Shown here one piece after another: positions 1 through 64,000 of a stretch of 64,000 bases of DNA (positions within the stretch are counted from its first letter, which is position 1; the number at the start of each line of letters is the position of its first letter). The stretch lies in NCBI GenBank assembly GCA_947629375.1, contig CANRDN010000005.1, positions 6,968 to 70,967 of the forward strand. The letters are read 5' to 3'. The notes under the pieces were generated by a model. That model saw only the letters and a list, made by a program, of their open reading frames with translations. It was not told the origin of the DNA and did not search any database. The stretch is from an uncultured Bacilli bacterium. Lineage in GTDB: Bacteria > Bacillota_I > Bacilli_A > RF39 > UBA660. The translations under genes and the position numbers were made by a program.

Positions 1-1112
1 GAGTACTTCAGGCAACAAAAAATTATTTCTTGAATTATAATTTTGAAGAACATAAAGAAACTGGTGTATTTGAAGCAGGATCTGCTGATATTACATTTGA
101 TTTTAGTGATTATTTCAATGGCCTTGCTGAAGTTGTTCTTGATGAGTGGGTTGGAGAAACCGAAACTACTCAGTACATGATTGATGAAAATGGAAATCTT
201 GTTGAAATTACTGAAAAGAATATGGAAGATGCCGAAGCAGCAATAGCAGCAGGAGATCCTTTAGCAGAAGTTACGGAAGGAGACCATACAACTACATTCG
301 ACGATGGCACAAAAATGAATGGTCATAGAAAGATAACAACACAATATGTTTGTCTTGATGGAGAACTAGGTTACACCGATGGAGTTGATCAATTTGTTGC
401 CCAAACAATTAAAGAAGAGGGTAAGATTATCACTCCTAAAGGACAAACATATGACTATGTAACACTTCAAGAATTTGATAATGATCAAGGAGTATTAAAA
501 CATAGTGAAGCTGATGTGACTGATGAAGATGGAAATGCAATTTATTCAAATGACAAAGATAGATTAGGTTGGTATCAAAATTTCTATTGCTCTGATGTAA
601 GAGAGTATAGAGATGTAACAGAGTTGGGAAACGATGTTACCGTTACAATGTCAACAATATATGATGGCGATTTTACAAATTCATATTCATATTCATATCA
701 TAAAGATGATCCTTCCTGTGGAACATATCAAAGGGAAGATGGAGTTGTTTACACATATTATCGAGATGAAGAAGGAAAATTACATGAGACAGAATCTACT
801 CCTACGAAAAAGACAAATCCTGATGGTTCACCCGTCATGAGTGAACCTACTGATTCAATAATTGATGAAGGACAAAAACAAACTGTTATTGTAACAAATA
901 ATGTCACTGGAGAAAGAATTGAAATACCATATAATTCAGGATCAAATCTAGATCGTGCTAAGATAATGGAACAAATGGATTTAGCGAGACTATCTTGTGG
1001 ATATAATTCTGAGTACGATACAGGTAGAAGTGTTACATGGCTTCAAGAATCAGGTGAATTTACTCTTGAAAATGGAGGTCAAAGTTTCTCATTTGTAATT
1101 GAAAATAATTAA
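1..1112 (+). CDS. C-terminal portion of a larger protein (5' end lies outside the window). Acidic, Cys/Tyr-containing C-terminal domain; candidate polymorphic toxin domain
   Basis: The reading frame is open from position 3 with no upstream stop. The frame-predicted start at 30 is TTG. A small ORF follows immediately, with no recognisable enzyme motifs. Confidence 0.45.
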   Translation, partial: VLQATKNYFLNYNFEEHKETGVFEAGSADITFDFSDYFNGLAEVVLDEWVGETETTQYMIDENGNLVEITEKNMEDAEAAIAAGDPLAEVTEGDHTTTFDDGTKMNGHRKITTQYVCLDGELGYTDGVDQFVAQTIKEEGKIITPKGQTYDYVTLQEFDNDQGVLKHSEADVTDEDGNAIYSNDKDRLGWYQNFYCSDVREYRDVTELGNDVTVTMSTIYDGDFTNSYSYSYHKDDPSCGTYQREDGVVYTYYRDEEGKLHETESTPTKKTNPDGSPVMSEPTDSIIDEGQKQTVIVTNNVTGERIEIPYNSGSNLDRAKIMEQMDLARLSCGYNSEYDTGRSVTWLQESGEFTLENGGQSFSFVIENN

Positions 1113-1127
1113 TGAAGGAGATTTTTT

Positions 1128-1616
1128 ATGAATGTTGTATGTAAAAAAAATGCAGAGATAAGAGACGAAGAATTAAGTGTCCTTTATGATATAAGTTTTT
1201 CCAATAATTCTAATCAAGAAAAAATGATAAGTAAAGAAGATTGGATTGATTTGACTAAAAAAGACAATAATCTTTTGTGCTTTGAATTTTTTAATGAAGA
1301 AGAGTTCGTTGGTTATGTATTAATTTCTATGCTAGAAAATGAAAATTTCGTTTCTGCATTTGAAATAATGAAAAAATATCAAAGTGATGGTAAGACATTT
1401 AAAGAAATGATAAGAATGTTACTACCATATACTAATACAAAAAATATTTATACTGGTATTATTTTTAATGAGAACCACCATGCTCAAATTGCTTTTAAAA
1501 GTATTGGAGCAATTCCCGATAAAAATAAATATAAAGTTTCTTATGATAGATTAAATGAGTTTTTAGATAAAAATATAGTATTTAGTGACGAAATGAAACC
1601 TTTAGATAATAAATAA
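1128..1616 (+). CDS. small cytoplasmic hypothetical protein, candidate immunity protein (possible GNAT-like Q-x-x-F-K-S-I-G-A motif)
   Basis: 162-aa ORF starting 16 nt after the stop of the upstream toxin-like C-terminal domain. No signal peptide. The motif HHAQIAFKSIGA resembles GNAT motif A. Confidence 0.4.
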   Translation: MNVVCKKNAEIRDEELSVLYDISFSNNSNQEKMISKEDWIDLTKKDNNLLCFEFFNEEEFVGYVLISMLENENFVSAFEIMKKYQSDGKTFKEMIRMLLPYTNTKNIYTGIIFNENHHAQIAFKSIGAIPDKNKYKVSYDRLNEFLDKNIVFSDEMKPLDNK

Positions 1617-1632
1617 AAATTATAATAGAGAA

Positions 1633-1663
1633 GTGTTAAATATTTTTAATTTAACACTTTTTA
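1633..1663 (+). terminator. rho-independent terminator
   Basis: Hairpin GTGTTAAAT / ATTTAACAC followed by TTTTT, directly after the 1128..1616 ORF. Confidence 0.45.
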
Positions 1664-1723
1664 TTGTGTGAAAAAAAACATTGATGTAAAATTATATTAT
1701 AAGAGATATTAGGAGTGATAAAA

Positions 1724-2923
1724 ATGGCAATTACAAATGGTTTGTCTGATGATAAAATAACTGCTGTTGCTTTAGGTGATGGTAAAGATTATACAACTGT
1801 AAATATTGTTGCTCTCAATGATGTTATTTCTTCAATGAATAGTGCTTTGGAACTCTTTTTGACTACTTGTGATGGTGATGTAGCTTCTAATAATGAAAAC
1901 TTTATAACATTAAGTAATATAGAAGTAGATGGACCTAAAGCTTTGGCATCTGGATTTGATGATCAGCTTGAAGGAATTGCTACTAATATTCATTCCGTAA
2001 TAGGTTCACTAACAGAATATGTAAATCAAGTTGAAGCAAATGACAGTAGTTTAGGAGAAAAAATTCCTTTGCCACCAAAAAAGACAAGAACGACAGTTAC
2101 GGAAGAAGAACAAAAACAATTTAATGAAATACTTCCTCCAGAGACACAATATGATCCATCCCATGCTGAATTCTTTAAGACTATATCTCTTAATGATTTA
2201 AGTAATGTTTTATATGCTTTAACTTATTTTGCCGATGCCAATCAAATGACAGTTGAACAGTTACTTTTGAATGTTCAAAGTGGCGACAATTTAAAAGAAT
2301 TATTGTTATCTCAACCAAATATTTCTGATGAACTAAGATCATATCTAGAAAACACTCCATCAGATATTTTGCTAAAAGATCTACAAGTTTTATTGTACAA
2401 TCAAGCTTTGTCTAGCGAAATATTTAACTTTGATGATGAAACAACTTCTTTCTTAGAAAAATTTACCACAACAACTTTAACGCTTATGGATGGTAATCAA
2501 ACGGGAGAGGTTTCTATAGATGATGTATTTGGTAACTCGCAAGTATTAAAAGAGAAATTATATCGTTTGGAATATTATATGACTAATACATTTTCGGGTA
2601 TTGGAGAATATGATATTCAAAAAGTATTGTTAAATTTGTATGATTCTGGTGAAGCAACAGGTGGATTAACTCAAGTTAAATCGATGTTAGAAGGTACTGA
2701 AGATAAAGATATATTTGTGAATTATATTAGAACTGAAATTGATTCAATGGCAAAGAAAAATGGAGTTACTTATGAAGTATTACTAACAGATGAAAAGTAC
2801 CAACAGGATCTTATGACAATACCAATTAATTTAGATAAATTGTTATTGTATGGTGAAATAATGGCAAGAACTGATAATCCTAGCAAAATGTGGTTTACAA
2901 CAGAACAAGAAAAAAATGATTAG
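1724..2923 (+). CDS. hypothetical protein (400 aa), first gene of the WXG100-like module
   Basis: ATG at 1724 is preceded by AGGAGTGA; the ORF-track start at 1715 is GTG. No motif recognised. Confidence 0.5.
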   Translation: MAITNGLSDDKITAVALGDGKDYTTVNIVALNDVISSMNSALELFLTTCDGDVASNNENFITLSNIEVDGPKALASGFDDQLEGIATNIHSVIGSLTEYVNQVEANDSSLGEKIPLPPKKTRTTVTEEEQKQFNEILPPETQYDPSHAEFFKTISLNDLSNVLYALTYFADANQMTVEQLLLNVQSGDNLKELLLSQPNISDELRSYLENTPSDILLKDLQVLLYNQALSSEIFNFDDETTSFLEKFTTTTLTLMDGNQTGEVSIDDVFGNSQVLKEKLYRLEYYMTNTFSGIGEYDIQKVLLNLYDSGEATGGLTQVKSMLEGTEDKDIFVNYIRTEIDSMAKKNGVTYEVLLTDEKYQQDLMTIPINLDKLLLYGEIMARTDNPSKMWFTTEQEKND

Positions 2924-2935
2924 GGTGTGATTAAA

Positions 2936-3283
2936 ATGTCGAAAATAGTAAAAGTAAATTTTTCTCAATTAGCTGAAAGAGGAAAAAATCAAAAAGAACT
3001 TGCTGAAAAATTTGAAAAAGCAAGACAAGATTTTCAAACAATTGTTAATTCATTAAATGAGTGTTGGGAAGGAATAGATGCAACAGCATTTCTAAATAAT
3101 TGCAATAATTATTTAGAATATTTAAAAAATGACACATTGTACTTTGATACTTTAGGTGAGTACTTTACTACTTGTTCTCTTTCATATAATAAAGTTGTTC
3201 TTGAAAATAAAGAAAAAATAAATCGTTTGAATAATTTAATTGACCAAGATAATCAAGAACAACCAGGAGGGGTGTCATTATGA
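2936..3283 (+). CDS. WXG100-superfamily-like small helical protein
   Basis: About 115 aa with a central motif CWEGIDATAF that matches W-x-G-x-x-A-x-A-F. The stop overlaps the start of the next ORF (ATGA), indicating translational coupling. Confidence 0.5.
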   Translation: MSKIVKVNFSQLAERGKNQKELAEKFEKARQDFQTIVNSLNECWEGIDATAFLNNCNNYLEYLKNDTLYFDTLGEYFTTCSLSYNKVVLENKEKINRLNNLIDQDNQEQPGGVSL

Positions 3284-3627
3284 CTATGAAAATTGATACA
3301 GATGCCTTAACTGCAAAAATTACACAATTAAAAGAGCAACAGCGTATTATTGCCGAAGTTTTAGAAAAGTTTAAAGGTGACACATTGATAATGGATTCCT
3401 ATTGGTCTAGTAATACGGGTGATACAGTAAAAGAGAATTTACTCGAATATATGTCTGCCTTTGACATAATAAATAGACAAATAACAATCTATGTAACCTT
3501 TTTAGAAAGTGTTGTTAATGGATATGTAGATGAAGAAAATATGATAGCAAATCAAATTGAAATGGCAGCAAATGTCCCAATAGGGGTAAATGAAGTAAAG
3601 CAAAATAATGATATGCAGAATATGTAA
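3280..3627 (+). CDS. small helical protein, WXG100/Lap-like partner
   Basis: 115 aa. RBS AGGAGGGG at 3265-3272. Translationally coupled to the upstream WXG-like ORF. Contains YWSSNTGD ... SAF. Confidence 0.4.
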   Translation: MTMKIDTDALTAKITQLKEQQRIIAEVLEKFKGDTLIMDSYWSSNTGDTVKENLLEYMSAFDIINRQITIYVTFLESVVNGYVDEENMIANQIEMAANVPIGVNEVKQNNDMQNM

Positions 3628-3674
3628 GAGATTTTCTAATAGATAAATAGATTAAGCAATATCTAGGAGGTATT

Positions 3675-5918
3675 ATGGCACTTACAACATTAATAAAAAA
3701 TGAACAGCTTTTTAGAATAGAAAAAGAAGTTGGAGATTTTACATTTTCTTTAGAAACTTTTGGTGACACAATTGCAGGTTCTTTAAGTACATTTTCCAGT
3801 AGTATAAGTAAATCTATAGAAAGTCTTGGAAACGATAACTGGGATGATGAAGTAAAGGATCAAGTTGATGAAACAAAGACAAATATATCAAATGAAATCA
3901 CCAAAGCATCAAAGACTGCCGATTATATTAAGGCAGGTCAAGGACCAGCCGAAACATTAAAATCACTTGTAAAAAAGTATGTAACTGAATATAACAATTA
4001 CGAATGGGAAAAAAATAAATATGTTGTACAATATAGACAAGTTACAATAGATGATGGAGAAGAATCCAAAACAGTTGATGAAGAAACAGAAGAATATAAA
4101 GAACATATTTATAAATTACAGGCATATGCTAAAAGTGTTCGCGAATTAGAAACTGAATGTTTAAGAATATATAATGGTGTTAAGGAATATTTTGAAAGTT
4201 ATAATTTTGAAACCTGTGAAGGAACTATTGATCCAACTACACTGACAAGTGATTTTAATTTTGATGAAAAATTCAAAACATATTTTGATGAATTAATGGC
4301 TACTACACTTGGACAATCAGAAGAGACAAAAGAAGAAGATGATAACCCACCACTACCTGAAGGATTCTTAGATACTACATACGATGATGAAAATGAAGCA
4401 ATAGATGCATTGGTAGCTAGTGGATGGGATGATGAAAAAGCAAGAGCTTATGTTGAAAGTCACAAAGATGATGAACTCTCTTTTTATCCTAAACCACCGG
4501 AAGGATTTATTGGAGCAACATACGATAGTGAAGCAGAAGCTGTTGAAGCATTATTAGCGAATGACGAATGGAGTAGAGAAGAAGCAGAAGCCTATGTTAA
4601 AAAACATCTAGACAAAGATGATATTGGACTTTATCCTAAACCACCGGAAGGATTTATTGGAGGAACATATGATAATGAAGCAGAAGCTCTTGAAGCATTA
4701 TTAGCGAAAGATGAATGGAATAAAGACGAAGCAGAAGCCTATATTAAAAAGCATATAGACAAAGGTGATATTAGACTTTATCCTGATCCACCTGAAGGAT
4801 TTATTGGAGCAACATACGATAGTGAAGCAGAAGCTGTTGAAGCATTATTAGCGAATAATGAATGGAATGATGACGAAGCAGAAGCCTATATTAAAAAGCA
4901 TTTAGACAAAGGTGATATTAGACTTTATCCTGATCCACCAGAAGGATTTATTGGAGCAACATACGATAGTGAAGCAGAAGCTGTTGAAGCATTATTAGCG
5001 AATAATGAATGGAATGATGACGAAGCAAAAGCCTATGTTAAAAAACATCTAGACAAAGGTGACATTGAACTATACCCTTCTACTCCAGAAGGATTTAATG
5101 AAGTAACATATGATGATAAAGATGAAGCAATAGATGCATTAATAGCTAGTGGATGGGATGATAAAAAAGCAACAGCTTATGTTGAAAGTCACCAAGGAAA
5201 TGGAGTTAATATTTATCCTGATCCTCCAGAAGGATTTATTGGAGCAACATATGATACTAAAGATGAAGCAGTTGCAGTATTGACAGGTAAAGGATGGAAT
5301 GATGACGAAGCAAGGGCTTATGTTGATAAACACATAGAACAACAGGATATATCTATTACTCCACATCCTCAAGCTGGCCCTCCTCCAACTGGTTATGAAC
5401 CAGAAAGCACACCATCTGCTTCTGATTCTGGTCAAGGTGGTCAAACAGGTAATCCTGTGGCAGGAGATACTCCGTCACCAGACCCAGCATCAGATGAAAC
5501 TGGTTCACAAAATATGGAATGTTCTACACCTGGATATATTCCAGCAGGATGTCCAAGACCTATGACATGTTCGGCACCAAACGACAGCACACCATCTACA
5601 TCTGATTTTGGTCAAGGTGATCAAACAGGCAATCCTGTGGCAGGAGATACTCCGTCACCAGACCCAGCAACAGATGAAACTGGTTCACAATATATGGGAT
5701 GTTATCCACCTGGATATACTCCAGCAGGATGTCAAGCTCCTGGAAATACAGGGGATGAATCTCCAATCCCTCAAGATGAAGATTCTAATGACTTAATTCC
5801 TGGTAAATCTGCTAATCCAAGCAACTATAGTAGTGGTGGAGGTGGAGGTGGAAGCGGTATAGATCCTTTAACTTTAGTCAACTTAGAAGCTCAGGCAAGA
5901 TGGCGTAATAGATTTTGA
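3675..5918 (+). CDS. large repeat-containing protein (747 aa): helical N-terminal domain, seven ~49-aa repeats, two ~60-aa repeats, and a Gly/Pro/Ser-rich tail
   Basis: RBS AGGAGG upstream. The repeats are visible at both DNA and protein level (PPEGFIGATYDSEAEAVEALLANNEWNDDEAEAYIKKHLDKGDIRLYPD). The C-terminus is GGGGGGSGIDPLTLVNLEAQARWRNRF. Confidence 0.6.
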   Translation: MALTTLIKNEQLFRIEKEVGDFTFSLETFGDTIAGSLSTFSSSISKSIESLGNDNWDDEVKDQVDETKTNISNEITKASKTADYIKAGQGPAETLKSLVKKYVTEYNNYEWEKNKYVVQYRQVTIDDGEESKTVDEETEEYKEHIYKLQAYAKSVRELETECLRIYNGVKEYFESYNFETCEGTIDPTTLTSDFNFDEKFKTYFDELMATTLGQSEETKEEDDNPPLPEGFLDTTYDDENEAIDALVASGWDDEKARAYVESHKDDELSFYPKPPEGFIGATYDSEAEAVEALLANDEWSREEAEAYVKKHLDKDDIGLYPKPPEGFIGGTYDNEAEALEALLAKDEWNKDEAEAYIKKHIDKGDIRLYPDPPEGFIGATYDSEAEAVEALLANNEWNDDEAEAYIKKHLDKGDIRLYPDPPEGFIGATYDSEAEAVEALLANNEWNDDEAKAYVKKHLDKGDIELYPSTPEGFNEVTYDDKDEAIDALIASGWDDKKATAYVESHQGNGVNIYPDPPEGFIGATYDTKDEAVAVLTGKGWNDDEARAYVDKHIEQQDISITPHPQAGPPPTGYEPESTPSASDSGQGGQTGNPVAGDTPSPDPASDETGSQNMECSTPGYIPAGCPRPMTCSAPNDSTPSTSDFGQGDQTGNPVAGDTPSPDPATDETGSQYMGCYPPGYTPAGCQAPGNTGDESPIPQDEDSNDLIPGKSANPSNYSSGGGGGGSGIDPLTLVNLEAQARWRNRF
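4347..5346 (+). repeat. in-frame tandem repeat, about 147 bp x 7 (49-aa unit)
   Basis: Near-identical 147-bp units, for example 4786-4932 versus 4933-5079. The outer copies are more degenerate. Confidence 0.75.
5406..5738 (+). repeat. two 180-bp direct repeats (60-aa unit STPS.SD.GQG.QTGNPVAGDTPSPDPA.DETGSQ)
   Basis: Near-identical DNA copies beginning at about 5406 and about 5586. Confidence 0.7.
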
Positions 5919-6018
5919 TTTTAGAACTAAGTAGAACCATTATTTAACACTTTTTCTATTATTTACATATTTTAATAAATGGCGTATAATAAACTCATTC
6001 AAAGGAAGGAAGTATAAT

Positions 6019-7503
6019 ATGGAAAGAGAATTTACTGAACAAGAATTAGTAAGGCGTGAAAAGGCCAAAAATATTCGTGAAATGGGAATGGATCCTTTCG
6101 GACATAAATTTGAACGCGATTCATTTGCTGCGGATATAAAAGATAAATATAAAGATGTTCCACATGACGATTTTGAAAATATGACTGATACTGCTACTGT
6201 TGCTGGAAGAATTATGTTTATTCGAAAAATGGGTAAAGCATCTTTCTTTACAATAAACGATAAGACTGGAGATATCCAAATATATATATCTATAAATGAT
6301 GTCGGTGAAGAAAAATACGAATTGTTTAAGTCTGCTGATATTGGTGATATCGTTGGAGTTTCTGGTAAAGTTATGAAAACAAGAACAGGAGAAGTTACAA
6401 TTAAATGTTTAGAATATACGCATTTAGTTAAAGCTTTAAAACCACTACCTGAAAAGTTCCACGGTCTTACAGATATCGAAGAGCGTTATAGAAGACGCTA
6501 TGTCGATTTGATAATGAATGAAGACTCAAGACGTGTTGCCTTTATGCGTCCTAAGATTATTAGATGTATTCAAAACTTTATGGATAATAGAGGATTCACA
6601 GAAGTTGAAACACCAGTTTTAACTACACTTTTAACAGGTGCTAGTGCAAGACCTTTTGTAACTCATCATAATACTCAAGATATCGATATGTACTTAAGAA
6701 TTGCTCTAGAACTTCCTTTAAAAAGACTTTTAGTAGGTGGTATGGAAGCCGTTTACGAAATAGGAAGAGTATTTAGAAATGAAGGAATGGATCCAAAACA
6801 TAATCCGGAATTTACTTTGATGGAAGCATATCTTGCTTATAGTGACCTTGAAGGAATGATGGATATGACTGAAGCAATGTATACAACCATTGCTAAAGAT
6901 GTAGTAGGTAAAATGACTTACAACTGGTGTGGTAACGAAATAAACCTTGAAGGACCTTGGAAGAGAATTAGTATGACTGATGCTATAAAGGAAAAGACAG
7001 GAATAGACTTCAAGAAAGAAATGACTTTGGATGAAGCCTTAAAACTTTGTGAAGAGCATCACATTCCAGTAGAAGAACACCAAAAGAGTCTTGGTCATAT
7101 AATTAACTTATTCTTTGAAAAGTATGTTGAAGAAACACTTATTCAACCAACATTCTTATATGGGCATCCAGTAGAAATAAGTCCTTTAACTAAGAAGAAT
7201 AAAGATGATCCAAGATTTGTCGATAGATTTGAATTATTTATCGGCGGAAAAGAATTTGCTAATGCTTACACAGAATTAAATGATCCAACTGATCAATTAG
7301 AAAGATTTGAAGAACAATTAAAAGAAAGAGATAAAGGAAATGAAGAAGCAAATGATATCGATATGGACTTTATCGAAGCATTAGAGTATGGAATGCCTCC
7401 AGCAGGTGGAATAGGTTATGGAATCGATAGACTTGTGATGTTATTTACTGAACAAGAAACGATAAGAGAAGTAATATTATTCCCAACAATGAAACAAAAA
7501 TAG
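6019..7503 (+). CDS. lysS: lysine--tRNA ligase (class II)
   Basis: 494 aa with an OB-fold N-terminus and class II motifs. FRNEG and GGIGYGIDRLVML are canonical LysRS signatures. Confidence 0.95.
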   Translation: MEREFTEQELVRREKAKNIREMGMDPFGHKFERDSFAADIKDKYKDVPHDDFENMTDTATVAGRIMFIRKMGKASFFTINDKTGDIQIYISINDVGEEKYELFKSADIGDIVGVSGKVMKTRTGEVTIKCLEYTHLVKALKPLPEKFHGLTDIEERYRRRYVDLIMNEDSRRVAFMRPKIIRCIQNFMDNRGFTEVETPVLTTLLTGASARPFVTHHNTQDIDMYLRIALELPLKRLLVGGMEAVYEIGRVFRNEGMDPKHNPEFTLMEAYLAYSDLEGMMDMTEAMYTTIAKDVVGKMTYNWCGNEINLEGPWKRISMTDAIKEKTGIDFKKEMTLDEALKLCEEHHIPVEEHQKSLGHIINLFFEKYVEETLIQPTFLYGHPVEISPLTKKNKDDPRFVDRFELFIGGKEFANAYTELNDPTDQLERFEEQLKERDKGNEEANDIDMDFIEALEYGMPPAGGIGYGIDRLVMLFTEQETIREVILFPTMKQK

Positions 7504-7601
7504 AAAGTATGGTTTACATATTTTCTTTTTCTTTTTGCAAATTAAATTCAATAGAAGTTTAAAATGTGTTAAGATATTTCTATAATGTGAGGATGACTAT
7601 A

Positions 7602-8576
7602 ATGAGAAAAGTTTCTATTGTTTTATCTTTTGTAGGTGTATGCTTAATAGCATTCGGTATTTATTCGTATACTGATTCTAACAATGAAAATAAGGAAGAA
7701 GTTTCTTTTAATCCTGAAGTTCATAAAGATGTAACAGAAGAAGACAAAAAAAATATTTTAAACTATTTAAATGTCAAATATGGTGAAGGATTTAAAGTAG
7801 TTGAGCATACTACTAAATATTGTTTATCTAAAGAAGATGGTAATTATGTAGTCGATAAAACTTGTGAAAAAAAGCATATAGTAAATAATATCTATAAAGT
7901 GCAAGATAGTGATGATATAACATTTTATGTAAAGAATGTTACTTTTCCTAATGATGAAAACTACGAAGAATACTTTAATAACTCTTATTATGATAACTAT
8001 GTTACTTTTAATGTAACAAAAAAAGTTGAAGAATCACTTACTCCTTTATTTAAAGAATTAGGTGATGTTAAAGAAATAGAAATCTATGATGGAATAGGAG
8101 TAGAATATCCTCAGTTTGAAAAAGTAAACGATGATTATAAATATTATATAATGTTTTCTAATTTAAATAAAAATAGTCAAGATATTGTCAATAAAGATAT
8201 GGAAATAACTGATTATATAAATAGAATTTATACTTTGGATTATTCAAATAAAGTGAAATTATATGTTAAATATGATCTTGATATTAATTCTCAAAACTTT
8301 AAAGAAATTGTTAATAACTTAAAAAACGGTAATTTCCTTAATTTAAATTATGGATTAGAAGCAGATTCAATTATATTAGAGTTTAACAATAATATATATT
8401 TAAAATATAATCAGGGATTTACTTTTGAACTTTTAAAGTATGATAAAAATCTACTTGAAGAAGATGGAACTTTAGTATATGATAAAAAAATAACTTTGGA
8501 TTTTTCTGATACAGAAGAAGGTAGTATTTTCTTTGATGATTTTATGAATCTTGAAAGTATAGATCTTAAGTTATAA
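7602..8576 (+). CDS. membrane-anchored hypothetical protein (N-terminal TM helix, Asn/Tyr-rich extracytoplasmic region)
   Basis: ATG at 7602 is preceded by GTGAGGATGA. The ORF-track start at 7566 uses an upstream alternative start. Confidence 0.45.
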   Translation: MRKVSIVLSFVGVCLIAFGIYSYTDSNNENKEEVSFNPEVHKDVTEEDKKNILNYLNVKYGEGFKVVEHTTKYCLSKEDGNYVVDKTCEKKHIVNNIYKVQDSDDITFYVKNVTFPNDENYEEYFNNSYYDNYVTFNVTKKVEESLTPLFKELGDVKEIEIYDGIGVEYPQFEKVNDDYKYYIMFSNLNKNSQDIVNKDMEITDYINRIYTLDYSNKVKLYVKYDLDINSQNFKEIVNNLKNGNFLNLNYGLEADSIILEFNNNIYLKYNQGFTFELLKYDKNLLEEDGTLVYDKKITLDFSDTEEGSIFFDDFMNLESIDLKL

Positions 8577-8589
8577 AGATGGTGATTGA

Positions 8590-9249
8590 ATGAGTTTAAA
8601 AGAAAAAATAGATATTCCTAAGTATTCTTTGGGAGAAGAGATTATGAGTGCGATAACTCACGGTATTGGAGCACTTCTTTCTATTGCTGCACTTGTTTTG
8701 TGTGTCGTTTTTAGTTCGATAAAGGGGGATGCTTTATCTGTTATTAGTAGTATTATTTATGGTGTTAGTATGATACTTCTTTATACGATGTCCACACTTT
8801 ACCATTCGATACCTGATAACAACGCGAAAAGAATTTTTAGAATTATAGATCATTGTAGCATCTTCTTACTAATTGCTGGGTCTTATACTCCATATACCCT
8901 TATTGCTTTAGAAAAACCACTTGGCTATTATTTGTTTGCTATTATTTGGATAGTTTCTATTATTGGAATAGTCTTGAATGCGATTAATTTAAAAAAATTT
9001 AAAGTGATTTCCTTTATTGGATATTTGGTTCTTGGTTGGATTATAATCTTTGCGTTTAAACCTCTTTATAATTCGATAAGTTTAGGAGGAATTTTACTTC
9101 TTTTATCAGGGGGAATAGTATATTCTCTTGGTGCAATATTTTATGCTTTTGGAAGAAAAGTTAAATATTTTCATTCAATCTTTCATCTATTCGTTTTAGC
9201 AGGAAGCATCCTTCAGTTCTTTTCAATTTTGCTTTTTGTAATAATATGA
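8590..9249 (+). CDS. hemolysin III / PAQR family membrane protein
   Basis: 219 aa with 7 TM segments and His motifs (HSIF..H, HLF) typical of the HlyIII/YqfA family. Confidence 0.8.
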   Translation: MSLKEKIDIPKYSLGEEIMSAITHGIGALLSIAALVLCVVFSSIKGDALSVISSIIYGVSMILLYTMSTLYHSIPDNNAKRIFRIIDHCSIFLLIAGSYTPYTLIALEKPLGYYLFAIIWIVSIIGIVLNAINLKKFKVISFIGYLVLGWIIIFAFKPLYNSISLGGILLLLSGGIVYSLGAIFYAFGRKVKYFHSIFHLFVLAGSILQFFSILLFVII

Positions 9250-9300
9250 GATAATTGTATCTTGTATTTTTTTTTGATATAATTTCACTAGGTGATAAAA

Positions 9301-10770
9301 ATGAAGAAAGCTAAGAAAGATTACTTTTTTAATATATTTGTCTTGGTAATTTTTATATCTATCTCTCTTGTTTTAGCTTCTAAAGCACTTCAAAATGATA
9401 CTTTTTACACAATTAAAGTAGGAGAGTCAATATCTAAGTATGGTGTCGATATGAAGGAGCATTTTTCTTGGTTTTCTAATCTTACTTATACATATCCTCA
9501 CTGGCTTTATGACTTATTAATATATAATATCTATAATTTCTTTGGCTTTACTGGTATCTATATTTCAAATATTGTCTTTGGTTTTATTTTATTATCTTTA
9601 ATGTATTTTCTTACCAGTAATCTTACTAAAAATAAATATTTATCTTTTGTAGTTTCTTGTTTATCTTTCTTTACTTTAGGAGGATATATAACAGCAAGAG
9701 CTCAACTAATTTCTTATATGCTTTTACTTTTAATCTTGTATTCAATTAAGAAATTAAGAAATCAAAATAATCTTAGATATTATCTTTATATCTTTTTATG
9801 TTCTTTATTAATTGCCAATATTCATTTAGCAGTATGGCCGTTTATTTTTGTTTTATATCTACCTTTTTTAGTAAGTGATATAATTTATCTTTTAAATAAA
9901 AAGTATTCTTTTAAATTTTTAAAGAATTATAATATAACCCTTGAAGAAAGTTCTCTAAAGAAAATATTTATCTCTATTTTCCTTACCTTTTTAACAGGTT
10001 TTATGACTCCTAACTTTTTGGTACCATTTACTTATCTATACCGACAAGAAATAGGGGAATCTACAAGTTTTATTGTCGAACATTTACCAATCAATATAAG
10101 GTCATCACCTATAGTATTTGTCTTTTTATTACTATTTTTCTTACTTGTATGGAATAAGAAAACTAAAGTTAAATTAAGTGATTTATTTTTAATAAGTGGC
10201 TTGTTCTTAATGGCATTTATGGGTGAAAGAAATTATTCTTTGCTTGTCATTTTAAGTGTTTTTTCTCTTACAGAAGTTTTAAATGATTTTATTAATTTTG
10301 ATATGAGATTATTATTTAAGAATTATACTTTTACTATTCCTATAATGATTTTATTTATCTGTCTTGGTTTTTTAGTATTTTGTTACAATCAGAATATTGA
10401 TTTTTATAGTAAAAAAGAATATCCAATTGATGCTTCAAACTACGTTAAAAGTAACTTAGACTCTAAAAATATTAGATTATTTAATGAGTATGATTATGGA
10501 AGTTATCTAATCTTTCGTGATATCAAAGTCTTTATTGATTCAAGGTCTGATTTATACTTAAGAGAATTTAATAAAGATTGTGATGTGTTTGATGACTATA
10601 GAGTAATAAAAAATAATTACGATGAAATATTTAAGAAGTATGACATAACTCATGTACTAGTGGAAAATAAAGGTAACCTAAATCAAATATTAAAAGTTAA
10701 TAATAATTATTCTAATATTTATAGCGACAGTTATTTTACGATTTATCAAGTTTTGACAACTAGTAATTGA
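9301..10770 (+). CDS. polytopic membrane protein, possible GT-C-type glycosyltransferase (ArnT/PMT/YfhO-like topology)
   Basis: About 490 aa. More than 10 predicted TM helices in the N-terminal two-thirds, followed by a soluble C-terminal domain. Assignment is from architecture only. Confidence 0.4.
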   Translation: MKKAKKDYFFNIFVLVIFISISLVLASKALQNDTFYTIKVGESISKYGVDMKEHFSWFSNLTYTYPHWLYDLLIYNIYNFFGFTGIYISNIVFGFILLSLMYFLTSNLTKNKYLSFVVSCLSFFTLGGYITARAQLISYMLLLLILYSIKKLRNQNNLRYYLYIFLCSLLIANIHLAVWPFIFVLYLPFLVSDIIYLLNKKYSFKFLKNYNITLEESSLKKIFISIFLTFLTGFMTPNFLVPFTYLYRQEIGESTSFIVEHLPINIRSSPIVFVFLLLFFLLVWNKKTKVKLSDLFLISGLFLMAFMGERNYSLLVILSVFSLTEVLNDFINFDMRLLFKNYTFTIPIMILFICLGFLVFCYNQNIDFYSKKEYPIDASNYVKSNLDSKNIRLFNEYDYGSYLIFRDIKVFIDSRSDLYLREFNKDCDVFDDYRVIKNNYDEIFKKYDITHVLVENKGNLNQILKVNNNYSNIYSDSYFTIYQVLTTSN

Positions 10771-10814
10771 TAATGTTATAATACACGAAGAATTTTAGCA
10801 TTTGGGGTGAAATA

Positions 10815-11657
10815 GTGCAGTATATTGTAAAAAAAGAGGAAGAACTTTTAAGTTTTTTAAAGAATAATGTCAAAGGTAGTAAAAATAATATTAAATCTTT
10901 TTTATCTAAAGAGTTAGTAGCAGTTAATGGAAAGACTGTAAGACAGTTTAATTATTTAGTGAAACCAAGTGACATAGTGACGATTGGAGCACAAAAAGTC
11001 GATAGCTTTCTTGGTAAAATAAAGATAATTTATGAAGACGATAATTATTTAGTAGTAGATAAACCTTCTGGAATGCTTACAATAGCAACAGAGGAAGAAA
11101 AGGAAGCAAACAACAATTTATATAGTGTCCTAACAAAGTATGTAAAAAAGAAAAATAGTGTCGCTAAATTATATGTTGTCCATCGTCTAGATAAAGACAC
11201 ATCAGGTGTAGTTTTATTTGCCAAAAATGAAAAGTTAAAAAACATTTTGCAAGAAAAATGGAACGAGATTGCTACAAGAATTTATTATGCCGTTGTAATT
11301 GGAATAACGAAAGAAAGTGAAACATTAAAGTCTTATTTAAAAGAAGATGATAATCTAGTAACTTATCAAGATGAAGATGGCAAGCTTGCAATTACTGAAT
11401 ATAAAAGAATTAAAAACAATGATGATTATTCTTTACTTGAAATAAATATAAAAACCGGAAGAAGAAATCAAATAAGAGTTCAATTAAAAGAAATACATCA
11501 TCCAATTTTAGGTGATTCTAAATATGGACATAAAGATAAAAATCATAAGAGAATGATGTTACACGCAACAAAACTTGTGATAGAAGATCCAATAAGTAAT
11601 AAAAAAATAGAATTCTTATCTAGAGTTCCATATGAATTTGAAAGAGTAGTCAGCTAA
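10815..11657 (+). CDS. RluA-family pseudouridine synthase
   Basis: S4-like N-terminus and the catalytic motif HRLDKDTSGVVLFAKN. Probable GTG start after GGGGTGAAA. Confidence 0.85.
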   Translation: MQYIVKKEEELLSFLKNNVKGSKNNIKSFLSKELVAVNGKTVRQFNYLVKPSDIVTIGAQKVDSFLGKIKIIYEDDNYLVVDKPSGMLTIATEEEKEANNNLYSVLTKYVKKKNSVAKLYVVHRLDKDTSGVVLFAKNEKLKNILQEKWNEIATRIYYAVVIGITKESETLKSYLKEDDNLVTYQDEDGKLAITEYKRIKNNDDYSLLEINIKTGRRNQIRVQLKEIHHPILGDSKYGHKDKNHKRMMLHATKLVIEDPISNKKIEFLSRVPYEFERVVS

Positions 11658-11710
11658 GAATTGTTAAAATGTATCAAATATGATACAATCAATATGTTTT
11701 AGGAGGATTT

Positions 11711-12517
11711 ATGAAAACTTTAAAAGGTACTTTTGCTAATATGAAAAGATATAGTTTCCTTATGAAACAATTAATTTTAAGAGATTTTAAAGTTAAATAT
11801 AAAAGAAGTGTTTTAGGTGTCGTTTGGAGCCTTCTATACCCCGTTTTAATGATGGCCGTTATGTATATGGTTTTCTCTCAAATGTTTAAGTTTAGATTAG
11901 AGGGAGTTAACTATCCAGTTTATTTGATGACTGGTCTTGTAATGTTTAACTATTTTAGTGAAGCAAGTAATCTTGCGATGACATCGGTTGTCAATAATTT
12001 TGCTTTAATAAATAAAGTTTACATTCCTAAATATATTTTCCCGATTTCTAAAGTGTTATTTGTGGGAATTAACTTTTTACTTACTTTAATACCGCTTCTA
12101 GTTATAATTGTCTTTACTGGAAGTGGGGAAACAAGATGTATTATTAATATTTGGTATTTGGTACTTCCTTATATATTCTTATGTATGCTTATGTTTACAG
12201 CAGGACTTGGCTTACTTCTTTCGACTATTTCGGTCTTTTTAAGAGATATGTTCTATATCTATGGAATAATACTTACTATTTGGAACTATGTAACACCAGT
12301 ATTCTATGATATCTCAATTATCCCAAGCAATTTACAACCTTTATTTAAACTTAATCCGTTATATATATTTATAAATAGTGCTAGAAAAATAATTCTTTTC
12401 CAAACTTGCCCTAATGGAATGGAATTACTTGTTATGTTCTTAATAGGTTTTGGAACTTTACTTATCGGTTCTATAATATTTAAGAAAAACCAAGATAAAT
12501 TTATTTATTATGCGTAG
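11711..12517 (+). CDS. tagG: ABC-2 type polysaccharide/teichoic acid exporter permease (TagG/Wzm family)
   Basis: 268 aa with 6 TM segments and an ABC-2 signature. Adjacent to its ATPase partner. RBS AGGAGG. Confidence 0.8.
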   Translation: MKTLKGTFANMKRYSFLMKQLILRDFKVKYKRSVLGVVWSLLYPVLMMAVMYMVFSQMFKFRLEGVNYPVYLMTGLVMFNYFSEASNLAMTSVVNNFALINKVYIPKYIFPISKVLFVGINFLLTLIPLLVIIVFTGSGETRCIINIWYLVLPYIFLCMLMFTAGLGLLLSTISVFLRDMFYIYGIILTIWNYVTPVFYDISIIPSNLQPLFKLNPLYIFINSARKIILFQTCPNGMELLVMFLIGFGTLLIGSIIFKKNQDKFIYYA

Positions 12518-12525
12518 GTGATAAG

Positions 12526-13308
12526 ATGATAACAGTTAAAAATGTTTCAATGAAATTTGATTTAGGTATCGAAAAAGGTAATTCTTTCAAAAATAAATTT
12601 ATTGCTATTTTTGATAGAAAAAGAAGACATAAAAAAGAATATTTCTGGGCTTTAAAAGATGTTTCTTTCGAAGTTAAAAAGGGTGAAGTAATCGGGTTAA
12701 TCGGAAGTAATGGCGCAGGAAAAAGTACAATGCTTAAAGTAGTAAGTGGTGTAATGAAACCTACTAAAGGTAAAGTGACGATAGAAGGAAGTATTGCTCC
12801 GATGATTGAGCTTGGTGCGGGATTTGATAGTGAGTTAACTGCAAGAGAAAACATATATTTAAATGGAGCAGTACTTGGTTATTCAGAAAAGTTTTTAAAT
12901 TCTAAATTCGATGAAATAGTAGAGTTCTCCGAATTAAAAGATTTCCTTGATGTACCAATTAAGAATTTTTCTTCAGGTATGATTGCTAAACTTGCTTTTT
13001 CTATTTCGACAGTAGTAAATCCTGATATTTTAATTGTCGATGAAATTTTATCTGTTGGAGATATTAAATTCCAAGAGAAGAGTTTAAATAAAATGATGGA
13101 AATGATTAAAGGTGGAACGACAGTCCTTTATGTTTCTCACTCTCTTGAAAGTATAAGAGAGTTATGTGATAGAGTTATTTGGCTAGATCACGGAGAAGTT
13201 GTAAAAATGGGTGATACGAAAAAGATATGTGACGAGTATTACTTCAAACAGATGGGTGTTCCATACGAAGAAAAGAAAAGTAAGAAAAAGAAGAAAAAAA
13301 ATGATTAA
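12526..13308 (+). CDS. tagH: ABC transporter ATP-binding protein (TagH/Wzt-like, short form)
   Basis: Walker A GSNGAGKST, ABC signature SSGM, Walker B ILIVDE. Confidence 0.85.
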   Translation: MITVKNVSMKFDLGIEKGNSFKNKFIAIFDRKRRHKKEYFWALKDVSFEVKKGEVIGLIGSNGAGKSTMLKVVSGVMKPTKGKVTIEGSIAPMIELGAGFDSELTARENIYLNGAVLGYSEKFLNSKFDEIVEFSELKDFLDVPIKNFSSGMIAKLAFSISTVVNPDILIVDEILSVGDIKFQEKSLNKMMEMIKGGTTVLYVSHSLESIRELCDRVIWLDHGEVVKMGDTKKICDEYYFKQMGVPYEEKKSKKKKKKND

Positions 13309-13744
13309 AAAAATAATTTTAGTTACCTTAACTATATTGTGGATGATAATAATTTTTGCTTTTTCTAATCAAAAAGCTAAAGTATCTACTGGGTACAGTG
13401 ATTCATTCATAAATAAGACTATTGTAAATATCTATAAAATCTTTAATAGTAATCCAACGGAAGAAGAACAAAATGATATTATAGAAACATTCACACTACC
13501 GATAAGAAAATTAGCTCATATAACAGAATATTTTATTCTAGGTATACTTGTGTTTTTAACCTTAAAAGAATTCAATTGTAGAAATATATACATAATAATT
13601 CTAATATGCTTTCTGTACGCAGTTAGTGATGAAGTACATCAGTTATTTATACCTGGTAGAAGTGGAAGTTTTATAGATGTTTTAATCGATTCTTTTGGTA
13701 GCACTTTATCTGTTTTACTCTTGAAGTGTAAAATCAAATTTTAA
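13301..13744 (+). CDS. VanZ-family membrane protein
   Basis: ATG at 13301 overlaps the end of tagH. Conserved motif HQLFIPGRSGSFIDVLIDSFG. Confidence 0.7.
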   Translation: MIKKIILVTLTILWMIIIFAFSNQKAKVSTGYSDSFINKTIVNIYKIFNSNPTEEEQNDIIETFTLPIRKLAHITEYFILGILVFLTLKEFNCRNIYIIILICFLYAVSDEVHQLFIPGRSGSFIDVLIDSFGSTLSVLLLKCKIKF

Positions 13745-13752
13745 GAAAATAA

Positions 13753-13778
13753 AGAAATAGCTAAATATTTCTTTTTTT
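13753..13778 (+). terminator. rho-independent terminator
   Basis: AGAAATA / TATTTCT hairpin followed by a T7 tract. Confidence 0.5.
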
Positions 13779-13784
13779 AATTTA

Positions 13785-13816
13785 TTGTGATAAAATTGTG
13801 TTATCGTATGATAGAA
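13785..13816 (+). promoter_or_regulatory. promoter region carrying the shared motif TTGTGATAAAATTGTG, followed by TATGAT
   Basis: The 16-nt motif is identical to the sites at 51643 and 52219. A -10-like TATGAT lies 16 nt after the first TTGTGA. Confidence 0.45.
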
Positions 13817-13829
13817 AGTAGGAAATAAG

Positions 13830-14585
13830 ATGAGATGTAGTTATTGTGGAAAAGAATTACCAAACGGAGTAAATTTTTGCGATGGATGTGGTGCAAAGTT
13901 AGAAGTACCACAAATGATGCCTAATCAAAATGAAATGCCAAATTATAACAATCAAAATATGGGTTATTATAATCAAAATAATCAAAATCCAATGTATCAA
14001 AATAATTATCAACCACCAAAAAAGAATACTGGACTTATATTTTTAATTGTTGTTCTTGCTGTTATTTTGATAGTTGCAATTGCTGTTGGAGCCTTCTTCT
14101 TACTAAGTGGTGATGATAAAGAAAAAACAGATGATGATCCTGAAGTAGTAGAAAAAGAAGACGATGATGATAACAATAAAACAGAAACATTAGATACTGG
14201 AAGTTATATTTTAACACTTCCAAAAGGTTATAGTGTAAGTCAACAGTCAACAAATGGAAGTTTAATTTCAAGTAAAGAATGTACAATGTATGTAATGGAA
14301 TATCCATTGTCAACAAGTTATATGGTTGTTCTTAAGGATGAATTTATTGCTCAAATGGGAGAACAAGGATATGTAATTACTTCCTTTAAAGAAGATACAA
14401 TTTTAAATCGTGATGTTATAATTATGGAAACTACTCAAAATGGAGTTAAATGTGTACTTTTATTCGTTGATGTAGATGATCATGATACAATGTTCTTTGT
14501 TATCGCTTCATCAACGGGATTATCAATCGATACTGATTGGTACGAAGATGCAGTTACTATGGTAAAAAGTGCTAAAGAAAAATAA
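13830..14585 (+). CDS. zinc-ribbon membrane protein with an N/Q/Y/P-rich low-complexity linker, one TM helix, an acidic stretch and an extracytoplasmic domain
   Basis: CxxC..CxxC at the N-terminus (MRCSYCGKELPNGVNFCDGCGAKL). An NQ-rich segment, a TM helix (LIFLIVVLAVILIVAIAVGAFFLL), then a D/E-rich region. Confidence 0.6.
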   Translation: MRCSYCGKELPNGVNFCDGCGAKLEVPQMMPNQNEMPNYNNQNMGYYNQNNQNPMYQNNYQPPKKNTGLIFLIVVLAVILIVAIAVGAFFLLSGDDKEKTDDDPEVVEKEDDDDNNKTETLDTGSYILTLPKGYSVSQQSTNGSLISSKECTMYVMEYPLSTSYMVVLKDEFIAQMGEQGYVITSFKEDTILNRDVIIMETTQNGVKCVLLFVDVDDHDTMFFVIASSTGLSIDTDWYEDAVTMVKSAKEK

Positions 14586-14609
14586 GAAACTTTAAAGTTT
14601 CTTTTTTTT
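14586..14609. terminator. terminator hairpin shared by convergent genes
   Basis: GAAACTTTAAAGTTTC palindrome plus T8. It overlaps the stop of the minus-strand ATPase gene. Confidence 0.5.
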
Positions 14610-17189
14610 GACTCTTTTAATAATTATTTTTCTTAAAACATCTACAGGAATTACTGTTGAAGCAAGTAAAATCATAAATTCAAGCTCTTGAAAACTAAGA
14701 CCTATTGTCCTAAACATATGATCTCCAAAATAGATTAAAAGAAGTTGAACAACAGTAATAAATGAAATAATAATTAAGAAAAATTTATTCTTTAAAATAT
14801 TAGAAAACAAATTAATTCTTTCAGTCCTTGCATTTAGACTATTAAAAATATCGATAAAGATAAATAAACCAAAGAATGCTGACATCAAATAGGTATAACT
14901 TTCTCGATAAAAGTGAAAGATAAACTTTGACTTTAAAAAGAAAATGCATAATAAAAATGAGTATAAACCAGTTATAAATATTTCTGAAAACATATATTTA
15001 TTTATAATTGGTTCTTCTTTTTTCTTGGGTGGTTCTTTCATATATTCTTTAAGAGGTGGCTCATAGGCAAAAGCAAGACCAGTTAAGGTATCCATTACCA
15101 TATTTATCCACAACATTTGAATTACGGTTACTGGAGTATCTATTCCAATAAAAGTGCCGATAAAAGAAAGACCAATAGCACAAAAGTTAATGGTTAACTG
15201 GCAAATAATAAATTTCCTTATACTTTTAAAGATAGTTCTTCCGTAAAGAATAGCATTAGAAATAGATTTAATGTTGTTATCTAAAATTATAATATCTGAT
15301 GCTTCTTTACTCACGTCAGTTCCACTTCCCATAGCAAAACCCACATCAGCATTTTTTAAAGCCGGAGCATCGTTTATCCCGTCACCCGTCATTCCAACGA
15401 CTAGATTTTCACTTTGAGCAATTTTAATAAGTCTTGTTTTATCACTTGGCAAGGCTCTTGCAACTATCTTAAGGTGGGGAAGAATCTCTTTTATTTCATC
15501 GTCAGTTTTCTCGTTTAATTCGGAAGAAGTGATCGCAATATCTTGTTCTTCTAAAAGATTTATTTCCTTACCAATTGCAATAGCAGTATTAATGTTATCT
15601 CCAGTTATCATAACAGTTTGAATACCAGCTTCCTTAATTAATGATAGACCTTCTTTAGTGTTTTCTCTTAACTCATCCTTAATGGAAATGATTGCTACTA
15701 GAGTTAAATTCTTAAACTCATCGTAGTAGGGTTCTTTGGTAGCAACACAAATAACTCTTATCCCTTTTTTAGAAATATTATCGATATAGTTATTTAATTC
15801 CACTAAATTAGTTAATTCTTCTTTTTTACCTTCTTCGTTATAGAAGTATTTACATCCCTTTAATATTACTTCTTTAGCTCCTTTAATAAGATCAATTTTT
15901 CCTGAGTCGTCGATAGTAGTTAAAGAATATTTATCTTCACTATTAAATTGTTTTACTTTAATCTTTTTGATGTTTTCATCTGTTTTGCAGTGAAAAAAAG
16001 AATAGACTGCTCTATCAGTAATATTTCCCCCAATTATTTTTCCGTTATCGTTGTAGCAGTCAGAATTATAGATAATACTTTTAGATAAAATATCATAATA
16101 CTTTTGATACTTTTTTATATCGAGTTCACTATTGAAAGCTTTTTTGTTTCCAAGAAGTACTTCAATAACTTCGAATTTTCCTTTTGTAAGAGTTCCTGTC
16201 TTATCAGTAAACAAAATATTAATATTTCCAGCTGTCTCAATTCCCATCATTTTTCTAACTAGGACATTTTCTTTGACCATCTTTTTCATATTTCTTGAAA
16301 GTACTAGAGTAATCATCATTGGAAGACCTTCGGGTACTGCTACTACAATAATTGTTACAGTTAAAGTGAGAGCATAAATTATATAGTCCATCATCAAAGG
16401 AAAATTAGTAAGAGTATTAAAAATTAATTCTCGATTAAAATTATTGTCGATTACTATTTTAGAAAATAAATAAGAAAAAGAAACGAGTATTGCTCCGATA
16501 TATCCTATACGACTTATTATAATAGCAAGCTTTTTAAGTCTCAATTTTAAAGGACTATCTGGAGCGTTTTCCTGTAGTTCTTCATTAAGTTTTCCATAGA
16601 CTGTATTATTACCAACTTCCGTAATTAAAACAGTAGCTTTCTTTGAATTTACTACTGTTCCTCTAAAGACTTTATTATTATCTTTAATATTACCATTTAC
16701 AAGAACTTTTTCTTGCTCTTTAGTCTCACCATTTAAAGATGATTCATCGATTGATAAACTTCCTTCTAGAATAATCCCATCAGCAGGAATCTTATCACCT
16801 TGTTCAAGTATTACAATATCATTTTTAACAACTTCGTCGATTGGTAATTCGACAATCTTATTGTTTCTTTTAACCTTACAAGTAATTTTTGAAGCCTCTT
16901 CTTGCATCTTGACAAAGGCTTTTTCACTGCCATATTCCGAAACCGTTGAAATAAAAGAAGAAATTAAAATAGCTAGAAGAATTCCAATTGTTTCCACAAT
17001 ATCGAAATCTTGAATTAGGAAAACAACTTTAATACCAAGAGCAATAAGTAAAATTCTAATAATAGGATCTCCTAAAGACTCTAAAAAAAGTTCAAATAAA
17101 GATTCGGATTTAATCTTAGTTAAAGCATTACTACCATATTTTTTACGACTTTCAACTACTTCTTTATCATTTAATCCTTTAGTATTCAT
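14592..17189 (-). CDS. P-type Ca2+-transporting ATPase (PMCA/SERCA-like, P2 type)
   Basis: 865 aa. Phosphorylation motif DKTGTLT, plus TGDN, GDGINDAPAL and 10 TM segments. Confidence 0.9.
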   Translation of the reverse strand: MNTKGLNDKEVVESRKKYGSNALTKIKSESLFELFLESLGDPIIRILLIALGIKVVFLIQDFDIVETIGILLAILISSFISTVSEYGSEKAFVKMQEEASKITCKVKRNNKIVELPIDEVVKNDIVILEQGDKIPADGIILEGSLSIDESSLNGETKEQEKVLVNGNIKDNNKVFRGTVVNSKKATVLITEVGNNTVYGKLNEELQENAPDSPLKLRLKKLAIIISRIGYIGAILVSFSYLFSKIVIDNNFNRELIFNTLTNFPLMMDYIIYALTLTVTIIVVAVPEGLPMMITLVLSRNMKKMVKENVLVRKMMGIETAGNINILFTDKTGTLTKGKFEVIEVLLGNKKAFNSELDIKKYQKYYDILSKSIIYNSDCYNDNGKIIGGNITDRAVYSFFHCKTDENIKKIKVKQFNSEDKYSLTTIDDSGKIDLIKGAKEVILKGCKYFYNEEGKKEELTNLVELNNYIDNISKKGIRVICVATKEPYYDEFKNLTLVAIISIKDELRENTKEGLSLIKEAGIQTVMITGDNINTAIAIGKEINLLEEQDIAITSSELNEKTDDEIKEILPHLKIVARALPSDKTRLIKIAQSENLVVGMTGDGINDAPALKNADVGFAMGSGTDVSKEASDIIILDNNIKSISNAILYGRTIFKSIRKFIICQLTINFCAIGLSFIGTFIGIDTPVTVIQMLWINMVMDTLTGLAFAYEPPLKEYMKEPPKKKEEPIINKYMFSEIFITGLYSFLLCIFFLKSKFIFHFYRESYTYLMSAFFGLFIFIDIFNSLNARTERINLFSNILKNKFFLIIISFITVVQLLLIYFGDHMFRTIGLSFQELEFMILLASTVIPVDVLRKIIIKRVKKKKL

Positions 17190-17363
17190 AAATCCTCCAG
17201 TTAAATCTATGATAGAGAAATTTGATTTATTCAGTAAATTATGTTAAAATTTATGGGAATTTCCGGTTAATTATAAAAAAAATATTAAGAATATTAATAG
17301 AAATATAAATGTGTTATAATCTTTATATAACAAAATAGAAATTATCTTTTTGGTGGTGATTAG

Positions 17364-18914
17364 ATGTCTAGGACAAAGAATAGTGTTAAAAACTTACTTA
17401 CAGCTATTATTGGACAAGGTATAGGATTCATTGTAAGTTTTATTGCTAGAATATTTTTCATAAGAACTCTTGGAAGAGAATATTTAGGACTTAATGGTCT
17501 TTTTACCAATATACTTACCATTCTTTCTCTTGCTGAACTAGGAGTAGGGGAAGCGATAACTTATAGTCTTTACAAGCCACTTGCCGAAAATGATTCTAAA
17601 AAATGTACGATGTTAATGCAGGTATATAAAAAAGTTTATAATGTAATTGGACTTGCTATATTGCTAATTGGAATAGCAGTAACTCCTTTTTTACCATTTA
17701 TAATAAAAGATATGCCTAATATTCCTAACATCAGTTTTATCTATATTTTATTTGTAATTAATACTTCTGTTTCTTACTTTTTCTCATATAAAAGAAACTT
17801 AATAATAGCGGATCAAAAAAGATATATTGCAACATTTATAAGATATCTTGCTCATATAATATTTACTTTCTTAGAAATAGTTTATTTAGTTCTATTTAGA
17901 GATTACATCGGTTACTTATTAATAATGATTGCGTCTACTTTAGCAGATAATGTTATGGTATCTATAAAAGCTGAAAAGATGTACCCATACTTAAAAAGTA
18001 AAGAGAAAATTCCTTTAGATAAAGAATCTAAAGAGAGTATTATTAAAAATACTAAAGCAATGATGATGCATAAAGTAGGGGGAGTTGTTGTAAGTTCTAC
18101 TGATAATATTTTACTTTCAAAATTTGTTTCTCTTGATGCTGTAGGACTTTATTCCAATTATTTCTTTGTTACCAATGCTTTAAATAGTGTAGCAGTCCAT
18201 ATCTTTAACTCTGTTACAGCAAGTGTCGGTAATATGGTAGTACTAGAAAATAAAGAAAAGCAATACTCGATATTTAGAGATATTTTCTTCTTAGACTTTT
18301 GGCTTTTCTGTTTTCTATCTGTATCTCTTTTATGTCTTTTTAATCCATTTATCGAATTGTGGGTCGGAAAAGAATATTTATTTGGTTTCGATATAGTTTG
18401 TATCATCGTTATTAACTTCTATCTAACAGGTATGAGAAGAGCTGTTCTAACCTTTAGGGAAGCGAGTGGACTATTCTATAAAGACAGATGGAAATCTGTT
18501 GCGGAAGCAGTTCTTAATTTAGGATCTTCTATTGTACTTGCAATTTACTTAGGAACTTTTGGAGTATTTTTAGGAACATTTATAAGTGCAGTAATGACTT
18601 GTATCTGGATTGAACCTTTAGTCCTTTATAAATATGGTTTTGAAAAGAAACTAAGAAATTACTTCTTTATCTATTTTAAATATTTATTTATAACTCTTAT
18701 ATGTGCTGTTGTTACTTATTACTTGTGTAGCTTTATTAACTTTGGAAGATTCGTTTCCTTCATTTTAAAAGGAATACTTTGTGTACTAATTCCAAATACT
18801 GTTGTGTTCTTATTATTTAGAAAATCAAATGAGTTCAATTACTTTAAAAGAATGATTAAAAATATCTTGAAGAAAATAAGAAAAAAGCAGGTGGTTAAAA
18901 ATGCAGAAGCGTAA
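17364..18914 (+). CDS. MOP-superfamily polysaccharide flippase (Wzx-like)
   Basis: 516 aa with about 14 TM helices and the typical oligosaccharide flippase N-terminus. Confidence 0.75.
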   Translation: MSRTKNSVKNLLTAIIGQGIGFIVSFIARIFFIRTLGREYLGLNGLFTNILTILSLAELGVGEAITYSLYKPLAENDSKKCTMLMQVYKKVYNVIGLAILLIGIAVTPFLPFIIKDMPNIPNISFIYILFVINTSVSYFFSYKRNLIIADQKRYIATFIRYLAHIIFTFLEIVYLVLFRDYIGYLLIMIASTLADNVMVSIKAEKMYPYLKSKEKIPLDKESKESIIKNTKAMMMHKVGGVVVSSTDNILLSKFVSLDAVGLYSNYFFVTNALNSVAVHIFNSVTASVGNMVVLENKEKQYSIFRDIFFLDFWLFCFLSVSLLCLFNPFIELWVGKEYLFGFDIVCIIVINFYLTGMRRAVLTFREASGLFYKDRWKSVAEAVLNLGSSIVLAIYLGTFGVFLGTFISAVMTCIWIEPLVLYKYGFEKKLRNYFFIYFKYLFITLICAVVTYYLCSFINFGRFVSFILKGILCVLIPNTVVFLLFRKSNEFNYFKRMIKNILKKIRKKQVVKNAEA

Positions 18915-20112
18915 TTTTAAAAAAGTAGTAATTTCAAGTAAGGGCGAAAAAAGTGTCTTGTATGGACATCCTTGGATATACGAAGGTGAAGTATTAAAAA
19001 AAGATAATGAAATAGTTAATGGTGATATTGTCGATGTTGTAAGTGAAAAGGATAAATATTTAGGTAGTGGTTTTTATAACGATAATTCTAAAATAATTGT
19101 AAGACTTTTAAGTAGAAACGCTAATGATACTTTTGATAGTGAATTTTTTAGAAGAAGAATTAGTTACGCTATCGATTATCGTTTAACAGTTATGGAAGAT
19201 GAAACTAATGCTTTTAGAGTAATCTTTGGTGAAGCAGATGAACTTCCTGGACTTACAGTCGATAAATTTAATGACATTTTAGTTGTGCAAATTCTTTCTT
19301 TAGGAATAGAGATAAGAAAAGATTTAATTCTAAGAGCTTTGTATGAAGAAATGCTTAAAAGAGATTTTAAAATATCAGGTATCTATATAAGAAATGATGT
19401 CGATATAAGAGAAAAAGAAGGTTTAGATGAATATAAAGGTTGGTACGATTTAGGATTACCTCTACCAAGTACAACTAAAACAGAAATAGTAGAAAATGGT
19501 ATTAAGTACATAGTCGACTTTGAAAATGGTCAAAAAACAGGGTTCTTCCTAGATCAAAAATACAATCGTCTTGCCATAAGAAAAATAGCTAAAGGAAGAA
19601 CAGTACTAGATTGTTGTACTCATACTGGATCTTTTGCAATGAATGCCTATGTTGGAGGTGCTAAAAAAGTAGTTGCACTCGATATTTCAGAAAAAGCATT
19701 AGATGATTCAATAGAAAACTTTAAACTAAATGGTTTTGAGATAGATACAATATGTGGTGATGTTTTTGATGTCTTAAAAAATCTTAGTCAAAAAAAAGAA
19801 TATGACTTTATTATTCTAGATCCACCTGCGTTTACTAAATCAAGAAAAACTTTAAATAACGCTTTAAAAGGTTACCAAGAGATAAACTATCTTGCTCTAA
19901 AAGCCTTAAAAAGAGGAGGATACTTTGCAACAGCATCTTGTTCTCACTTTGCAACACCTGAGCTATTTCTTGAAGCAATATATAAAGCAAGTCTAGAAGC
20001 AGGAGTTAAACTAAAACAGGTTTCTTATACTGGTGCAAGTTTTGATCACCCAGTACTTATTGGAGTAGATGAAACAAGATACCTAAAGTTCTACATATTT
20101 CAAGTTATTTAA
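18901..20112 (+). CDS. class I SAM-dependent rRNA methyltransferase, RlmI-like (PUA plus methyltransferase domains)
   Basis: N-terminal PUA-like region and SAM-binding motif VLDCCTHTGSF. Overlaps the flippase stop by 14 nt. Confidence 0.75.
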   Translation: MQKRNFKKVVISSKGEKSVLYGHPWIYEGEVLKKDNEIVNGDIVDVVSEKDKYLGSGFYNDNSKIIVRLLSRNANDTFDSEFFRRRISYAIDYRLTVMEDETNAFRVIFGEADELPGLTVDKFNDILVVQILSLGIEIRKDLILRALYEEMLKRDFKISGIYIRNDVDIREKEGLDEYKGWYDLGLPLPSTTKTEIVENGIKYIVDFENGQKTGFFLDQKYNRLAIRKIAKGRTVLDCCTHTGSFAMNAYVGGAKKVVALDISEKALDDSIENFKLNGFEIDTICGDVFDVLKNLSQKKEYDFIILDPPAFTKSRKTLNNALKGYQEINYLALKALKRGGYFATASCSHFATPELFLEAIYKASLEAGVKLKQVSYTGASFDHPVLIGVDETRYLKFYIFQVI

Positions 20113-20121
20113 AGGAAAAGT

Positions 20122-20718
20122 ATGAAAAGTAAAATAATAACTGTGAAAAGTGTCGATGACTACAACAAATTTATAAAAAAAATAAAATACTATAAGACTT
20201 TTTTATACCGAAATACAAAATTTAAAATAGAACAAAATAAAATCTTTAAAGATATAGAGAGTATCGAAAAAGCTTTAAACTTAAAGAAGAAAAAAGAAAG
20301 AACAGAGTATGTCTATTCCTATTGTTGTGACTATATAGATAACTATTGTAAAGATAAAGACTTTTGTAAATTTAAAGATAATAAATGTCTTAATCAGTAT
20401 CACAATAACTATATCAATGGTTGTTGTAGAGGTTGTAGATTTCAATCGAAGAGTGGTTGTAAAACATCTAATTTAACTTGTAAATTATTTTATTGTAGCA
20501 GTGTTAAAGATAATAACAAAATAGTAGAGTATAAAGATTTAAAAATAATAAGATGTCTTCCCTTAAGAAATAGACCTATTATTAAACACGATTTCTTTGT
20601 AAGTCGTGAAGAAATGTTAAATGATTTATACCTAAATTCGATTATAATTTTTGTCATTAAAACTTTATTTAGACTTAGATATATTAAGAAGATGGTTAAC
20701 AGTAACAAAACTAGTTAA
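20122..20718 (+). CDS. cysteine-rich hypothetical protein (about 18 Cys in 70 residues), possibly metal-binding
   Basis: Cys clusters CCDY..YCKDKDFCKFKDNKC...GCCRGCRFQSKSGCK..LTCKLFYC. Confidence 0.45.
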   Translation: MKSKIITVKSVDDYNKFIKKIKYYKTFLYRNTKFKIEQNKIFKDIESIEKALNLKKKKERTEYVYSYCCDYIDNYCKDKDFCKFKDNKCLNQYHNNYINGCCRGCRFQSKSGCKTSNLTCKLFYCSSVKDNNKIVEYKDLKIIRCLPLRNRPIIKHDFFVSREEMLNDLYLNSIIIFVIKTLFRLRYIKKMVNSNKTS

Positions 20719-20771
20719 CTTTTTTTGTTATATTTTTTAATTTATAACTCATAAGTTGTAATGGTGATTCG

Positions 20772-22676
20772 ATGTTTTTAAAGAAGATTGATGAAAGAAT
20801 AAGAATACTTTTTTTGATTATTATACTATTTTTAGTTTTCATAGTAGCAAGAGTTGCATACATCCAGTTGTTTGATTACAGAATGTTAAACGAGAAAGCA
20901 AATGACTTATGGAGTAGAAATCTGCCACTTGCTGCTGATAGAGGATTAATTCTTGATAGAAATGGAGCAGTACTTGCCGATAATATCACTACAACTAGTC
21001 TTGTTTTGATTCCTTCACAGTTAGAAGATAAAGAAGAGATTTCTAAAACTCTTGCCTCTATCTTGGGTGTTACTAAAGAAGAGATGGATAAACACGTATA
21101 CAAAGAAACTTCAATAGAAAGGGTGCATCCAGAGGGAAGACAACTATCTTATGAAGTAGCAGATAAAATAGATAAACTAAACTACAAAGGTGTATATCTT
21201 GTCAAAGAATCAAAAAGATATTATCCCAATAAAGAGATGCTTGCTCACGTTTTAGGGTATGTTGGAATCGATAATCAAGGCCTTTCTGGTATAGAGCTAC
21301 AATACGATTCTTATCTTACAGGAGTAGATGGCGCAATAAAGTATTTTAGTGATGCCAAAGGAAACAGTCTGAAACTTTCCGATATCTATGTTGCACCACA
21401 ACAAGGAATGAATATAACTTTAACCATCGATTATAACATTCAGACATCCCTCGAAAGAGAGTTAGATAATATCGTTTCAATGTTCAGTCCAGATATGGCT
21501 CTTGCCCTTGTAATGGACCCCAATACTGGAGAAATACTTGGAATGAGCTCAAGACCAACATATGACCCTAATAAATATCAAGAAGCATCTGTTACAACAA
21601 TTAATCGAAACTTACCGATTTGGGCCTCATACGAACCAGGAAGTACATTTAAAATAATAACGATGTCGTCAGCGGTAGAAGAAAAAGTTATAGACATTTT
21701 TAAAGATACTTTTGTGGATTCTGGAAGCGTAAAAATAGGAGGAGCAAGGATTGGTTGTTGGAAACCGAGTGGTCACGGACTTCAAACATACCTTCAGGTC
21801 TTGGAGAACTCTTGTAACCCAGGGTTTGTAAAACTAGGACTGATGCTTGGTAAAGAAAAGTTGTTTTCTTATATTGATTTATTTGGCTTTGGAAAGAAAA
21901 CTGGAATCGACTTAAATGGTGAGAGTGAAGGAATACTTTTTTCACTTGATAAAGTAAAAGACTTGGAACTTGCTACAACAGCTTTTGGTCAAGGAGTAAG
22001 TGTTACACCAATTCAACAAGTAAACGCAGTAAGTGCTGTCGTAAATGGTGGATATTTATATAAACCTTATATCGTAAAAAGTATATCAGAACCACTTACC
22101 AATAGTGTTATAAAGTCATATAATAAAGAGTTTGTAAGAAAGACAATCAGTAAAGAAACGAGTGATATAATGCGTTATTCTCTTGAAAGTGTCGTAGCTC
22201 GTGGCGGAGGAAGATATGCTTATATCGATGGATACCGTGTTGGTGGTAAAACTGGAACTGCTCAAAAAGTTGAAAATGGTAAATATTTAGTAAACAACTA
22301 CATAATGAGTTTTATGGCTATAGTACCCGCAAATGACCCAAAAGCAGTATTATACCTAGCAATCGATAATCCTAAAAATACAGCCCTTTTATCAAGTTAT
22401 ACGACGGCACCTATTGCAAGAAAAATACTTCTTGATATAATCGACGCTTTAGAGATTGAAAAGCAAGAAGGTGGAATCGAAAAAGTAAAGCAGTGGGATG
22501 ATATAACGTATATTGAAGTACCAAATTTAATTGGTAAAACACTTAAAGAAGCTACAAGAAATGCTTATCCAGTTGAGATAGAAGTAACAGGTAATGGTGA
22601 AAAAGTAGTAGAACAATCACCATCACCCGGGGAAAAAGTAGATATTACTGGAAAAATAAGAGTACTTTTAGGTTGA
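20772..22676 (+). CDS. class B penicillin-binding protein with a single C-terminal PASTA domain (FtsI/PBP2B/SpoVD family)
   Basis: N-terminal TM helix, dimerisation domain and transpeptidase motifs SxxK (STFK), SxN (SCN), KTG (KTGT). One PASTA domain at residues about 575-634. Confidence 0.9.
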   Translation: MFLKKIDERIRILFLIIILFLVFIVARVAYIQLFDYRMLNEKANDLWSRNLPLAADRGLILDRNGAVLADNITTTSLVLIPSQLEDKEEISKTLASILGVTKEEMDKHVYKETSIERVHPEGRQLSYEVADKIDKLNYKGVYLVKESKRYYPNKEMLAHVLGYVGIDNQGLSGIELQYDSYLTGVDGAIKYFSDAKGNSLKLSDIYVAPQQGMNITLTIDYNIQTSLERELDNIVSMFSPDMALALVMDPNTGEILGMSSRPTYDPNKYQEASVTTINRNLPIWASYEPGSTFKIITMSSAVEEKVIDIFKDTFVDSGSVKIGGARIGCWKPSGHGLQTYLQVLENSCNPGFVKLGLMLGKEKLFSYIDLFGFGKKTGIDLNGESEGILFSLDKVKDLELATTAFGQGVSVTPIQQVNAVSAVVNGGYLYKPYIVKSISEPLTNSVIKSYNKEFVRKTISKETSDIMRYSLESVVARGGGRYAYIDGYRVGGKTGTAQKVENGKYLVNNYIMSFMAIVPANDPKAVLYLAIDNPKNTALLSSYTTAPIARKILLDIIDALEIEKQEGGIEKVKQWDDITYIEVPNLIGKTLKEATRNAYPVEIEVTGNGEKVVEQSPSPGEKVDITGKIRVLLG

Positions 22677-22713
22677 ACTTTTAAAAAAATTGAATATAAA
22701 TCTTTATTTTGTT

Positions 22714-22748
22714 GACATAAATTTTATTAAAGTTGTATATTATTAGTG
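22714..22748 (+). promoter_or_regulatory. putative sigma-A promoter for mraY (TTGACA ... GTATAT)
   Basis: TTGACA at 22714, with a TATA-rich -10 about 17 nt downstream, inside a 190-nt AT-rich intergenic region. Confidence 0.3.
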
Positions 22749-22867
22749 ACTAAAACATTGAAATAGAATTTGACAAATGAATTTTATAGATATTTAAAGT
22801 AAATATATGTAAAGTATAATGAAAATGAATATTTTATATGTTAGAATATAAAACTCGAGGTGAAAAA

Positions 22868-23854
22868 ATGGGAATATTACTACTTACTAAATCTGTTTTT
22901 GCAATTATGATAGGTTTTCTTCCAGCACTTGTTTTAGGTTTAATTTTGATTCCTATATTAAGGAAAAAGAAAATAGGTCAAAGAATAAGTATATATGTAG
23001 GTGATAATCATAAGAAAAAAGAAGGAACTCCTACGATGGGTGGTCTTATCTTTGTAATTCCAACGGTAATTGCCACATTGTTTTTGGTTCTTACCGATAA
23101 ACTGGAGATGACGCCTAATCTGATTATCATTTTGTTTGTCTTTGTAAGTTACTCGATAATTGGATTCTTAGATGACTTTTTAAGTATAAAAAAGAAAAAT
23201 AATGAAGGATTAACGACATATCAAAAATTATTTCTACAACTAATTGTTGCTCTTGGATTTTTCTATTTGTATATGCAAAAAGGCGGTCAAACAGCTTTAG
23301 TATCATCAACACTACATCTTAATATAGAGATGGGTTGGTTTTATGGAGTATTCTTACTTTTTATTTTGATTGGTGCATCGAATGCAGTTAATCTAACTGA
23401 TGGACTTGATGGTTTAGCTGGAGGATTATCGGCAATATCCTTTATTGCATTCGCTATCATTTCTATTGCTGTAGGATTTGAAGAGATTGGTATATTTACC
23501 TTTATTCTTGTTGGTGCTTTATTTGGATTCTTAATATTTAATACGCATCCAGCAAAGATTTTTATGGGGGATACGGGGTCGCTTGCATTAGGAGCAGTTA
23601 TGGCAGCAATTGCTATACTAACTCATAGAGAAGTAACATTACTTGTTGTTGCTAGTGTCTTCGTTGCTGAAACATTAAGTGTAATTTTGCAAGTAGTATG
23701 GTTAAGATTATTTCACAAAAAACTTTTCTTAATGACACCACTTCATCATCACTTTGAGAAATTGGGTTGGCAAGAAACTGACATCGTTAAATTATTCTGG
23801 GTAGTAGGACTTTTACTTACTATGGCAGGAATATATTATGGAGTATGGTTATAA
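22868..23854 (+). CDS. mraY: phospho-N-acetylmuramoyl-pentapeptide transferase
   Basis: ATG at 22868 after GAGGTGAAAAA. Conserved MraY motifs (DDFLS, NAVNLTDGLDGLA, HHHFE). Confidence 0.9.
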   Translation: MGILLLTKSVFAIMIGFLPALVLGLILIPILRKKKIGQRISIYVGDNHKKKEGTPTMGGLIFVIPTVIATLFLVLTDKLEMTPNLIIILFVFVSYSIIGFLDDFLSIKKKNNEGLTTYQKLFLQLIVALGFFYLYMQKGGQTALVSSTLHLNIEMGWFYGVFLLFILIGASNAVNLTDGLDGLAGGLSAISFIAFAIISIAVGFEEIGIFTFILVGALFGFLIFNTHPAKIFMGDTGSLALGAVMAAIAILTHREVTLLVVASVFVAETLSVILQVVWLRLFHKKLFLMTPLHHHFEKLGWQETDIVKLFWVVGLLLTMAGIYYGVWL

Positions 23855-23877
23855 AGAACTTTATGTTCTTTTTTTTA
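23854..23877 (+). terminator. rho-independent terminator
   Basis: AAGAAC / GTTCTT hairpin followed by T8. Confidence 0.5.
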
Positions 23878-23909
23878 TGTCTTTTTTATATATTTTAATA
23901 GGTGGTTAG

Positions 23910-24626
23910 ATGAACAAAAAGTATGGAAAATATCTTTTAGCAGTATCTTTTTTATTGATAATTTTTGGAATTGTAATGATCTATTCTTCATCTAGTATTT
24001 GGGCAGAGTATAAGTTTAATGACTCTTTTAAATATGTTAAACATCAAGTTTTATTTTTTGCAGTTGGAATAGTACTAATCTATCTTTTAAGTAAAGTAAA
24101 TTACGAATTTTATTATAAGAATGCTACCAAGATTTTTATTATTTGTTTAGTTTTGTTAGTACTTGTTCTAATACCAGGAATTGGTAGTGTTAGAAACGGA
24201 AGTAGAAGCTGGTTTGGAATAGGTGCTTTTGGAATTCAGCCAAGTGAATTTGCAAAACTGGCCTTAATAATTTTAACAAGTAAATATTTATCTATTTCTA
24301 ATAAGTTTATAAAGAATATTACCAAAGGTGTGTTTCCCATTTTATTACTAATGTTTTTAGTTTTTGGACTTATAATGTTACAGCCTGATTTTGGTACAGG
24401 AATGATTATTGTAGTTGGTATCTTAGCTCTTCTTTTTATAGCAGGAGTTAATATTAAATTTTTCTTAGGGCTTGGGGCTATTGGTGTTTTAGGAATCATC
24501 GGTCTAATTATAGTAGCACCATATCGAATGGATAGAATAACATCATTTATTGACCCTTGGAGTGATCCTTTAGGAACAGGCTTTCAAATAATTCAATCTT
24601 TGTACGCAATAGGTCCAGGTGAGTAA
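23910..24626 (+). CDS. ftsW: SEDS-family peptidoglycan glycosyltransferase (FtsW/SpoVE/RodA), N-terminal 238-aa segment of a gene split by an inserted element
   Basis: SEDS motifs QPSEFAKL, LQPDFGT and RITSFIDPWSDPLGTGFQIIQSLYAIGPG. The ORF ends abruptly (GE-stop) at the element junction. Confidence 0.8.
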   Translation: MNKKYGKYLLAVSFLLIIFGIVMIYSSSSIWAEYKFNDSFKYVKHQVLFFAVGIVLIYLLSKVNYEFYYKNATKIFIICLVLLVLVLIPGIGSVRNGSRSWFGIGAFGIQPSEFAKLALIILTSKYLSISNKFIKNITKGVFPILLLMFLVFGLIMLQPDFGTGMIIVVGILALLFIAGVNIKFFLGLGAIGVLGIIGLIIVAPYRMDRITSFIDPWSDPLGTGFQIIQSLYAIGPGE

Positions 24627-24747
24627 ATGATTACGCGATAAAATGACTCTCAAAATTGGATACTCAATTCTCAATTTAAGAGATAGGATTTTTCTTTACT
24701 TTTTGTTATCTTATAATAGACGCGTTCAATAGAAAGGAGGAATACTA

Positions 24748-24912
24748 GTGTTAGGTGGTTGTTATTACGGGAGTAATCATAATCAAAAAAGATATAAATA
24801 TTTGATGTTCTCAAATGTAGATTTAATATTACATAGTAATAAAATTAATAAAATTCCAGCTGAAAGATTCAGAAGAGAATATGTAATTGATTGTATTGAC
24901 TCTATAAGATAG
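24748..24912 (+). CDS. small hypothetical protein (54 aa, GTG start) in the element's left arm
   Basis: Strong RBS AAAGGAGG 6 nt upstream of GTG 24748. Missing from an ATG-only view; low confidence. Confidence 0.3.
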   Translation: MLGGCYYGSNHNQKRYKYLMFSNVDLILHSNKINKIPAERFRREYVIDCIDSIR

Positions 24913-25023
24913 AAGTTGATTAAAAAAATCAACTTTTTCTTTTGCCTAAAAGTTTCTTAAAAGTTAACTCTTAATTTATTTAATAATATTTGTAGTAAAA
25001 TCAAATTCGGTGGAAGTGAAGTT

Positions 25024-25749
25024 ATGAGTAGTAGAACTGATTTAACTAAAATGGGTAAGCATATTTTCGATTTAAGAAAAGGTTTAGGTTATACTCAAAA
25101 GCAATTAGGAGAAATGTTAGATGTTAGTGATAAAACTGTATCTAAATGGGAACAAGGAGATATTGCACCTGATATAACAATTCTAACTTCTTTAGCTAGT
25201 GCATTAAAAGTTAGTGTAAATGAAATCTTGTATGGTGAAAAAGAAGAGAAAGAAAATGAAGACGAGAAATCAATAAAGCTATTAAACCTTTACACAGAGC
25301 AAACCAAAATAAGTCTTACTAAGAAAATAGTACTATTCATATTTACAATTTTAGTGGTTGCTATTTTTGTATTTTATGTGGAGGACTACTTTAAATGGAA
25401 AGTAACAAAAATAAGAGCAAATGATGAGTTTAAGATATCTGGTTATATTTTTACAAATAATAAAGAATCAAAAATGGTAATTGATCAAATATCATATATT
25501 AGTTCAAATGATAAACTAAATGAACAACCACTGATAAAAAGAATTGAACTAAAAATAATATATAATGAAAAAACAATTTATACTAAATTGTCACAGTTTG
25601 ATAACCCTGAAATAATACAAAAAAGTTTTAACAATTATATTATCTCATTTGAAAAAAAATTTAAAATAAATACAGATCATTTAAAAATTGTAATTGATTG
25701 TATCGATGTTAACGATATTGACTATTTCTTTATAATTAACGATTTCTAA
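25024..25749 (+). CDS. membrane-anchored XRE-family HTH regulator (N-terminal HTH, one TM helix, C-terminal extracytoplasmic domain)
   Basis: HTH sequence YTQKQLGEMLDVSDKTVSKWEQG. TM helix IVLFIFTILVVAIFVFYV. RBS GGTGGAAGTGAAG. Confidence 0.75.
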   Translation: MSSRTDLTKMGKHIFDLRKGLGYTQKQLGEMLDVSDKTVSKWEQGDIAPDITILTSLASALKVSVNEILYGEKEEKENEDEKSIKLLNLYTEQTKISLTKKIVLFIFTILVVAIFVFYVEDYFKWKVTKIRANDEFKISGYIFTNNKESKMVIDQISYISSNDKLNEQPLIKRIELKIIYNEKTIYTKLSQFDNPEIIQKSFNNYIISFEKKFKINTDHLKIVIDCIDVNDIDYFFIINDF

Positions 25750-25833
25750 TTTTTGGAGATTATTGAAAATCTTTGATTTATATATTTATTTATATTATTA
25801 TGATTAGGTAAAATAGAAATGAAAGGAGGAAAT

Positions 25834-26649
25834 ATGAAGAACTTTAGAAAATTTGGATTACTTTTTTTAATGCTTTTAATTTTGGCACCGGTGACAACTT
25901 TAGCAGATGAAGGTGATTATAAAGTTTCAAGATTAGAAAAAAATGAAAATTTAGAATTACTTGGACAAAATACGAAGTATTTTAAAACAGTTACAACATA
26001 TGACAATTCAATTTATAATCTTTCTAGCAAAAATGTTTTAAACTCAATGTATAATGCTAAATCAGTTACAACAGAAATAACAGAAGAAGAGTACAATAGT
26101 GTAAGTAATGATAGCTCAATTGAAGTTAACGCTTTTACAACAGTAGAAACAACATATAAAATTATGACAACAAATTTATACAAAAATGGTGATTACTATA
26201 GATATGAAAATATTGTTGGTTGGAAAAATTTTCCAAAAGTAAGAGACTATGATGTAATTGCTATTGGTTTTTATAACAATGTAAAACCACATTCAATTTC
26301 TTTTGAATCAAAAAAATGTTCAAAGTCTAATGGTTGTGTTTATACTGCACTTAATACACCACAAATTTTTTCTACGGGATCAAGTGCAACATATATATTA
26401 CCAGCTTGGACAGATTTAACAAGTTTAAAGACTACTTACATAGTAGATGTAGAAAAAGTAAATCCATCTACAACCATAAAATATCAAGCTGCTTTCGGTG
26501 ACTATGCTCATTCAACTACAAAGGTTGGACAATTACAGGCAATTGAACACGAAGTTGTTCAAAATATAGGAATTCTTTTCGATACAAAGGTTGAGGATAA
26601 TTTCGATACTATTGACGAAGCTGATGTATTTTGGGAAGGCACTTGGTAA
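25834..26649 (+). CDS. secreted hypothetical protein (signal peptide), cargo of the element
   Basis: ATG at 25834 after AAAGGAGGA. N-terminus MKNFRKFGLLFLMLLILAPVTTLADEG looks like a signal peptide. Confidence 0.6.
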   Translation: MKNFRKFGLLFLMLLILAPVTTLADEGDYKVSRLEKNENLELLGQNTKYFKTVTTYDNSIYNLSSKNVLNSMYNAKSVTTEITEEEYNSVSNDSSIEVNAFTTVETTYKIMTTNLYKNGDYYRYENIVGWKNFPKVRDYDVIAIGFYNNVKPHSISFESKKCSKSNGCVYTALNTPQIFSTGSSATYILPAWTDLTSLKTTYIVDVEKVNPSTTIKYQAAFGDYAHSTTKVGQLQAIEHEVVQNIGILFDTKVEDNFDTIDEADVFWEGTW

Positions 26650-26703
26650 AAATTAAAGTATAATTTTTAATCCTTCTAATAGATTTTATTAGGAGGATTT
26701 TTT

Positions 26704-26808
26704 ATGGAAAGAAATATTAAATTATATTTTGATGGTAATACTTCTTTAGAGAGTTTAATAGAAAATTTTGTTTATGAATCATACAAGGAAAAAGAAAAAA
26801 TTGAATAA
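26704..26808 (+). CDS. small ORF (34 aa) overlapping the recombinase 5' end; possible directionality or accessory factor
   Basis: ATG at 26704 after AGGAGGATTTTTT. Different frame from the recombinase. Highly uncertain. Confidence 0.2.
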   Translation: MERNIKLYFDGNTSLESLIENFVYESYKEKEKIE

Positions 26809-28267
26809 ATTTATAGCAGGTATTTATATTAGATTATCTAAAGAAGATGAAATAAAAAATGATAATTCCTCTTATAGTGAAAGTGTAGAAAATCAAAAAG
26901 AATTATTATTAAATTATGTTAAAGAAAATAATTTTGTTTTGTATGACACATACATAGATGATGGCTATAGTGGTACTAACTTTAATCGACCTAGTTTTAA
27001 TAGATTAATTAGTGATATTGAAAATAATAAAGTTAATGTAGTTATTGTAAAAGATTTATCAAGACTTGGAAGAGATTATATCCTTACAGGTTACTATTTA
27101 GAAATGTGGTTTCCTAAGAAAAACATTAGATTTATTTCTATACTGGATAACATAGATACTTTTTCAAACAATAACATTAACTTTGACTTTGCACCTTTTA
27201 AAACTTTAATAAATGATATGTATTCAAGAGATAATTCTAAAAAAATAAAAACAGCACTAAGAACAAAACAACTTCAAGGAAAGTGGGTTGGGGGATGTAC
27301 TCCTTTTGGTTATATTCAAGATGAAAAAGATAAAAATCATTTAGTAATTAACAATGAAGAAGCCGATATTGTCAAAAAAATATACTCTCTTTTTTTGAGA
27401 GGATATTCAATTAATAAAATATCGGATTATTTATATAAAGAAAAAATCCTTCCACCAAATATTCAAAGAGATATAAATAGAAAAAATAACAATTTTCATT
27501 GGAGTAGTACAACGATAAAAACAATTTTAACAAATAGACTTTATACAGGTGATATGATTCAAAATAGAAGATCAAGAATTAATTACAAAGTTAGAACCTT
27601 AAAGAAAAATAATAAAGAAGATTGGATAGTTGTTTTAAATACTCATAAAGCAATTATTGATAAAGATGATTTTGATGATGTTCAAAGAATAATAAGTACT
27701 AATAGCAATATTAAATCAAATAAAAAAAATGATTATTTACTTTCAGGGTTTCTATATTGTGGTGAATGTAAAAATAGAATAGTAATTCAAAAGAGTGGAG
27801 AATACTTTTATACGATGTGTAATAATTATAGAAAAAATTCTAAATTAAAAGTTTGTACACCACATTCAAATAATTATTTTAAACTTGAAAAAACAATAAT
27901 AGACAATTTAAAAAAAATAATTTCAACTCTGGATATAGAAAAAGTTGTAGATAGATTTGATGAAAAAGTTAATCAAAAAAATAGTTTGGAAGATATCAAT
28001 TCTTTAAAGTCTAATCTCGATAGTATTTATCTTGACTATATCAATAAAAAAATTAAAGAAGATATGTATTTAAGAATTAGTGAAAGATTAACAAAAAAAA
28101 TAGAACAATTAGAAAATAAAAAAGTTGAAAAATATAATACTAGAGAATATGTAGAAAGTTATTTAAATAATATTTCAAAAGATGTACTTATAAGACTTAT
28201 CAAAAAAATAGAAATACATAAAGATAAATCAATTGATATTTATTTTAATTTTATCGCTCAAAAATGA
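26774..28267 (+). CDS. large serine recombinase (resolvase domain, recombinase domain, zinc ribbon, coiled coil)
   Basis: Catalytic Ser context AGIYIRLSKEDE. Zinc ribbon CGECKNR...CNNYRKNSKLKVCTPH. About 495 aa. The start is ambiguous (ATG 26774 or TTG 26801). The stop overlaps the ATG of the SEDS C-terminal segment. Confidence 0.9.
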   Translation: MNHTRKKKKLNKFIAGIYIRLSKEDEIKNDNSSYSESVENQKELLLNYVKENNFVLYDTYIDDGYSGTNFNRPSFNRLISDIENNKVNVVIVKDLSRLGRDYILTGYYLEMWFPKKNIRFISILDNIDTFSNNNINFDFAPFKTLINDMYSRDNSKKIKTALRTKQLQGKWVGGCTPFGYIQDEKDKNHLVINNEEADIVKKIYSLFLRGYSINKISDYLYKEKILPPNIQRDINRKNNNFHWSSTTIKTILTNRLYTGDMIQNRRSRINYKVRTLKKNNKEDWIVVLNTHKAIIDKDDFDDVQRIISTNSNIKSNKKNDYLLSGFLYCGECKNRIVIQKSGEYFYTMCNNYRKNSKLKVCTPHSNNYFKLEKTIIDNLKKIISTLDIEKVVDRFDEKVNQKNSLEDINSLKSNLDSIYLDYINKKIKEDMYLRISERLTKKIEQLENKKVEKYNTREYVESYLNNISKDVLIRLIKKIEIHKDKSIDIYFNFIAQK

Positions 28268-28650
28268 ACTCAGGTGGGCTTTTAGGAATGGGATTTTTAA
28301 AATCTAGACAGAAACAGTTTTATTTACCAGAACCACAGACAGACTTTATTTTTTCAATCATTAGTGAAGAGTTTGGTGTAATGGGGGTAATAATTGTTGT
28401 TGCATTATTTTTATTACTTGTTTACTTTGGTTTTAAGATTGCCATTAATGCCCAAGATGGCTTTGCAAAATATTTATCATTTGGATTAGTATTTCAAATA
28501 CTTATTCAAGCTATAATGAATCTTTGTGTAGTTATTGGACTTATTCCTGTTACTGGAGTAACTTTACCTTTCCTTAGTTATGGTGGTTCTTCCTTACTAG
28601 TCAGTATGGCTAGTATTGGCATTATTTTAAATATTTCAAAAAATAGTTAA
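28264..28650 (+). CDS. ftsW: SEDS-family protein, C-terminal 128-aa segment
   Basis: Contains SGGLLGMGFLKSRQKQFYLPEPQTDFIFSI and LPFLSYGGSSLL, the conserved SEDS C-terminal motifs. Confidence 0.8.
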   Translation: MNSGGLLGMGFLKSRQKQFYLPEPQTDFIFSIISEEFGVMGVIIVVALFLLLVYFGFKIAINAQDGFAKYLSFGLVFQILIQAIMNLCVVIGLIPVTGVTLPFLSYGGSSLLVSMASIGIILNISKNS

Positions 28651-28658
28651 AATAATAT

Positions 28659-28687
28659 TGACATATGAACAAATGTTTGATATATTT
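28659..28687 (+). promoter_or_regulatory. putative promoter (TTGACA, 17-nt spacer, TATATT)
   Basis: Found by eye upstream of the ORF6N gene. Confidence 0.3.
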
Positions 28688-28720
28688 TGACTGTAAATGA
28701 AGTTAGGGGGATATTTATAA

Positions 28721-29254
28721 ATGAATGGTATTGAATTATTAGAAGAATCAAAAATAGAAAATATGATTTATGAAGTAAGAGGAAAGCAAGTAATGTTGGA
28801 TTCTGATTTAGCTTTATTATACCAAGTTGAGACAAAAAGAATTAATGAAGCTGTTAGAAATAATTTAGAAAAATTTCCTGAAAGATTCTCTTGGTTATTG
28901 TCAAATAATGAATTGGATTTTTTGAGGTCGAAATTTTCGACCTCAAGTTTAGTGAATAATAATCATGGTTGTAGAAGATATAGTCCTCGTGTTTTTACTG
29001 AACAAGGTGTAGCGATGCTTGCCACTATTTTAAAATCTACTGTTGCAACTCAAGTTAGTATTGCTATTATGGATGCTTTTGTATTAATGCGAAAATATAT
29101 TTCTAATGAATTAATTGAACAGAAATATATTAACAATTTAGTGATAAAACATGATGAAGATATCAAATTGTTACAAGACTCTTTTAATAAATTCAAAGGG
29201 AAAAAGATTATGAAATTTATTTTAAAAAATATTAAACTTGAAGTTTTAGTTTGA
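28721..29254 (+). CDS. ORF6N-domain protein (KilA-N-related DNA-binding family)
   Basis: VRGKQVMLDSDLALLYQVETKRINEAVRNNLEKFPERF ... RRYSPRVFTEQGVAMLATIL matches the ORF6N consensus. Confidence 0.65.
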   Translation: MNGIELLEESKIENMIYEVRGKQVMLDSDLALLYQVETKRINEAVRNNLEKFPERFSWLLSNNELDFLRSKFSTSSLVNNNHGCRRYSPRVFTEQGVAMLATILKSTVATQVSIAIMDAFVLMRKYISNELIEQKYINNLVIKHDEDIKLLQDSFNKFKGKKIMKFILKNIKLEVLV

Positions 29255-29362
29255 AACTTCTTTACAAATGGATATTATATTTGAAGATGAATACTATAAA
29301 TGTTATATTAATATTATAAAAAAACATCAAGAAATTGAACAAAAAAAGGAGGGAGAAACAAT

Positions 29363-29926
29363 ATGAAAAAAATAACTTATGTAACTGGAAACTGGGCTAA
29401 AGTAAAAAGTGCTAAACAAATCTTAGAACCTTTAGGGTATACAATCGACAATGTCAAAATGGATACTATAGAAATTCAAGCAGAAAATGTTGATGAAGTA
29501 GCAGCTTACTCAGCAAAATATGCAAGTCAAAAACTTAAAACATCTGTTTTAAAAAATGACACTGGATTATTTATTGAAGCTTTAAATGGATTTCCTGGAC
29601 CTTATACTCATTATGTAGAAGATAAAATTGGTGAAGAAAAAGTTTTAAAACTACTAGAGAATGAGAAAAACCGTAAAGCTTACTTTATAGAATCTTTTGC
29701 TTATTGTGAATATAAAAAAGAACCAGTAATATTTAGATCTGTTACTAAAGGACATATTGCCAAAGAAAAATCTGGAACCTATGGATGGGGTTGGGACTTT
29801 ATCTTTATTCCTGATGGAAGTGACAAAACACTTGCTAACTATCCAGATAACGAAAGATTTGCTCTATGGGATGATACTGCATATAAAGAATTAGTAGAAT
29901 ATCTAGAAAAGAAAGACAATAAGTAG
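29363..29926 (+). CDS. non-canonical purine NTP pyrophosphatase (Ham1/RdgB/ITPase family)
   Basis: 187 aa with the C-terminal motif GWGWDFIFIP, resembling GFGYDPIFxP. Confidence 0.75.
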   Translation: MKKITYVTGNWAKVKSAKQILEPLGYTIDNVKMDTIEIQAENVDEVAAYSAKYASQKLKTSVLKNDTGLFIEALNGFPGPYTHYVEDKIGEEKVLKLLENEKNRKAYFIESFAYCEYKKEPVIFRSVTKGHIAKEKSGTYGWGWDFIFIPDGSDKTLANYPDNERFALWDDTAYKELVEYLEKKDNK

Positions 29927-29947
29927 AAGAAAGATTTCTTCTTTTTT
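29926..29947 (+). terminator. rho-independent terminator
   Basis: GAAGA/TCTTC stem followed by T6. Confidence 0.4.
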
Positions 29948-29984
29948 ATTTCTATGTTATAATTTTTATATTAATGGAGGATTT

Positions 29985-31172
29985 ATGAGAAATGTTGGAA
30001 CAGTAGTACGAGGAATTCGTACGCCTATAATCAAGGAGCACGATGATTTAGCAAATATTGTTGTTGATTCTTTAATGGCAGCACAAGAAAGTGAAGGGTT
30101 TACTTTTCACGATAAAGATGTAGTAGCTGTTACAGAAGCTGTCGTAGGAATCAGTGAAGGAAATTATGTAACAGTAGATGAAATAGCAGAAGACTTAAAA
30201 AACAAATTCCCAAGTGGTAATATTGGAGTAGTATTCCCAATACTTAGTAGAAATAGATTTTCAATGATTTTAAAAGGTATTGCTCGTGGAATGAAAAAAG
30301 TAACGATGTTATTATCATTTCCAAGTGATGAAGTAGGAAATGGAATACTTGATGAAGATGTATTAGATAAAAGTAAATATAACTTATCTAGTGTTATAAC
30401 TGAAAAAGAATACAAAGAAACTTTTGCATCTTGGATTCATCCTTTCACTGGAATCAATATGGTTGATTTCTATAGAGATTTAATAACGAAAGAAAATTGT
30501 GAAGTAGAATTTGTTTTTGCAAATGACCCTAAAGTAATTTTAAATTATACGAAAGATGTTTTGACTTGTGATATTCATACAAGACTTCGTACTAAAAAAT
30601 TATTAGAGGAAGCAGGAGCAGAAAAAGTATATGGATTATTTGAAGTTATGAATGCTCCAATAGGTAATAGTGGTTATAATCCAACATATGGACTTTTAGG
30701 TTCTAATAAATCAACAGAAGAAAGATTAAAATTATTCCCTAAAACTGGTGATAAATTAGTTCTTGATATTCAAAACAAATTAAAAGAAAAAACTGGTAAG
30801 ACAATCGAAGTAATGGTTTATGGTGATGGAGCATTTAAAGATCCAGTTGGTAAAATTTGGGAGTTAGCAGATCCAGTTGTATCACCTGCATACACTTCTG
30901 GTCTTGTAGGAACTCCAAACGAAATAAAATTAAAATATGTATCTGATAATAAATTTGCTGATTTGCGTGGCGACGAATTAAAAGAAGCTATAAAAGATGA
31001 AATAAGACAAAAAGAAAAAGATCTTAAAGGAAATATGTTATCTCAAGGGACAACTCCAAGAAGACTTACAGATTTAATCGGATCTTTATGTGATTTAACA
31101 AGTGGAAGCGGAGATAAAGGAACTCCAGTAGTATTTGTTCAAGGATATTTTGATAATTTAGCAAACGATTAG
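29985..31172 (+). CDS. CofE-like (F420-0:gamma-glutamyl ligase family) protein
   Basis: N-terminus MRNVGTVVRGIRTPIIKEHDDLANIV resembles the CofE-family N-terminus. Function outside F420 producers is unknown. Confidence 0.5.
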   Translation: MRNVGTVVRGIRTPIIKEHDDLANIVVDSLMAAQESEGFTFHDKDVVAVTEAVVGISEGNYVTVDEIAEDLKNKFPSGNIGVVFPILSRNRFSMILKGIARGMKKVTMLLSFPSDEVGNGILDEDVLDKSKYNLSSVITEKEYKETFASWIHPFTGINMVDFYRDLITKENCEVEFVFANDPKVILNYTKDVLTCDIHTRLRTKKLLEEAGAEKVYGLFEVMNAPIGNSGYNPTYGLLGSNKSTEERLKLFPKTGDKLVLDIQNKLKEKTGKTIEVMVYGDGAFKDPVGKIWELADPVVSPAYTSGLVGTPNEIKLKYVSDNKFADLRGDELKEAIKDEIRQKEKDLKGNMLSQGTTPRRLTDLIGSLCDLTSGSGDKGTPVVFVQGYFDNLAND

Positions 31173-31219
31173 ACTTGAAAATAGATAGAAAAAGTATAAA
31201 ATAAAACAAGAGGTGGATT

Positions 31220-32641
31220 ATGAAAAACAAAAGTATAACTTCAAGAGATGAAGATTTTGCAAAATGGTATACGGATGTTGTAAATGCTGCTCACTTAGCA
31301 AGCTACACATCAGTTAAAGGATGTATTGCTATCGAACCGAATGGTTATGCTATCTGGGAAAAAATGCAAGAAATTCTCGATAAGAAATTTAAAGAACTAG
31401 GACACGTCAATGTTCAGATGCCATTATTAATCCCTGAAAATTTATTAAAAAAAGAAAGTGAATTAGTAGAAGGATTTGCTCCAGAAGTTGCGTGGGTAAC
31501 TCAAGGTGGTAGTAAAGAACTAGAAGAAAGACACTGTATAAGACCAACTAGTGAAACGATGTTTTGTGATTATTATAAAGATCATATTTCATCATATCGT
31601 GATTTACCAAAACTATATAATCAGTGGTGTAATGTTTTAAGATGGGAGAAAGAAACAAGACCATTCTTAAGAAGTCGTGAATTTTTATGGCAAGAAGGAC
31701 ACACAATTCACGCAACGGCCAAAGAAGCAGAAGAAGAAACTAATAGAATGATGGAAGTATACAAATGGTTCCATCATGAAATACTAGCAATACCAACCAT
31801 CGTTGGACGAAAAACAGAAAAAGAGAAGTTCGCTGGTGCTGAGTACACACTTACAAATGAAGCTTTAATGTACAATGGAGTGGCACTTCAATCAGGAACA
31901 AGTCATTATTTTGGACAAAAATTTTCTAAAGCTTATGATGTAAAATTTTTAAATAAAGAAAATAAACAAGAATTTGTTTATCAAACATCTTGGGGTACTA
32001 CAACTCGTATGATTGGTGGACTTATTATGGTTCATAGCGATGACTACGGTCTTGTTCTTCCACCAAGAATTGCACCTACTCAAGTAATTATCATTCCAAT
32101 AGGAAACAGTGAAGAAGTATTAAATCTAGTAGATAAATATGAGAATTTATTAAAAGAAAATGGAATAAGTGTTAAGAAAGACTTAACAGATAAAACTCCT
32201 GGATTTAAATTTGCTGAAGCAGAAGTAAATGGAATACCAGTAAGAATTGAAATAGGTGAAAGAGATTTAAAAGAAAATAAAGTAACTTTTGTAAGACGTG
32301 ACACAAGAGAAAAATTAGTGGAAGATAAAAATATCGATGTTGTCAAATTCACAAAAGAACTACTAGAAACAATTCAAAAAGATATGTACGAAAGAGCTCT
32401 TGAAAGAAGAAATAAACTTACATTTAAAGCTCATAACTTGAAAGAGATGGAAGATATTCTTAACACGCAACCTGGATTTATTTATGCCGATTGGTGTGGC
32501 GATAAAGACTGCGAATTAAAAGTAAAAGAGATAAAAGGATGTAAATCTCGTTGTATTACTGATGAACCACTAATCGATGGTAAATGTGTTTGCTGTGGAA
32601 AAGAAGCAAAATATAGTGTAATTTGGGGAATTCAATATTAA
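31220..32641 (+). CDS. proS: proline--tRNA ligase, archaeal/eukaryotic-type with C-terminal zinc-binding domain
   Basis: 473 aa with class II motifs and a C-terminal Cys cluster CGDKDCELK...CVCCGKEAK. Confidence 0.9.
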   Translation: MKNKSITSRDEDFAKWYTDVVNAAHLASYTSVKGCIAIEPNGYAIWEKMQEILDKKFKELGHVNVQMPLLIPENLLKKESELVEGFAPEVAWVTQGGSKELEERHCIRPTSETMFCDYYKDHISSYRDLPKLYNQWCNVLRWEKETRPFLRSREFLWQEGHTIHATAKEAEEETNRMMEVYKWFHHEILAIPTIVGRKTEKEKFAGAEYTLTNEALMYNGVALQSGTSHYFGQKFSKAYDVKFLNKENKQEFVYQTSWGTTTRMIGGLIMVHSDDYGLVLPPRIAPTQVIIIPIGNSEEVLNLVDKYENLLKENGISVKKDLTDKTPGFKFAEAEVNGIPVRIEIGERDLKENKVTFVRRDTREKLVEDKNIDVVKFTKELLETIQKDMYERALERRNKLTFKAHNLKEMEDILNTQPGFIYADWCGDKDCELKVKEIKGCKSRCITDEPLIDGKCVCCGKEAKYSVIWGIQY

Positions 32642-32642
32642 T

Positions 32643-33125
32643 ATGAGAGAAAGTATAAAAGTAAAAAATTCTGAAACAAATTTTAAATATCGAGTAGCAG
32701 GTATCCTAATGAAAGATGGTAAAGTACTTTTAGATATGGCAAATGATAATGGCTTTTTGTGCCTTCCTGGTGGTTATGTTGAACTTGGTGAAACAAGTGA
32801 TGTTGCTATCCTAAGAGAAATGAAAGAAGAACTAGGAAAAGATTTTGTTATCGATAAGTATTGTGGAATCATTGAAAATTTCTTTAAGAAGAAAAATGAA
32901 AAAATCCACGAACTATCAATTTACTATTTGCTTGCCACTAAAGATGAAATAAAAGTAGAAGATTATGATTCTCTTGAAAATGACAAAGGAAATATGATAA
33001 GACATTCATTTAGATGGATTCCTTTAAAAGAGATAAATAATTATGACATTAGACCAGATTATTTAAAAGATTTGTTACAAAGTGAAGATATGGAATTTAT
33101 TCATAAAATATATAAAGAGAAATAG
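32643..33125 (+). CDS. NUDIX hydrolase
   Basis: Nudix box GGYVELGETSDVAILREMKEELG. Confidence 0.8.
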   Translation: MRESIKVKNSETNFKYRVAGILMKDGKVLLDMANDNGFLCLPGGYVELGETSDVAILREMKEELGKDFVIDKYCGIIENFFKKKNEKIHELSIYYLLATKDEIKVEDYDSLENDKGNMIRHSFRWIPLKEINNYDIRPDYLKDLLQSEDMEFIHKIYKEK

Positions 33126-33134
33126 AGGAGAACT

Positions 33135-33722
33135 ATGAAGAAGAAAGTTATATTAATATTAAGTGTATTTTTAGTTATGTTAACTTTAACAGGATGTGGC
33201 TCAAAGAAAGAAGTAGATAAATATGCTAAAAAAATAAATGTTAATATGGAAATTAAAGACTATGGAACGATAAGCTTAGAGTTATATCCTGATTTAGCAC
33301 CAGTAACAGTTGATAATTTTGTAAAATTAGTTAAAAGTGGCTTTTATGATGGATTAACATTCCATAGAGTTATCGATGGATTTATGATTCAAGGAGGAGA
33401 TCCACAAGGTGATGGCTTTGGTGGAAGTGACCAAACAATTAAAGGAGAATTTTTATCAAACGGCTTTCAAAATGATTTAAAGCACGAGCGTGGCGTTATA
33501 TCAATGGCAAGAGCAACTGACCCAAACTCTGCAAGTAGTCAATTCTTTATCGTTCAGACAACTTACCCATCTCTTGATGGATTGTATGCAAGTTTTGGAA
33601 GAGTAACTAGTGGTATTGAGATAGTAGACAAAATTTGCAAAGATACACCTGTTGAAGATGATAATGGAACAGTATTAAAAGAAAATCAACCTGTTATAAC
33701 AAAAGTGTATGTAGTTGAATAA
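33135..33722 (+). CDS. cyclophilin-type peptidyl-prolyl cis-trans isomerase lipoprotein
   Basis: Lipobox LTGC at residues 18-21. Cyclophilin motifs FHRVIDGFMIQGGDP and SMARA. Confidence 0.85.
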   Translation: MKKKVILILSVFLVMLTLTGCGSKKEVDKYAKKINVNMEIKDYGTISLELYPDLAPVTVDNFVKLVKSGFYDGLTFHRVIDGFMIQGGDPQGDGFGGSDQTIKGEFLSNGFQNDLKHERGVISMARATDPNSASSQFFIVQTTYPSLDGLYASFGRVTSGIEIVDKICKDTPVEDDNGTVLKENQPVITKVYVVE

Positions 33723-33759
33723 AACAAAATATTGATTTAAACTTAAGATAGTATTAAAA

Positions 33760-33895
33760 TAAGTGTATAAATGTGATGACCGAGGTGGAAACTCGAGAGC
33801 AATATGTAATTAAGATTCTTCTTGAATGAAGTAGGGTGGAACAGCGTCATAGTACGCCCCTACAAAAGGAAGAATCTTTTTAATTTTTAGGAGGA
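33760..33895 (+). promoter_or_regulatory. probable T-box riboswitch leader for glyS (minimal glyQS-type)
   Basis: AGTAGGGTGGAACAGCG resembles the T-box consensus AAUUAGGGUGGNACCGCG. Complementary GTAGGG ... CCCCTAC segments lie upstream of a Gly-tRNA synthetase gene. Confidence 0.45.
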
Positions 33896-33901
33896 ATAAA
33901 T

Positions 33902-35272
33902 ATGGAAGAAATAACAATGGAAAAACTAGTTAATTATTGCAAACAATATGGATTTATATTCCAAGGTAGTGAAATATATGGAGGACTTGCTAACACTTGG
34001 GATTATGGACCACTAGGAAGTAGGTTAAAAAACAATATTAAAGATGCTTGGAGAAAAAAGTTCATCCAAGAAAGAAAAAATGCTTATGAATTAGATGCCG
34101 ATATTCTAATGCATCCAAGAGTTTGGGAAGCATCAGGCCACGTTGGAAGCTTTAGTGACCCACTAATCGATTGCAAAGAATGTAAAACTCGTCATAGAGC
34201 TGATAACTTAATAGAAAACTTTGATAGTAATGCTCATCCAGATTCAATGACAGATGATGAAATGGTAAAGTTTATAAATGATAACAAGGTTCCTTGTCCA
34301 AATTGTGGTGCATCTAATTTCACAGGAATCCGTGAATTTAACTTAATGTTTGAAACTCATAGAGGAGTTATCAAAGATAATAAAAGTGTCGTATACTTAA
34401 GGCCAGAAAATGCTCAAGGTGAATATGTTAACTTTCAAAATGTTTTAAGAAGTCAAAGAACAAAGTTACCTTTTAGTATTGGACAAATTGGTAAAGCCTT
34501 TAGAAATGAAATAACACCAGGAAACTTTACTTTTAGAACAATCGAGTTTGAGCAGATGGAATATCAAACATTTTGCAAAAAAGGTGAAGATGAAGAGCTA
34601 TATGAATACTTTAAAGATTTTGGTAAAAAGTTTTTTATGTCTCTTGGATTACCAGAAGATAAATTAAGATTCCACGACCACGAAAAACTTGCTCACTATG
34701 CTAAAACTGCCTGTGACATAGAATACTTATTCCCATTTGGATGGGGCGAGATAAATGGAACTCACAATAGAACTGATTTTGATTTAACTCGTCATCAAGA
34801 ATATAGTGGTGAGTCTCAAGAATACTTTGATCAAGATGCTAAAGAGAAATATATTCCATATATTATCGAATCAACTTATGGACTTGATAGAACAGTTCTT
34901 GCTGTATTGTTTAACAGTTATAGAGTAGAACAACTTGAAAATGGTGAAGAAAGAGAAGTACTTGGAATTCATCCATATCTTGCACCTTACAAAGTAGTAG
35001 TACTTCCACTTATAAAAAAATATCATAGTGAAAAAGCAGAAGAAATATACGAAAAACTTTCTAAACACTTTATGACAGATTATGATGATTCTGGAAATAT
35101 TGGAAAGCGTTATAGAAGAGCAGATGTAATTGGAACACCTTTTGCAGTAACAATCGATGATAACACATTAAATGAAAATACTGTTACTATAAGAGATAGA
35201 GATACAATGGAACAAGTAACAGTAAATGTTAATGATTTGGAAAAATATATCGAAGAAAGAATTAAGTTTTAA
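33902..35272 (+). CDS. glyS: glycine--tRNA ligase (alpha2 homodimeric type)
   Basis: 456 aa with class II motifs. RBS AGGAGGA. Confidence 0.9.
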   Translation: MEEITMEKLVNYCKQYGFIFQGSEIYGGLANTWDYGPLGSRLKNNIKDAWRKKFIQERKNAYELDADILMHPRVWEASGHVGSFSDPLIDCKECKTRHRADNLIENFDSNAHPDSMTDDEMVKFINDNKVPCPNCGASNFTGIREFNLMFETHRGVIKDNKSVVYLRPENAQGEYVNFQNVLRSQRTKLPFSIGQIGKAFRNEITPGNFTFRTIEFEQMEYQTFCKKGEDEELYEYFKDFGKKFFMSLGLPEDKLRFHDHEKLAHYAKTACDIEYLFPFGWGEINGTHNRTDFDLTRHQEYSGESQEYFDQDAKEKYIPYIIESTYGLDRTVLAVLFNSYRVEQLENGEEREVLGIHPYLAPYKVVVLPLIKKYHSEKAEEIYEKLSKHFMTDYDDSGNIGKRYRRADVIGTPFAVTIDDNTLNENTVTIRDRDTMEQVTVNVNDLEKYIEERIKF

Positions 35273-35366
35273 AAAAGTAAAACATTGTGTAAAGGTACTT
35301 ACATCTTTTAAAGCATAAATAATAGCAAAATAATAAAATATGTTATACTCTAAATGGAGGTGTCTT

Positions 35367-36977
35367 ATGCTAACATATGATGAAATAATCAGTTTTTGTT
35401 CAAATTATAGAATTGAAAATGGAACAGTTATTGATAACAAAACAAATGAAAAAGTAACTGATGAAGACACTATTCTAAAAGTAAAATCTTCAGTCTTAAT
35501 TTTTAAAGAAGCCAGAAGTAGTTATCAAGAAGATATGGTTCAATTTGATCAAACAAGAAAATCAAAAGAAGATTATGTCAAAAAGACTATGGAAAAGTTT
35601 AGTGTAAACGATGAAGAAAACACCTTTGGAATAAACAAATTAATAAGAGCAATTATTTCGTCAAACGGACATTACGAAGAGTATATTTCTGGAAATGATT
35701 TACAAAATGGTAAATTTTCAATTCTAGTTGAACCAAAAAAAGATTATGGCCTTGCTTATTTGAGATTAAAATTTAGAGAAAAAGGACTTGATTTAGAATC
35801 CTTTAATATAAGTCAAGATTTAAGTGAGTTAAAACATAATGGTGTATCAAAAGTTATTATAGATTTTAAAGTAAAACAAAAAGAAAAAACTAACATAGAA
35901 GATAAAGAATCAATTTATAGACATCCTAAAGCTGATATTTTAAATGAACTTGAAAAGCAAAAAAACGATGCAAAACAGATGGGTGATGAGGTTGGTTACA
36001 ATTATGCTTTAAGAAATATAGAACGAATAGTAAGAGAAGAACCTGCCTATGTATCTGCTGAAGAATTTAATAAAATGAGTATTGAAAGTAAAAAAGCTTT
36101 TATTAAAGTTAAAATTAATGAAGCTAGAGTTCTTAGAAATAAAGCTGTCTTTGATTATTGGACTCAAAACTTAAGTAAATTAGAGCAAAGGGAATTAGAT
36201 AAAAGTGAACCAGTTCATAGTGAGCCTAATAAAGTTGGTGAGAAAGAAAATCCACCAATACCAGTTGTAGAAGTTGAGAAAAGAAAATATCAAATACCGG
36301 TTGTAGAAACTAATAGAGAAAAAGAACCTGTTCAATCAAATCCTGTAAGTCAAGTAACACCCAATGAAGAAAGAACTAAAAAAGAAAAACACAACTATAA
36401 ATATTACTTTGATGAAATGATGAAAGTGATACAAAGATATAATCCTGATAATGCAACAGCAGAAGAAAAAAAACAGGCAATTGGGGAAATTTACTATTAT
36501 ATGGGATATATGACATCAAGTTTAACAAATATGCACGAAATATTTGATTTGAATTTCCTAGTAATTAATGAACTATCAGATACTCCTTTTAAAATAAAAT
36601 TAAGAGATAGTATTTTAAAAGATATAATATGGCAAAAGAATAAAATAACTACAAATACTTACGAGAAAGAAGAAACAAAAGAATTGGATTCTAAGTTTTC
36701 TAGAGCTATGCAGGAATTACGATCTAAATTAAAAAAGATTCAACAATCTTATAAAAATATGTTACAAGATGGTTCAATCGATGAAGATGAATTAAATGTA
36801 CTACTTGGACAAATGAGTAGAATTGTAGAAGATAGTTATTCTTTGAAAAGATTTATTACTACCGATGAAGCCAAAGAAGATTTAAGAATAGTTATAAATG
36901 AATTAGAAGAACAAAAAGAAAAGATGTTAAGAGTACAAAGAGGAGTAGAAGATTTAAAGGGTGGATTAAGATATTAA
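35367..36977 (+). CDS. hypothetical cytoplasmic helical protein (536 aa); its C-terminal region is paralogous to 42577..43491
   Basis: ATG at 35367 after AATGGAGGTG. Shares YYF(D/E)xM..(I/V)...NP.NA...E.K.A and D(D/E)(D/E)L..L.GQ... with the 304-aa protein. Confidence 0.5.
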   Translation: MLTYDEIISFCSNYRIENGTVIDNKTNEKVTDEDTILKVKSSVLIFKEARSSYQEDMVQFDQTRKSKEDYVKKTMEKFSVNDEENTFGINKLIRAIISSNGHYEEYISGNDLQNGKFSILVEPKKDYGLAYLRLKFREKGLDLESFNISQDLSELKHNGVSKVIIDFKVKQKEKTNIEDKESIYRHPKADILNELEKQKNDAKQMGDEVGYNYALRNIERIVREEPAYVSAEEFNKMSIESKKAFIKVKINEARVLRNKAVFDYWTQNLSKLEQRELDKSEPVHSEPNKVGEKENPPIPVVEVEKRKYQIPVVETNREKEPVQSNPVSQVTPNEERTKKEKHNYKYYFDEMMKVIQRYNPDNATAEEKKQAIGEIYYYMGYMTSSLTNMHEIFDLNFLVINELSDTPFKIKLRDSILKDIIWQKNKITTNTYEKEETKELDSKFSRAMQELRSKLKKIQQSYKNMLQDGSIDEDELNVLLGQMSRIVEDSYSLKRFITTDEAKEDLRIVINELEEQKEKMLRVQRGVEDLKGGLRY

Positions 36978-36995
36978 AATCGATATATAAAAAAG

Positions 36996-37022
36996 AATGT
37001 AGACATTTGAGTCTACATTTTT
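36996..37022 (+). terminator. rho-independent terminator
   Basis: AATGTAGAC-ATTTGA-GTCTACATT hairpin followed by T tract. Confidence 0.55.
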
Positions 37023-37045
37023 AAGTTTAAAATCAAAGAAACATT

Positions 37046-37363
37046 TTACTTTTTGTATAATGCAACTGCCATCGTATATTCCTTTTCGTGAGAAATGGAA
37101 ACATCAATATTTTTAATATTACATTTAGGACTACCATCTTTGTTTGTCAAAATTTCGATATCTAAAAAATTTAATTCTTTCGTGTTATCCAAAACTTTCA
37201 TAATAGCTTCTTTAGCAGCAAATCTTCCATAAAGGTATGAGTTTCCTCTTTCTTTAAATTCTTCTTGCTCTTTTTTAGTTAGAACATAGTCAATAAAACT
37301 TTGATTTTTATTTTGAAGTCGTTTATTTTCTACAATATCGCATCCAATTTTCACGGTAATCAT
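37046..37363 (-). CDS. acpS: holo-[acyl-carrier-protein] synthase (4'-phosphopantetheinyl transferase)
   Basis: MITVKIGCDIVE ... FAAKEAIMK ... ISHEKEYTMAVALY are AcpS signatures. The longer N-terminal extension in the ORF track is ignored. Confidence 0.8.
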   Translation of the reverse strand: MITVKIGCDIVENKRLQNKNQSFIDYVLTKKEQEEFKERGNSYLYGRFAAKEAIMKVLDNTKELNFLDIEILTNKDGSPKCNIKNIDVSISHEKEYTMAVALYKK

Positions 37364-37484
37364 CCTTTCCGTTTGTTTTGTTTCATTATAGCGTATATTT
37401 AAAACTATGTAAATCTTGACGCACAAAAAGGTATATTTTATAATAAATATTGGTAATAAGGCTGATATTAGAATAGGTGATTTG

Positions 37485-37913
37485 ATGAATGAATATAGAT
37501 TTTCTGATATAAAAATAGGGATGGAAGAATCTTTTGAAGTAGAATTAACTGAAGAAAAATGTGAGCACTTTTTAAAGCTTGCGGGAGACATTAATCCACT
37601 TCATAATGATGTCAATTTTGCTAAAGATATGGGGTATCCAAATAAAGTACTTTGGGGTGGACTAACTTCTTCTTTTCTATCAACTTTAGCAGGTGTTTAT
37701 TTGCCTGGAAAATACAGTTTGATTCTAAGTGAAGAAATCCTTTTTAAAAAACCCGTTTTTCTTGCGGATAGTCCATTAACTATTCAAGGAAAAGTAATTG
37801 ATATAAATGTAGATTTTCACCAATTTACAATTGCTTTTTCTATCTATAATAACAAAAAAGAAAAGGTGGTTCGTGGAACTATGAAAGTAGGTGTATTGGA
37901 TGATGAAAGATAA
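37485..37913 (+). CDS. MaoC-like (R)-hydratase/dehydratase, hotdog fold
   Basis: ATG at 37485 after AGGTGA. Motif GDINPLHND and hotdog-fold length (about 142 aa). Confidence 0.7.
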   Translation: MNEYRFSDIKIGMEESFEVELTEEKCEHFLKLAGDINPLHNDVNFAKDMGYPNKVLWGGLTSSFLSTLAGVYLPGKYSLILSEEILFKKPVFLADSPLTIQGKVIDINVDFHQFTIAFSIYNNKKEKVVRGTMKVGVLDDER

Positions 37914-38637
37914 AATATTATTAGTGACAGGTGGTTCTTCTGATGTTGGAATGGCCTTAATTGAGAAAGTGCAGGATGACTTTGATTACATTATTGCCCA
38001 TCATATAGGAGATAATGAAAAGCTTCTTTCTTTAAAAGAAAAATTAGGTGACAAATTAATTCTTGTAAAAGGTGATTTTTTAAGTGAAGAAGATACTTAT
38101 AGATTTGTTGAAGAAATTAAATCTTTAGGTAAGATTCCGACTCATATTGTTCATTTGCCTGCAGGTCGTTTTGAAAATATTAAATTTACAAAAATAGGAT
38201 GGGAAAAGTTTGAAAAAGATTATCATATAGCTTTTCGTTCTCTAGTAATTATATTAAGTGCTTTCCTTCCTATGATGGAGAAAAATAAATTTGGAAGAAT
38301 TGTTGTTATGCTTACATCTTGTACTTTGAATATTCCACCAAAATATTTAGCTAGTTATGTATCAAGTAAGTATGCTCTATTAGGGCTTGTAAAAGCACTT
38401 GCAAATGAATATGCTGAAAAAGGTATACGTATAAACGGTGTATCTCCTTCTATGATGGATACTAAATTTTTAGATTCAATTCCTGATTTAATTGTTGAGC
38501 AAAATGCTTTAAAAAGTCCAACGGGAAAGAACTTGTCAGTAGAAGAGGTAGTCCCTACATTTCAATTTTTACTTTCCGATGATGCTCAAGGGATTACTGG
38601 TCAAAATTTGGCCATTACAAATGGAAATATAATGTAA
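37900..38637 (+). CDS. short-chain dehydrogenase/reductase (3-oxoacyl-ACP reductase-like)
   Basis: TGGSSDVG Rossmann motif. Catalytic YxxxK (YVSSKYALLG). Overlaps the maoC stop. Confidence 0.75.
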   Translation: MMKDKILLVTGGSSDVGMALIEKVQDDFDYIIAHHIGDNEKLLSLKEKLGDKLILVKGDFLSEEDTYRFVEEIKSLGKIPTHIVHLPAGRFENIKFTKIGWEKFEKDYHIAFRSLVIILSAFLPMMEKNKFGRIVVMLTSCTLNIPPKYLASYVSSKYALLGLVKALANEYAEKGIRINGVSPSMMDTKFLDSIPDLIVEQNALKSPTGKNLSVEEVVPTFQFLLSDDAQGITGQNLAITNGNIM

Positions 38638-38675
38638 AAATAAAAGTTTTATAATAATTTTAGTTTATTATATAA

Positions 38676-38712
38676 AGCAATCTATATTTAGATGGTTAAG
38701 ATTGCTTTTTGT
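38676..38712 (+). terminator. possible terminator
   Basis: AGCAATCT ... AGATTGCT stem with a long loop, followed by TTTTTG. Confidence 0.3.
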
Positions 38713-38730
38713 TGTGAGGAGTGAAGTAAT

Positions 38731-40269
38731 ATGAATTTAATTTCATTATCATTTGTTCTTTTGTGTATTATTACTTTGATAATTTACTTTGTTATACCAA
38801 AGAAAATACAATGGATTGTTCTACTTATATCGAGTCTTGTTTTTCTATTCTACGATAATTTTAGTTTAGGTACATTTTTACAAGCCGGAGTAGTACTTTT
38901 AACTACATATACAATGGCTCGATTAATTGAAAAAAATCGTGATTCGAAGAAAGCAAAATATTTCTTAATTACTGGAATTTTAATTGTTTTAGGAGTTTTA
39001 CTCTACATTAAATATTCAAATATGTTTTTGAGTATGTTTAATAGTTTATTTGGAATTGTCGGATTAAACTTCAAATTTAAAATGATAAATACAGTTTCTT
39101 TAGTTGGTATTAGCTATTATTCTTTAATAATGATTAGTTATATGACAGATGTTTATAGAGGAACTTGTAAAGCTCAAAAAAATATTCTTAAGTGTGCTTT
39201 ATTTGTTTATTATTTCCCAATTTTAAATTCAGGACCATTTATTAGATATGGTGAACCGGGGGGGGTAGAGAACAATTTATATAATGGCCACAAGTTTAGT
39301 TATGAGCATATGTGTAGTGGACTAATTCGTATTGCGTGGGGTGTTTTTAAAGTTCTCGTAATATCTATACGACTTGGTTATTTTGTCGACACTGTCTTTT
39401 CGGATTTAAATGCATACCCTGGTATATTTACAATTATTGCTGTTTGCTTCTTCCCATTACAACTTTATACAAACTTCTCTGGATCAATTGATATTATTAT
39501 GGGTGTATCAGAAATAATGGGAATTGAATTACCTGAAAACTTCACGTCACCATTTTTCTCACGTACTATTACGGAGTTTTGGCGTAACTGGCATATTACT
39601 CTTGGATCTTGGTTAAAAGATTATGTATTTTATCCTTTACAATTATCTAGTGGTATTCAAAAACTTACTAAATTCTGCAAAAATCATTTTGGTAAAAAAG
39701 CCGGCAAAAAGATTCCAATGTTTTTATCAATGTTTATTATGTGGATTTTGATTGGAGCCTGGCACGGTGGTGCAGTTAAATTTATTATTGGTTCCGGTGT
39801 TCTTCAGTTCGTGTATATATTACTCGAAGATTTATTGACGCCTATCTCAGAAAAGTTAAATAAAAAACTTGGTATTAATACAGATACTTTTGGATATAGA
39901 TTATATCAAATGGTTCGAACATTCTTATTATTTTCTTTAGCAATGGTTTTCTTCCGTGCTGATAGTGTATCAAACGCAATTGAAATATTTAAAAATATGT
40001 TTGTATGGAATCCTTGGGTATTACTTGATAATGCTTCATTGTATAATGCAGGACTTGATTTATTAGATTTTCGTATTTTAATAATTTCTTTAGTTGTACT
40101 ATTTATTGTCGACTATTTAAAAAGAAAAATGAATGTACGCGAAAAATTATTTAGTCAAAATATTGTTTTTCGTTGGTTACTAATTTATGCTTTGTTATTT
40201 TCAATTATCATTTTTGGTTGCTACGGTCCTGGTTATGATGCTGCAGACTTTATATATCGTGGCTTTTAG
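38731..40269 (+). CDS. MBOAT-family membrane-bound O-acyltransferase (DltB/AlgI/PatA-like)
   Basis: 512 aa polytopic protein with a conserved His in a WRNWHITLGSWLKDY context, typical of MBOAT. Confidence 0.85.
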   Translation: MNLISLSFVLLCIITLIIYFVIPKKIQWIVLLISSLVFLFYDNFSLGTFLQAGVVLLTTYTMARLIEKNRDSKKAKYFLITGILIVLGVLLYIKYSNMFLSMFNSLFGIVGLNFKFKMINTVSLVGISYYSLIMISYMTDVYRGTCKAQKNILKCALFVYYFPILNSGPFIRYGEPGGVENNLYNGHKFSYEHMCSGLIRIAWGVFKVLVISIRLGYFVDTVFSDLNAYPGIFTIIAVCFFPLQLYTNFSGSIDIIMGVSEIMGIELPENFTSPFFSRTITEFWRNWHITLGSWLKDYVFYPLQLSSGIQKLTKFCKNHFGKKAGKKIPMFLSMFIMWILIGAWHGGAVKFIIGSGVLQFVYILLEDLLTPISEKLNKKLGINTDTFGYRLYQMVRTFLLFSLAMVFFRADSVSNAIEIFKNMFVWNPWVLLDNASLYNAGLDLLDFRILIISLVVLFIVDYLKRKMNVREKLFSQNIVFRWLLIYALLFSIIIFGCYGPGYDAADFIYRGF

Positions 40270-40280
40270 GGGGCGAAAAA

Positions 40281-41330
40281 ATGAAAAAGATTGTAAAAAG
40301 TATTGTTTTTATTATCATTTTTTGCCTAATATGGAACTATGTTTTTAAAATACTTTGGATAAATGAAAGACCAATATCTCAATTTTACAAAGAACCAAAT
40401 GATTCCTTAGATGTTGTCTATATTGGTGCTAGTAATGCTTATAAATCTTTTAATACCACACTAGCTTTTAATGAATATGGATTTGCAACAGGATTTCTTG
40501 CAGATGGTTCTCAACCGTTTGAAATGACAAAATATCTTATAAAAGAATCAGAGAAGTATCAAAGCCCAGCTGTATATGTAATCGATATATATAGATTATG
40601 TGTCGGTTCAGCAATAGAAGGAAACATCCGTAATAGTACCGATTCTATGAAATTTTCTTTAAACAGGATAGACGCTATAAACGCAATGTTAAAATATTCT
40701 GATATTGTAAAAGATGACCCTAATACCAAGTCAAAAGATAATGCTTTATATTACTATTTTAGTTTTATGCTATACCATAACAAATGGAAAAATATATCTT
40801 ATGAGAACTTTTCTGAAAGCAAAGAGTTCTACAAAGGATATATGTTAACTAAAAATGAAATAGAAATAAATGAACAAGAAAACTTTATTTGGCAGGACGA
40901 TATCCAAGAAATTCCAAAGGAAAGGTTAGAAATTTTAAATGATCTTTTGGACTATATCGATTCAAGTAAAGTTAATGTCTTATTTGTAATACCTAATCAC
41001 GTTTATACACCAGAAGCTAATTCACAGTTTAATTATGTTACTAAAGTTATTGAAGATAGAGGCTATGATGTTATTAATTTTAATACTTTAGATGACTTTA
41101 GAGGAGATTACGCTACTGAATTTTATGATATTAGTCACTTTAATGTTTATGGAGCAACTAAATATACTTTGTATTTTGGTAAATATTTAAAAGAACACTA
41201 TAATTTACCAGATCATCGAGAAGATGAGAAGTATCACTCTTGGTACGAAGTATACGATAAACTTAAAGAAAGATATAAAGAGCTTACTGGTAATAATTTT
41301 GATGATATGCTTTCAAAATACAAAAAATAA
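40281..41330 (+). CDS. DltD/SGNH-like membrane-anchored acyltransferase partner (paralogue 1)
   Basis: N-terminal TM helix. Block I-like VVYIGASN and block V D-x-x-H (DISHFN). Lies directly downstream of the MBOAT gene. Confidence 0.55.
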   Translation: MKKIVKSIVFIIIFCLIWNYVFKILWINERPISQFYKEPNDSLDVVYIGASNAYKSFNTTLAFNEYGFATGFLADGSQPFEMTKYLIKESEKYQSPAVYVIDIYRLCVGSAIEGNIRNSTDSMKFSLNRIDAINAMLKYSDIVKDDPNTKSKDNALYYYFSFMLYHNKWKNISYENFSESKEFYKGYMLTKNEIEINEQENFIWQDDIQEIPKERLEILNDLLDYIDSSKVNVLFVIPNHVYTPEANSQFNYVTKVIEDRGYDVINFNTLDDFRGDYATEFYDISHFNVYGATKYTLYFGKYLKEHYNLPDHREDEKYHSWYEVYDKLKERYKELTGNNFDDMLSKYKK

Positions 41331-41354
41331 AAAAAATTATAATATCGAGGAGGT

Positions 41355-42428
41355 GTGAAAATGAAAAAAATTGCAAAAAGTCTTGTTTTTATCTTTATCT
41401 TTTGTCTATTGTGGAACTACACTTTTAAAATACTTTGGATGAGTGATAAACCAATAACTCAATTTTATGAAGAACCAAATGACTCTTTAGATGTTATCTA
41501 TATTGGTTCTAGCAACGTCTTTTCATCTTTTAATACCACCCTTGCATTTAATGAATATGGATTTGCAACGGGAATGCTTGCTGGGGCTTCTCAGCCATTC
41601 GAACTTGTAAAATACTTAATTAAAGAATCTGAAAAGTACCAAAAACCTGCTGTATATGTAATCGATTTATATAAAGCGTGTGCTAATACAGCAACAGAAG
41701 GAAATATCCGTAATACTACAGATGCTATGAAGTTTTCTTTAAATAGATTCGATGCCATAAATGCTATGTTAAAATATTCCGATATAGTAAAGGATGATTC
41801 TAATACCAAGTCAAAAGATAATGCTTTATATTACTACTTTAGCTTTATGCTATATCACAATAGATGGAAAAACTTATCTTACGATGATTTTTCTGAAAGT
41901 AGAACATTTTACAAGGGATATATGTTATCAAGTGAAGCCATAGAAGTTAATGAGCAAGATAACTTTGTTTGGCAAGATGACGTTCAAGAACTTCCCAAGG
42001 ATAATTTAGAGATTTTAAATAATCTTTTAGACTATATTGATTCAAGTAAAGTTAATGTCTTATTTATTGTCCCTAATAAAGTTTATATGCCTTCAGTTAA
42101 TTCACAAATGAATTATGCTATTAAAGTTATTGAAGATAGAGGTTATGAAGTTATTAATTTCAATACTTTAGATGACTTTAGAGGGGATTATGCTACAGAA
42201 TTTATGGATTATAATCATTATAATGTTTATGGAGCAACTAAATATACTTTGTATTTTGGAAAATATTTAAAAGAACATTACAATTTACCGGATCATCGAG
42301 AAGATGAGAGATATAGCTCTTGGTACGAAGTATACGAAAGAGTTAAAGAAAAATATAAAGAACTTACTGGTAATAATTTCGATGATATGCTTTCAAAATA
42401 CAAAAGTAAAAAAAGTTATTTCTCTTAA
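41355..42428 (+). CDS. DltD/SGNH-like membrane-anchored acyltransferase partner (paralogue 2)
   Basis: About 70% identical to 40281..41330 by eye. Same motifs VIYIGSSN and DYNHYN. Confidence 0.55.
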   Translation: MKMKKIAKSLVFIFIFCLLWNYTFKILWMSDKPITQFYEEPNDSLDVIYIGSSNVFSSFNTTLAFNEYGFATGMLAGASQPFELVKYLIKESEKYQKPAVYVIDLYKACANTATEGNIRNTTDAMKFSLNRFDAINAMLKYSDIVKDDSNTKSKDNALYYYFSFMLYHNRWKNLSYDDFSESRTFYKGYMLSSEAIEVNEQDNFVWQDDVQELPKDNLEILNNLLDYIDSSKVNVLFIVPNKVYMPSVNSQMNYAIKVIEDRGYEVINFNTLDDFRGDYATEFMDYNHYNVYGATKYTLYFGKYLKEHYNLPDHREDERYSSWYEVYERVKEKYKELTGNNFDDMLSKYKSKKSYFS

Positions 42429-42576
42429 TTTAGAAATAGCTTAACACTCAAAAATATTTATAACTTAAATACTTTTTAATAATATTAGTAAAATTTTATG
42501 TAAACTTTAGAATATCTTTAATTGCACCAATCAAAAAAGTTAAAAAATTATGTTACACTTTTAGTGGAGGTATCCT

Positions 42577-43491
42577 ATGGCGACAAGTAATGTAGATAAA
42601 AATTTACGATATATACAATTTTACTTTTTTAATCTTTTAGATGTAGCAAATAAATACAATAAAGATTTCACAGATGAAGAAAAAGACCAATTAGGTAACG
42701 AAATTCTTGAGAACGTAGAAAAAATATTTAAACATTTAACAAACAAAACCGAAATAACATATTTAGTAGCTTTACTTAATATGTACTTTACTGATACATC
42801 TTTTAAGCAAGGCTTGCAAACATTAATTCAAGAAAAAATCGCTCCAATGATTGATAAACTAGCTGAAAATGCCATTCAAAAAGAGAATCATAGTTATGCA
42901 TATTATTTTGAGAAAATGGTGGAAATAGCTCACGGAAATAATCCCAACAATGCAGAAAGTCAAGAAGATAAAGCAATTATGAATGCTAGTGTAACAGTAG
43001 AATTAAATTATGCCTTGAGATGTATGAGTGCAAAAGTAAAAACTCCTCAAGATAAATATGAATTATTAAATTTAATTGATCAAAGACTATCTGATACACC
43101 TTACGATAAAAAAATAAAAAACATCCTAAGTTATAAGATTAATGAATTGCCACTACAAAAAAATGTCGCTGTAGAAGATAAAAATGAAAAATTACATTCT
43201 CAATATTTATCATTTTTTGAAGATTTAAAAACAAGATTTAGAAAAGTTAGAGAATCTTGTGATGGTATATTCAAACACAGCTTTAGAGATGATGACCTTG
43301 AAATATTGATTGGTCAAATCAAAAAAATAAGAAACGACTTTTATAATATGGACTTTAGAAAGTTTGGACTTACAGAAACTGAAAAACGCGAATTAACGAA
43401 TTTCATTGATGCTGTAGAGGATTTGTATAAAAAAATGTTAAATATGCAGGATGATTTAGAAGAATTAAATCATCATCATTATGGGCGTTAA
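42577..43491 (+). CDS. hypothetical cytoplasmic helical protein (304 aa), paralogous to the C-terminal region of 35367..36977
   Basis: RBS GGAGG. Shared motifs listed under the 35367..36977 feature. Confidence 0.5.
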   Translation: MATSNVDKNLRYIQFYFFNLLDVANKYNKDFTDEEKDQLGNEILENVEKIFKHLTNKTEITYLVALLNMYFTDTSFKQGLQTLIQEKIAPMIDKLAENAIQKENHSYAYYFEKMVEIAHGNNPNNAESQEDKAIMNASVTVELNYALRCMSAKVKTPQDKYELLNLIDQRLSDTPYDKKIKNILSYKINELPLQKNVAVEDKNEKLHSQYLSFFEDLKTRFRKVRESCDGIFKHSFRDDDLEILIGQIKKIRNDFYNMDFRKFGLTETEKRELTNFIDAVEDLYKKMLNMQDDLEELNHHHYGR

Positions 43492-43527
43492 AATAGAAAT
43501 ACCTTAACACATAAATAGAATGTATGA

Positions 43528-44778
<1,251 letters not shown>

Positions 44779-44809
44779 ATTCCAATAAAAATTAAATAGT
44801 GATAAGATA

Positions 44810-44836
44810 AATGTAGACAGGATTGTCTACATTTAT
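44810..44836 (+). terminator. rho-independent terminator (weak T tract)
   Basis: AATGTAGACA-GGAT-TGTCTACATT hairpin followed by TATCAAA. Confidence 0.45.
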
Positions 44837-44884
44837 CAAATTATTTAGATGAATGATGATGGCATATAACGAAAAGAGGTACGA

Positions 44885-46663
44885 ATGAGAGAATTAGAAT
44901 ATCCTTTTGATTCAGAATTGTTAATTAAAAACAAAAGGAAAATAAAAAAAGAACTATTACAAAATGATAATTTTATTGAAAAGAAAATAGCAATATTAGG
45001 TGGTTCAACAACTAGTGAAATAAAAAATATGTTGGAATTATTTTTATTGAATTATGGAATTAAACCAACTTTTTATGAATCTGAATATAATAAGTTTTAT
45101 GAAGATGCTGTATTTGGTAACGATGAATTAAACGAATTTAATCCAGATATAATTTATATTCATACGACTAATAGAAATATTACAAATTATCCAACTATGC
45201 TTGATGATAAAAAGACAGTCGATGAAATGTTACAAGCAGAATATGACAAGTTTGAAAAAGTTTGGGATTCACTATTAAATAAATTTAATGCAACTATTAT
45301 TCAAAATAATTTTGAATATCCATATTATCGTTTACTAGGTAATAAGGATGCTAGTGATATTCACGGTAAAATAAACTTTATTACCAAGTTGAATCAAAAG
45401 TTTTATGATTATGCAAATATTACTAAAAATTTCTTTATAAATGACATCAATTATGTTTCATCTTGTTATGGTTTAGATAAATGGTCTAACCAGTTTTATT
45501 GGCATATGTATAAATATGCGATGGAAGTACCTGCAATTCCATATTTATCATTCAATATAGCAAATATTATCAAGTCTATTTATGGTAAAAATAAAAAAGC
45601 TTTTGTCCTTGATTTAGACAATACTCTATGGGGTGGAATAGTTGGAGATGATGGAGTAGATAACTTAAGTATCGGTCCAGAAGTCCCAACAGGACAAGTT
45701 TATTTGGAATTTCAACAATATTTAAAAGAACATAAAAATTTAGGTATTATACTAAATGTAAACTCTAAAAACGATTATGAAAATGCAATAGCAGGATTAA
45801 ATCATCCAGGAGGAGCTTTAAAGCCAGAAGACTTTATAATCATAAAAGCCAATTGGAACCCTAAAAATATGAATATAAAAGATATATCAGAAGAGTTAAA
45901 CTTGGGTGCAGATAGCTTTGTCTTTGTAGATGATAATCCTGTTGAGAGAAATATCGTTAAAACTTATATTGAAGGAATAGCAACGCCTGAAGTAGATGTA
46001 CCTGAAAACTATATCAAAATAATAGATAGAAATGCTTATTTTGAAATGACCAATTTTAGTGAGGAAGACATTAAGAAGACAGACCTTTATAAGGATAATG
46101 CTAAAAGAAGTCAAATGATGGCTACTTTTGATAATTATGATGATTATTTAAAATCACTTAAAATGGTGGCAGAAATATCTTCATTTAAGCCAATTTATCT
46201 AGAAAGAATATCACAGCTTAGCAACAAGAGTAATCAGTTTAATTTAACTACTAAGAGATACTCACTTGCTGATATCGAAGAAGTTTATAATAGTGATGAA
46301 TATATTAAAATATATGGAAAGTTAGAAGATATCTTTGGGGATAATGGAGTTATATCAGTAGTAATTGGACATATCAAAAAGAAAAAAGAATTACATATCG
46401 ACTTATGGATAATGAGTTGTAGAGTATTAAAAAGAGATATGGAATTTGCTATGATGGATGAACTTGTTAGAAGATCTCTTGAAAAAGGTATCAAAACAAT
46501 TTATGGTTACTATTATCCAACTCAAAAGAATAAAATGGTTAAAGAATTTTATGAGACTCAAGGATTTGAATTATTAGAGTGTGATAGTGATGGAAACAAG
46601 ACTTATAAATTAGAACTTGATAATTATGAAAATAAAAATAATGTAATAGAGGTGAAAGAGTAA
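44885..46663 (+). CDS. FkbH-like HAD-IIIC family protein with a C-terminal acyltransferase-like domain
   Basis: HAD motif I in VLDLDNTLWGGIVGDDG. 592 aa. The stop overlaps the start of the downstream carrier protein (ATGA). Confidence 0.65.
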   Translation: MRELEYPFDSELLIKNKRKIKKELLQNDNFIEKKIAILGGSTTSEIKNMLELFLLNYGIKPTFYESEYNKFYEDAVFGNDELNEFNPDIIYIHTTNRNITNYPTMLDDKKTVDEMLQAEYDKFEKVWDSLLNKFNATIIQNNFEYPYYRLLGNKDASDIHGKINFITKLNQKFYDYANITKNFFINDINYVSSCYGLDKWSNQFYWHMYKYAMEVPAIPYLSFNIANIIKSIYGKNKKAFVLDLDNTLWGGIVGDDGVDNLSIGPEVPTGQVYLEFQQYLKEHKNLGIILNVNSKNDYENAIAGLNHPGGALKPEDFIIIKANWNPKNMNIKDISEELNLGADSFVFVDDNPVERNIVKTYIEGIATPEVDVPENYIKIIDRNAYFEMTNFSEEDIKKTDLYKDNAKRSQMMATFDNYDDYLKSLKMVAEISSFKPIYLERISQLSNKSNQFNLTTKRYSLADIEEVYNSDEYIKIYGKLEDIFGDNGVISVVIGHIKKKKELHIDLWIMSCRVLKRDMEFAMMDELVRRSLEKGIKTIYGYYYPTQKNKMVKEFYETQGFELLECDSDGNKTYKLELDNYENKNNVIEVKE

Positions 46664-46905
46664 TGAAAAAAGAAGAAGTATACGAAAGACTAAATGGAGT
46701 TTTTAGAGATGTATTTGATGACGAATCAATCGTAGTAAAACCAGAAACAACTTCAAGTGATATCGAAGATTGGGATAGCTTAGAGCATATTAACCTAGTT
46801 GTTGCAGTAGAACAAGAATTCGGAATAAAATTTAATATGAATGAAGTTACTTCAATGAAAAATGTTGGAGAAATGGTCGATATTATTTTAAGTAGAGTTA
46901 AGTAG
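46663..46905 (+). CDS. acyl carrier protein (stand-alone)
   Basis: 80 aa. The phosphopantetheine attachment context DIEDWDSLEHINLVVAVEQEFG matches the carrier-protein DSL motif. Confidence 0.75.
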   Translation: MKKEEVYERLNGVFRDVFDDESIVVKPETTSSDIEDWDSLEHINLVVAVEQEFGIKFNMNEVTSMKNVGEMVDIILSRVK

Positions 46906-46944
46906 AAATAGATAAGTGAAAAAGGAAATAGATAAGTGAAAAAG
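46905..46944 (+). repeat. perfect 20-bp tandem direct repeat x 2 (GAAATAGATAAGTGAAAAAG)
   Basis: Read directly, immediately after the ACP stop codon. Confidence 0.7.
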
Positions 46945-47057
46945 GACTTGATTTATCTTCAATTTTAATGTATATTAATATTGCTTGTTTTACCTAAGTA
47001 TTGGAGTTTTCCGACCAATACCTGGATAAAATGAATTAGAAATAGGAGGAAAAGAAA

Positions 47058-47327
47058 ATGGCTTTAACTAAAGAAACTAAAAGTGAAATAGTTAAAAAGT
47101 TCGCTAAGAATCCAAAGGATACTGGTTCTGCTGAAGTACAAATCGCAATCTTAACTGCAGAAATCAATGCTTTAACAAAGCACTTAGAGGAACACAAACA
47201 CGACCATCACTCAAGAAGAGGACTTTTAAAGAAAGTTGGTCAACGTAAGACTATGTTAGCATACCTTGCTAGAACTGATATTAATAGTTATAGAAAAGTA
47301 ATCGCTGATTTAGGATTAAGAAAATAA
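47058..47327 (+). CDS. rpsO: 30S ribosomal protein S15
   Basis: 89 aa with the canonical S15 sequence ([11 protein letters not shown]..., [10 protein letters not shown]). Confidence 0.95.
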
Positions 47328-47339
47328 TTAAATAAAAGT

Positions 47340-47368
47340 AGACACTTATTTTTAGTGTCTTCTTTTTT
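47340..47368 (+). terminator. rho-independent terminator after rpsO
   Basis: AGACACT-TATTTTT-AGTGTCT hairpin followed by TCTTTTTT. Confidence 0.6.
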
Positions 47369-47467
47369 GATATTTTGGGGCATATATATTATGTTATTGT
47401 AGTAAATATAATAATTATTTGTTGTATTTCCTACAATAATATAAGGCCCCGTAGTAGGAGGTAAAAA

Positions 47468-49687
47468 ATGTCAAAAAGAGTATTTGAAATGGATTTTAGG
47501 GGGAGAAAATTAGTTGTCGAAAATGGTGAGATGGCTAAACAAGCTAATGGGGCAGTACTTGTTAGATATGGTGATACTGTTATTTTATCTACAGTAGTTG
47601 TAAAAAAAGAAGCAAACCTTTTAAGTGACTTCTTCCCATTAATGGTAATTTACCAAGAAAAACTTTATTCAGTTGGTAAAATTCCAGGAGGATTTATAAA
47701 AAGAGAAGGTAAGCCAACAGATGCTGCCACTCTTGCTGCAAGAATGATTGATAGACCAATGAGACCGATGTTTAGAGAAGGTTTCAAAAACGAAGTACAA
47801 ATTGTTAATACTGTTTTGTCAGTAGACACTGATAATTCACCAGAACTTACTGCAATGTTTGGATCAAGTCTATGTACAAGCATAAGTGAAGTACCATTTG
47901 ATGGACCAATTGCTGGAGTTAAAGTAGGATGTATCAATGGAGAATTTGTAATAAACCCAACACCAGCACAACTTGAAGAATCAGTTCTTGATTTGACAGT
48001 TGCAGGTACAAAAGATGCTATCAATATGGTTGAAGCAGGTAGTAAAGAAGTATCTGAAGAGTTGATGCTTGATGCTTTGATGTATGGTCACGAAGCAATC
48101 AAAGAATTATGTGCTTTCCAAGAAGAAATAATAAAAGAAATTGGAAAACCAGATATGGAATATGAAACTCTTGAAATAACTGATGAATTTAAAGAAGAAA
48201 TCAAAGCTTTAGCAGAAGAGAAGATGAATGTAGCTTTAAGAATTAAAGATAAACTTGAAAAATATGCTGCTATCGATGCTGTTAAAGAAGAAGTAGTAAA
48301 TAAATACACAGAAGAGTTTGAAGAAAAATTAAAAGAAGAAGAGTTTAACGAATTAATAACTAAAGTTAAATTAGTTCTTGAAGAAATAGAATATGAAATA
48401 TTTAGAGAAATAGTTGTTAAAGAAAAGACAAGGTCAGATGGAAGAAAAATGACAGAGATTCGTCCTTTATCAACAGACATCGATATTTTACCAAGAACAC
48501 ACGGATCTGCTTTATTTACTCGTGGTGAAACTCAAAGTTTAGCAGTTACAACTTTAGGTGCACTTGGAGAACATCAAATTCTTGATGGGTTATCTCTAGA
48601 AGCAGAAAAAAGATTTATGCTTCACTATAACTTCCCAGCTTTCTCAGTAGGTGAAACAGGAAGATATGGAGCACCTGGAAGACGTGAAATAGGTCACGGA
48701 GCATTAGGTGAAAGAGCACTTTTACAAGTAATGCCAAGTGAAGAGGAATTCCCTTACACTGTTCGTGTCGTATCAGAAATTCTTGAGTCAAATGGATCAA
48801 GTTCACAAGCTACAATCTGTGCTGGATGCTTATCACTAATGGCTGCTGGAGTTCCTATTAAAGCACCAGTTGCCGGAATTGCTATGGGTCTTATTACTCA
48901 CGGTGATGATTACACAATCTTAACTGATATTCAAGGAATGGAAGATCACTTAGGAGATATGGACTTTAAAGTAGCAGGAACTCGTGAAGGTATTTGTTCA
49001 CTTCAGATGGATATCAAGATTAAAGGAATTACAAAACAAATCTTAAAAGAAGCTTTAGCTCAAGCTAAGGATGCCCGTATGGAAATTCTTGATGTTATGG
49101 AAAAACAAATTAAAGAACCAAGAAAAGAAGTTAGTAAGTATGCTCCAAAGATGGTTACATTTATGATTAAACCAGAAAAGATTAAAGATGTAATCGGTAA
49201 AGGTGGAGAGATGATTACTAAGATTATTCTTGAGGCTAGTAATGTTAAGACAGTAAACGATGTTAATGCTGTTAAAGTTGACCTTGAAGATGATGGAAGA
49301 GTTACAATTTATCATACAGATAAAGAAGTAATTGAAAAGACTTCTCAAATGATTCAAGATATCGTTCGTGAAGTAGAAGAAGGAAAATTATACACAGCTA
49401 AGGTAGTTAAAATAGAAGAATTCGGATGTTTCGTTCAAGTATGGCCTGGATGTGAAGGATTAGTTCATATTTCAGAACTTGCTAAAGACCGTGTTGAAAA
49501 AACAACAGATGTAGTCTCTTTAGGAGATGAAATAGTTGTTAAATGTATCGGATGGGATAAGAAAGGAAGATTAAACTTCTCTCGTAAAAAAGTATTCCAA
49601 GATGATAACAAAGAAACAAAAGAAAATAAAAAATCTCATTCTAAAAAGAATGAAGAATTAGAAGAAGAAAACAAAGTAGAAGAGTAA
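47468..49687 (+). CDS. pnp: polyribonucleotide nucleotidyltransferase (PNPase)
   Basis: 739 aa with two RNase PH domains plus KH and S1 domains. RBS AGGAGG. Confidence 0.95.
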
Positions 49688-49733
49688 AAACTCTTCTTTT
49701 TTTACCAAAAAAAGTAGGAATATTCCTACTTTA
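49681..49733. terminator. pnp terminator plus an 18-nt perfect palindrome, a bidirectional terminator between the convergent pnp and tmcAL genes
   Basis: AGAG-TAAAAA-CTCT followed by T7 at 49681-49703. AGTAGGAATATTCCTACT at 49713-49730. Confidence 0.5.
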
Positions 49734-50853
49734 TAACTGGCTTTTTACTATAGAGATTATCAGATCTATTAGTAATTAATTTATATATTTCATCGACTCT
49801 TAATTCTAAATCTAAAAGATCTATATTACCTTTACTTATATTAGTAATTATAGGTAGATCAGTCTCTTTTTTGATTTTATTTAAATAAGCTTGTCCTTTC
49901 TTAGAAAAACCTAAAACATTTATAAATTCTATTTTATTTTTTTCTTTGTTTTCTTCTTTAGTAAAAGAACAAAGAATATGAGTAAACATTCTACTTAATT
50001 TATTATAGGTATATCTTTTAGATTTAACTAAATTAATTAAATCATCTAAATTACTAGCATTATTAATTTCTCTTCTTATTTTGTTATCTAGTCCTTCATC
50101 GACTGTCTGATAGATACTTAAGTCTTTAGTAGAAGTAATCTTGTATTTTAATAGAAGAAATAGTTTATCTTCATCGATATTATTTAAATAAGTATTTGTT
50201 TCTTTTGGAATAGATAAAGTAATATCTTTATTTTCTTTTAAAGCATTTCTAATACTTCTTGCACTATCGATATTTCCCGTTAACTCTAAAGAATTGTAGT
50301 TATTAGTTCTTTTTATTGAGATAGGTTTGATATTATAATTATTCTTAATTATTTCTTTGACATAGGAAAGTGCTAGTAAATCGTTAGCATCTCTTACTGT
50401 CTTATTTGAAATCTTTTCCAAAGCATTAGAAGTAGCAGTAGGGTAGTTTATTCCTTTAGCGAGTTCTTCTTTTACAAGTAATTCATAATCTTTGTTTTCA
50501 AGTTGAATTTTAGCTAATTCTTTGATTTCTTCAATGTCATTAGATTCACTTCCAAATATTAACTTGTCACACTTAAGTTCGTTAAGTAGAGAAATAGCAC
50601 CTTTAGCAAAGAAATCACTAGATTGCGTTGCAAACTGGAAAGGTAGTAAGATAACTAAATCGACACCATACAAAAGAGATAAATAGGCTTTATCATATTT
50701 TTCTATTAGACTAATATTACCTCTTTGAGTAAAATTTCCACTTAGTATTAAGACTATCTCTTCATCTTTATCAATAAGCTTTTTAACTTCATTTAAATGA
50801 TAGATATGACCATTATGAAAAGGATTATATTCACATATTATTCCAGTAGCCAT
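49726..50853 (-). CDS. tmcAL: tRNA(Met) cytidine acetate ligase (TmcAL/YlbM, UPF0348 nucleotidyltransferase)
   Basis: N-terminal motif GIICEYNPFHNGHIYHL, a HIGH-like nucleotidyltransferase motif of the YlbM family. Confidence 0.75.
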   Translation of the reverse strand: MATGIICEYNPFHNGHIYHLNEVKKLIDKDEEIVLILSGNFTQRGNISLIEKYDKAYLSLLYGVDLVILLPFQFATQSSDFFAKGAISLLNELKCDKLIFGSESNDIEEIKELAKIQLENKDYELLVKEELAKGINYPTATSNALEKISNKTVRDANDLLALSYVKEIIKNNYNIKPISIKRTNNYNSLELTGNIDSARSIRNALKENKDITLSIPKETNTYLNNIDEDKLFLLLKYKITSTKDLSIYQTVDEGLDNKIRREINNASNLDDLINLVKSKRYTYNKLSRMFTHILCSFTKEENKEKNKIEFINVLGFSKKGQAYLNKIKKETDLPIITNISKGNIDLLDLELRVDEIYKLITNRSDNLYSKKPVIK

Positions 50854-50947
50854 TTTATCACCTCGAAATTATTATACAAGAATATTAAAAAAATACTAGC
50901 AAAAAATATTATTCTATTGTATAATTTACTAACTGGAGTTGGTATCT

Positions 50948-51412
50948 ATGATAGACTTAAGAGATTTATATAACGAAGAGATAAGTGAATTATCATTAGA
51001 TGGAGAATATGAAATACCAAAAGAAAAGATTGATAGTAAAGATATTATTGAGTTAAGTAAAGTAAATATTAAAAATAGTAAAATAAAAAAACTTGATGAA
51101 GATTACAGTATTCAAATGAGTATTTCTGGTAAGATGAAAATAAAAGATTCAGTTACTTTAGAAGATGTTTGGTATCCATTTAATATTGATTTAGATGAAA
51201 AATTAGCTGAATTTCTTGAAAATGATAAAAAATCTCTTGATATTATTGAATTTTTATGGCAAAATATTGTATTGGAAGTTCCTCTTAGGTATACAGTAGT
51301 TTCTGACTATAGTAAATACCAGGGAGATGGCTGGAAGTTGGTTAGTGAGGAAAAGTTAGTTACTAATAATCCTTTTAACACACTATTAAAAGACGAAGAT
51401 AGGAGTGATTAA
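50948..51412 (+). CDS. YceD/DUF177 family protein (encoded upstream of rpmF)
   Basis: Conserved position immediately upstream of rpmF. C-terminal acidic tail. ATG at 50948. Confidence 0.65.
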   Translation: MIDLRDLYNEEISELSLDGEYEIPKEKIDSKDIIELSKVNIKNSKIKKLDEDYSIQMSISGKMKIKDSVTLEDVWYPFNIDLDEKLAEFLENDKKSLDIIEFLWQNIVLEVPLRYTVVSDYSKYQGDGWKLVSEEKLVTNNPFNTLLKDEDRSD

Positions 51413-51415
51413 ATT

Positions 51416-51607
51416 ATGGCAGTACCATTTAGAAAAGTTTCTAAAACAAGAAAAAGAATGAGAAGAGCTCATAATGCTTTGGAAGTTGTAGGAACTACAA
51501 AATGTCCTGAATGTGGTGCAGTTATTAAGCCACACCGTGTTTGTAAAAAGTGCGGAAGTTATAAAGGAACAAAAGTTGTTGAAAATAAAGATGCTAAAAC
51601 AGAATAG
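51416..51607 (+). CDS. rpmF: 50S ribosomal protein L32
   Basis: [22 protein letters not shown] and a C4 zinc ribbon CPECGAV...CKKCG. Confidence 0.9.
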
Positions 51608-51640
51608 TTAGTATCTTTTTTTGTTGTCCATTTTTTTGAA

Positions 51641-51682
51641 ATGTGATAAAATTGTGATAGCAAGATATTCTTGTGAATATAA
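51641..51682 (+). promoter_or_regulatory. promoter/operator region with the motif ATGTGATAAAATTGTGATAGCAAGATATTCTTGTGAATATAAT
   Basis: Nearly identical over about 45 nt to the site at 52217-52261. Shares 15 of 16 nt with the 13785 site, which carries TTGTGATAAAATTGTG. Ends in a TATAAT -10 about 18 nt before the ATG. Confidence 0.45.
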
Positions 51683-51700
51683 TAGAAAAGGAGTGAAAAG

Positions 51701-52147
51701 ATGAAAAACTTTAAATTATACGCAATTTTAAGTCTATGTTTTGGAATGCTATTTTTAACAGGTTGTGGTGGAGGAGATACACCAACTGTTACTTGTAGTA
51801 TGGAAGAAAATGGTCAAAAAGCTACATTTAAAATTACATATGATAAAGAAGAAAAAAATCCTCAAAGCGTTGAAATGACTGTTAGTGTTGAAATACCAGA
51901 TGGAACTTCAAAAGAAGATATCGAAAACGCTAAAGAAGCAGTAGAAGTTATGTATTGTTCAAACGACGATATAAAATGTAATGTTAAGCAAAATGGTAAT
52001 AGTCTTGATATAACTCTAGCTGGAGATCTTGATGACTTAGTTGATGCTGGAATGTTACAATTTGATGAAGATGAAGATTCTTCTTTAGAAGCACTTTTAA
52101 AAGAAGCTGAAGAAGAGGGTGCTAAATGTACAAAGAGTTACGAGTAG
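51701..52147 (+). CDS. small lipoprotein (paralogue family A1), four conserved Cys
   Basis: Lipobox LTGC at residues 19-22. About 55% identical to the 52278 gene product. Confidence 0.7.
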   Translation: MKNFKLYAILSLCFGMLFLTGCGGGDTPTVTCSMEENGQKATFKITYDKEEKNPQSVEMTVSVEIPDGTSKEDIENAKEAVEVMYCSNDDIKCNVKQNGNSLDITLAGDLDDLVDAGMLQFDEDEDSSLEALLKEAEEEGAKCTKSYE

Positions 52148-52177
52148 TAGCTCTTTTTTATTAAAATACACGTTAAA

Positions 52178-52201
52178 AGACCTTTTAGTGGGTCTTTTTT
52201 G
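52178..52201 (+). terminator. rho-independent terminator
   Basis: AGACC-TTTTAGTG-GGTCT followed by T6. Confidence 0.5.
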
Positions 52202-52216
52202 TTGAACAAACTTTTT

Positions 52217-52261
52217 TATTGTGATAAAATTGTGATAGCAAGATATTTTTGTGAATATTAT
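52217..52261 (+). promoter_or_regulatory. duplicate of the 51641 promoter/operator (TTGTGATAAAATTGTGATAGCAAGATATTTTTGTGAATATTAT)
   Basis: Direct sequence comparison with 51641-51682. Confidence 0.45.
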
Positions 52262-52277
52262 GAAAGGGAGAAGGAAA

Positions 52278-52718
52278 ATGAAAAATATTAAATTGTATGC
52301 TATTTTAGGACTTTGTTTTGGAACACTTTTTCTAACAGCTTGTGGTGGAGGAGATAGTAAACAAACTCTTACTTGTAGCCTAGAAGAAGATGGTCAAAAG
52401 ACAAAATATGAAGTATCTTATGATGAGGATGGAAAAGAACCTCAAGATTATTCATTAGTTATAAGTACTGAAATACCTGAAGGAACTTCAGAAGAAGAAA
52501 TTGAAAGTGCTAAATCACTAATGGAATCAATGCTTTGTTCAAATGAAGAAATGAAGTGTACTGTTAAACAAAATGGTGACAGTCTTGATGTAACACTTTC
52601 TGGAAATTTCAAAGATTTACTTGAGTCAGGATCATTAGACATTGAAGAAGAAAATCCTACTATTGACGAGCTTAAAAAAGAACTTGAAGATAGTGGAGCA
52701 ACTTGTAAGAAGAGTTAA
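52278..52718 (+). CDS. small lipoprotein (paralogue family A2)
   Basis: ATG at 52278 after GGGAGAAGGAAA; the ORF-track start at 52251 lies inside the promoter. Lipobox LTAC at residues 17-20. Paralogue of 51701. Confidence 0.7.
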   Translation: MKNIKLYAILGLCFGTLFLTACGGGDSKQTLTCSLEEDGQKTKYEVSYDEDGKEPQDYSLVISTEIPEGTSEEEIESAKSLMESMLCSNEEMKCTVKQNGDSLDVTLSGNFKDLLESGSLDIEEENPTIDELKKELEDSGATCKKS

Positions 52719-52802
52719 TAACTCTTTTTTTCTTCAATTTGTAATAAATGTGCTATTATATTTGTGTAATAATCTTTTAAAGATTAGAAATAGGAGTTTA
52801 AA

Positions 52803-53216
52803 ATGAATAAGTTAAAAATATTTATGATTATGATTCTTTGTCTTGGCGTTTTTTACCTTACTGGATGTACATCTAATGAGAATGAAATAAAGTGTAAAAT
52901 CAATGAAGAATATGAAGATAAAACGATGGAAACTGAAGTTAAAGCAACGATGAAAGATGACAAGATAAATAAAATTACAGCAACATTAACTTTTGATAGT
53001 GACAATACGGCAGTATCTTACTATAATCTTTTTAAGTCCTATGAAGAATTATCAAATGACGAAGAGAAAATAGAAGCAAAACTAGATGGTAAAGTTGTAA
53101 CTATAGAAAATTTTGATAATTATTTGAAAAAAAGTCAAAATGCTGATTTAATTGGTAAAGATAAAGATGAATTTATAAAAATGATGGAAAGTATGCAATA
53201 TAAATGTGAAAAATAA
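52803..53216 (+). CDS. small lipoprotein (paralogue family B1)
   Basis: Lipobox LTGC. Shares DEFIK.(M/L)...(Q/N)..(Y/F)KCE with the 53862 product. Confidence 0.65.
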   Translation: MNKLKIFMIMILCLGVFYLTGCTSNENEIKCKINEEYEDKTMETEVKATMKDDKINKITATLTFDSDNTAVSYYNLFKSYEELSNDEEKIEAKLDGKVVTIENFDNYLKKSQNADLIGKDKDEFIKMMESMQYKCEK

Positions 53217-53237
53217 ATTTTATTCTTAAAGGTGGTG

Positions 53238-53858
53238 ATGCTTACGAACTATCAAATAGAACTTGATAAAGTACTAAAGGAATTAACTTTAAAAAATGAA
53301 AAACCAAAGCTTTTGTTGCACGTTTGTTGTGCTCCTTGTTCTAGTTATGTTCTAGAGTATTTAACTAAATATTTTGATATAACTGTATTTTATTACAATC
53401 CCAATATTTCAAGTAAAGAGGAATACGATAAAAGATACAATGAAGAAAAAAGATTCGTAACAGAATATCCTTTTCCTTATGAAATTAAAGTTATAAATGG
53501 TAAGTATGATAATAATCTTTTTGAAAGTACGATTAAAGGTCTTGAAAACGAAAAAGAGGGTGGGAAAAGATGCTTCAAGTGTTACAGGTTGAGACTTGAA
53601 GAAAGTGCTAAATACGCTAAAGAAAATAACTTTGATTATTTTACAACTACTCTTACGATAAGTCCTTATAAAAACTCACAGGTATTAAATGAAATAGGAC
53701 ACGAATTATCTGAAAAATATGATATAAAATATTTGTATTCCGACTTTAAGAAGAAAAATGGCTATAAAAGAAGTATAGAACTATCCCATATTTATAACTT
53801 GTATCGACAAGACTTTTGCGGCTGTGTTTACTCGGTTAGAAATAAAATAGGAGATTAA
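53238..53858 (+). CDS. queH: epoxyqueuosine reductase QueH (DUF208)
   Basis: LLLHVCCAPCSSYVLEYL and CFKCYRLRLE Cys motifs characteristic of QueH. ATG at 53238 after AAAGGTGGTG. Confidence 0.7.
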   Translation: MLTNYQIELDKVLKELTLKNEKPKLLLHVCCAPCSSYVLEYLTKYFDITVFYYNPNISSKEEYDKRYNEEKRFVTEYPFPYEIKVINGKYDNNLFESTIKGLENEKEGGKRCFKCYRLRLEESAKYAKENNFDYFTTTLTISPYKNSQVLNEIGHELSEKYDIKYLYSDFKKKNGYKRSIELSHIYNLYRQDFCGCVYSVRNKIGD

Positions 53859-53861
53859 TCT

Positions 53862-54272
53862 ATGAAGAAATATTTAATTTTATTACTTCTCTTAGTCCCT
53901 TTTCTTACTGGATGTTTTTCTAGTGCTAATGAAGTTATCTGCACTGTCGTCGAAGAAAATGAAGGAAGTTCTTTAAAACTTCAAGTTATCGGTTTTTTGG
54001 ATGATAATGATATAGTGGAAGATATTTCTGCAACTATGGAAGCAGATACTGTAGAGGTTGCAAATCAACTTTATCTTTACTTAGATCTTGCAAACTACTC
54101 TTTAGGAGAGGATGAAAAACTAGACATAGAATTAAAGGGAAAAACAATATACATAAATAACTATGGGAAGATGTTAGAAGCAGGAAACTCATTAAATAAA
54201 ATGACAGGGATAAAGAAAGATGAATTTATAAAAAAACTTAAACAATCTAATAGTTCTTTTAAATGTGAATAA
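53862..54272 (+). CDS. small lipoprotein (paralogue family B2)
   Basis: Lipobox LTGC. Starts 4 nt after the queH stop. Paralogue of 52803. Confidence 0.65.
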   Translation: MKKYLILLLLLVPFLTGCFSSANEVICTVVEENEGSSLKLQVIGFLDDNDIVEDISATMEADTVEVANQLYLYLDLANYSLGEDEKLDIELKGKTIYINNYGKMLEAGNSLNKMTGIKKDEFIKKLKQSNSSFKCE

Positions 54273-54291
54273 GTTCTTTTTGAACTTTTTC
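54271..54291 (+). terminator. rho-independent terminator
   Basis: AAGTTC-TTTTT-GAACTT followed by TTTT. Confidence 0.5.
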
Positions 54292-54378
54292 TCTTTACAC
54301 TATAATCTTAAATAATTTTAAAAAGTTTATTAAATATCACAATTTATCATATATAATTTAATAAGATTGAGGATATTT

Positions 54379-54912
54379 ATGAACATTAAAATAATAGAAA
54401 ACGGAGAATTAAGAGAGAATTGTTATCTTCTAGAAAAAGACAATAATTATCTCATAATAGATCCAGGAAGCGAATTTGAAAAAATAGATTCTTATATAAA
54501 TAAAGATGGTAAGGTTTTGGGGATATTAATAACACATAGACATTTTGACCATATTGGGGCCTTATCAAGTTTTGTTGAAAAGTATAGGTGCCCTGTATAT
54601 GACAAAATGAGTACAACTGATGAAGAAACGTATAAACCGGGGCCTTTTACATTCAATGTGATATTTACACCAGGTCATACACCTGACTCTATAACGTTTT
54701 ATTTCTTTAAAGATAATAAAATGTTCGATGGAGATTTTGTCTTTGAAGGAAATATTGGAAGATGTGACTTAGAGGGTGGGGATATGAACGAGATGATGAA
54801 ATCGATTGAAAAGATTAAAAAATACCCTGATAATGTGACACTGTATCCCGGGCACGGAGAGTTTACAAAGATAGGACACGAAAAGATGAGAAACTTCTTT
54901 TTTAATAAATAA
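54379..54912 (+). CDS. MBL-fold metallo-hydrolase (small, glyoxalase II-like)
   Basis: THRHFDHIG matches the HxHxDH metal-binding motif. About 177 aa. Confidence 0.75.
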   Translation: MNIKIIENGELRENCYLLEKDNNYLIIDPGSEFEKIDSYINKDGKVLGILITHRHFDHIGALSSFVEKYRCPVYDKMSTTDEETYKPGPFTFNVIFTPGHTPDSITFYFFKDNKMFDGDFVFEGNIGRCDLEGGDMNEMMKSIEKIKKYPDNVTLYPGHGEFTKIGHEKMRNFFFNK

Positions 54913-54949
54913 AATTGTGGTATTATTTTTATAGTAGAGGTGAGTAGTT

Positions 54950-55249
54950 ATGTATATAGATGCGATAGTAGTAGTGGTTGCACTTTTGCTTGTAATATTT
55001 GTCTTTAGAAAGTTTTCTAGTTTTGTTTATGCAATGGCAATAATGGATATCTTTTTAAGAATAATGGCCTTTTTAAGAGATAAAGTACCTTTAAGGGAAC
55101 TTGGAAACATTTTCCCGAGTAATATTCCTGCTATTCTTGATAAATACACAGATGGTATAGTACTTGATATTTTACTTTGGGGATATGTATTCTTATATAC
55201 TTGTTTCTTAGTTTATATCACAAATTACTTTATACATAAGAAAAAATAG
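54950..55249 (+). CDS. small membrane protein (99 aa, 3 TM segments), hypothetical
   Basis: Hydrophobic segments; no recognisable motif. Confidence 0.35.
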   Translation: MYIDAIVVVVALLLVIFVFRKFSSFVYAMAIMDIFLRIMAFLRDKVPLRELGNIFPSNIPAILDKYTDGIVLDILLWGYVFLYTCFLVYITNYFIHKKK

Positions 55250-55270
55250 AGTTTAAACATTAAAAATTAC

Positions 55271-55299
55271 TTGAAATTATTGATTTTATATAATATAAT
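55271..55299 (+). promoter_or_regulatory. sigma-A promoter of the rimP-nusA-infB operon (TTGAAA, 17-nt spacer, TATAAT)
   Basis: TTGAAA at 55271-55276 and TATAAT at 55294-55299. Confidence 0.5.
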
Positions 55300-55313
55300 A
55301 CTTGTAGCAACTG

Positions 55314-55340
55314 GGTGGAAGCATGACTTCCACCTTTTAT
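55314..55340 (+). promoter_or_regulatory. leader terminator/attenuator hairpin (GGTGGAAG-CATGA-CTTCCACC followed by TTTTAT)
   Basis: Perfect 8-bp GC-rich stem followed by a U-rich tract about 10 nt downstream of the predicted transcription start. Overlaps the first ATG of the rimP-like ORF. Confidence 0.4.
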
Positions 55341-55608
55341 GTTAGTTAGAGGTGATAAGGTGAAAGATGAAATTATTAAACTTGTAGGGGATAGTCTAAA
55401 AGATTTAAATGTTTATATTTATGATGCTTTTACAGAAAAGGAAGGAAGACAAACTTTTTTAAGAGTCGTACTTGATAGTGAAAATATAATCGATTTAAAT
55501 TTAGTTGTCGAAGCTACAAAAGTAATTGATCCGATAATTGAGAAAGCCGATTTAATAAAAGAAGAATACATACTTGATGTGTATGCTAAATCAAAGGGAG
55601 ATGAATAA
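55339..55608 (+). CDS. rimP: RimP-like ribosome maturation factor (short form, N-terminal domain only)
   Basis: Conserved position upstream of nusA and an RimP-like N-terminal sequence. The start is uncertain: ATG 55339 lies inside the leader hairpin, and GTG 55360 follows AGAGGTGA. Confidence 0.55.
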   Translation: MLVRGDKVKDEIIKLVGDSLKDLNVYIYDAFTEKEGRQTFLRVVLDSENIIDLNLVVEATKVIDPIIEKADLIKEEYILDVYAKSKGDE

Positions 55609-55609
55609 A

Positions 55610-56731
55610 ATGAACGGAAAAGAATTTATTAAAGCAGTTGATGCTATTGTAAAAGAAAAAGGAATTGAAAGAAATGTTGTATTTGAAGCTATGGAACAAG
55701 CTCTTGCAACAGCATATAAGAAAAATTTTAATTCTTTAACTAACTCTAAAATTATAATCGATAGAGAAAGTGGAGATATCAAAGTTTATTCATATAAGAC
55801 AGTTGTACCAGATGAAATGGCAACTGATGAATATTTAGATAGTCTCGATGATGAAGATGAAAATGCTGTTGAATTTAATCCAAATTACCATATTACTTTA
55901 ACTGATGCTAGAAAAGGAAATAAAGCATTAAATGTTGGTGATACTATCGATACAGAAGTAACACCAAAAGATTTTGGAAGAGTAGCTGCATCTACTGCTA
56001 AACAAGTAATCGTCCAAAAAATAAGAGAAGCAGAAAGAGCATCTTTAGTAGGTGAATATGGCGATAAACAAGATGAATTACTTGTTGGAACTGTCGAACT
56101 TGAAGATGTAGATAACTACTTCATAAACCTTGGAAGAAGTAATGGAATCCTTCCTAAAAAAGAATGTATTCCTGGTGAGAAAATCGAAATGGGAAAACAA
56201 ATTAAAGTTTATGTAAGTAAAGTTGATAACAGTGGTAAAGGTTTATTTATTCTCTTATCAAGATGCCACTATGGATTCTTAAAAAGATTGTTTGAACTTG
56301 AAATACCTGAATTATCTGATGGAACAGTGCTAGTTTACAGTGTCGCTCGTGATGCTGGAAGTCGTAGCAAAGTTGCTGTTTATTCAGAAAACCCAAATAT
56401 CGATCCAATCGGAGCTTGTATCGGTGAAAAGAAAAGCAGAATATCAAGAATTATCGATGAATTAAATGGAGAAAAAGTGGATATAGTAAAATATGATAAA
56501 GATCCACAAGTATTTATTGCTAATGCTTTATCTCCTGCTAAAAACTTACACGTTGTAATAACAGATCCTAAAAAACAAGAAGCAATTGTTGTAGTAGATG
56601 ATCAAGATTTCTCACTTGCTATTGGTAAAAAAGGACAAAATGCGCGTCTTGCAAGCAAATTAACTCATTACAAAATAGATATTAAGAAAACAGAACAAGC
56701 AAGAGAAATGGGAATTAACTTTAGAGACTAG
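55610..56731 (+). CDS. nusA: transcription termination/antitermination factor NusA
   Basis: N-terminal domain followed by S1 and two KH domains. ATG at 55610 after AGGGAG. Confidence 0.95.
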   Translation: MNGKEFIKAVDAIVKEKGIERNVVFEAMEQALATAYKKNFNSLTNSKIIIDRESGDIKVYSYKTVVPDEMATDEYLDSLDDEDENAVEFNPNYHITLTDARKGNKALNVGDTIDTEVTPKDFGRVAASTAKQVIVQKIREAERASLVGEYGDKQDELLVGTVELEDVDNYFINLGRSNGILPKKECIPGEKIEMGKQIKVYVSKVDNSGKGLFILLSRCHYGFLKRLFELEIPELSDGTVLVYSVARDAGSRSKVAVYSENPNIDPIGACIGEKKSRISRIIDELNGEKVDIVKYDKDPQVFIANALSPAKNLHVVITDPKKQEAIVVVDDQDFSLAIGKKGQNARLASKLTHYKIDIKKTEQAREMGINFRD

Positions 56732-56741
56732 GAGTGATATC

Positions 56742-57008
56742 GTGAAAGAAAGAAAGATACCACAAAGAACTTGTATTATTACCAAAGAAAAATTTCCTAA
56801 AAGAGAACTTTTAAGGGTAGTTAGAACTCCTGAAGGAGAAATAAAAGTTGATTTAACAGGAAAAATAAATGGACATGGTGCATATGTTAAAAAAGACAAA
56901 GAAGTAATTTTAAAAGCTAAACAAACTAAAGCCCTAGAAAAATATTTAGAAACATCATTCGAAGATAGTGTATACGAAGAAATGCTAAAAACTTTGGAGG
57001 TGGAATAA
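56742..57008 (+). CDS. ylxR: YlxR-family (DUF448) RNA-binding protein
   Basis: PQRTCIITKEKFPKRELLRVV signature. GTG start after AGGAGTGA. Confidence 0.85.
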   Translation: MKERKIPQRTCIITKEKFPKRELLRVVRTPEGEIKVDLTGKINGHGAYVKKDKEVILKAKQTKALEKYLETSFEDSVYEEMLKTLEVE

Positions 57009-57475
57009 TGGGAAAAACAAAATGTGAAAGACCAACTTGGGATGAATATTTTACAGAAATTGCTAAACTTGTCTCTACAAGAAGTAACTGTGAAAGTAGA
57101 AAAGTTGGAGCAGTAATAACTGTTGATAATCAAATAATTTCAACGGGATACAATGGAGCACCTAAAGGACTTCATCACTGTGTTGATGCAGGAGGATGCC
57201 TAAGAAAATTAAACAAAATAGAATCTGGTACAAGACAAGAAATATGTCGTGCTGTTCACGCAGAACAAAATGCGATAATAAGTGCAGCTATAAAAGGCGT
57301 AAGCATCAAAGGTGGAACAATATACACGAATACTTATCCTTGTTCTATCTGTGCTAGAATGTTAATCAATGCCGAAATAAAAAGAATTGTATACGATAGT
57401 GATTATAGTGATCCACTATCTAAGGAATTGCTTGATGAAAGTGGAATAGAAGTAGTAAAATTTGAGAAAAAATAA
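57008..57475 (+). CDS. dCMP deaminase (ComEB-like cytidine/deoxycytidylate deaminase)
   Basis: Zinc motifs HAEQNAI and PCSICARML. Sits where ylxQ (L7Ae) usually lies. Confidence 0.8.
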   Translation: MGKTKCERPTWDEYFTEIAKLVSTRSNCESRKVGAVITVDNQIISTGYNGAPKGLHHCVDAGGCLRKLNKIESGTRQEICRAVHAEQNAIISAAIKGVSIKGGTIYTNTYPCSICARMLINAEIKRIVYDSDYSDPLSKELLDESGIEVVKFEKK

Positions 57476-57494
57476 GAAAGTGTAGGTGATTATT

Positions 57495-59606
57495 ATGATG
57501 AGTATTTTAGAATATGCAGATGATGTCAAAAAATCAGTAGAAGAAATATTTGATTTATGTGATAAATTAGGAATTGCATATACTAACGAAAATACCTCTC
57601 TATCTGAAGATGACATAGTACTTCTTGATGGAGAAATAGAAAATGATACAGAAGAAAATCCATATGAAGAAGAGGAAGTACTTGAAGAAAAAGTAGAAAA
57701 AATAATAAGTGACGCTAAAATAGATATTGATAGCACTACCAATAAACAAAAATTAAAAAGTAAACAAGAAAGAACAGAAAACTCTAAGATAAAGTTTCAA
57801 AAAGAAAGAAAAGAACTTTATAAACATAGAGAAAAATTAATGACTAATGAGGAAAAAAAAGTAGATAATGTCGTTCTTTATAAAGAAAATATGACTGTTA
57901 CTGAGTTAGCAGAAGCTTTAAATGTCAGCACTACAGAAGTAATTAAGAAATTAATGAAACTTGGAATAATGGCTAACCTTAACTATTCTTTATCTTTTGA
58001 AGTAGCAGAACTTGTAGTAATTGATTATGGTAAAGAATTAAAAGCAGCTGAATCAAAAGATATAAGTAATTTTGAAAAATATGAAATTAACGATAGTGAA
58101 GAAAACTTGATTGCAAGACCTCCAATCGTAACAGTTATGGGGCACGTTGACCACGGTAAAACATCTCTTCTTGATAAAATAAGACAAACTGATGTTGTAA
58201 GTGGAGAAGCAGGTGGAATTACTCAAGCAATCGGTGCTTACCAAGTAGAATGTAATGGTAGCAAAATAACATTTATCGATACACCAGGACACGAAGCATT
58301 CACTGAGATGAGAGCTCGTGGAGCAAGTGTTACTGATATAGCAATTATTATTGTAGCAGCAGACGATGGGGTTAAGCCACAGACTAAAGAAGCAATCGAC
58401 CACGCTAAAGCTGCAAATGTTCCAATAGTAGTAGCAATCAATAAAATCGATAAACCAGATGCTAACATCGAAAAAGTTATGACAGAACTTTCAGAGTATG
58501 GTCTAACACCAGAAGCTTGGGGTGGAAGTACAATATTCAATAACATCTCTTGTAAAACTGGTGAAGGAATTGATAAATTACTTGAAAACATATTATTAGT
58601 AAGTGAAATGGCAGAACTTAAAGCTAATCCATCAAGATATGCTATTGGTACTGTAATTGAATCAAGACTTGATAAGAAAACAGGAGTTGTTGCTACTGTT
58701 CTTGTTCAAAATGGAACATTAAGATTAGGAGATCCAATCGTTGTAGGTACATCTTTTGGTAAGATTAGATCACTTAAAAATGATAAGGGTGAAGAAGTAA
58801 CAGAAGCATATCCATCTATGCCAGTAGAAATAACTGGTATTAGTGAAGTTCCAAGTGCTGGAGATAAATTTATGGCATTTGAAACAGAAAAACAAGCTAA
58901 AAATATTGCTGATAGAAGAAAATTAAGAGCAAAACAAAAAGATACAAATAGATCTGGTATGAGTTTAGATGACTTATTCGGAGCTATTCAAAGTGGTATA
59001 AAAGAAATTAATGTTGTTTTAAAAACAGATGTTAATGGAAGTTTGGAAGCAATTAAACAAAGTCTTGCTAAAATAAATATCGATGGTGTTAGAGTAACCG
59101 TTATAAGAGGAGGAGTTGGAACTATCACTGAAAGTGATGTTGTTCTTGCTAATGCTTCTCGTGCTATAATAATCGGATTTAATGTAAGACCATCTTCATC
59201 AGTTATCGATATTGCAAAAGAATATAATGTCGATATTAAACTATATGATATTATCTATAAGATGATTGAAGATATCGAAGCAGCAATGAAGGGAATGCTT
59301 GACCCTGAATACGAAGAAGTAATAATTGGGGAAGTTGAAGTAAGACAATTGTTCAAATACTCAAAAGTTGGTACAATAGCAGGTAGTTATGTAAAATCTG
59401 GTGTTGTAAGAAATGGTGCTGATGCTCGTGTAATAAGAGATGGCATAGTAGTAGCAACTACTAAGATTAAATCTTTACAAAGAGAAAAAGACCAAGTTAA
59501 GGAAGTACCAAAAGGTATGGAATGTGGAGTAACTCTAGAAAACTTCCAAGACATTAAAGAAAATGACACAATTGAAGTTTTTGAACTTAAAGAGATTAAA
59601 AGATAA
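57495..59606 (+). CDS. infB: translation initiation factor IF-2
   Basis: G-domain motifs GHVDHGKT, DTPGH, NKID; C-terminal beta-barrel domains. Confidence 0.95.
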   Translation: MMSILEYADDVKKSVEEIFDLCDKLGIAYTNENTSLSEDDIVLLDGEIENDTEENPYEEEEVLEEKVEKIISDAKIDIDSTTNKQKLKSKQERTENSKIKFQKERKELYKHREKLMTNEEKKVDNVVLYKENMTVTELAEALNVSTTEVIKKLMKLGIMANLNYSLSFEVAELVVIDYGKELKAAESKDISNFEKYEINDSEENLIARPPIVTVMGHVDHGKTSLLDKIRQTDVVSGEAGGITQAIGAYQVECNGSKITFIDTPGHEAFTEMRARGASVTDIAIIIVAADDGVKPQTKEAIDHAKAANVPIVVAINKIDKPDANIEKVMTELSEYGLTPEAWGGSTIFNNISCKTGEGIDKLLENILLVSEMAELKANPSRYAIGTVIESRLDKKTGVVATVLVQNGTLRLGDPIVVGTSFGKIRSLKNDKGEEVTEAYPSMPVEITGISEVPSAGDKFMAFETEKQAKNIADRRKLRAKQKDTNRSGMSLDDLFGAIQSGIKEINVVLKTDVNGSLEAIKQSLAKINIDGVRVTVIRGGVGTITESDVVLANASRAIIIGFNVRPSSSVIDIAKEYNVDIKLYDIIYKMIEDIEAAMKGMLDPEYEEVIIGEVEVRQLFKYSKVGTIAGSYVKSGVVRNGADARVIRDGIVVATTKIKSLQREKDQVKEVPKGMECGVTLENFQDIKENDTIEVFELKEIKR

Positions 59607-59639
59607 TATCTCTTTTTGGCTTTTATTATAGGAGGTAAA

Positions 59640-60854
59640 ATGGAAGAATATAATAATTTTATAACTGAAAAGGTTTTAGACGAATTAGAAAATGTTAAGA
59701 AAGAATTAAAAGAGGAAAAATATCCTTTCTTTCTACACTATGTAGATTGTGATGTTAACTGGAAGTTTCATTCATTCTTTAGAAACTTTTTGAATTATTA
59801 TCAACAATTGTTTAATAATGGCGTAGAAATGGATAAAATTAAAAAACTACTTACAGAAGTTTTTAGTATATCATCTGATGAAATAACAGAACTATTGAGA
59901 CATCCATATTTAAGAAGTTTTTCTATTAATCAAAATATGGAAGATATGGAAGAAAAAGATTATTTAAAAGTATTTGATTTAAAAACAAATGGATTTTGTG
60001 GAGTAAATACGATACAGCTTGTTACTCATAATTCTGATAACTCAAGTTTAGAAAGAGTATTTGATTTCGAAAATAGTGGCAATATTTCTGTTAATCAAAC
60101 AAATTATACTAGTCTCGATGAAGTTAAAGGTAAATATAAAAGAAATCGTTTTTACAATGCAAAATATTCAGTTCTAAATGATGATTTTAAGTTTAATTCC
60201 TATATCACTACAGAGTTACTTTCTAATAATTATGATAGAGTTAATGAAATGTTTACTCTTGAAAGTGAAGATGATAATTTGTCTTTTACAGTTCAAAATA
60301 ATATAGGGGTTAAAAAATCTAATATTTATTTAGATAGGGATGTTAAAACAGGCAATTACAATTTACAAGTTGAGTCTTCTCTTTATAGTTTAATCGCAAC
60401 ATTTGATAAAGATTATAATCTTATTTCATTATCTCTTCTTGTTTATAAAGATAGAAATAGAAATGAAAGTTACCAGTTTGATCTAGATCAAAATAGAAAA
60501 ATAAGTGCTACTTCGTATACAAATGAAGGTAATAGAGAAGTAACTAAGGAAGATTATGAAGAAATGAAAGAAGCATTTAGTAAGGACAATAATCCTGACT
60601 TCTTAATTAATCCTAATCCTTTAGTAGAAAACTATTTTAACCTATTAATTAAATCATTCTTCGAAGGAAAGCTTGATGATTCATTATATGATTCAAAAGA
60701 GTTAAATAATCTTTTAGAAACAATTAAAGAAACAGTAATGGATGCTAAAGATACTCTTCCTTTAAAATTAAATGAAAGAATTGATAAATCATTGACTGAT
60801 TTAAAGATAAATAAGGAAGAAAATGTAAAGCGTCTAATAAAGAAAAATAATTAA
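59640..60854 (+). CDS. hypothetical protein (404 aa) inserted between infB and rbfA
   Basis: ATG at 59640 after AGGAGGT. Asn/Tyr-rich; no motif recognised. Confidence 0.5.
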   Translation: MEEYNNFITEKVLDELENVKKELKEEKYPFFLHYVDCDVNWKFHSFFRNFLNYYQQLFNNGVEMDKIKKLLTEVFSISSDEITELLRHPYLRSFSINQNMEDMEEKDYLKVFDLKTNGFCGVNTIQLVTHNSDNSSLERVFDFENSGNISVNQTNYTSLDEVKGKYKRNRFYNAKYSVLNDDFKFNSYITTELLSNNYDRVNEMFTLESEDDNLSFTVQNNIGVKKSNIYLDRDVKTGNYNLQVESSLYSLIATFDKDYNLISLSLLVYKDRNRNESYQFDLDQNRKISATSYTNEGNREVTKEDYEEMKEAFSKDNNPDFLINPNPLVENYFNLLIKSFFEGKLDDSLYDSKELNNLLETIKETVMDAKDTLPLKLNERIDKSLTDLKINKEENVKRLIKKNN

Positions 60855-60889
60855 TATAAATTTTGTACTATAAAATGTGGAGGTGCAGT

Positions 60890-61231
60890 ATGAGTATACA
60901 TATAGAAAGATTAAACAGTATCTTTGTTAAAGAAATAAGTATGATTTTACAGACTGAAATAAAAGATCCTCTTATAAAATTTGTAACTGTAACTGGTTGT
61001 GAGATAACAAACGATTTAAGTTTTGCTAAAGTTTATGTAACTATTTTAAACGATAAAGAAAAAGATAAAGTTATGGAAGCTTTGGAAGGCGCAAAAAGCT
61101 ACATTCGTGGACAGTTAAGTAAAAGAGTAGAAATAAGACATACTCCAGAATTAAGATTTATTTTTGATGAATCAATTGAATATGGAAACAATATCGAAAA
61201 AATAATTAAAGGATTGCACGAAGAAAAGTAG
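60890..61231 (+). CDS. rbfA: ribosome-binding factor A
   Basis: ATG at 60890 after GGAGGTG. RbfA signature RLNSIFVKEIS ... VTVTGCEITNDLSFAKVYV. Confidence 0.9.
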   Translation: MSIHIERLNSIFVKEISMILQTEIKDPLIKFVTVTGCEITNDLSFAKVYVTILNDKEKDKVMEALEGAKSYIRGQLSKRVEIRHTPELRFIFDESIEYGNNIEKIIKGLHEEK

Positions 61232-61494
61232 TTGACACTCATTTAAAAAAAGATTTGCAAAAACTATTTATTAAATTAAGTTTGTATGTTATATTAATAT
61301 TGTCTAATAGAAAAAGAGTTTTTTATAAAACCGACTAAGTAACGATACGGGAGTTCGGATCAGAAACTGGTGTTGAATGCTCATCTAAATATTTTTGAGA
61401 ATCCTAAAGGTTTCGTATGGACACCCACCTGCAATAAGCGGGTTTTATCGTACTCGATTCTTTAGACATTTTTTTTTGCATTAAAGGAGGGTTT

Positions 61495-62175
61495 ATGTTT
61501 GATAGATTAAAACTTTTAATAGGGGAAGATAATCTTGAAAAAATTAAAAACACTAAAGTTCTAATTGTCGGAGTTGGTGGTGTAGGTGGAGAGTGCGCTG
61601 TATCTCTTGTTAGAAGTGGCATAAAGGACCTTGTAATTATCGATTTTGATAAAGTAGATATAACAAATATCAATAGACAAGTTGTGGCTTATAAATCGAC
61701 AATTGGTCTTAAAAAAGTAGATGTCTTAGAAAAAATAACAAAAGAAATAAATGATGAATGTAATGTTAAAAAGTATGATATCTTTTTAGATAAAACAAAT
61801 ATAGAAGAAATATTTGATAAAGAATCTTTTGATTTTGTAATAGATTGCTGTGATTCAAAAGAGACTAAAAAAGAAATAATTAAAGAGTCTCTTAAAAGAA
61901 AAATTTCTTTTATTTCATCTATGGGAACAGGTAATAAACTAGACCCTAGCGCTTTAGAAATTGTTGATATCAGAAAGACTAATAATGACCCACTTGCTAG
62001 AATCTTTAGAAAATGGGTAAAGGATGAAAAGATAAAAGAAAAGATTCCTGTGCTTTGTTCTAAAGAAGTACCACTTCATACGGGCAAGATAGTTGCATCC
62101 ACATCTTTTGTGCCAAATAGTGCTGGACTTTTGATTGCAAGTTATGTAATTAGAAATATAATTGGAAAATACTAG
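61495..62175 (+). CDS. tcdA: tRNA threonylcarbamoyladenosine dehydratase / ThiF-MoeB-family E1-like enzyme
   Basis: Rossmann GxGxxG VGVGGVGGE and a TcdA/CsdL-like N-terminus. Confidence 0.75.
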   Translation: MFDRLKLLIGEDNLEKIKNTKVLIVGVGGVGGECAVSLVRSGIKDLVIIDFDKVDITNINRQVVAYKSTIGLKKVDVLEKITKEINDECNVKKYDIFLDKTNIEEIFDKESFDFVIDCCDSKETKKEIIKESLKRKISFISSMGTGNKLDPSALEIVDIRKTNNDPLARIFRKWVKDEKIKEKIPVLCSKEVPLHTGKIVASTSFVPNSAGLLIASYVIRNIIGKY

Positions 62176-62225
62176 TATTTTCCTTTTTCTTTTGTTATAA
62201 TATCTACCATTAAAAGGGTGATGTT

Positions 62226-63095
62226 ATGCTTAATCTTACGCAAGATCAACTAAAAAAATATTTTACGGGATTCAGTAATGCTTATGCCTCTAAAATCTTA
62301 AAATTTGGTAAGTATAAATTACTTTATGACTATCAAGATAAAGAATTTCTTAAAAAAATAGCAGATTTAACAGAAAGAAAAATTCCTAGCGATTTTAAGT
62401 TCATCTTTAATCCAATTTATGAACAATTTAGTGATTCACTTTATAACTTATTAAAAAATTTTAATGACCAAGAAGTAACTGATTTTTTTAACTATGTATT
62501 TGAACATTCTAGAATTAAACATTCGGATAAATTAAATATTCAAGAATCAAGAGCAATAACAACTATCGACAAAGACGGAAAATATAAATTTGATATAGAA
62601 GTTCCTAATATAACTAGTGTCGACATTTTAGCAGCAGAAATAATTCACGAATTAACTCATTTTTCTTCCTTTATTTATAATAGTAATAAAGAAGATGCCT
62701 TAGAGTACAGTGAAGTATTATCGATGTTTTTTGAGTACTTAATGTACGAAGAACTACTAAAAGAAAAGGGAAAAGATACATTTATAAGTAACCGTATATC
62801 TATGCTTCGAGAAAATTTTAAAGAGATGAAAGAAAACTTGCATTATGCGATTAATCCATCGTACTTAGAAATAAATCCCGAGGTGTATACAAATGTCTTA
62901 GCAAGTGACTTAACTTATATTGAAAGCTTAGAATATGTCTTAGGTCTTATCGAAAGAAGAGAAGATGATAAAAGAGCAGTTAATAATTCTATTAAAGATA
63001 TTTTAACAGGCAAAAGTACTTGCATAGATGAAAGAGAAAAACTAGATATTGAGACATCAAATTATAAAAAACTTAAAAAAATGATAAAAATGTGA
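62226..63095 (+). CDS. hypothetical protein with an HExxH motif (putative zinc metallopeptidase-like)
   Basis: AAEIIHELTHF contains HExxH; no other homology recognised. Confidence 0.4.
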   Translation: MLNLTQDQLKKYFTGFSNAYASKILKFGKYKLLYDYQDKEFLKKIADLTERKIPSDFKFIFNPIYEQFSDSLYNLLKNFNDQEVTDFFNYVFEHSRIKHSDKLNIQESRAITTIDKDGKYKFDIEVPNITSVDILAAEIIHELTHFSSFIYNSNKEDALEYSEVLSMFFEYLMYEELLKEKGKDTFISNRISMLRENFKEMKENLHYAINPSYLEINPEVYTNVLASDLTYIESLEYVLGLIERREDDKRAVNNSIKDILTGKSTCIDEREKLDIETSNYKKLKKMIKM

Positions 63096-63173
63096 AAGTG
63101 TTAACATTTTTATGTTGACATTGATATTCAAAGTATTATATAATCATTATGGAAATGAAACGGAGGGAATATT

Positions 63174-63443
63174 GTGGCAGTTAGAATAAGATTAACTAGA
63201 ATGGGTTCTAGACATAAACCAGTTTATAGAATTGTTGCCAGTGATTCAAGAAGACCAAGAGATGGTCAATATATCGAATTAATTGGAACTTACAATCCAT
63301 CTATAGATGAGGTTAAAGTAAATGAAGAAGTAGCATTAAAGTGGCTTAATCAAGGTGCTCTTCCTACAGATACAGTAAGAAATTTATTTAGCAAAAAAGG
63401 TATTATGACTAAGTTTGCTAATTCTAAAAAGGAAAATAAATAA
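63174..63443 (+). CDS. rpsP: 30S ribosomal protein S16
   Basis: [21 protein letters not shown] is the canonical S16 N-terminus. Confidence 0.95.
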
Positions 63444-63445
63444 TT

Positions 63446-63694
63446 ATGGACTTAGTAGAATTAACAAAAGAAATAGTTATGGCACTTGCTAAAGATAAAG
63501 AAAGTGTAAGCGTCAAAGAATTCGAAACTGATGAAGAAAACACAATCTTAATAGAAGTTATGGTTAGTGAAGAAGACATCGGTAGAATTATTGGAAAAGA
63601 TGGAAGAAATTCCAATGCTTTAAGAACTTTAGTTCAAGCAAGTAGTTATTTAAAAGATAACAAAAGAGTAAAAATTAATATCGATAAGTTTTAG
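63446..63694 (+). CDS. KH-domain RNA-binding protein (YlqC/UPF0109 family)
   Basis: GRIIGKDGRN KH motif. Conserved position after rpsP. Confidence 0.85.
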   Translation: MDLVELTKEIVMALAKDKESVSVKEFETDEENTILIEVMVSEEDIGRIIGKDGRNSNALRTLVQASSYLKDNKRVKINIDKF

Positions 63695-63717
63695 ACCTCT
63701 TAGGTCTTTTTCTTTTT
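63693..63717 (+). terminator. rho-independent terminator
   Basis: AGACCT-CTT-AGGTCT followed by a T tract. Confidence 0.5.
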
Positions 63718-63766
63718 GTTTGTAAAATTCTTTCAAATATACTATAATTAAAAATAGGTGATGTTG

Positions 63767-64000
63767 ATGGAGGAAGAAAAAATACTACCTAATCATATTG
63801 GAATTATAATGGATGGTAATGGTAGATGGGCAACAAGAAGAGGATTAAAAAGAAGTGCTGGTCATAAAGCTGGTGCTGATAACCTAGAAAAACTTCTAAA
63901 ACACATATTTAATCTTGGAATTAAATATGTAAGTGTCTATGCTTTTTCTACTGAAAACTTTAATCGAGATAAAGAAGAAGTAGATTATCTTATGAATCTA
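63767..64000 (+). CDS. uppS: undecaprenyl-diphosphate synthase (3' end lies outside the window)
   Basis: HIGIIMDGNGRWA and RSAGHKAG are canonical cis-prenyltransferase motifs. The ORF runs to the window edge. Confidence 0.85.
   Translation, partial: MEEEKILPNHIGIIMDGNGRWATRRGLKRSAGHKAGADNLEKLLKHIFNLGIKYVSVYAFSTENFNRDKEEVDYLMNL

Follow-up and report, generated by a model that had tools for sequence, protein, structure and literature searches.

The analysed window of 64,000 nucleotides opens within a module of genes that extends to lysS (6019-7503), the next gene after that of the 747-aa protein. The ORFs of this left-edge module were all found in the order described by the initial annotation. 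The features, in window coordinates, are as follows.

3-1112, + strand: 5′-truncated ORF, C-terminal 369 aa of a 530-aa effector-like protein (full gene at 6241-7833 of public contig L001)
1128-1616, + strand: 162-aa cytoplasmic GNAT-like partner protein (HMM; conserved position after the 530-type protein)
1715-2923, + strand: p400, 402 aa, first gene of cassette B (ORF; 47% identity to its 418-aa paralogue in cassette A)
2927-3283, + strand: WXG-a, 118 aa, with W47-E-G49 at nt 3065-3073 (PF06013, TIGR03930)
3280-3627, + strand: WXG-b, 115 aa (PF06013, NF035934 ESAT6_2)
3675-5918, + strand: 747-aa cargo protein, consisting of N-domain, seven repeats and Pro/Gly-rich tail (ORF)
3675-4319, + strand: N-domain of the 747-aa protein, aa 1-215 (family HMM, AF2)
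4356-5381, + strand: seven tandem 47-49-aa repeats, aa 228-569 (TRF, protein repeats)
5382-5918, + strand: Pro/Gly/Ser/Thr-rich tail, aa 570-747 (TRF, composition)
5962-5990, + strand: promoter-like site for lysS, TTTACA-17-TATAAT (consensus match only, 11/12; L001 12683-12711)

The locus reaches ~2.8 kb past the left edge of the window, as seen on L001, a public contig that matches the window with 0 mismatches over 13,627 nt; an exact copy of the 747-aa protein is present on public contigs. L001 carries two tandem cassettes with gpsA on one side and lysS on the other, cassette A encoding proteins of 418, 120, 223, 530, and 162 aa and cassette B proteins of 402, 118, 115, and 747 aa, in that order. 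This is a tandem duplication of one gene cassette, of which the window's left edge holds the second half; the two copies share 47% (p400), 73% (WXG-a), and 72% (WXG-b) identity. The N-terminal 161 aa of the 530-aa protein lie left of the window, and the truncated ORF starts with the last ~43 residues of its N-domain, followed by an acidic "530-type" C-terminal region. The small ORF reported downstream of it is present, but after a spacer of 15 nt, not 16 nt. The 118-aa and 115-aa ORFs overlap by 4 nt, in agreement with the translational coupling proposed for them. The promoter-like site upstream of lysS may mark the right border of the module. All module proteins are acidic, and 0 transmembrane segments and 0 Sec signal peptides were found in them; export of any component would therefore need a non-Sec route.

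By profile and motif, both small-protein families are WXG100 relatives. PF06013 was matched at E≤0.01 by nine of the ten family members (best 1.4e-9), and the WXG-b orthologue at 7472-7825 of L014 scored 37.6 bits, over the gathering score of 27.3, which upholds the WXG100-like character first assigned to these proteins. The window copies stayed under that score (WXG-a, E=6.7e-4, 20.3 bits; WXG-b, E=7.9e-5, 23.3 bits). WXG-a also matched TIGR03930 (E=1.5e-4), and WXG-b aligned end to end with NF035934 ESAT6_2 (E=1.1e-10, 41.6 bits). Weak matches to PPE were obtained for 4 of 10 aligned small proteins, including WXG-a of the window and of cassette A. The CWEGIDATAF motif noted in the first small protein was located at C46-W47-E48-G49-IDATAF, and C46, W47, and G49 were invariant in the alignment of 7 loci. 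The window copy of WXG-b has W42-S-S and no W-x-G, with W-[ST/I]-G in orthologues; it carries Y82-V-D-E-E86, and Y41, W42, G47, and Y82 were invariant in the alignment. The suspected kinship of the small proteins to DUF3130/DUF3958 (Lap family) yielded no match of any weight.

The N-domain (~215 aa) is the only part common to the 530-aa and 747-aa proteins, which share 35% identity over ~180 aa (aa 53-229) and no similarity past it; its HMM recovered the full 530-aa protein at E=7.9e-78. The family is rare, with 23 clusters among 1.84 billion proteins in an exhaustive HMMER search, and in every member, of ~450-940 aa, the domain is N-terminal. The AF2 model is confident (pLDDT 85.5, pTM 0.73) and places helices at 10-113, a β-hairpin at 120-137, and helices at 139-217. 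L37, W56, Y102, Y172, and F173 are invariant, and Trp56 (nt 3840-3842) lies in the first inter-helix loop, in the turn motif D-D-N-W-D-D. The LXG HMM (PF04740), to which an affinity of the 400-aa and 747-aa proteins had been suspected, matched neither of them, nor the 530-aa protein or any of the 23 family members. The solved LXG complex 8GMH was not recovered by profile or fold searches, and the N-domain profile found no T7SS substrate among PDB sequences. The top Foldseek matches to the N-domain were BAR-domain-like bundles and not significant, and hhalign detected no relation of the N-domain or p400 to the WXG pair. On the predicted fold, the N-domain may be an LXG-like helical targeting domain that forms a separate, new sequence family.

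The p400 protein (399 aa when counted from the called ATG at 1724) is an orphan family and the conserved first gene of the cassette. Its family comprises 13 clusters among 5.8 billion proteins, with a Pfam domain in none, and in 11 loci it always leads the WXG pair. In the AF2 prediction (pLDDT 67), a helical hairpin at the N-terminus is joined by a disordered Pro/Thr-rich linker to an all-α C-terminal domain. No Pfam or NCBIfam match and no Foldseek match in the PDB (E>1.8) was found. The p400 protein is not itself an LXG effector.

The order p400, WXG-a, WXG-b, N-domain protein, and partner is fixed in L001-A, L006, L008, and L014; the first three genes stand alone in L007, L011/L012, and L015, and effectors occur as orphans in L009 and L010. 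At least five kinds of C-termini follow the N-domain, including the acidic 530-type, an HEFGH/ATLF (HExxH) metalloprotease, Gly-rich, and repeat types. The partner gene tracks the C-terminal type: a GNAT-like protein stands behind the 530-type in every case, a 193-aa protein with a signal peptide behind the metalloprotease, and a 121-aa protein behind the Gly-rich type, and the repeat types have no partner gene. The p400/WXG triplet occupies a conserved housekeeping position after gpsA, and the locus is hypervariable between strains. In near-identical strains, gpsA is 99% identical versus 68-82% for p400 and the WXG pair, and the effector N-domain is swapped for another type with 33% identity to that of the 530-aa protein.

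The 530-type C-terminus shows 25-36% identity across 14 family members, with only G/D/R/L/E residues invariant. It belongs to no Pfam family, and neither a toxin fold nor a catalytic signature could be recognised in it, a YD-repeat match being weak (15.1 bits versus a cutoff of 15.8). The 162-aa protein (39-42% identity to homologues) follows effectors of 503-530 aa in L001, L006, L008, and L014 (HMM E 2e-55 to 1.6e-100) and is absent behind other C-terminal types; the toxin-immunity-like pairing proposed for the truncated protein and the small ORF is thus kept in four independent loci. Weak GNAT signals converge from three libraries on one motif-A region (Acetyltransf_10, E=0.004; RimI, E=0.0064; PDB RimI 9mto, E=0.027), all under curated cutoffs, and motif A is degenerate (Q-x-x-G-x-T). 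As the partner of the 530-type effector, the protein may serve as its immunity protein or as an enzyme that modifies it. A GNAT-like protein would be unusual as an immunity protein.

The 747-aa protein (net charge -98) has the tandem repeats and the Pro/Gly-rich tail initially noted, now resolved as seven units plus tail. TRF detected a 147-nt period (5.7 copies, 4483-5312) and a second of 180 nt (1.8 copies, 5406-5733), and the protein repeat consensus is YPxPPEGFIGATYDSEAEAVEALLAxxxWxxxEAEAYVKKH. DUF5648 scored 24.8 bits against the whole protein. With only the last three repeats, the score was 25.1 bits (gathering score 25) and the match spanned positions 15-133 of the 134-position profile; the other repeat blocks gave 17.4 and 13.8 bits. 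The seven repeats are thus borderline DUF5648-like and putatively glycan-binding. The tail (G 15%, P 14%) contains a 60-aa unit ~1.8 times, with Cys residues inside, ends in GGGGGGSGIDPLTLVNLEAQARWRNRF, and was assigned to no Pfam or NCBIfam family. As claimed before, the protein has neither a toxin domain nor a following immunity gene. The lack of a partner gene suggests non-toxic cargo, and the 747-aa protein is probably an exported binding or surface protein, not a toxin.

Taken together, we consider the left-edge module, with a probability of roughly 0.6, to form the distal half of a T7SS (WXG100/LXG-like) substrate cassette that is specific to the lineage and duplicated in tandem, from an uncultured low-GC gut/rumen Erysipelotrichaceae bacterium. 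The LXG/T7SS-like organisation first suggested stands for the gene order, which fits LXG/Lap loci, and for the WXG100 pair, but not for the families, as no LXG or Lap Pfam match was found. Also against a T7SS reading, no literature linking T7SS/WXG100 to Erysipelotrichaceae was found. Each cassette would consist of p400, coupled WXG-a and WXG-b, and a large cargo with the ~215-residue N-domain. WXG-a and WXG-b may dock onto the two halves of the N-domain in the way Lap proteins bind LXG domains, and an EssC-type ATPase whose gene lies in another part of the genome could recognise the resulting elongated helical bundle as an export signal. The p400 protein, via its divergent N-terminal hairpin, is probably a cassette-specific adaptor, chaperone, or co-substrate. 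The cargo would be modular: a conserved acidic C-terminal domain with a GNAT-like immunity protein or modifier in the 530-aa protein, and seven DUF5648-like repeats with a Pro/Gly-rich tail in the 747-aa protein, most likely exported and non-toxic.

An alternative that we regard as unlikely is a lineage without a T7SS. The WXG100-like proteins, p400, and the N-domain proteins would then build a helical-bundle assembly inside the cell, for instance a complex that shapes membranes or has a cytoskeletal or regulatory role, or they would be exported by an unknown route. Neither an EssC-type ATPase nor any other T7SS core gene was found across ~80 kb of contiguous chromosome (the window, 6.7 kb upstream, and ~9 kb downstream) or within flanks of up to 10 kb at any related locus; the BAR-domain-like, non-significant Foldseek matches and the position after gpsA would also suit such an assembly. 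However, T7SS substrate cassettes commonly lie far from the core locus, and the modular C-termini with co-varying partners, the strain hypervariability, and the pairing of an HExxH protease with a signal-peptide-bearing partner are hallmarks of exported polymorphic effectors. DUF5648 domains have so far been reported in extracellular proteins, and WXG100 proteins elsewhere go together with EssC/EccC systems (PMC11217815).

HlyC-type toxin-activating acyltransferases adjoin RTX toxins, and by analogy the 162-aa protein might act on the neighbouring acidic effector as a modifying or activating acyl- or acetyltransferase, and not as an immunity protein; this proposal, limited to the first pair, we hold to be less likely still. 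It agrees with the motif-A matches, with a partner that is strongly conserved beside an effector C-terminus that is equally conserved and not hypervariable, and with the very acidic effector, homologues of which have Ca-binding dockerin-like loops; the sub-cutoff scores, the degenerate motif, the lack of a HlyC-family match, and the slot directly downstream of the effector, the classic immunity position, argue against it. Least likely of the alternatives is that the 747-aa protein is a true toxin with an unrecognised module, for example the Cys-containing Pro/Gly tail or the C-terminal 20-residue helix, its immunity gene lying elsewhere or being unneeded for a non-bacterial target. The N-domain shared with relatives that have toxin-like C-termini, the hypervariable locus, and the unassigned tail would fit, but ~340 aa of the C-terminal region are a regular DUF5648-like repeat and the rest is low-complexity. 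Moreover, the other C-terminal types each have a partner gene, and the other repeat-type member, P0021, also lacks one, with yebC directly after it.

Among known systems, LXG/Lap loci of T7SSb (TelA-LapA3-LapA4 of S. intermedius, PDB 8GMH; TelC-LapC1-LapC2) have two small genes first, then the gene for a large protein that begins with a helical domain, and last a small partner gene (PMC10801868, PMC11217815). The cassette resembles them in the two small helix-turn-helix genes directly upstream of the large protein, the helical first ~200-220 residues with a short β-hairpin between, the variable C-termini with a small partner gene after, the missing Sec signal, a conserved hydrophobic residue in the first turn (W56; Leu41 in LXG), and the hypervariable locus remote from core machinery. 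The modelled size and layout of the N-domain (helices, two central antiparallel strands, helices) fit the published description of TelA-LXG. In contrast to LXG/Lap loci, the cassette matches neither PF04740 nor a Lap family, has D-D-N-W-D-D in place of L-x-G, has two WXG100-type small proteins and not DUF3130/DUF3958/DUF5344/DUF5082, and carries an extra conserved ~400-aa gene before the pair. In most N-domain family members the C-terminus is of a single type, conserved, acidic, and paired with a GNAT-like protein, and the 747-aa member has binding-type repeats in place of a toxin. Mycobacterial T7SSa loci (EsxB/EsxA genes with PE/PPE or Esp) share the coupled pair of non-identical WXG100 genes, and the weak PPE matches of WXG-a, the ESAT-6-subfamily match and Y-x-x-x-[DE] motif of WXG-b, and the EspB/PPE-like layout of p400 (helical hairpin, Pro-rich linker, C-terminal domain) recall them. 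However, the host belongs to the Bacillota (Erysipelotrichaceae) and is not an actinobacterium, these matches are all sub-threshold, no EccC, EspG, or mycosin lies near the cassette, and the fold of p400 has no match.

LXG-like T7SS substrates missed by the LXG HMM include TspA of S. aureus. An LXG-like toxin at the Olsenella T7SSd locus (PMC11217815) and TslM with its C-terminal LXG-like domain (PMC13560087) likewise lie outside its reach; such helical targeting domains are known by structure and context, not by Pfam, and stand beside small WXG100-related genes. Garrett et al. found candidate substrates of all T7SS subtypes to adjoin one or two such genes (PMC11217815). The LXG-like substrates outside the HMM were found at a T7SS locus or in genetic linkage to one, and secretion has been shown for some, whereas no machinery is linked to the cassette, and its N-domain, with 23 clusters, makes up a sequence family of its own. 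DUF5648 is a three-bladed β-α propeller present as the receptor-binding domains of BSAP-2/-3, an auxiliary domain of GH70, and the C-terminus of a GH25 endolysin. It occurs as a C-terminal, non-catalytic, extracellular module. The 747-aa repeats share its period (~45-49 aa), and three consecutive repeats align end to end with the profile; they differ in that there are seven and not three, with only one three-repeat block reaching the threshold, and in a fusion to a WXG-associated N-domain not described before. Overall, the cassette has the look of a Gram-positive T7SS toxin-delivery module, in a divergent form that had not been classified before.

The six ORFs at the left edge of the window (positions 1-5918, ending before lysS) were recovered with the order, sizes and spacing given in the initial annotation, and the WXG100 motif that it had assigned to the 118-aa protein was present as C46-W47-E48-G49-IDATAF. 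A 4-nt overlap joins the 118- and 115-aa genes, the remaining gaps within each cassette measure 2-47 nt, and lysS begins 100 nt past the 747-aa gene. A look-up by exact protein match yielded an ENA metagenome contig (L001) that is identical to the window across 13,627 nt and continues to the left of window position 1, where it carries glmM, yebC and gpsA followed by genes for proteins of 418, 120, 223 and 530 aa; the truncated first ORF of the window is the C-terminus of this 530-aa protein. By BLASTP, the 418-aa protein was 47% identical to the 402-aa protein of the window (E=6e-124), the 120-aa to the 118-aa protein 73%, residues 1-102 of the 223-aa protein to the 115-aa protein 72%, and the 530-aa to the 747-aa protein 35%, the last limited to aa ~50-229. 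Given the paralogy of these four gene pairs, the module between gpsA and lysS is a tandem duplication, in which an upstream cassette A, consisting of a ~400-aa protein (p400), two small proteins (WXG-a and WXG-b), a protein with a shared N-terminal domain (N-domain) and a 162-aa ORF, is followed by a cassette B of p400, WXG-a, WXG-b and an N-domain protein.

All module proteins are acidic, with net charges of -98 for the 747-aa and -60 for the 530-aa protein, and none has a transmembrane segment or a Sec signal. Source annotations hold no names for them. Two signals were identified by consensus match only: a terminator-like hairpin overlapping the end of gpsA, and a strong promoter-like site 5' of lysS. 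A phage, plasmid or defence origin was rejected because no assignment was obtained from PADLOC and PHROGs, which returned repeat-driven noise only, or from tblastn against plasmids, which returned nothing.

That the small proteins are WXG100-like, as proposed from the sequence, was borne out by the PF06013 search: 9 of the 10 family members, taken from five lineages, matched WXG100 at E<=0.01 (best, 1.4e-9), and the WXG-b orthologue of the related locus L014 reached 37.6 bits, above the gathering score. The window copies themselves, at 118 aa (WXG-a) and 115 aa (WXG-b), have the WXG100 size and a predicted helix-turn-helix and align with profile positions 2-55 and 2-81 of 86, respectively; their scores of 20.3 and 23.3 bits lie below the gathering score of 27.3. 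The 115-aa protein aligned end to end with NCBIfam ESAT6_2 (E=1.1e-10), and a weak PPE match was seen in 4 of the 10 small proteins. W-x-G, present in WXG-a as W47-E-G49, is invariant across 7 loci; the turn of WXG-b reads W42-S-S in the window copy and W-[ST/I]-G in six orthologues, and its invariant Tyr82 is followed four residues on by Asp or Glu in 5 of the 7 aligned sequences. These matches argue that WXG-a and WXG-b are genuine WXG100 relatives. The Lap-type assignment (DUF3130/DUF3958) that had been considered for them failed, since neither family matched (best DUF3958, E=0.32). In cassette A, WXG-b (L001 5554-6225; L005 3199-4023) consists of a WXG100 domain plus a variable C-terminal extension, so that the protein measures 223 aa in one strain and 274 aa in a second. 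No Pfam match was obtained for the extension, in which an 'LLENGW' motif occurs. A WXG100 protein bearing its own cargo is unusual.

The p400 family comprises 13 clusters among 5.8 billion proteins, with neither a Pfam domain nor a source name, and p400 stands as the first gene ahead of the WXG pair in each of the 11 loci in which sequence precedes the pair. In its structural model (pLDDT 67), a helical hairpin at the N-terminus (~aa 31-116) is joined by a disordered linker rich in Pro, Thr and Lys to a C-terminal domain that is all-alpha; the model had no fold match, and among PDB sequences a profile search returned nothing beyond a local match to designed armadillo repeats. Between cassettes A and B, the N-terminal third of p400 is 19-44% identical and the C-terminal two-thirds ~50-64%, and the hairpin therefore diverges as much as the effector N-domains, which are 35% identical as against 72-73% for the WXG pair. 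Since the hairpin diverges like the N-domains and the WXG pair does not, the comparison suggests that the hairpin may be a cassette-specific partner of the effector. The p400/WXG-a/WXG-b triplet is the conserved core, because it stands without an effector after gpsA in three lineages, where N-domain effectors lie upstream of yebC.

The proteins carrying the N-domain end in at least five C-terminal types, and the partner genes co-vary with them. The acidic C-terminus of the 530-aa protein recurs in 14 family sequences (12 clusters and the proteins of L008 and L014) at 25-36% identity, its invariant residues being mostly Gly, Asp and Arg; YD-repeat and dockerin-like matches to it were weak, and neither a catalytic signature nor a recognised toxin fold was found in it. 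A homologue of the 162-aa protein (E 2e-55 to 1.6e-100; 39-42% identity) directly follows an effector of this type in 4 of the 4 loci in which the next gene is visible (cassette A of L001, L006, L008 and L014). Family member P0020 has a HEFGH/ATLF-like metalloprotease C-terminus, and the next gene encodes a 193-aa protein whose N-terminus bears a signal or anchor sequence; in P0022 a Gly-rich amphipathic tail is followed by an unrelated 121-aa protein. The C-terminus of P0017 is Pro/Thr-rich, and P0021 (940 aa) and, in the window, the 747-aa protein have helical or beta-alpha repeats and lack a partner gene. Such co-variation of C-terminus and partner is the signature of effector-partner (toxin-immunity) pairs. 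The toxin-immunity-like pairing read from the first two ORFs of the window is kept in four loci.

Weak GNAT matches of the 162-aa protein fell on the same motif-A segment in three libraries, all below cutoffs (Acetyltransf_10, 17.6 bits against a cutoff of 23.6; RimI, 16.6 against 86.4; PDB RimI, E=0.027). Motif A reads Q85-S-D-G88-K-T90 and is degenerate at its last position relative to Q/R-x-x-G-x-G/A; neither a score above threshold nor an intact motif A was found. The protein is putatively either an immunity protein or an effector modifier.

The 747-aa protein differs in its cargo. The tandem repeats and the Pro/Gly-rich tail that had been described for it were both found by repeat search and protein inspection. 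The gene has two repeat arrays: in the protein, seven units of 47-49 aa occupy aa 228-569, and the Pro/Gly/Ser/Thr-rich tail contains a 60-aa unit in ~1.8 copies. As the initial annotation had also noted, neither a C-terminal toxin domain nor an immunity gene was found. DUF4597, a eukaryotic family, scored 39.8 bits on this protein and was rejected as a repeat or composition artefact, no single stretch passing. DUF5648 (PF18885), a glycan-binding beta-alpha propeller whose profile spans three blades, scored 24.8 bits on the whole protein against a gathering score of 25, and 25.1 bits on repeats 5-7 alone, where profile positions 15-133 of 134 aligned in one stretch; repeats 1-3 and 3-5 gave 17.4 and 13.8 bits. 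In the BSAP-2 and BSAP-3 toxins, DUF5648 is a glycan-recognising receptor-binding domain, in extracellular GH70 enzymes it has been described as an auxiliary domain, and in an endolysin as the putative cell-wall-binding domain. Given that the ~49-aa period fits DUF5648, with three repeats making one propeller, the 747-aa protein is most likely a non-toxic exported protein that binds glycans or the cell wall, as inferred from its sequence. Three further genes of the window indicate functions in cell-envelope glycopolymer modification:

44885-46663, FkbH-like gene
38731-40269, MBOAT gene
17364-18914, Polysacc_synt (polysaccharide-biosynthesis) gene

They are possibly relevant to the 747-aa protein if its repeats bind cell-surface glycans.

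The distribution of the cassette was assessed by scanning a genome collection. The single 402-aa protein matched nothing, an alignment of p400 found one MAG together with three metagenome contigs, and the full N-domain alignment diverged too much for patterns to be designed from it. RUG11250, an uncultured rumen Erysipelotrichaceae MAG, is the sole species-representative genome with the cassette, and the remaining loci all lie on gut or rumen metagenome contigs. The glmM-yebC-gpsA-lysS region forms a hot spot in which two sites receive insertions. In L009, a relative, a pair made up of an orphan N-domain effector with a HEFGH metalloprotease and its 193-aa signal-peptide-bearing partner is inserted between rseP and smc, which adjoin in the genome of the window (regions recorded for this comparison, L009 2199-4350 and L016 13055-17376). 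In one metagenome contig, L014, a complete cassette that does not follow gpsA adjoins divergently transcribed genes (161-5934, minus strand) for a 614-aa protein with no Pfam match, an 801-aa protein with fn3 and a 411-aa pilin-like protein (N_methyl). In two near-identical strains, whose gpsA is 99% identical in protein and 97% in DNA, identity inside the locus is 76% for p400, 68% for WXG-a and 82% for WXG-b, and the effector N-domain is swapped for another type (33% identical to the N-domain of the 530-aa protein and 43% to that of the 747-aa protein). Hypervariability of this kind is typical of competition or host-interaction loci. Other features were recorded in the window outside the module:

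7566-8576, ORF of 336 aa with an N-terminal hydrophobic anchor
9292-10770, ORF of 492 aa
35340-36977, ORF of 545 aa
61298-61472, plus strand, 6S RNA (Rfam RF00013, 56.5 bits, full-length match)

The three ORFs had no Pfam match at 1e-5; in L007, L011 and L015, synteny directly downstream of the module extends to the 336-aa gene and the HlyIII gene that follows it. RF00013 was the only Rfam family above its gathering score in the window.

The module had been likened to a T7SS LXG-effector locus, an interpretation that finds partial support. What stands is a WXG100-associated, LXG-like modular effector cassette, with p400 and the GNAT-like partner as its two unclassified conserved components; the sequence tests for LXG and Lap failed. 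That the cassette encodes T7SS substrates is the reading we favour, with a probability of roughly 60%, and its main uncertainty is the unseen machinery. The longest ORF of the window is <=865 aa, the largest ORFs checked were housekeeping genes or had no Pfam match, and no FtsK/SpoIIIE-type EssC/EccC ATPase or other T7SS gene was detected in the window; the 6.7 kb upstream and ~9 kb downstream held housekeeping genes only, and the flanks of L005-L015 likewise lacked an FtsK/SpoIIIE ATPase or other T7SS gene. T7SS substrate cassettes are often far from the core locus, and the lack of a nearby core gene is therefore not evidence of absence. A further reading, which we consider improbable, is that this clade of uncultured Erysipelotrichaceae possesses a self-contained cargo system based on WXG100 proteins, whose components (a novel W-loop targeting domain, a novel ~400-aa adaptor and a GNAT-like partner acting on the effector as a modifier instead of neutralising it) are absent from every database. 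The system would feed an undescribed or very divergent T7SS subtype or work without an EssC ATPase, and its targeting domain would have been co-opted for the export of non-toxic surface proteins that bind glycans, the 747-aa protein among them.

To our knowledge, what is known of T7SS effectors comes almost wholly from Bacilli and Actinobacteria, and a literature search linking T7SS, WXG100, LXG or EssC to Erysipelotrichaceae, Erysipelotrichales or Erysipelotrichia found nothing relevant. Here, a compact and hypervariable cassette occurs in a gut and rumen lineage with neither cultured representatives nor a T7SS literature, and its targeting domain and ~400-aa partner escape current HMMs (LXG, Lap, EspG-like). 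If the T7SS-substrate reading is true, the N-domain would give effector annotation in metagenomes a new targeting-domain family, one export signal would naturally occur in fusion with two kinds of cargo, a toxin-like one accompanied by a partner gene and a partnerless glycan-binding repeat protein, and the question would arise whether a GNAT-fold protein serves as immunity protein or effector modifier. Should the genomes lack EssC, their WXG100 proteins would be a rare instance of uncoupling from T7SS.

The N-domain was compared with the LXG domain at the levels of sequence, structure and gene order. An exhaustive HMMER search, run with aa 1-230 of the 747-aa protein as query against 1.84 billion cluster representatives, returned 23 clusters only, 14 of them at E<=1e-10; the domain is N-terminal in all 23, and the host proteins are mostly ~450-940 aa long. 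A word-index homology search gave zero matches, and a profile search of PDB sequences found nothing. The LXG match (PF04740) anticipated for the large proteins was absent at E<=1 from the 747-, 530-, 402- and 418-aa proteins and at E<=0.01 from the 23 family members, whose N-domain region is free of any Pfam family; hhalign did not support common ancestry among the N-domain, p400, WXG-a and WXG-b. A confident AlphaFold2 model from the 23-sequence alignment (pLDDT 85.5, pTM 0.73) places helices at residues 10-20, 26-50, 58-87, 89-113, 139-174 and 196-217 and a beta-hairpin with strands at 120-126 and 131-137. [quoted passage not shown] The LxG leucine of TelA (Leu41) lies in the first turn, whereas the invariant residue of the N-domain is Trp56, within D-D-N-W-D-D in the first inter-helix loop (residues 51-57); no L-x-G motif was present in the first helical turn, and an [IV]-x-G-x-x-x-P stretch (~residues 85-91) sits at a later turn. 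At window 4188-4205 (aa 172-177 of the 747-aa protein), an invariant Y172-F173 closes the long helix 139-174, and F173-x-x-x-[D/N], which recurs through most of the family alignment, recalls the FxxxD motif reported for Lap1 proteins, a resemblance that may be coincidental. As in LXG loci, WXG-a and WXG-b lie directly 5' of the N-domain gene (in the window, cassette A of L001, L005, L006, L008, L013 and L014); unlike in LXG loci, the paired small genes are of the WXG100 type rather than of the Lap1-4 families.

Follow-up and report, generated by a model that had tools for sequence, protein, structure and literature searches.

Here we present evidence that a 16-nt sequence, TTGTGATAAAATTGTG, standing ahead of three genes in a 64,000-nt stretch of DNA (the window) from an uncultured bacterium, is probably the core (about -18 to -3) of an ordinary extended -10 promoter of the sigma-A/sigma-70 type. 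The source genome is a low-GC Bacillota with peptidoglycan genes, known from metagenome assemblies only, with a glycyl-tRNA synthetase that shares about 57% identity with the enzyme of a "Bacillales" rumen MAG. The window has a GC content of 28.9% and carries almost all of its genes on the + strand. In the reading that we favor, the resemblance of the motif to a pair of regulator half-sites would come from the 11-nt length of the extended -10 unit itself, behind which a second, decayed unit would lie head-to-tail.

A search of the window returned the exact 16-mer on the + strand at 13785-13800 and 52219-52234, and the recurrence reported by the first-pass annotation is thus real. A third copy, on the same strand, has the single mismatch described for it (ATGTG...), and its position is 51641-51656, 2 nt away from the 51643-51658 originally given. 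All three copies are intergenic, have the same strand as the gene 3' of each, and stand ahead of the start codons at 13830, 51701 and 52278, which upholds the promoter association that had been proposed. The features of the three sites, all on the + strand, are as follows.

13785-13800, + strand: motif of site 1, ahead of the Zn-ribbon membrane protein gene.
13786-13789 and 13791-13796, + strand: candidate promoter P1 of site 1, TRTG, one base and TAAAAT, a fit to TRTGnTAWAAT with TGCGATATAAT at the same place in a syntenic orthologue (L007).
13797-13807, + strand: second unit of site 1, TGTGTTATCGT, decayed and extended -10-like, beginning 33 nt before the ATG.
13807-13823, + strand: third TRTGWTA unit of site 1, TATGATA, merging into the extended Shine-Dalgarno sequence ATAGAAAGTAGGA.
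13830-14585, + strand: Zn-ribbon membrane protein gene; N-terminal zinc ribbon (PF13240), Q/N-rich linker, one transmembrane helix and a PsbP/DcrB-like ectodomain.
51624-51629, + strand: -35-like TTGTCC of site 2, 17 nt 5' of TAAAAT (promoter scan).
51641-51656, + strand: motif of site 2, ahead of lipoprotein gene A.
51641-51659, + strand: ATGTGATAAAATTGTGATA of site 2, with TRTG at 51642-45, TAAAAT at 51647-52 and a second TGTGATA at 51653-59.
51642-51683, + strand: 42-nt block, copy A, with the palindrome CAAGA-TAT-TCTTG, and with TGTGAATATAAT, whose TATAAT (51678-51683) marks a candidate promoter P2 (promoter scan).
51701-52147, + strand: lipoprotein gene A, 148 aa, lipobox LTGC, YehR-like fold.
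52202-52207, + strand: -35-like TTGAAC of site 3, 17 nt 5' of TAAAAT (promoter scan).
52219-52234, + strand: motif of site 3, ahead of lipoprotein gene B.
52219-52237, + strand: TTGTGATAAAATTGTGATA of site 3, with TRTG at 52220-23, TAAAAT at 52225-30 and a second TGTGATA at 52231-37.
52220-52261, + strand: 42-nt block, copy B, with a candidate P2 -10 hexamer TATTAT at 52256-52261.
52278-52718, + strand: lipoprotein gene B, with 55% identity to A; 146 aa counted from the ATG at 52278.

Bases 1-12 of the motif read T-TGTG-A-TAAAAT and fit the extended -10 consensus of Firmicutes and Mollicutes, TRTGnTAWAAT, a type known from B. subtilis, S. pneumoniae and Mollicutes (PMC5036317, PMC5138195, PMC12641261). 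The string TGTG-A-TAAAAT begins at 13786, 51642 and 52220, with TRTG one base 5' of the -10 hexamer. The motif had been placed beside or overlapping a -10-like hexamer; it actually contains the -10 TAAAAT, preceded by the TRTG "-16" element. TAAAAT agrees with TATAAT in 5/6 positions at the three sites, is flagged by the promoter scan together with its TG at sites 2 and 3, and ends 33, 48 and 47 nt from the start codon at sites 1, 2 and 3, respectively. The next seven bases, TGTG(A/T)TA, span the customary 6-nt gap and terminate in an A located 7 nt past the hexamer at every site. By the 6-nt hexamer-to-start spacing rule (PMC5138195), the predicted transcription starts are the A residues at 13803, 51659 and 52237. 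In S. pneumoniae, TRTGNTATAAT stands 6-8 nt upstream of mapped starts (PMC5036317), and the TRTG element is common in Firmicutes (PMC12641261).

The same class of element dominates the window and has a strong strand and position bias there: TRTGNTAWAAT was counted eight times on the + strand, with no instance on the opposite one, and in seven cases it stands directly 5' of a + strand gene; the looser form TRTGnTAnnnT is present in about 14 of the roughly 40 intergenic regions. Other promoters of the window likewise close the gap with A-T-purine, a -2/-1/+1 preference, so the second repeat unit stands out by its TGTG alone, the "ATA" at its end being generic. As a side observation, extended -10 elements finish only 17-26 nt ahead of many start codons (for example 29985, 43552 and 54950), and the leaders of those genes are predicted to be about 10-20 nt long, starting at or just before the Shine-Dalgarno sequence.

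At the three sites, TGTG would serve as the Gram-positive "-16" TRTG, separated by one base from TAAAAT as the -10 hexamer; TGTG(A/T)T would then be the 6-nt gap and the following A the start. RNA polymerase holoenzyme would contact the TRTG with region 3.0 of sigma and the hexamer with region 2.4, with little or no contact needed at -35. Extended -10 promoters can do without a -35 element. The -35-like sequences are TTGTCC at site 2 and TTGAAC at site 3, both ahead of lipoprotein genes, and no better than TTTCTT at the Zn-ribbon gene (site 1). Both lipoprotein paralogs retain the TTG of the -35-like hexamer at the same spacing, and the spacer between has diverged.

The direct repeat itself was found as it had been described, with half-sites one helical turn apart: TGTGATA-AAAT-TGTG(A/T)TA is present at all three sites with a period of 11 nt. 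Its recurrence was also considered improbable by chance, and three matches to TTGTGATAAAATTGTG with up to two mismatches were indeed found in the window against 0.23 expected, a count reached by none of 100 dinucleotide shuffles. A shuffle is, however, the wrong null for a promoter, and a promoter-consensus model, that is, a position model from the other TRTG-type promoters of the window, was used instead; its results are given below with the question of coincidence.

Comparison with relatives of the Zn-ribbon gene separates the two halves of the repeat. The syntenic orthologue L007 (54% identity) has TGCGATATAAT-TGTGACA at the matching place, where the TG has been lost (TGCG) and the hexamer is now a perfect TATAAT. 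The same picture emerged when the window and L007 were compared at a control promoter, that between rluD and an ABC transporter gene: TATGATACAAT is conserved together with the 10 nt behind it, and the sequence 5' of it has diverged. Nine more distant promoters of the family were also compared (two each from L010 and L011, and L137-L141), the last five being the low-GC relatives usable from a metagenome scan that returned mostly unrelated proteins sharing just the 25-residue zinc ribbon. All nine have a single extended -10 element, which starts 34-38 nt before the start codon and is followed, 4-6 nt past its end, by the family-specific ribosome-binding sequence ATAGAAAGTAGG; a second TGTG unit was found in none of the nine. 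An extended -10 or -10 element is kept in every related promoter recovered (11 of the Zn-ribbon family and two of lipoprotein homologues), and ten of them, nine Zn-ribbon and one lipoprotein (L132b), lack the second TGTG unit. In the window, ATAGAAAGTAGG is unique, at 13811-13822; it is conserved in the Zn-ribbon family of several genomes and has one U-C mismatch to canonical anti-SD pairing. The ectodomain of the Zn-ribbon protein (residues ~120-251, AF2 pLDDT 75-93) gave Foldseek matches to PsbP (2xb3, E 1.8e-4), Tsi3, SciW/EagT6 and DcrB folds.

The window leader has its second unit, TGTGTTATCGT, at 33 nt and, as an extra copy, the consensus unit, TGTGATAAAAT, at 44 nt; 10 nt after the second comes a third TRTGWTA unit, TATGATA. 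By position, TGTGTTATCGT appears to occupy the place of the relatives' single element, which we take as the ancestral one. A tandem duplication of about 10-11 nt in this lineage would account for the leader, because the second unit sits where the Zn-ribbon relatives have their sole -10 element; whichever unit is the original, the leader would have gained about 10-11 nt in this way, and both the direction and the history of the duplication are inferred from these positions. Tandem -10-like units occur at 13786/13797/13807, 51642/51653 and 7565/7576. The last of these had been taken, at about 7567, for a weaker relative of the motif; it is instead a separate extended -10 element, TGTGTTAAGAT, at 7565-7575, with TATAAT 11 nt later and then the ribosome-binding site, and holds no copy of the motif. 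Viewed on its own, the stretch 7565-7586 ahead of the gene at 7602 has TGTGTTAAGAT and, exactly 11 nt on, ATTTCTATAAT, two -10-like hexamers one turn apart.

The two lipoprotein sites had been explained by gene duplication, and the genes are indeed paralogs; duplication by itself is an incomplete account, as the proteins are 55% identical, yet a 42-nt block that includes the motif is identical at 40/42 positions between the copies, set against a third-codon-position identity of 63% (P ~1e-6 to 1e-4). The block is bordered on both sides by diverged sequence. Because the paralogs are old, as their amino acid identity indicates, such identity needs selection or gene conversion. Gene conversion was considered and is unlikely, given the diverged flanks on both sides and the retention of the first 26 nt in another species. 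Constraint on the block is therefore clear, and the block exceeds what a core promoter needs; it also holds two or three -10-like units.

Three lipoprotein homologues were compared. One in another species and at another locus (L133, 41% identity) has TTGTGATAAAATTATGATAAGAAGAT, identical to site 3 at 23/26 positions, and retains the second unit as TATGATA, with TGTG changed to TATG. In another (L132b, 47% identity), ATGATAAAAT alone is present, with the ribosome-binding site immediately behind it. The third (L136) lies 16 nt behind another family member and lacks a promoter of its own. A two-sequence alignment search found no relatives of the lipoproteins in JGI metagenomes. Only five clusters of the family of the A/B pair turned up among 5.8 billion proteins; the pair has no Pfam match, and its AF2 model (pLDDT 74.8) matches the YehR-like structures 2mvb and 2joe. 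Four small lipoprotein genes lie around queH, at 51701-54272, in two pairs: 51701-52147 and 52278-52718 are 55% identical, and 52803-53216 and 53862-54272 are 33% identical.

Outside the source species, a scan of one genome per species (185,579 species) with the 15-mer TGTGATAAAATTGTG gave at least 120 matches. Those listed include single matches in scattered, unrelated taxa, about 16 that are ilvD codons (CDKIVPG), and seven in a repeat family of Nitrospirota and Deltaproteobacteria. Five of 113 occurrences among the matches listed have a perfect TTGACA 16-18 nt 5' of TAAAAT, compared with none at control offsets. The genes 3' of the 15-mer are unrelated among the matches listed: sepF and, judged by their N-termini, cspA-like, yebC-like, pyrophosphatase-like and MATE-like genes. 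The full 18-mer was found, among the same matches, in two low-GC genomes, before sepF in L092 and before a gene for a membrane-anchored polysaccharide deacetylase in L078. In the latter locus (OW818670.1, reverse strand, from a genome of 29% GC; motif at 6715 of the reverse-complemented locus), TGTGATAAAATTGTGATAGGAAGTAGGAA comes immediately behind a terminator and ahead of the PdaC-like deacetylase gene. When 10 nt (13801-13810) are removed from site 1, its promoter-leader and that of L078 are identical at 28/29 positions, of which the search had imposed only 15. The Nitrospirota and Deltaproteobacteria MAGs (L026, L032, L053, L054, L096, L117 and L124) share TGTGATAAAATTGTGAT(A/G/T), mostly with GAA next and then repeated ATAGAATAGA-like units; this sequence resembles one terminus of an element that is repeated and possibly mobile, and it is unrelated to the window. 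An origin of the window sites as the end of a mobile element was rejected, with neither a transposase nor a target duplication nearby.

Among the alternatives, the one that survives best, although we regard it as unlikely, is that the direct repeat is an operator for a tandem-binding factor. The likeliest factor would be of the OmpR/PhoB family, WalR-like with a lineage-specific G at position 4, and its site, overlapping the -10 element and the start, would serve to repress a small set of cell-envelope genes, here those for the Zn-ribbon/PsbP-like protein and the YehR-like lipoproteins. In layout, the repeat is the same as the WalR/VicR boxes, TGTWAHA-N4-TGTWAHA, and the PhoB boxes, CTGTCATA-W-A-W-CTGTCACA (PMC4168254), but G stands at position 4 in 6/6 half-sites where W is required (TGTWAH, PMC4168254). 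With one mismatch, the WalR consensus already has 522 intergenic matches in C. difficile (PMC9210968), so that a two-mismatch match carries no weight. The products downstream are all envelope proteins and the related module of L078 precedes a PdaC-like membrane deacetylase; against this, L092 has the same 18-mer before sepF, which encodes a cytoplasmic protein. TGTG at -6..-3 occurs in no other TRTG promoter of the window, yet it is found in two independent gene families, a recurrence above chance expectation, and the second unit survives as TATGATA in L133. In the relatives, however, the TGT core is broken (TGC in L007, TAT in L133) and the second half-site is missing from ten promoters (L010, L011, L137-L141 and L132b).

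Further sites would also be expected of a regulon. The first-pass annotation had proposed a genome-wide mismatch search, and a search for TRTGWTA-N4-TRTGWTA in 79.5 kb of the genome gave no copies beyond the three: with one mismatch allowed, no other is present in the window (12/100 shuffles reach three matches at that tolerance), nor is there one in 15.5 kb of additional flanking DNA of this species. Additionally, tblastn with an approximate WalR query found no response regulator gene in the window. The suggestion of a common regulator site, or of a regulon of surface proteins, is not borne out: of the two halves, the -10 half alone is conserved throughout the related promoters, no repeat copies beyond the three occur in the 79.5 kb, and the same 15-18-mer precedes unrelated genes in other Firmicutes. 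That suggestion was to be given up if the motif proved to be simply the -35/-10 of a common sigma factor. What was found, TRTG plus TAAAAT, comes close to this, with some conservation beyond the generic consensus.

A fuller version of the operator reading is more doubtful again. In it, the 19-mer TGTGATA-AAAT-TGTG(A/T)TA, perhaps reaching ATAGNAAG at +1..+8, would be the operator of a small envelope regulon in one uncultured low-GC Bacillota lineage, bound by a WalR/PhoB-like response regulator whose half-site has G at position 4. By sitting on the -10 element and the start, the factor would shut off otherwise strong promoters, and its targets would be the PsbP/DcrB-like protein, the YehR-like lipoproteins and, in a related genome, the PdaC-like deacetylase. 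We infer that no regulator is bound at these sites. Either a regulator or a promoter-leader module of shared descent nevertheless keeps a modest probability, owing to the TGTG at -6..-3, the 42-nt block, the 20-nt match between sites 1 and 3, and the match to L078.

That 20-nt match bears also on pure coincidence, in which two strong promoters would have come to be identical in an AT-rich genome where 11-12 of the 16 positions are fixed by consensus. Under the promoter null, the probability that two independent promoters are identical across 16 nt is about 1.9e-4, which predicts about eight identical 16-nt pairs in a genome with some 300 such promoters; moreover, the finding was picked post hoc out of a scan of many windows. 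Within this window, however, only 0.01-0.04 such pairs are expected, and sites 1 and 3 have 20 exact bases in common (13781-13800 = 52215-52234), more than first noted and less expected in one window than a 16-nt match is. At site 1 the second unit also coincides exactly with the ancestral -10 position, and L133 has retained this unit; both observations point to duplication or selection rather than chance. Coincidence is, in our judgment, improbable.

Least credible by far is an RNA element of the 5'-UTR, such as a hairpin or a protein- or sRNA-binding site: conservation between the paralogs does run to about +25, and a C-to-T change in CAAGA-TAT-TCTTG preserves a G-U pair, but the leaders fold no better than shuffles (z = -1.2, -1.6, -0.4 and 0.0), the predicted structures differ between the paralogs, the hairpin arm is absent in L133, and the bulk of the 16-mer lies upstream of the predicted start and would hence be untranscribed. 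There is no Rfam match at the motif sites. A sigma-dependent promoter-proximal pause at the second unit was also rejected, as the hexamers there (TAGCAA, TAAGAA and CATAGA) are without the critical last T. Elsewhere in the window, Rfam identifies a 6S RNA (RF00013, 56.5 bits, E 1.5e-8) at 61298-61472 on the + strand. A region at 33767-33864 (+) contains the T-box-like sequence GGGTGGAACAGCG, with a weak match of 24.6 bits compared with a gathering score of 93, and the glycyl-tRNA synthetase gene lies downstream at 33902-35272; this may be a short, divergent glyQS T-box.

If the housekeeping promoter reading holds, the finding is an ordinary one: an uncultured Bacillota of about 29% GC relies on TRTG extended -10 promoters very close to the ribosome-binding site. 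It carries a caution for motif searches in AT-rich Gram-positive genomes, namely that a promoter-consensus null is preferable to shuffles. Two lesser points deserve mention: short tandem duplications of the 11-nt -10 unit can mimic response-regulator boxes, and between the old lipoprotein paralogs one promoter block is under strong constraint. Only with a regulator bound would the sites define a small envelope regulon in a lineage without genetics.

Among known systems, the Rex operator, TTGTGAA-N4-TTCACAA, and the CRP/FNR operator, TGTGA-N6-TCACA, share the TTGTGA or TGTGA half-site with the window; both are inverted repeats, whereas the window units are direct, and they were rejected for want of a TCACA arm at the sites. 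Compared by consensus, the boxes of Fur/PerR/Zur, TnrA/GlnR, ArgR, CtsR and B. subtilis PhoP, and the ResD box TTGTGAAN3TTTN4A, fail in orientation or sequence, and the DnaA box (TGTGNATAA) has two mismatches. The WalR/VicR (TGTWAH-N5-TGTWAH) and PhoB Pho boxes (CTGTCATAWAWCTGTCAYA) are closer, consisting likewise of two 7-nt TGT direct repeats with a 4-nt A/T spacer and an 11-bp period, located at envelope-protein genes. They differ in having W (WalR) or C (PhoB) at position 4 rather than G; also, the first half-site and spacer in the window are fully explained by the -10 element, related sites do not preserve the TGT core, and the second repeat is missing in most related promoters. Tandem or overlapping promoters arising from short duplications resemble the window sites in their two to three -10-like units 10-11 nt apart, one near consensus and the rest decayed, with the difference that duplication is deduced here from positional comparison with relatives alone. 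The closest likeness is to the TRTGnTATAAT "-16 region" promoters of B. subtilis, S. pneumoniae and Mollicutes. Although the window sites carry a second, decayed unit 11 nt downstream and head-to-tail, have TGTG at -6..-3 instead of the usual T/A-rich bases, and have starts that are predicted, they share with this Gram-positive class the TRTG, the one-base gap, the TAWAAT hexamer and the predicted 6-nt gap and purine start, together with a -35 element that may be weak or dispensable and, in this window, frequent occurrence on the gene strand.

Follow-up and report, generated by a model that had tools for sequence, protein, structure and literature searches.

The skin elements, located within sigK in Bacillus subtilis and Clostridioides difficile (recombinases SpoIVCA and CD1231), are prophage-like, range between 14.6 and 48 kb, and have a sigma factor gene as their target. 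Their recombinase lies at the edge, beside the 3' fragment of the gene, and is shared among related elements in different hosts, while the cargo is shared little or not at all (bioRxiv 10.1101/2022.02.25.481979). SPbeta in spsM, vfbin in spoVFB, vrin in spoVR and yin in yabG are prophages or their remnants, known from cultured members of Bacillus, Geobacillus and Clostridium. The genes they split are sporulation genes of the mother cell, and none is a peptidoglycan synthase gene; the studied cases, e.g. SPbeta with SprA, are excised by serine recombinases (PMC4191935, PMC10747680). The gin element, found within gerE in Bacillus cereus ATCC 10987, is a non-phage intervening element with three recombinase genes, and its target is a small regulator gene. 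It features GirC and the 42-aa GirX, a large serine recombinase (LSR) and a very small directionality factor without conserved motif, and its att sites carry an imperfect inverted repeat around a short shared core (PMC5595907). Several elements (fdxN, nifD and hupL; XisF and others) are removed in the terminally differentiated cell of heterocyst-forming cyanobacteria, which belong to another phylum and follow another developmental programme. Finally, Tn4451, moved by TnpX, is one of the clostridial LSR transposons; it is mobilisable, carries resistance and selects its targets loosely.

The locus described here lies within a window of 64,000 nucleotides, i.e. the whole stretch of DNA analyzed, where a 3655-bp insert interrupts a SEDS polymerase gene of the spoVE type (Table 1). 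As for skin, precise excision would rebuild a sporulation-type gene, and the recombinase is common to related elements in different hosts, the cargo little or not. Skin differs in target and in size, the insert being 3.65 kb long without phage genes; moreover, the host is an uncultured, RF39-like bacterium, in which excision is a prediction. Like gin, the element is non-phage, and two small ORFs (54 and 34 aa) are candidates for the role of GirX, but only a single LSR is present and the cargo is constant, comprising a regulator and a secreted protein; the element seems to have diverged together with its hosts. The cyanobacterial elements are alike only in overall LSR fold and in their underlying logic. 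Like Tn4451, it is small and non-phage and relies on one LSR for its movement, although its target is a single fixed one in a conserved gene. We rate it, from its sequence features, as a new member of the skin/gin type of intervening elements. The literature library searched yielded no previous description of spoVE or spoVD being interrupted, in line with the original prediction, which knew of no such element in a gene of the spoVE/ftsW type.

Table 1. Position of the features identified at the interrupted locus, in window coordinates
Feature	Position	Strand	Basis and remarks
Class B PBP, SpoVD-like, intact here	20772..22676	+	Pfam PBP_dimer, Transpeptidase, one PASTA domain; TIGR02214
mraY	22838..23854	+	Pfam Glycos_transf_4, MraY_sig1
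Terminator-like hairpin AAAGAACTTTATGTTCTTTTTTTT	~23855-23882		3' of mraY
SEDS (spoVE-type), 5' part	23910..24621	+	Codons 1-237; ORF continues to TAA 24624-24626; PF01098, in-frame join
attL	24594..24645	.	Core CAGGTG 24616-24621; predicted crossover GG 24618-24619
Conserved repeats CTCTCAAAATT...ATTCTCAATTTAAGAGATAGG, left end of element	24647..24687	+	Conserved in six elements (alignment)
ORF1, 54 aa	24748..24912	+	Strong RBS; same place in six mini-elements
XRE-family regulator, membrane-anchored	25024..25749	+	N-terminal HTH_3 (Pfam, E 9e-14), one TM, C-terminal domain of ~115 aa
Secreted all-beta protein, adhesin-like (cargo)	25819..26649	+	Signal peptide; AlphaFold model, Foldseek
Hairpin, 14 pairs, then T run	26669..26699	+	Terminator scan
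ORF2, 34 aa	26704..26808	+	RBS TTAGGAGGATTTTTT; overlaps recombinase start; in all six elements
Large serine recombinase, 488-499 aa by start codon chosen	26768..28267	+	Pfam, PHROG 95
attR	28245..28300	.	Core CAGGTG 28271-28276; predicted crossover GG 28273-28274
SEDS, 3' part	28277..28650	+	Codons 238-361; as it stands, ORF from ATG 28264; PF01098

Reconstruction of the interrupted gene

The two halves of a SEDS gene had been placed at 23910..24626 and 28264..28650, and ORFs of 238 and 128 aa, respectively, were found at these positions. When compared with the Pfam profile PF01098 (FTSW_RODA_SPOVE), the 5' half matches profile positions 4-231 out of 356 (E 6e-65) and the 3' half positions 227-353 (E 2e-48); they meet on the profile without gap or overlap, aligning end to end as one SEDS protein. 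The hexamer CAGGTG marks both edges of the insert, and joining the halves there, as had been suggested, produces an exact in-frame fusion of 1086 nt, encoding 361 aa, with the junction ...YAIGPGGLLGMGF... The joined protein matches PF01098 over its full length and spans the spoVE, ftsW and rodA models end to end.

Some relatives carry the gene uninterrupted, and the intact metagenome proteins (360-362 aa) are 74-81% identical to the reconstructed one over the full length. No joined allele with an identity above 81% was found among 5.8 billion clusters, and neither of the junctions produced by excision, attB or the circular attP, was seen. In the species itself the split form is found on 5 contigs. 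Since an identical recombinase is present on these 5 contigs, and the split-gene architecture recurs across other species and samples, the arrangement is not an assembly artefact.

Relationship to spoVD and spoVE

The gene order within the window is PBP, mraY, SEDS; the interrupted gene is therefore found beside mraY and downstream of a SpoVD-type PBP, which is the gene context of spoVE. The original prediction had pointed to mraY and to a SpoVD-like PBP with a single PASTA domain; Pfam detects one such domain, and the protein scores 699.8 against the SpoVD equivalog model TIGR02214, above its cutoff of 688. In Bacillus-type loci (L052, L053 and L066), which show the order pbpB, spoVD, mraY, SEDS, sigE, sigG, the best correspondence of the window proteins is with the second PBP, i.e. 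the SpoVD position, and with the SEDS gene. For the SEDS protein the top-scoring model is TIGR02615 (spoVE), yet the score of 431.7 bits is just under the cutoff of 448.8, while the ftsW model TIGR02614 is passed (402 vs 337.5). Synteny and HMM scores support the correspondence of the gene pair to spoVD/spoVE. No sporulation genes were found in the 64-kb window or in the closely related loci that were compared; the only relatives in which sigE and sigG were detected have SEDS proteins of 55-57% identity. The hairpin AAAGAACTTTATGTTCTTTTTTTT, which follows mraY, is common to the six element-bearing species only (see below).

The recombinase, its att sites and its target

An LSR had been predicted at the right edge of the insert. 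The ORF found there contains the catalytic serine domain (Resolvase, PF00239, E 1.6e-21), the Recombinase domain (PF07508, E 2e-24) and the zinc ribbon (Zn_ribbon_recom, PF13408, E 4e-11) by which an LSR is recognized, with the catalytic serine within an invariant YIRLSKEDE motif, and matches the PHROG 95 integrases (E 7e-103). Its stop codon (TGA, 28265-28267) overlaps the ATG of the 3' SEDS ORF and stops 3 nt short of the core. Among solved structures, the catalytic domain closest to it is that of TnpX (2mhc, E 2e-28); the top NCBIfam match is XisF (131.8 bits, far under the cutoff), and the closest recombinases in IMG/VR share 30-33% identity. The recombinase has a segment of about 85 residues following the zinc ribbon, from which relatives of 413-415 aa differ by an exact deletion; its position fits a coiled-coil. 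Recombinases lacking it are common in the clade, being found in many relatives.

Reconstructed attP sites, about 50 bp long, show dyad symmetry about the GG of the core in all of the 7 independent elements: 14-19 out of 24 mirrored positions are complementary when centered at GG, vs 0-11 at other offsets. The attB sites, which share this predicted 2-bp crossover, are also symmetric at GG, more weakly. In one relative (L084) the core of attR reads CTGGTG, so that identity starts at GG.

All the checked relatives of the LSR with at least 49% identity (9 out of 9) are immediately followed by a SEDS 3' fragment, and those at 46-48% identity target other genes. Two loci (L110 and L106) have other cargo beside a related LSR. 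Judging from these positions, the recombinase family is dedicated to the SEDS site; the cargo, as for skin, differs from one element to another.

Relatives carry additional insertions. Other LSR elements interrupt their spoVD-like PBP at three sites, all in catalytic motifs (SxxK, SxN and GQG..TP), and the SEDS gene is interrupted a second time; up to three insertions are found at once in the spoVE-type gene and its spoVD-like partner, a load which would hardly be expected if growth depended on these genes. Yet another, third element within the SEDS gene, showing 98.6% identity between two species, is clearly spreading horizontally.

Gene content of the element

The insert holds five ORFs, encoding a 54-aa product (ORF1), an XRE regulator, a secreted protein, a 34-aa product (ORF2) and the LSR. 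Its GC content is 24.0%, vs 29.4% for the flanks. A prophage or prophage remnant was considered and rejected: the element, 3.65 kb long, contains no phage structural, packaging or lysis genes, and its PHROG matches are only to integrase and repressor-type families. The original remark that it was too small for a prophage agrees with this content.

At the left end, the conserved repeats CTCTCAAAATT...ATTCTCAATTTAAGAGATAGG form a candidate operator upstream of ORF1. The latter, ranging between 54 and 60 aa across all six mini-elements, has the motif IPERYKR.EYIIDKI, no match in Pfam or PHROGs, and a dN/dS of ~0.7. The XRE regulator, related to PHROGs families of the repressor type, is kept in all six elements at 32-55% identity. 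No sequence family in Pfam, NCBIfam or PHROGs was matched by the secreted all-beta protein, whose own family comprises about 600 clusters at 50% identity; its AlphaFold model (pLDDT 78) produced weak Foldseek matches to Cna/MSCRAMM/pilin domains. The hairpin which follows, conserved in 4 out of 6 elements by alignment, includes the RBS of ORF2 in its 3' arm, and could be a terminator of the secreted-protein gene and/or a structure sequestering the RBS. ORF2 is between 31 and 35 aa in all six elements. Both small ORFs evolve almost neutrally, and one of them probably serves as recombination directionality factor, ORF2 being the second candidate, or else a leader peptide. No convincing sigma-E or sigma-K promoter was found in this AT-rich DNA.

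Inheritance and selection

A five-ORF element of 3.45-3.67 kb is found at the same codon in six species (the window, L083, L064, L084, L085 and L108). In silico excision restores the reading frame in 7 out of 7 joins, as expected for an intervening element, and no frameshift or stop was found in the split gene of seven diverged hosts. In a MraY tree the six hosts are monophyletic, and their sister (L003) has an intact gene. Two cherries, (window, L083) and (L085, L108), occur in the host tree as well as in the element tree, a coincidence that only 3 out of 105 possible topologies would produce. The elements show 66-72% DNA identity, and their dS is about that of the hosts. For SEDS pairs, dN/dS is 0.127 when both genes are split and 0.094 when both are intact, dS being saturated, so that these values and the age comparison are rough. 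These data indicate that the element is inherited vertically within the six-species clade, where element and hosts appear to have co-diverged, and that the split gene is under purifying selection. Selection would act on it while split, given the lack of frameshifts and stops, the dN/dS of ~0.13 and the co-divergence with the hosts.

The same observations weigh on another explanation, that of an ordinary site-specific integrative element which has knocked out a dispensable gene: sporulation would be lost or on its way to be lost, spoVE and spoVD would be neutral landing pads, and no excision would be programmed. Loss of genes for sporulation and for the wall has recurred in RF39 and its neighbours (PMC10868615), some relatives have this gene pair interrupted two or three times, recombinases without the putative coiled-coil might be crippled, the GC content is lower than in the flanks, as for foreign DNA, and the third element in the SEDS gene does move between species. 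A gene knocked out, however, is not expected to stay free of frameshifts and stops in seven diverged hosts, with a dN/dS near that of intact orthologues, nor does this reading account well for the apparent co-divergence or for the recombinase itself, whose dN/dS of ~0.3 indicates purifying selection. We regard it as unlikely.

Control and setting of excision

The gene content of the element would also be compatible with a reversible on/off switch unrelated to sporulation and akin to active lysogeny, where excision and re-integration in growing or stationary cells, on a signal sensed by the XRE protein, would toggle a peptidoglycan polymerase. The conserved membrane-anchored regulator and the operator-like repeats would suit such a device, a full-length LSR, when assisted by a directionality factor, can act in either direction (PMC5595907), the excision of yin in Clostridium botulinum is growth-phase-dependent (PMC10747680), and sporulation of the host is itself only a prediction. 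Nevertheless, an excised, non-replicating element would be lost at cell division unless re-integration were efficient, variants without the putative coiled-coil, a motif needed for attP x attB synapsis (PMC10754689), are common in the clade, and both the orthology of the target and the co-occurring spoVD insertions point to the mother-cell cortex machinery; the switch is accordingly held to be improbable. Hardly credible is a third explanation, by which no rearrangement occurs and the two halves, translated separately, combine to form a functional SEDS protein, with translation of the 3' half coupled to that of the recombinase by the ATGA overlap (28264-28267): this overlap, and the 5' ORF stopping only one codon past the junction, would allow it in the window, but in L064, L083, L084, L085 and L108 the overlap is not conserved, the 3' fragment being found ~15-25 nt past the recombinase stop without an element-supplied start, and the interruption lies within the best-conserved motif of SEDS proteins.

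The explanation we favour, while leaving ample room for error, is that this 3655-bp non-phage intervening element, provided with its own LSR, is excised from the spoVE-type SEDS gene in the mother cell during sporulation. The host would, by similarity, be a small-genome, uncultured gut Firmicute of the RF39-like Bacilli; RF39 has been predicted to sporulate by bioinformatic means (PMC10868615), and CAG-460 is a member of RF39 (PMC13155120). With crossover at the GG of the CAGGTG core, attL x attR recombination would free the element in circular form and re-create the 361-aa frame across the conserved AIGPGGLLGMG loop. Expression of the directionality factor may be controlled by the XRE regulator and the conserved left-end repeats. 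Given that the split gene remains functional, excision must take place in some cells; the likeliest setting would be a mother cell undergoing terminal differentiation, because the target is orthologous to a mother-cell cortex-synthesis gene and up to three insertions are found in the spoVE/spoVD pair of relatives. The forespore would retain the element, in parallel with skin in sigK, SPbeta in spsM and gin in gerE.

The original reading of the locus, a skin-like and possibly domesticated rearrangement, gains support from the dyad of attP, the six-species clade with partly congruent trees and the signs of purifying selection, as well as from the site-dedicated recombinase with varying cargo and the further LSR insertions in the SEDS gene and the spoVD-like PBP. 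Excision of the element probably restores the gene, as happens with skin in spore formation.

Implications

A broader proposal can be advanced only tentatively, namely that the spoVE/spoVD orthologues of RF39-like gut Bacilli are a hot spot, with at least 5 distinct serine-recombinase att sites in catalytic or most-conserved motifs, that the 3.6-kb element is a vertically inherited, fixed and domesticated DNA switch, and that the recombinases of some species, without the putative coiled-coil, may only excise. In a stronger variant, the switch would work outside sporulation, toggling wall synthesis in a lineage which is nearing wall-lessness. If the proposal holds, assembly of the cortex synthase genes by DNA rearrangement would belong to the normal development of an entire clade, and this would also provide the first genomic argument for a real terminal differentiation of the mother cell in these reduced-genome bacteria.

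The interrupted SEDS gene and its attachment sites

The two halves of the spoVE-type SEDS gene lie on the same strand, 3.6 kb apart, and each matches its own part of the PF01098 (FTSW_RODA_SPOVE) profile (see the table). Both carry the motif CAGGTG, and joining the two copies removes an insert of 3655 bp and restores a 1086-nt frame encoding 361 aa, which reads ...YAIGPGGLLGMGF... across the junction. The joined protein aligns end to end with metagenome proteins of 360-362 aa, at 74-81% identity. The split gene was therefore correctly located and described in the original prediction, made from the sequence alone. An assembly artefact is excluded, as the split arrangement was found on 5 contigs of the window species and in several other species; a joined allele of the window species, above 81% identity, was absent from the protein collection. 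The predicted junctions are AATTCAATCTTTGTACGCAATAGGTCCAGGTGGGCTTTTAGGAATGGGATTTTTAAAA for the restored gene (attB) and TTAATTTTATCGCTCAAAAATGAACTCAGGTGAGTAAATGATTACGCGATAAAATGAC for the circle (attP); metagenomes with this species include ENA assembly ERZ27249360.

In order to define the attachment sites, attP was rebuilt from the element ends (attL and attR) for 7 independent elements, those of the window and of six loci from related genomes (L083, L064, L084, L085, L108 and L110). Dyad symmetry is maximal at the core GG in all seven, with 14-19 complementary pairs out of 24 mirrored positions, versus 0-11 when the centre is shifted to any other offset; in attB a less pronounced maximum falls on this position too. 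Some 14 nt away from the core, TTTATCGC ... GCGATAAA are found in the arms. The attR core of L084 is CTGGTG, so that identity between attL and attR starts there at the GG. By its sequence, this is the anatomy expected of serine-integrase sites and, together with the GG-centred symmetry, it places the predicted crossover within the two CAGGTG copies.

Coordinates of the described features, in the window unless a locus (L) of a related genome is named
Feature	Position	Strand	Remarks
Cluster of unannotated proteins	30-5918
Two helical proteins	2927..3627		~115 aa
mraY-SEDS spacer	23855-23909		terminator hairpin
SEDS 5' ORF	23910..24626	+	238 aa; PF01098 positions 4-231 of 356
CAGGTG copies	24616-24621; 28271-28276
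Predicted crossover	24618-24619; 28273-28274
Conserved repeats	24647-24687		upstream of ORF1
ORF1	24748..24912	+	54 aa; strong RBS
Regulator	25024..25749	+	241 aa; N-terminal HTH_3, one membrane segment, C-terminal domain of ~115 residues
Secreted protein	25819..26649	+	276 aa; no sequence family
Hairpin	26669-26699		14 pairs; ORF2 RBS within 3' arm
ORF2	26704..26808	+	34 aa; overlaps LSR start
Large serine recombinase (LSR)	26768..28267	+	Resolvase, Recombinase, Zn_ribbon_recom domains
SEDS 3' ORF	28264..28650	+	128 aa; PF01098 positions 227-353
ORF6N / anti-repressor-like gene	28721-29254
Acyltransferase and lipoprotein genes	38731-42428; 51701-54272
Regulator and secreted-protein homologues	L004:8468-10213		54% over 68 aa; 30%
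Short LSRs	L084:6001-7248; L108:7001-8242		405-415 aa
Second SEDS end	L110:8449-8544		last 32 codons
LSR outside the SEDS gene	L112:6001-7524		46-48% identity
LSR and P-type cation ATPase	L113:3016-6358		C-terminal 572 residues
PBP cut, EPGS|TFK (SxxK)	L083:2986-5794; L007:1-1563
PBP cut, LE|NSCNPGF (SxN)	L108:564-2998
PBP cut, GQGVSV|TPIQQ (GQG..TP)	L005:703-2896
Second SEDS cut, after PVTG	L064:14655-20717; L083:11790-12919; L084:7545-13248		~residue 331
PVTG site, Erysipelotrichales MAG	L059:10921-12520	opposite	occupied by 35%-identical LSR

Host lineage and gene identity

The relatives are gut MAGs of about 1.3 Mb (human, rabbit, chicken and ruminant hosts), all of uncultured bacteria labelled 'Bacilli', 'Tenericutes' or 'Mycoplasmatota'; among them is Firmicutes bacterium CAG:460, whose genus is placed in RF39, family UBA660 (PMC13155120). 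The PBP adjoining the split gene passes the SpoVD equivalog model (699.8, cutoff 688). For the SEDS protein the best model is spoVE (431.7), below its cutoff of 448.8; ftsW (402, passed) and rodA (319) score lower. In three Bacillus-type loci (L052, L053 and L066) the gene order is first PBP, second PBP, mraY, SEDS, sigE, sigG, and identity to the window proteins is about 32% for the first PBP, 45-50% for the second and 45-55% for SEDS. Two further loci (L026 and L033) retain two tandem PBPs, the second of which is matched by that of the window. By position and score, the pair thus appears to correspond to spoVD/spoVE, with the strict spoVE cutoff missed.

Sporulation has been predicted in RF39 from gene content (PMC10868615). 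Neither the window nor the closely related loci examined contained sporulation genes, and Pfam profiles gave nothing sporulation-related on ten unannotated window ORFs. A tblastn search of 1.35 Mb of loci with B. subtilis Spo0A, SpoIIID, SpoIVA, SpoVT, SpoVS, SspA and SigE (approximate queries) located sigE and sigG in the Bacillus-type loci and in relatives whose SEDS protein is 55-57% identical, and nowhere else.

Content and putative control features of the element

PHROGs matches within the five-ORF element are limited to integrase and repressor-type families, the best IMG/VR recombinases are 30-33% identical to that of the window, an Rfam scan of 22500-29500 gave no match, and GC content is 24.0% versus 29.4% in the flanks. 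From these results and its cargo, the element is a small non-phage integrative element. A prophage is ruled out by the lack of phage genes and the low recombinase identity, in agreement with what had been supposed from the sequence alone.

The secreted protein is predicted to adopt an all-beta fold (pLDDT 78), with weak matches to Cna/MSCRAMM/pilin adhesin domains (query TM-scores about 0.25-0.3); its family comprises about 600 clusters at 50% identity. In one related locus (L004), an intact SEDS gene is followed by homologues of both regulator and secreted protein, and the locus has no recombinase match; this cargo thus also exists outside the five-ORF element.

ORF1 (motif IPERYKR.EYIIDKI) and ORF2 keep their places in 6/6 elements. 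Small like GirX, a directionality factor of 42 aa (PMC5595907), either could, by analogy, be a candidate directionality factor, and the XRE regulator could have its operator in the conserved repeats that precede ORF1. When the left end, the sequence preceding the recombinase and the spacer between mraY and SEDS were aligned, conserved blocks emerged; no sigma-E or sigma-K promoter could be called with confidence in this DNA of 24-29% GC, and a sigma-70 scan did no better than on shuffled sequence (35 sites found vs 39.4 expected). A terminator hairpin follows mraY only in the six element-bearing species (window, L083, L064, L084, L085 and L108), which also share a short AT-rich stretch ahead of the SEDS start, distinct from other relatives; in most of the latter, mraY and the SEDS gene are directly coupled.

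An ORF6N / anti-repressor-like gene directly follows the SEDS gene in the window, and one is also found after it in L020, L024, L037, L039 and L108, which suggests either a conserved neighbour or the remains of an old element. Elsewhere in the window, the cluster of unannotated proteins, with its helical pair and a 747-aa protein of about seven tandem repeats of some 48 aa (YP.PPEGFIGATYD.EAEA.EALLA), might be a secretion-system substrate cluster. An MBOAT-type acyltransferase gene is followed by two tandem paralogues (349 and 357 aa) and, further on, by four small paralogous lipoprotein genes.

Distribution and age of the element

The uninterrupted gene, which the original prediction had proposed to seek in relatives, is present as an empty site in nearly all of the 80 loci compared, which come from GTDB species representatives. 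The five-ORF element, 3.45-3.67 kb long, occupies the same codon in L064, L083, L084, L085 and L108/L109. All joins are in frame.

All 9 of the recombinase relatives checked at 49% identity or more are at the SEDS site. Those at 49-50% lie directly upstream of the SEDS 3' fragment with other cargo, a SpaA-domain protein in L110/L111 and, within a larger element, a group II intron reverse transcriptase in L106/L107. This resembles skin elements, in which the recombinase is fixed at the edge beside the 3' fragment and the cargo varies (bioRxiv 10.1101/2022.02.25.481979). At 46-48% identity other targets are found: in L113 the recombinase directly precedes the end of a P-type cation ATPase gene, which appears split, and in L112 it is located elsewhere than in the SEDS gene.

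Many recombinases of the family (in L084, L108 and protein clusters P0131-P0158) are shorter, about 85 residues being cleanly missing from the interior at the expected coiled-coil position; the C-terminal IEIHSDKSIDIYFNF motif is retained. Such natural coiled-coil-less enzymes might be capable of excision only, might act independently of a directionality factor, or might be inactive. In L110 the SEDS end is present in a second copy some 0.8 kb past the gene, beyond a 220-aa ORF; this copy may have been left behind by a further insertion event at the 3' site.

The six species that carry the five-ORF element group together as one clade in a MraY tree; the sister of this clade is an intact-gene MAG (L003), followed by L005. 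Two cherries, (window, L083) and (L085, L108), are common to a host tree (MraY and SEDS 5' part) and an element tree (recombinase, regulator and secreted protein); of the 105 topologies possible for six taxa, only 3 contain both. Element DNA is 66-72% identical between species, and synonymous divergence is similar for elements (0.9-1.2) and host genes (1.15-1.35), all values being near saturation. The dN/dS ratio is 0.127 between split SEDS genes and 0.094 between intact ones; within the element it is about 0.3 for the recombinase, 0.48 for the regulator, 0.43 for the secreted protein, 0.7 for ORF1 and 1.1 for ORF2.

The simplest reading of these sequence comparisons is one old insertion, inherited vertically, in a gene that would still be useful while split, and whose reconstitution would thus be required. 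The intact frames of the split SEDS genes, their low dN/dS and the co-divergence of element and host speak against the gene being dead in a lineage on its way to losing sporulation.

Further insertions in the same two genes

The spoVD-like PBP gene is itself cut at three different motifs in relatives. A separate LSR, 25-27% identical to that of the window, lies just upstream of the PBP 3' part in L083, L108 and L005, while the L007 contig stops 534 nt before it. Giant surface proteins are among the cargo of these elements. The SEDS gene has a second insertion site, after PVTG, where the element of L064, L083 and L084 carries ParA and ParB genes. Its copies in L064 and L083, two different species, share 98.6% identity; it is therefore spreading now, unlike the old five-ORF element. 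Three interruptions are found across the gene pair in L083.

Genes that serve only a cell destined to lyse can tolerate interruption, the accepted rationale behind skin, SPbeta, vfbin, vrin, gin and yin (PMC4191935, PMC5595907, PMC10747680). Since growth-essential genes could not tolerate multiple insertions, the best guess, by analogy, is that the SEDS gene would be reconstituted in a mother-cell setting. A reversible switch operating in growing cells is a less likely reading. That the two SEDS fragments function as a split protein is unlikely, and was rejected as a general mechanism, since the ATGA overlap between recombinase stop and 3' ORF start is found only in the window and is absent from the five other elements.

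Novelty and significance

The targets described for sporulation intervening elements are sigK, spsM, spoVFB, spoVR, gerE and yabG. A search of literature that lies largely outside subscription journals found none in spoVE, spoVD, ftsW or any PBP gene. The mechanism is already known; new, within the searchable literature, are the genes targeted, the lineage, the minimal conserved architecture and the signs that the element was inherited vertically over a long time.

With its diverged natural LSR/att pairs at one conserved target, coiled-coil-less variants included, the family forms a compact collection of interest for studies of recombination directionality and for genome-engineering tools. The cortex peptidoglycan synthase pair (spoVE-type SEDS and, in relatives, spoVD-type PBP) would be added to the interrupted genes, and intervening elements would be extended to uncultured, genome-reduced gut bacteria. 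The presence of spoVD is reported to be low in RF39 genomes (PMC10868615); split genes escape annotation, which may explain this under-representation. Reads across the attB and attP junctions, or enrichment of the clade in ethanol-resistant fractions, would offer a concrete and cheap test of sporulation in RF39.

Follow-up and report, generated by a model that had tools for sequence, protein, structure and literature searches.

In the Dlt system (DltA, DltC, DltB, DltX and DltD), the cationic D-alanine is loaded by an ATP-dependent adenylating ligase onto a phosphopantetheinyl carrier, which brings the thioester-bound acyl group to an MBOAT membrane acyltransferase. The group then travels from the tyrosine of an FXYXXF motif to the serine of an anchored SGNH-fold protein and on to the polymer. 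Both the role of FXYXXF as an acyl-tyrosine shuttle in MBOAT-SGNH pairs and the route from DltC to DltB have been described (PMC12148441). The PatA/PatB and AlgI/AlgJ/AlgX systems consist of an MBOAT with a catalytic histidine and a fused C-terminal FXYXXF, together with a separate extracytoplasmic SGNH protein that has a single N-terminal anchor. The studied MBOATs with a fused motif use acyl-CoA, acetyl-CoA in the Pat and Alg systems, and no carrier protein (PMC12148441).

A third group of relatives comprises the FkbH/OzmB glyceryl-ACP synthases of polyketide pathways, which serve methoxymalonyl-ACP, tetronates and lactate starter units and whose glyceryl-ACP is modified on the carrier after loading. 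The model case for conversion of a glyceryl to a lactyl unit is the DH-KR-FkbH-ACP loading module of BryA in bryostatin biosynthesis. D-lactate-ACP derived from 1,3-bisphosphoglycerate is listed among the products of FkbH-type loading modules (PMC7901079). FkbH-ACP pairs are also present in capsule or envelope loci, such as those of Bacteroides fragilis BF1531 (PDB 3SLR) and Campylobacter jejuni cj1302, in which a three-domain FkbH-like protein is followed by an 80-aa carrier. To our knowledge, none of these surface-glycan pairs has been characterised. The cj1302 gene lies in a flagellin glycosylation locus (PMC7099621).

The window, the whole stretch of 64,000 nucleotides that was analysed, contains genes resembling parts of each of these systems (Table 1). 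We consider it reasonably probable that they act as a single pathway for the O-acylation of an extracytoplasmic envelope polymer, the acyl group being a carrier-bound C3 hydroxy-acid. The first-pass annotation had read the locus as a Dlt-like envelope acylation pathway, a reading that the analysis supports, and every gene that it listed is there in its place, with Pfam or NCBIfam matches for all but the two DltD-like paralogues. No description of such a pathway was found in the searchable literature; if the reading is true, a gut Firmicute has a pathway akin to D-alanylation in which both the loader and the acyl group are different.

Table 1. Features of the candidate acylation locus, in window coordinates.
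Feature	Position	Strand	Evidence
acpS, AcpS-type 4'-phosphopantetheinyl transferase, 102 aa	37046..37354	-	PF01648 51.7 bits, TIGR00556 61.1 bits
Divergent promoter-like sites, acpS/maoC gap	37385..37444	.	Consensus matches only
MaoC-type hot-dog dehydratase, 142 aa	37485..37913	+	PF01575 35.5 bits
FabG-like SDR reductase, 245 aa	37900..38637	+	adh_short_C2 116.6 bits
MBOAT membrane acyltransferase, 512 aa	38731..40269	+	PF03062 40.1 bits
SGNH-fold membrane-anchored putative transferase, paralogue 1, 349 aa	40281..41330	+	Fold and invariant residues
SGNH-fold putative transferase, paralogue 2, 355 aa	41361..42428	+	79% identity to paralogue 1 (alignment)
Enolase	Between SGNH paralogues and fkbH		TIGR01060 641 bits
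304-aa gene, unannotatable	Between SGNH paralogues and fkbH		
FkbH-like three-domain putative loader, 592 aa	44885..46663	+	TIGR01686, TIGR01681, PF21211
Stand-alone carrier protein (ACP), 80 aa	46663..46905	+	PP-binding 24.5 bits vs cut-off 20.8

The putative loader and its carrier link the locus to the glyceryl-ACP synthases. The FkbH-like protein matches TIGR01686 at 257.6 bits (cut-off 146.65) over model positions 3-321 of 323, and it also matches the HAD-IIIC model TIGR01681 and FkbH_N. Three domains follow one another: FkbH_N, a HAD-IIIC phosphatase domain containing D243-x-D245, and a GNAT-like domain that includes Cys512. Residues 30-393 align to PDB 3SLR (E 4e-50), which shares the N-terminal FkbH_N domain that this clade has in addition to the domains of polyketide FkbH proteins. 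The segments D243-L-D245-N-T-L-W-G-G, S294-K-N and D349-D350 are invariant across 52 orthologues. HAD motif I, DLDNTLW, is identical to the motif encoded by degenerate primers for polyketide FkbH genes (PMC3679948). The C-terminal domain matches GNAT folds, in a full-length model that is poor (pLDDT 67), and contains C512 in M-S-C-R-V-L, likewise invariant among orthologues. By analogy with OzmB, this cysteine is the putative site of an acyl-S-enzyme intermediate. A conserved C-terminal domain and a neighbouring stand-alone ACP are traits shared with the FkbH/OzmB synthases. An ordinary HAD phosphatase, the identity that would have undone the first-pass reading, is ruled out by the full-length match above cut-off, DLDNTLW and the GNAT-like domain with its invariant cysteine.

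The coupling of fkbH to the carrier gene, also part of the earlier reading, is seen in the TAATG overlap of stop and start. The carrier has a W37-D38-S39-L40 segment in which Ser39 of the DSL site (codon 46777-46779) is the predicted phosphopantetheine attachment residue, and W37-D38-S39 is invariant in 56 orthologues; loss of the serine would have spoken against the first-pass reading. Among NCBIfam models the protein matches generic ACP models only, each under its cut-off, and the AcpP equivalogs are no exception; there is no match to the DltC model at E<=0.01, and DltC is absent from its PDB matches. A phosphopantetheinyl transferase, of AcpS or Sfp type, adjoins the block. In the window it is a holo-ACP synthase on the minus strand, as annotated, divergent from the maoC operon, whereas the listed 181-aa ORF running to 37591 is too long: the gene call in an identical contig gives 102 aa, with an ATG and ribosome-binding site read in the sequence. 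In at least 14 related loci an AcpS homologue lies divergent and just upstream of fkbH, and an Sfp-type enzyme replaces it in L068.

The membrane half of the locus resembles both the Dlt and the Pat/Alg systems. Among solved structures, DltB (6BUG, E 2e-13) comes closest to the MBOAT, and the histidine of its AWHGG segment, the predicted catalytic H345, aligns to the catalytic histidine in WHG of DltB. Residues W344, H345, F507 and Y509 do not vary among 66 homologues. The protein ends in FIYRGF (residues 507-512, nucleotides 40249-40266), compared with FIYANF in PatA of Neisseria gonorrhoeae, and 67 of 74 homologues have F-x-Y-x-x-F at their very end. Against the DltB equivalog TIGR04091 it scores 116.4 bits, below the cut-off of 375. 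The gene that had been assigned to Dlt-type machinery is an MBOAT (PF03062), but judged by its sequence it is not of the DltB type, having a predicted shuttle motif fused to its C-terminus as in PatA/AlgI-type MBOATs. DltX is not needed because of this fusion; the locus has no separate microprotein with FXYXXF, and the motif sits in the MBOAT itself.

In the proteins encoded by the tandem genes downstream, an N-terminal transmembrane helix is accompanied by two blocks, G49-x-S51 and D283-x-x-H286; S51 and H286 never vary, and most sequences keep D283. The block III asparagine of SGNH proteins was not identified. A threshold as permissive as E<=10 yields no match of either protein to Pfam DltD, DHHW, ALGX or GDSL, or to NCBIfam models of any kind; the predicted model, of high confidence, has a DltD/PatB-like fold, with DltD among the closest folds. 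Of the earlier description as two DltD/SGNH-like paralogues, the blocks, anchor and fold stand; by sequence the paralogues are not members of the DltD family, and their likeness to SGNH proteins and DltD is confined to predicted fold and invariant residues. Paralogue 1 is a putative functional analogue of DltD/PatB and paralogue 2 a recent tandem duplicate; the number of tandem copies in related loci ranges from 1 to 5. The Ser-His-Asp triad in an extracytoplasmic protein adjacent to an MBOAT with an invariant histidine and fused FXYXXF is the arrangement of PatAB and AlgIJ. In contrast, the locus has no DltA, DltC-type carrier, DltB equivalog, separate DltX or DltD family member. The absence of a DltA-like ligase had been noted at the outset, and the genes of window positions about 815-56660 include none with an annotated AMP-binding domain.

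Gene linkage supports a single pathway. The SGNH-like protein, as sole query against contigs from one genome per species, retrieved 73 relevant loci, most of them from one rabbit-gut MAG study and related lineages and thus not independent, with only about 8 from other orders. The co-localisation that the first-pass annotation proposed to check holds: FkbH, ACP, MBOAT and SGNH-like genes are present together in 56 of the 73, mostly as a contiguous same-strand block. Nearly all of the remainder are cut by a contig end or are extra paralogues, with the full block on another contig. The linkage persists through permutations of gene order (e.g. L028, L031, L038, L075 and L077) and extends to distant Clostridia, where SGNH identity is just 27-33%. 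The same combination of genes turns up in dozens of species, so the clustering far exceeds what chance would produce. The window contains a split version of the block, with fkbH-acp 2.5 kb away from the remaining module genes and 3' of a terminator-like hairpin.

The tailoring genes are more variable. In the window the MaoC and SDR genes overlap by 14 nt, in agreement with the operon described earlier. The D, N and H of the MaoC hydratase motif G-D-x-N-P-L-H are invariant in 35 orthologues. In the SDR, the glycine-rich motif and Y156-x-x-x-K160 (numbered from the GTG at 37891) are invariant too. MaoC is present in 32 of the 56 complete modules, and 25 of the 26 that bear an SDR also have MaoC. 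Other modules have an epimerase-like VOC enzyme, MaoC alone, MaoC with an aldo-keto reductase and a split transketolase, or no tailoring gene. MaoC plus SDR is one of several interchangeable cassettes between loader and exporter.

Domain identities, catalytic residues and gene linkage are thus established, and from them we infer how the steps follow one another, which acyl group is carried and what kind of acceptor receives it. AcpS would convert apo-ACP to holo-ACP. The FkbH-like enzyme would take a glycolytic acyl phosphate, by homology to the polyketide enzymes 1,3-bisphosphoglycerate; its HAD domain would remove the 3-phosphate and the glyceryl group would pass, probably through Cys512, to the thiol of the ACP. 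In this genome, MaoC may dehydrate glyceryl-S-ACP to enol-pyruvoyl/pyruvoyl-S-ACP and the SDR may form lactyl-S-ACP by reducing the 2-oxo group. The MBOAT (His345) would then carry this group through the membrane and onto its own Tyr509, from where the SGNH proteins would take it onto Ser51 and transfer it to hydroxyls of a cell-wall or membrane-linked polymer. Such a route differs from Dlt in its putative FkbH/HAD-GNAT loader and acyl phosphate, its neutral C3 hydroxy-acid and its on-carrier tailoring; from Pat and Alg in the carrier, loader, phosphopantetheinyl transferase and tailoring genes linked to the MBOAT-SGNH pair; and from FkbH/OzmB in having no assembly line, the product going to a membrane acyltransferase. 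The BF1531/cj1302-type pairs sometimes share the VOC/Glyoxalase_4 partner and lack an adjacent MBOAT-SGNH pair, their transfer being presumably cytoplasmic or via Acyl_transf_3 proteins.

A carrier-bound donor is argued for by the presence of ACP, loader and phosphopantetheinyl transferase in the same block. The alternative, that two independent systems are neighbours, has the MBOAT and SGNH proteins act as a PatA/PatB- or AlgI/AlgJ-like O-acetyltransferase on acetyl-CoA, while FkbH-ACP, with or without MaoC and SDR, makes a glyceryl- or lactyl-thioester for other cytoplasmic use, such as a sugar or lipid substituent of the same polymer. A fused FXYXXF is typical of acyl-CoA users and the two halves are separate transcription units in the window; in Bacteroidota, FkbH-ACP without MBOAT heads a capsule locus (L089) or lies beside Acyl_transf_3 genes (L088), so the pair can work with other partners. 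We nevertheless regard this as unlikely: the block holds no ketosynthase, other acyltransferase or glycosyltransferase able to use acyl-ACP, tailoring genes lie among the core genes in several different arrangements, and the linkage holds across taxonomic orders. Moreover, distant SGNH family members adjoin a DltC-like carrier, an adenylating ligase and an MBOAT ending in F-x-Y-x-x-F (L080, in which the carrier proteins match DltC, and L087), and these neighbourhoods indicate that the SGNH/MBOAT clade is repeatedly paired with carrier proteins.

Within the favoured single pathway, two points can be questioned, namely which acyl group is carried and what accepts it. FkbH might load a non-glycerate unit, or the final group here might be glyceryl or pyruvoyl with MaoC and SDR acting otherwise, which we hold to be quite unlikely. 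The full-length TIGR01686 match and the shared HAD motif I point to glycerate, and a dehydratase with a reductase is what conversion of glyceryl to lactyl would call for (PMC7901079), although the clade with the extra N-terminal domain may use another acyl phosphate, tailoring sets vary, and the best SDR family match is generic and well below every cut-off. The occurrence of such a pair, as MaoC plus SDR here and as MaoC plus aldo-keto reductase in Clostridia, supports the lactyl proposal, in which glyceryl is probably turned into lactyl while on the carrier. It is very improbable that the acceptor is a membrane lipid, glycolipid or secreted small molecule in place of a wall polymer. Polymer-synthesis genes are not consistently adjacent, and the neighbours in the window and L079 are housekeeping genes; characterised bacterial MBOAT-SGNH pairs, in contrast, act on envelope polymers (PMC12148441), and in L004 a related block is embedded in a locus of glycosyltransferase and ABC-exporter genes. 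PBP, MraY and FtsW, all encoded in the window, show that the organism has a cell wall.

Sigma-70-like sites between acpS and maoC, at 37416-37444 (+) and 37413-37385 (-), match the consensus at 11 of 12 positions each, in a region where the total of such sites is not above shuffled expectation. The enolase and the 304-aa gene are bystanders outside the system; enolase, whose position had been suspected to be coincidental, is near the module in just one other locus, at a distance of 9 kb.

The module, comprising FkbH, acyl carrier protein (ACP), MBOAT and SGNH-like genes with or without tailoring genes, was traced across one-genome-per-species contigs using a closer alignment of 24 SGNH-like sequences as the query, a 35-sequence profile being too divergent for this purpose. 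The scan returned 74 loci, mostly from rabbit-gut MAGs labelled Bacilli or Clostridia, with Oscillospiraceae, Lachnospiraceae, Acutalibacteraceae, Candidatus Limiplasma and others among the remainder. Comparison with the window proteins by tblastn revealed FkbH, ACP, MBOAT and SGNH together in 56 of 73 loci, many of which are phylogenetically related, bearing out the co-localization proposed in the first-pass annotation. The most common arrangement is a single same-strand block in the order FkbH, ACP, tailoring genes, MBOAT and one to five SGNH copies. About a dozen of the 17 incomplete loci end at a contig edge beside the block, and two are lone extra SGNH paralogues in genomes with a full block elsewhere (L059 with L061; L020 with L043). 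One genome has its block divided between two contigs (L010 and L040), and L045 is the only locus in which FkbH is missing from 8 kb of sequence upstream.

The linkage is retained despite changes in gene order, and where SGNH identity is only 27-33%. MBOAT-SGNH precedes FkbH-ACP in loci L028 and L031, tailoring genes lead the block in L038 and L047, and the module genes are fully interleaved in L075 and L077. The AcpS gene lies divergently beside fkbH in at least 14 loci, its place being taken by an Sfp-type PPTase in the clostridial locus L068. Relative to the window proteins, median identity is 84% for ACP, 81% for FkbH, 62% for MBOAT and 47% for SGNH; the exposed parts of the module are far less conserved than the cytoplasmic parts.

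Features of the window, in window coordinates
Feature	Position	Strand	Remarks
TagGH-like ABC-2 exporter pair	11711-13308
Polysacc_synt flippase	17364-18914
FtsW/RodA/SpoVE family, N-terminal part	23910-24626		238 aa
Large serine recombinase	26768-28267		Resolvase, Recombinase and Zn_ribbon_recom domains
FtsW/RodA/SpoVE family, C-terminal part	~28264-28650		128 aa
545-aa protein	35340-36977		just upstream of acpS
Hairpin	36996-37019
acpS	37046-37354	minus	102 aa
MaoC hot-dog dehydratase	37485-37913
FabG-like SDR	37900-38637		14-nt overlap with maoC
MBOAT	38731-40269
SGNH-like paralogue	40281-41330		79% identical to its tandem copy
SGNH-like paralogue	41361-42428		tandem copy
304-aa gene	42577-43491		no family match
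Enolase	43552-44778
Hairpin	44810-44833
FkbH-like protein	44885-46663		592 aa
Carrier protein	46663-46905		80 aa; ATG overlaps fkbH stop as TAATG

In the window itself, the block is interrupted. The block is contiguous in L034, a locus whose FkbH is 96% identical to that of the window, which makes the window a recently split version, with fkbH-acp left behind eno and its terminator-like hairpin. Contiguous blocks are also present in L027 and L037. The two hairpins in the table have identical 9-bp arms (AATGTAGAC ... GTCTACATT), are the sole copies in the window where none is expected by chance, and flank the acpS-to-eno segment that parts fkbH-acp from its usual place beside acpS. They may represent a common terminator element or the footprint of a rearrangement.

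The genes within and around this segment include bystanders. Enolase, considered as a member that supplies or drains glycolytic intermediates, shows no linkage to the module in the other loci by tblastn and has its own promoter-like site and terminator-like hairpin; its placement is coincidental, as the first-pass annotation had allowed. The promoter scan was uninformative overall, with 66 sites observed and 66 expected. The 304-aa gene is likewise rejected as a member, being absent from all other loci and paralogous to the C-terminal portion of the 545-aa protein (27% tblastn match). Both proteins are Lys/Glu-rich without a Pfam match, and the 545-aa protein is also not found beside the module in any other genome. 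The ORF listing gives acpS a spurious length of 181 aa, reaching 37591. The carrier-protein gene is followed by rpsO and pnp.

The FkbH-like protein matches the FkbH-domain model TIGR01686 at 257.6 bits (cut-off 146.65) over model positions 3-321 of 323, in addition to the HAD-IIIC and FkbH_N models. The residues D243-L-D245-N-T-L-W-G-G, S294-K-N, D349-D350 and Cys512 (M-S-C-R-V-L) are invariant in 52 orthologues. A catalytic role of the C-terminal Cys in FkbH-type enzymes has reportedly been described for OzmB. The DLDNTLW peptide is the one encoded by degenerate primers for polyketide FkbH genes (PMC3679948), and its retention, together with the near-full-length TIGR01686 match, distinguishes the protein from an ordinary HAD phosphatase. 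Its sole solved relative is the uncharacterized Bacteroides fragilis BF1531 (3SLR, E 4e-50), which covers the N-terminal and HAD parts. The full-length structure model is poor (pLDDT 67) because only close homologues were usable, and only domain-level fold matches were drawn from it; in this low-confidence model the C-terminal domain resembles GNAT acyltransferases with target-normalized TM-scores of 0.6-0.72. The carrier protein passes the PP-binding model, falls short of the cut-offs of all AcpP equivalog models and has no DltC match among NCBIfam-type models. Its W37-D38-S39 is invariant in 56 orthologues, so the serine on which the first-pass annotation relied is conserved.

The nearest solved structures to the MBOAT are those of DltB (E 2e-13), with His345 aligning with the DltB catalytic His; on the DltB equivalog model, where the cut-off is 375, it reaches only 116 bits. 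The protein ends in FIYRGF, and an FXYXXF motif forms the extreme C-terminus of 67 of 74 homologues; W344, H345, F507 and Y509 do not vary in 66 homologues. In PatA-type MBOATs, the Tyr of such a C-terminal hexapeptide (FIYANF in N. gonorrhoeae) is acylated by the enzyme itself, and the acyl group then passes to the SGNH partner; in Dlt the motif is located on a separate microprotein, DltX (PMC12148441). No Pfam or NCBIfam model matches the two SGNH paralogues, even at a threshold of E<=10. A structure model (pLDDT 92) displays an SGNH fold with an N-terminal transmembrane helix, and Foldseek ranks DltD first (3BMA, 6PFX, 7DXM), with PatB also listed. D44, G49, S51, G67 and H286 are invariant, D283 preceding H286 as D-x-x-H. 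In a 50%-identity library the family profile recovers 12,199 cluster representatives at E<=0.001, and 4,521 under the stricter threshold of E<=1e-30. Many family members are longer, with C-terminal extensions.

The tailoring genes vary across the 56 complete blocks: MaoC and SDR are present in 22, VOC/Glyoxalase_4 in 18, MaoC alone in 6, mixtures in 5 and none in 5. The hydratase motif G-D-x-N-P-L-H is kept in MaoC and Y-x-x-x-K in SDR. The top family match of the VOC protein is methylmalonyl-CoA epimerase (34 bits, under cut-off), which suggests a role as a thioester alpha-epimerase. In Clostridia, blocks of the 'MaoC alone' type additionally encode an aldo-keto reductase and a split transketolase, their genes lying in between those of the core, which implies that the acyl group built on the carrier is more elaborate and possibly C2-extended. 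The aldo-keto reductase and two-subunit transketolase lie among fkbH, acp, maoC and MBOAT in L068 (10989-13617), L072, L074, L075, L076 and L077.

To our knowledge, D-alanylation has been treated as the sole carrier-protein-dependent MBOAT-SGNH pathway. The module resembles Dlt in its proposed working, in line with the earlier suggestion of a Dlt-like pathway without DltA, but it fails every family test: no DltA-like AMP-binding gene is annotated across window positions of about 815-56660, there is no DltC-type carrier, DltX or DltD family match, and DltB is below its cut-off. The module has the structural definition of PatAB/AlgIJ-type MBOAT-SGNH pairs, and its MBOAT may use acyl-CoA as the donor. 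Its carrier protein contradicts the stated rule that pathways other than Dlt have none (PMC12148441, 2025). Carrier dependence also appears with distant SGNH-family members. In loci L080 (7350-12990) and L087 (599-4904), such a protein is encoded together with an amino-acid-adenylation enzyme that passes the TIGR01733 cut-off, a DltC-like carrier and an MBOAT whose C-terminus, FIYEQF or FVYADF, is a built-in shuttle motif, with no DltX; the L080 block also holds a GNAT. These blocks are a further undescribed carrier-dependent MBOAT-SGNH variant, and fused-shuttle, carrier-dependent MBOATs therefore occur with at least two loader types.

A second phylum uses related cassettes. In Bacteroidota, BF1531 itself and an 80-aa carrier head a capsule locus after UpxZ (L089, 647-5017), and an FkbH-VOC(Glyoxalase_4)-ACP set, also with an 80-aa carrier, lies beside GtrA, UbiA and two Acyl_transf_3 genes (L088, 8001-16258); the FkbH-ACP(-VOC) cassette thus serves envelope loci there. 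An FkbH-domain gene, cj1302, is present in the flagellin glycosylation locus of C. jejuni (PMC7099621). A full-text literature search for FkbH with MBOAT, O-acyltransferase or polysaccharide retrieved only unrelated natural-product papers and cj1302; an earlier bioinformatic mention is possible.

The catalytic elements of a Dlt-like relay are all present and conserved, and no other acyl-ACP consumer is found in the block, which is the basis of the route proposed here. AcpS would convert the ACP to its holo form, and FkbH would place a glyceryl group on it. MaoC would then remove the 3-OH of glyceryl-S-ACP to yield pyruvoyl-S-ACP, which SDR would reduce to lactyl-S-ACP. The DH-KR-FkbH-ACP module of bryostatin BryA is reportedly the model case for such a glyceryl-to-lactyl conversion. 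The step copies the logic of FkbH loading modules giving D-lactate-ACP (PMC7901079). His345 of the MBOAT would catalyze acyl transfer to Tyr509, and SGNH Ser51 would pass the acyl group on to a hydroxyl of the polymer. Where a block lacks tailoring genes, glyceryl itself would be installed, and the VOC enzyme would invert C2. The substrate of FkbH, lactyl as the product and the nature of the acceptor are inferred. The several fast-evolving SGNH copies suggest differing acceptor sites or polymers; most modules are flanked by housekeeping genes, and that of L004 lies within a glycosyltransferase/ABC-exporter locus.

More broadly, the module could, with a chance not far short of even, be a widespread modular carrier-protein assembly line for envelope esters in gut Firmicutes and, in another form, in Bacteroidota. 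FkbH would charge a dedicated carrier protein with a C3 unit derived from glycolysis, and swappable cassettes (dehydratase and reductase, VOC epimerase, or aldo-keto reductase and split transketolase) would diversify the bound unit. The MBOAT with its fused Tyr shuttle and one to five rapidly diverging SGNH transferases would then esterify wall polymers with glyceryl, lactyl or more elaborate hydroxyacyl groups. If true, the module would represent a second class of MBOAT-SGNH pathways that depends on a carrier protein and is chemically programmable, and the assembly line would make a hitherto unrecognized class of cell-surface ester modifications. Its natural-product-style loader and on-carrier tailoring predict new glyceryl or lactyl envelope esters in abundant uncultured gut bacteria, which could influence lysozyme susceptibility, phage susceptibility and host recognition. 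The module also provides a testable function for FkbH-like 'HAD-IIIC phosphatases' outside polyketide clusters, a large unexplained class that includes BF1531, for a very large SGNH family without a Pfam or NCBIfam model, and for MBOAT paralogues routinely annotated as AlgI or DltB.

The 29% GC of the window might suggest a wall-less, Mollicutes-like host. This is ruled out by the PASTA-domain PBP, MraY and FtsW/SpoVE encoded in the window and by CotE in a relative, which together indicate a Firmicute that has a cell wall and forms spores. The TagGH-like exporter and Polysacc_synt flippase encoded upstream in the window may indicate which acceptor polymers exist. The FtsW/RodA/SpoVE-family gene appears split by a ~3.6-kb insert that contains an HTH protein, an unknown ORF and the large serine recombinase, an arrangement like that of 'skin'-type intervening elements, by which sporulation genes are interrupted.
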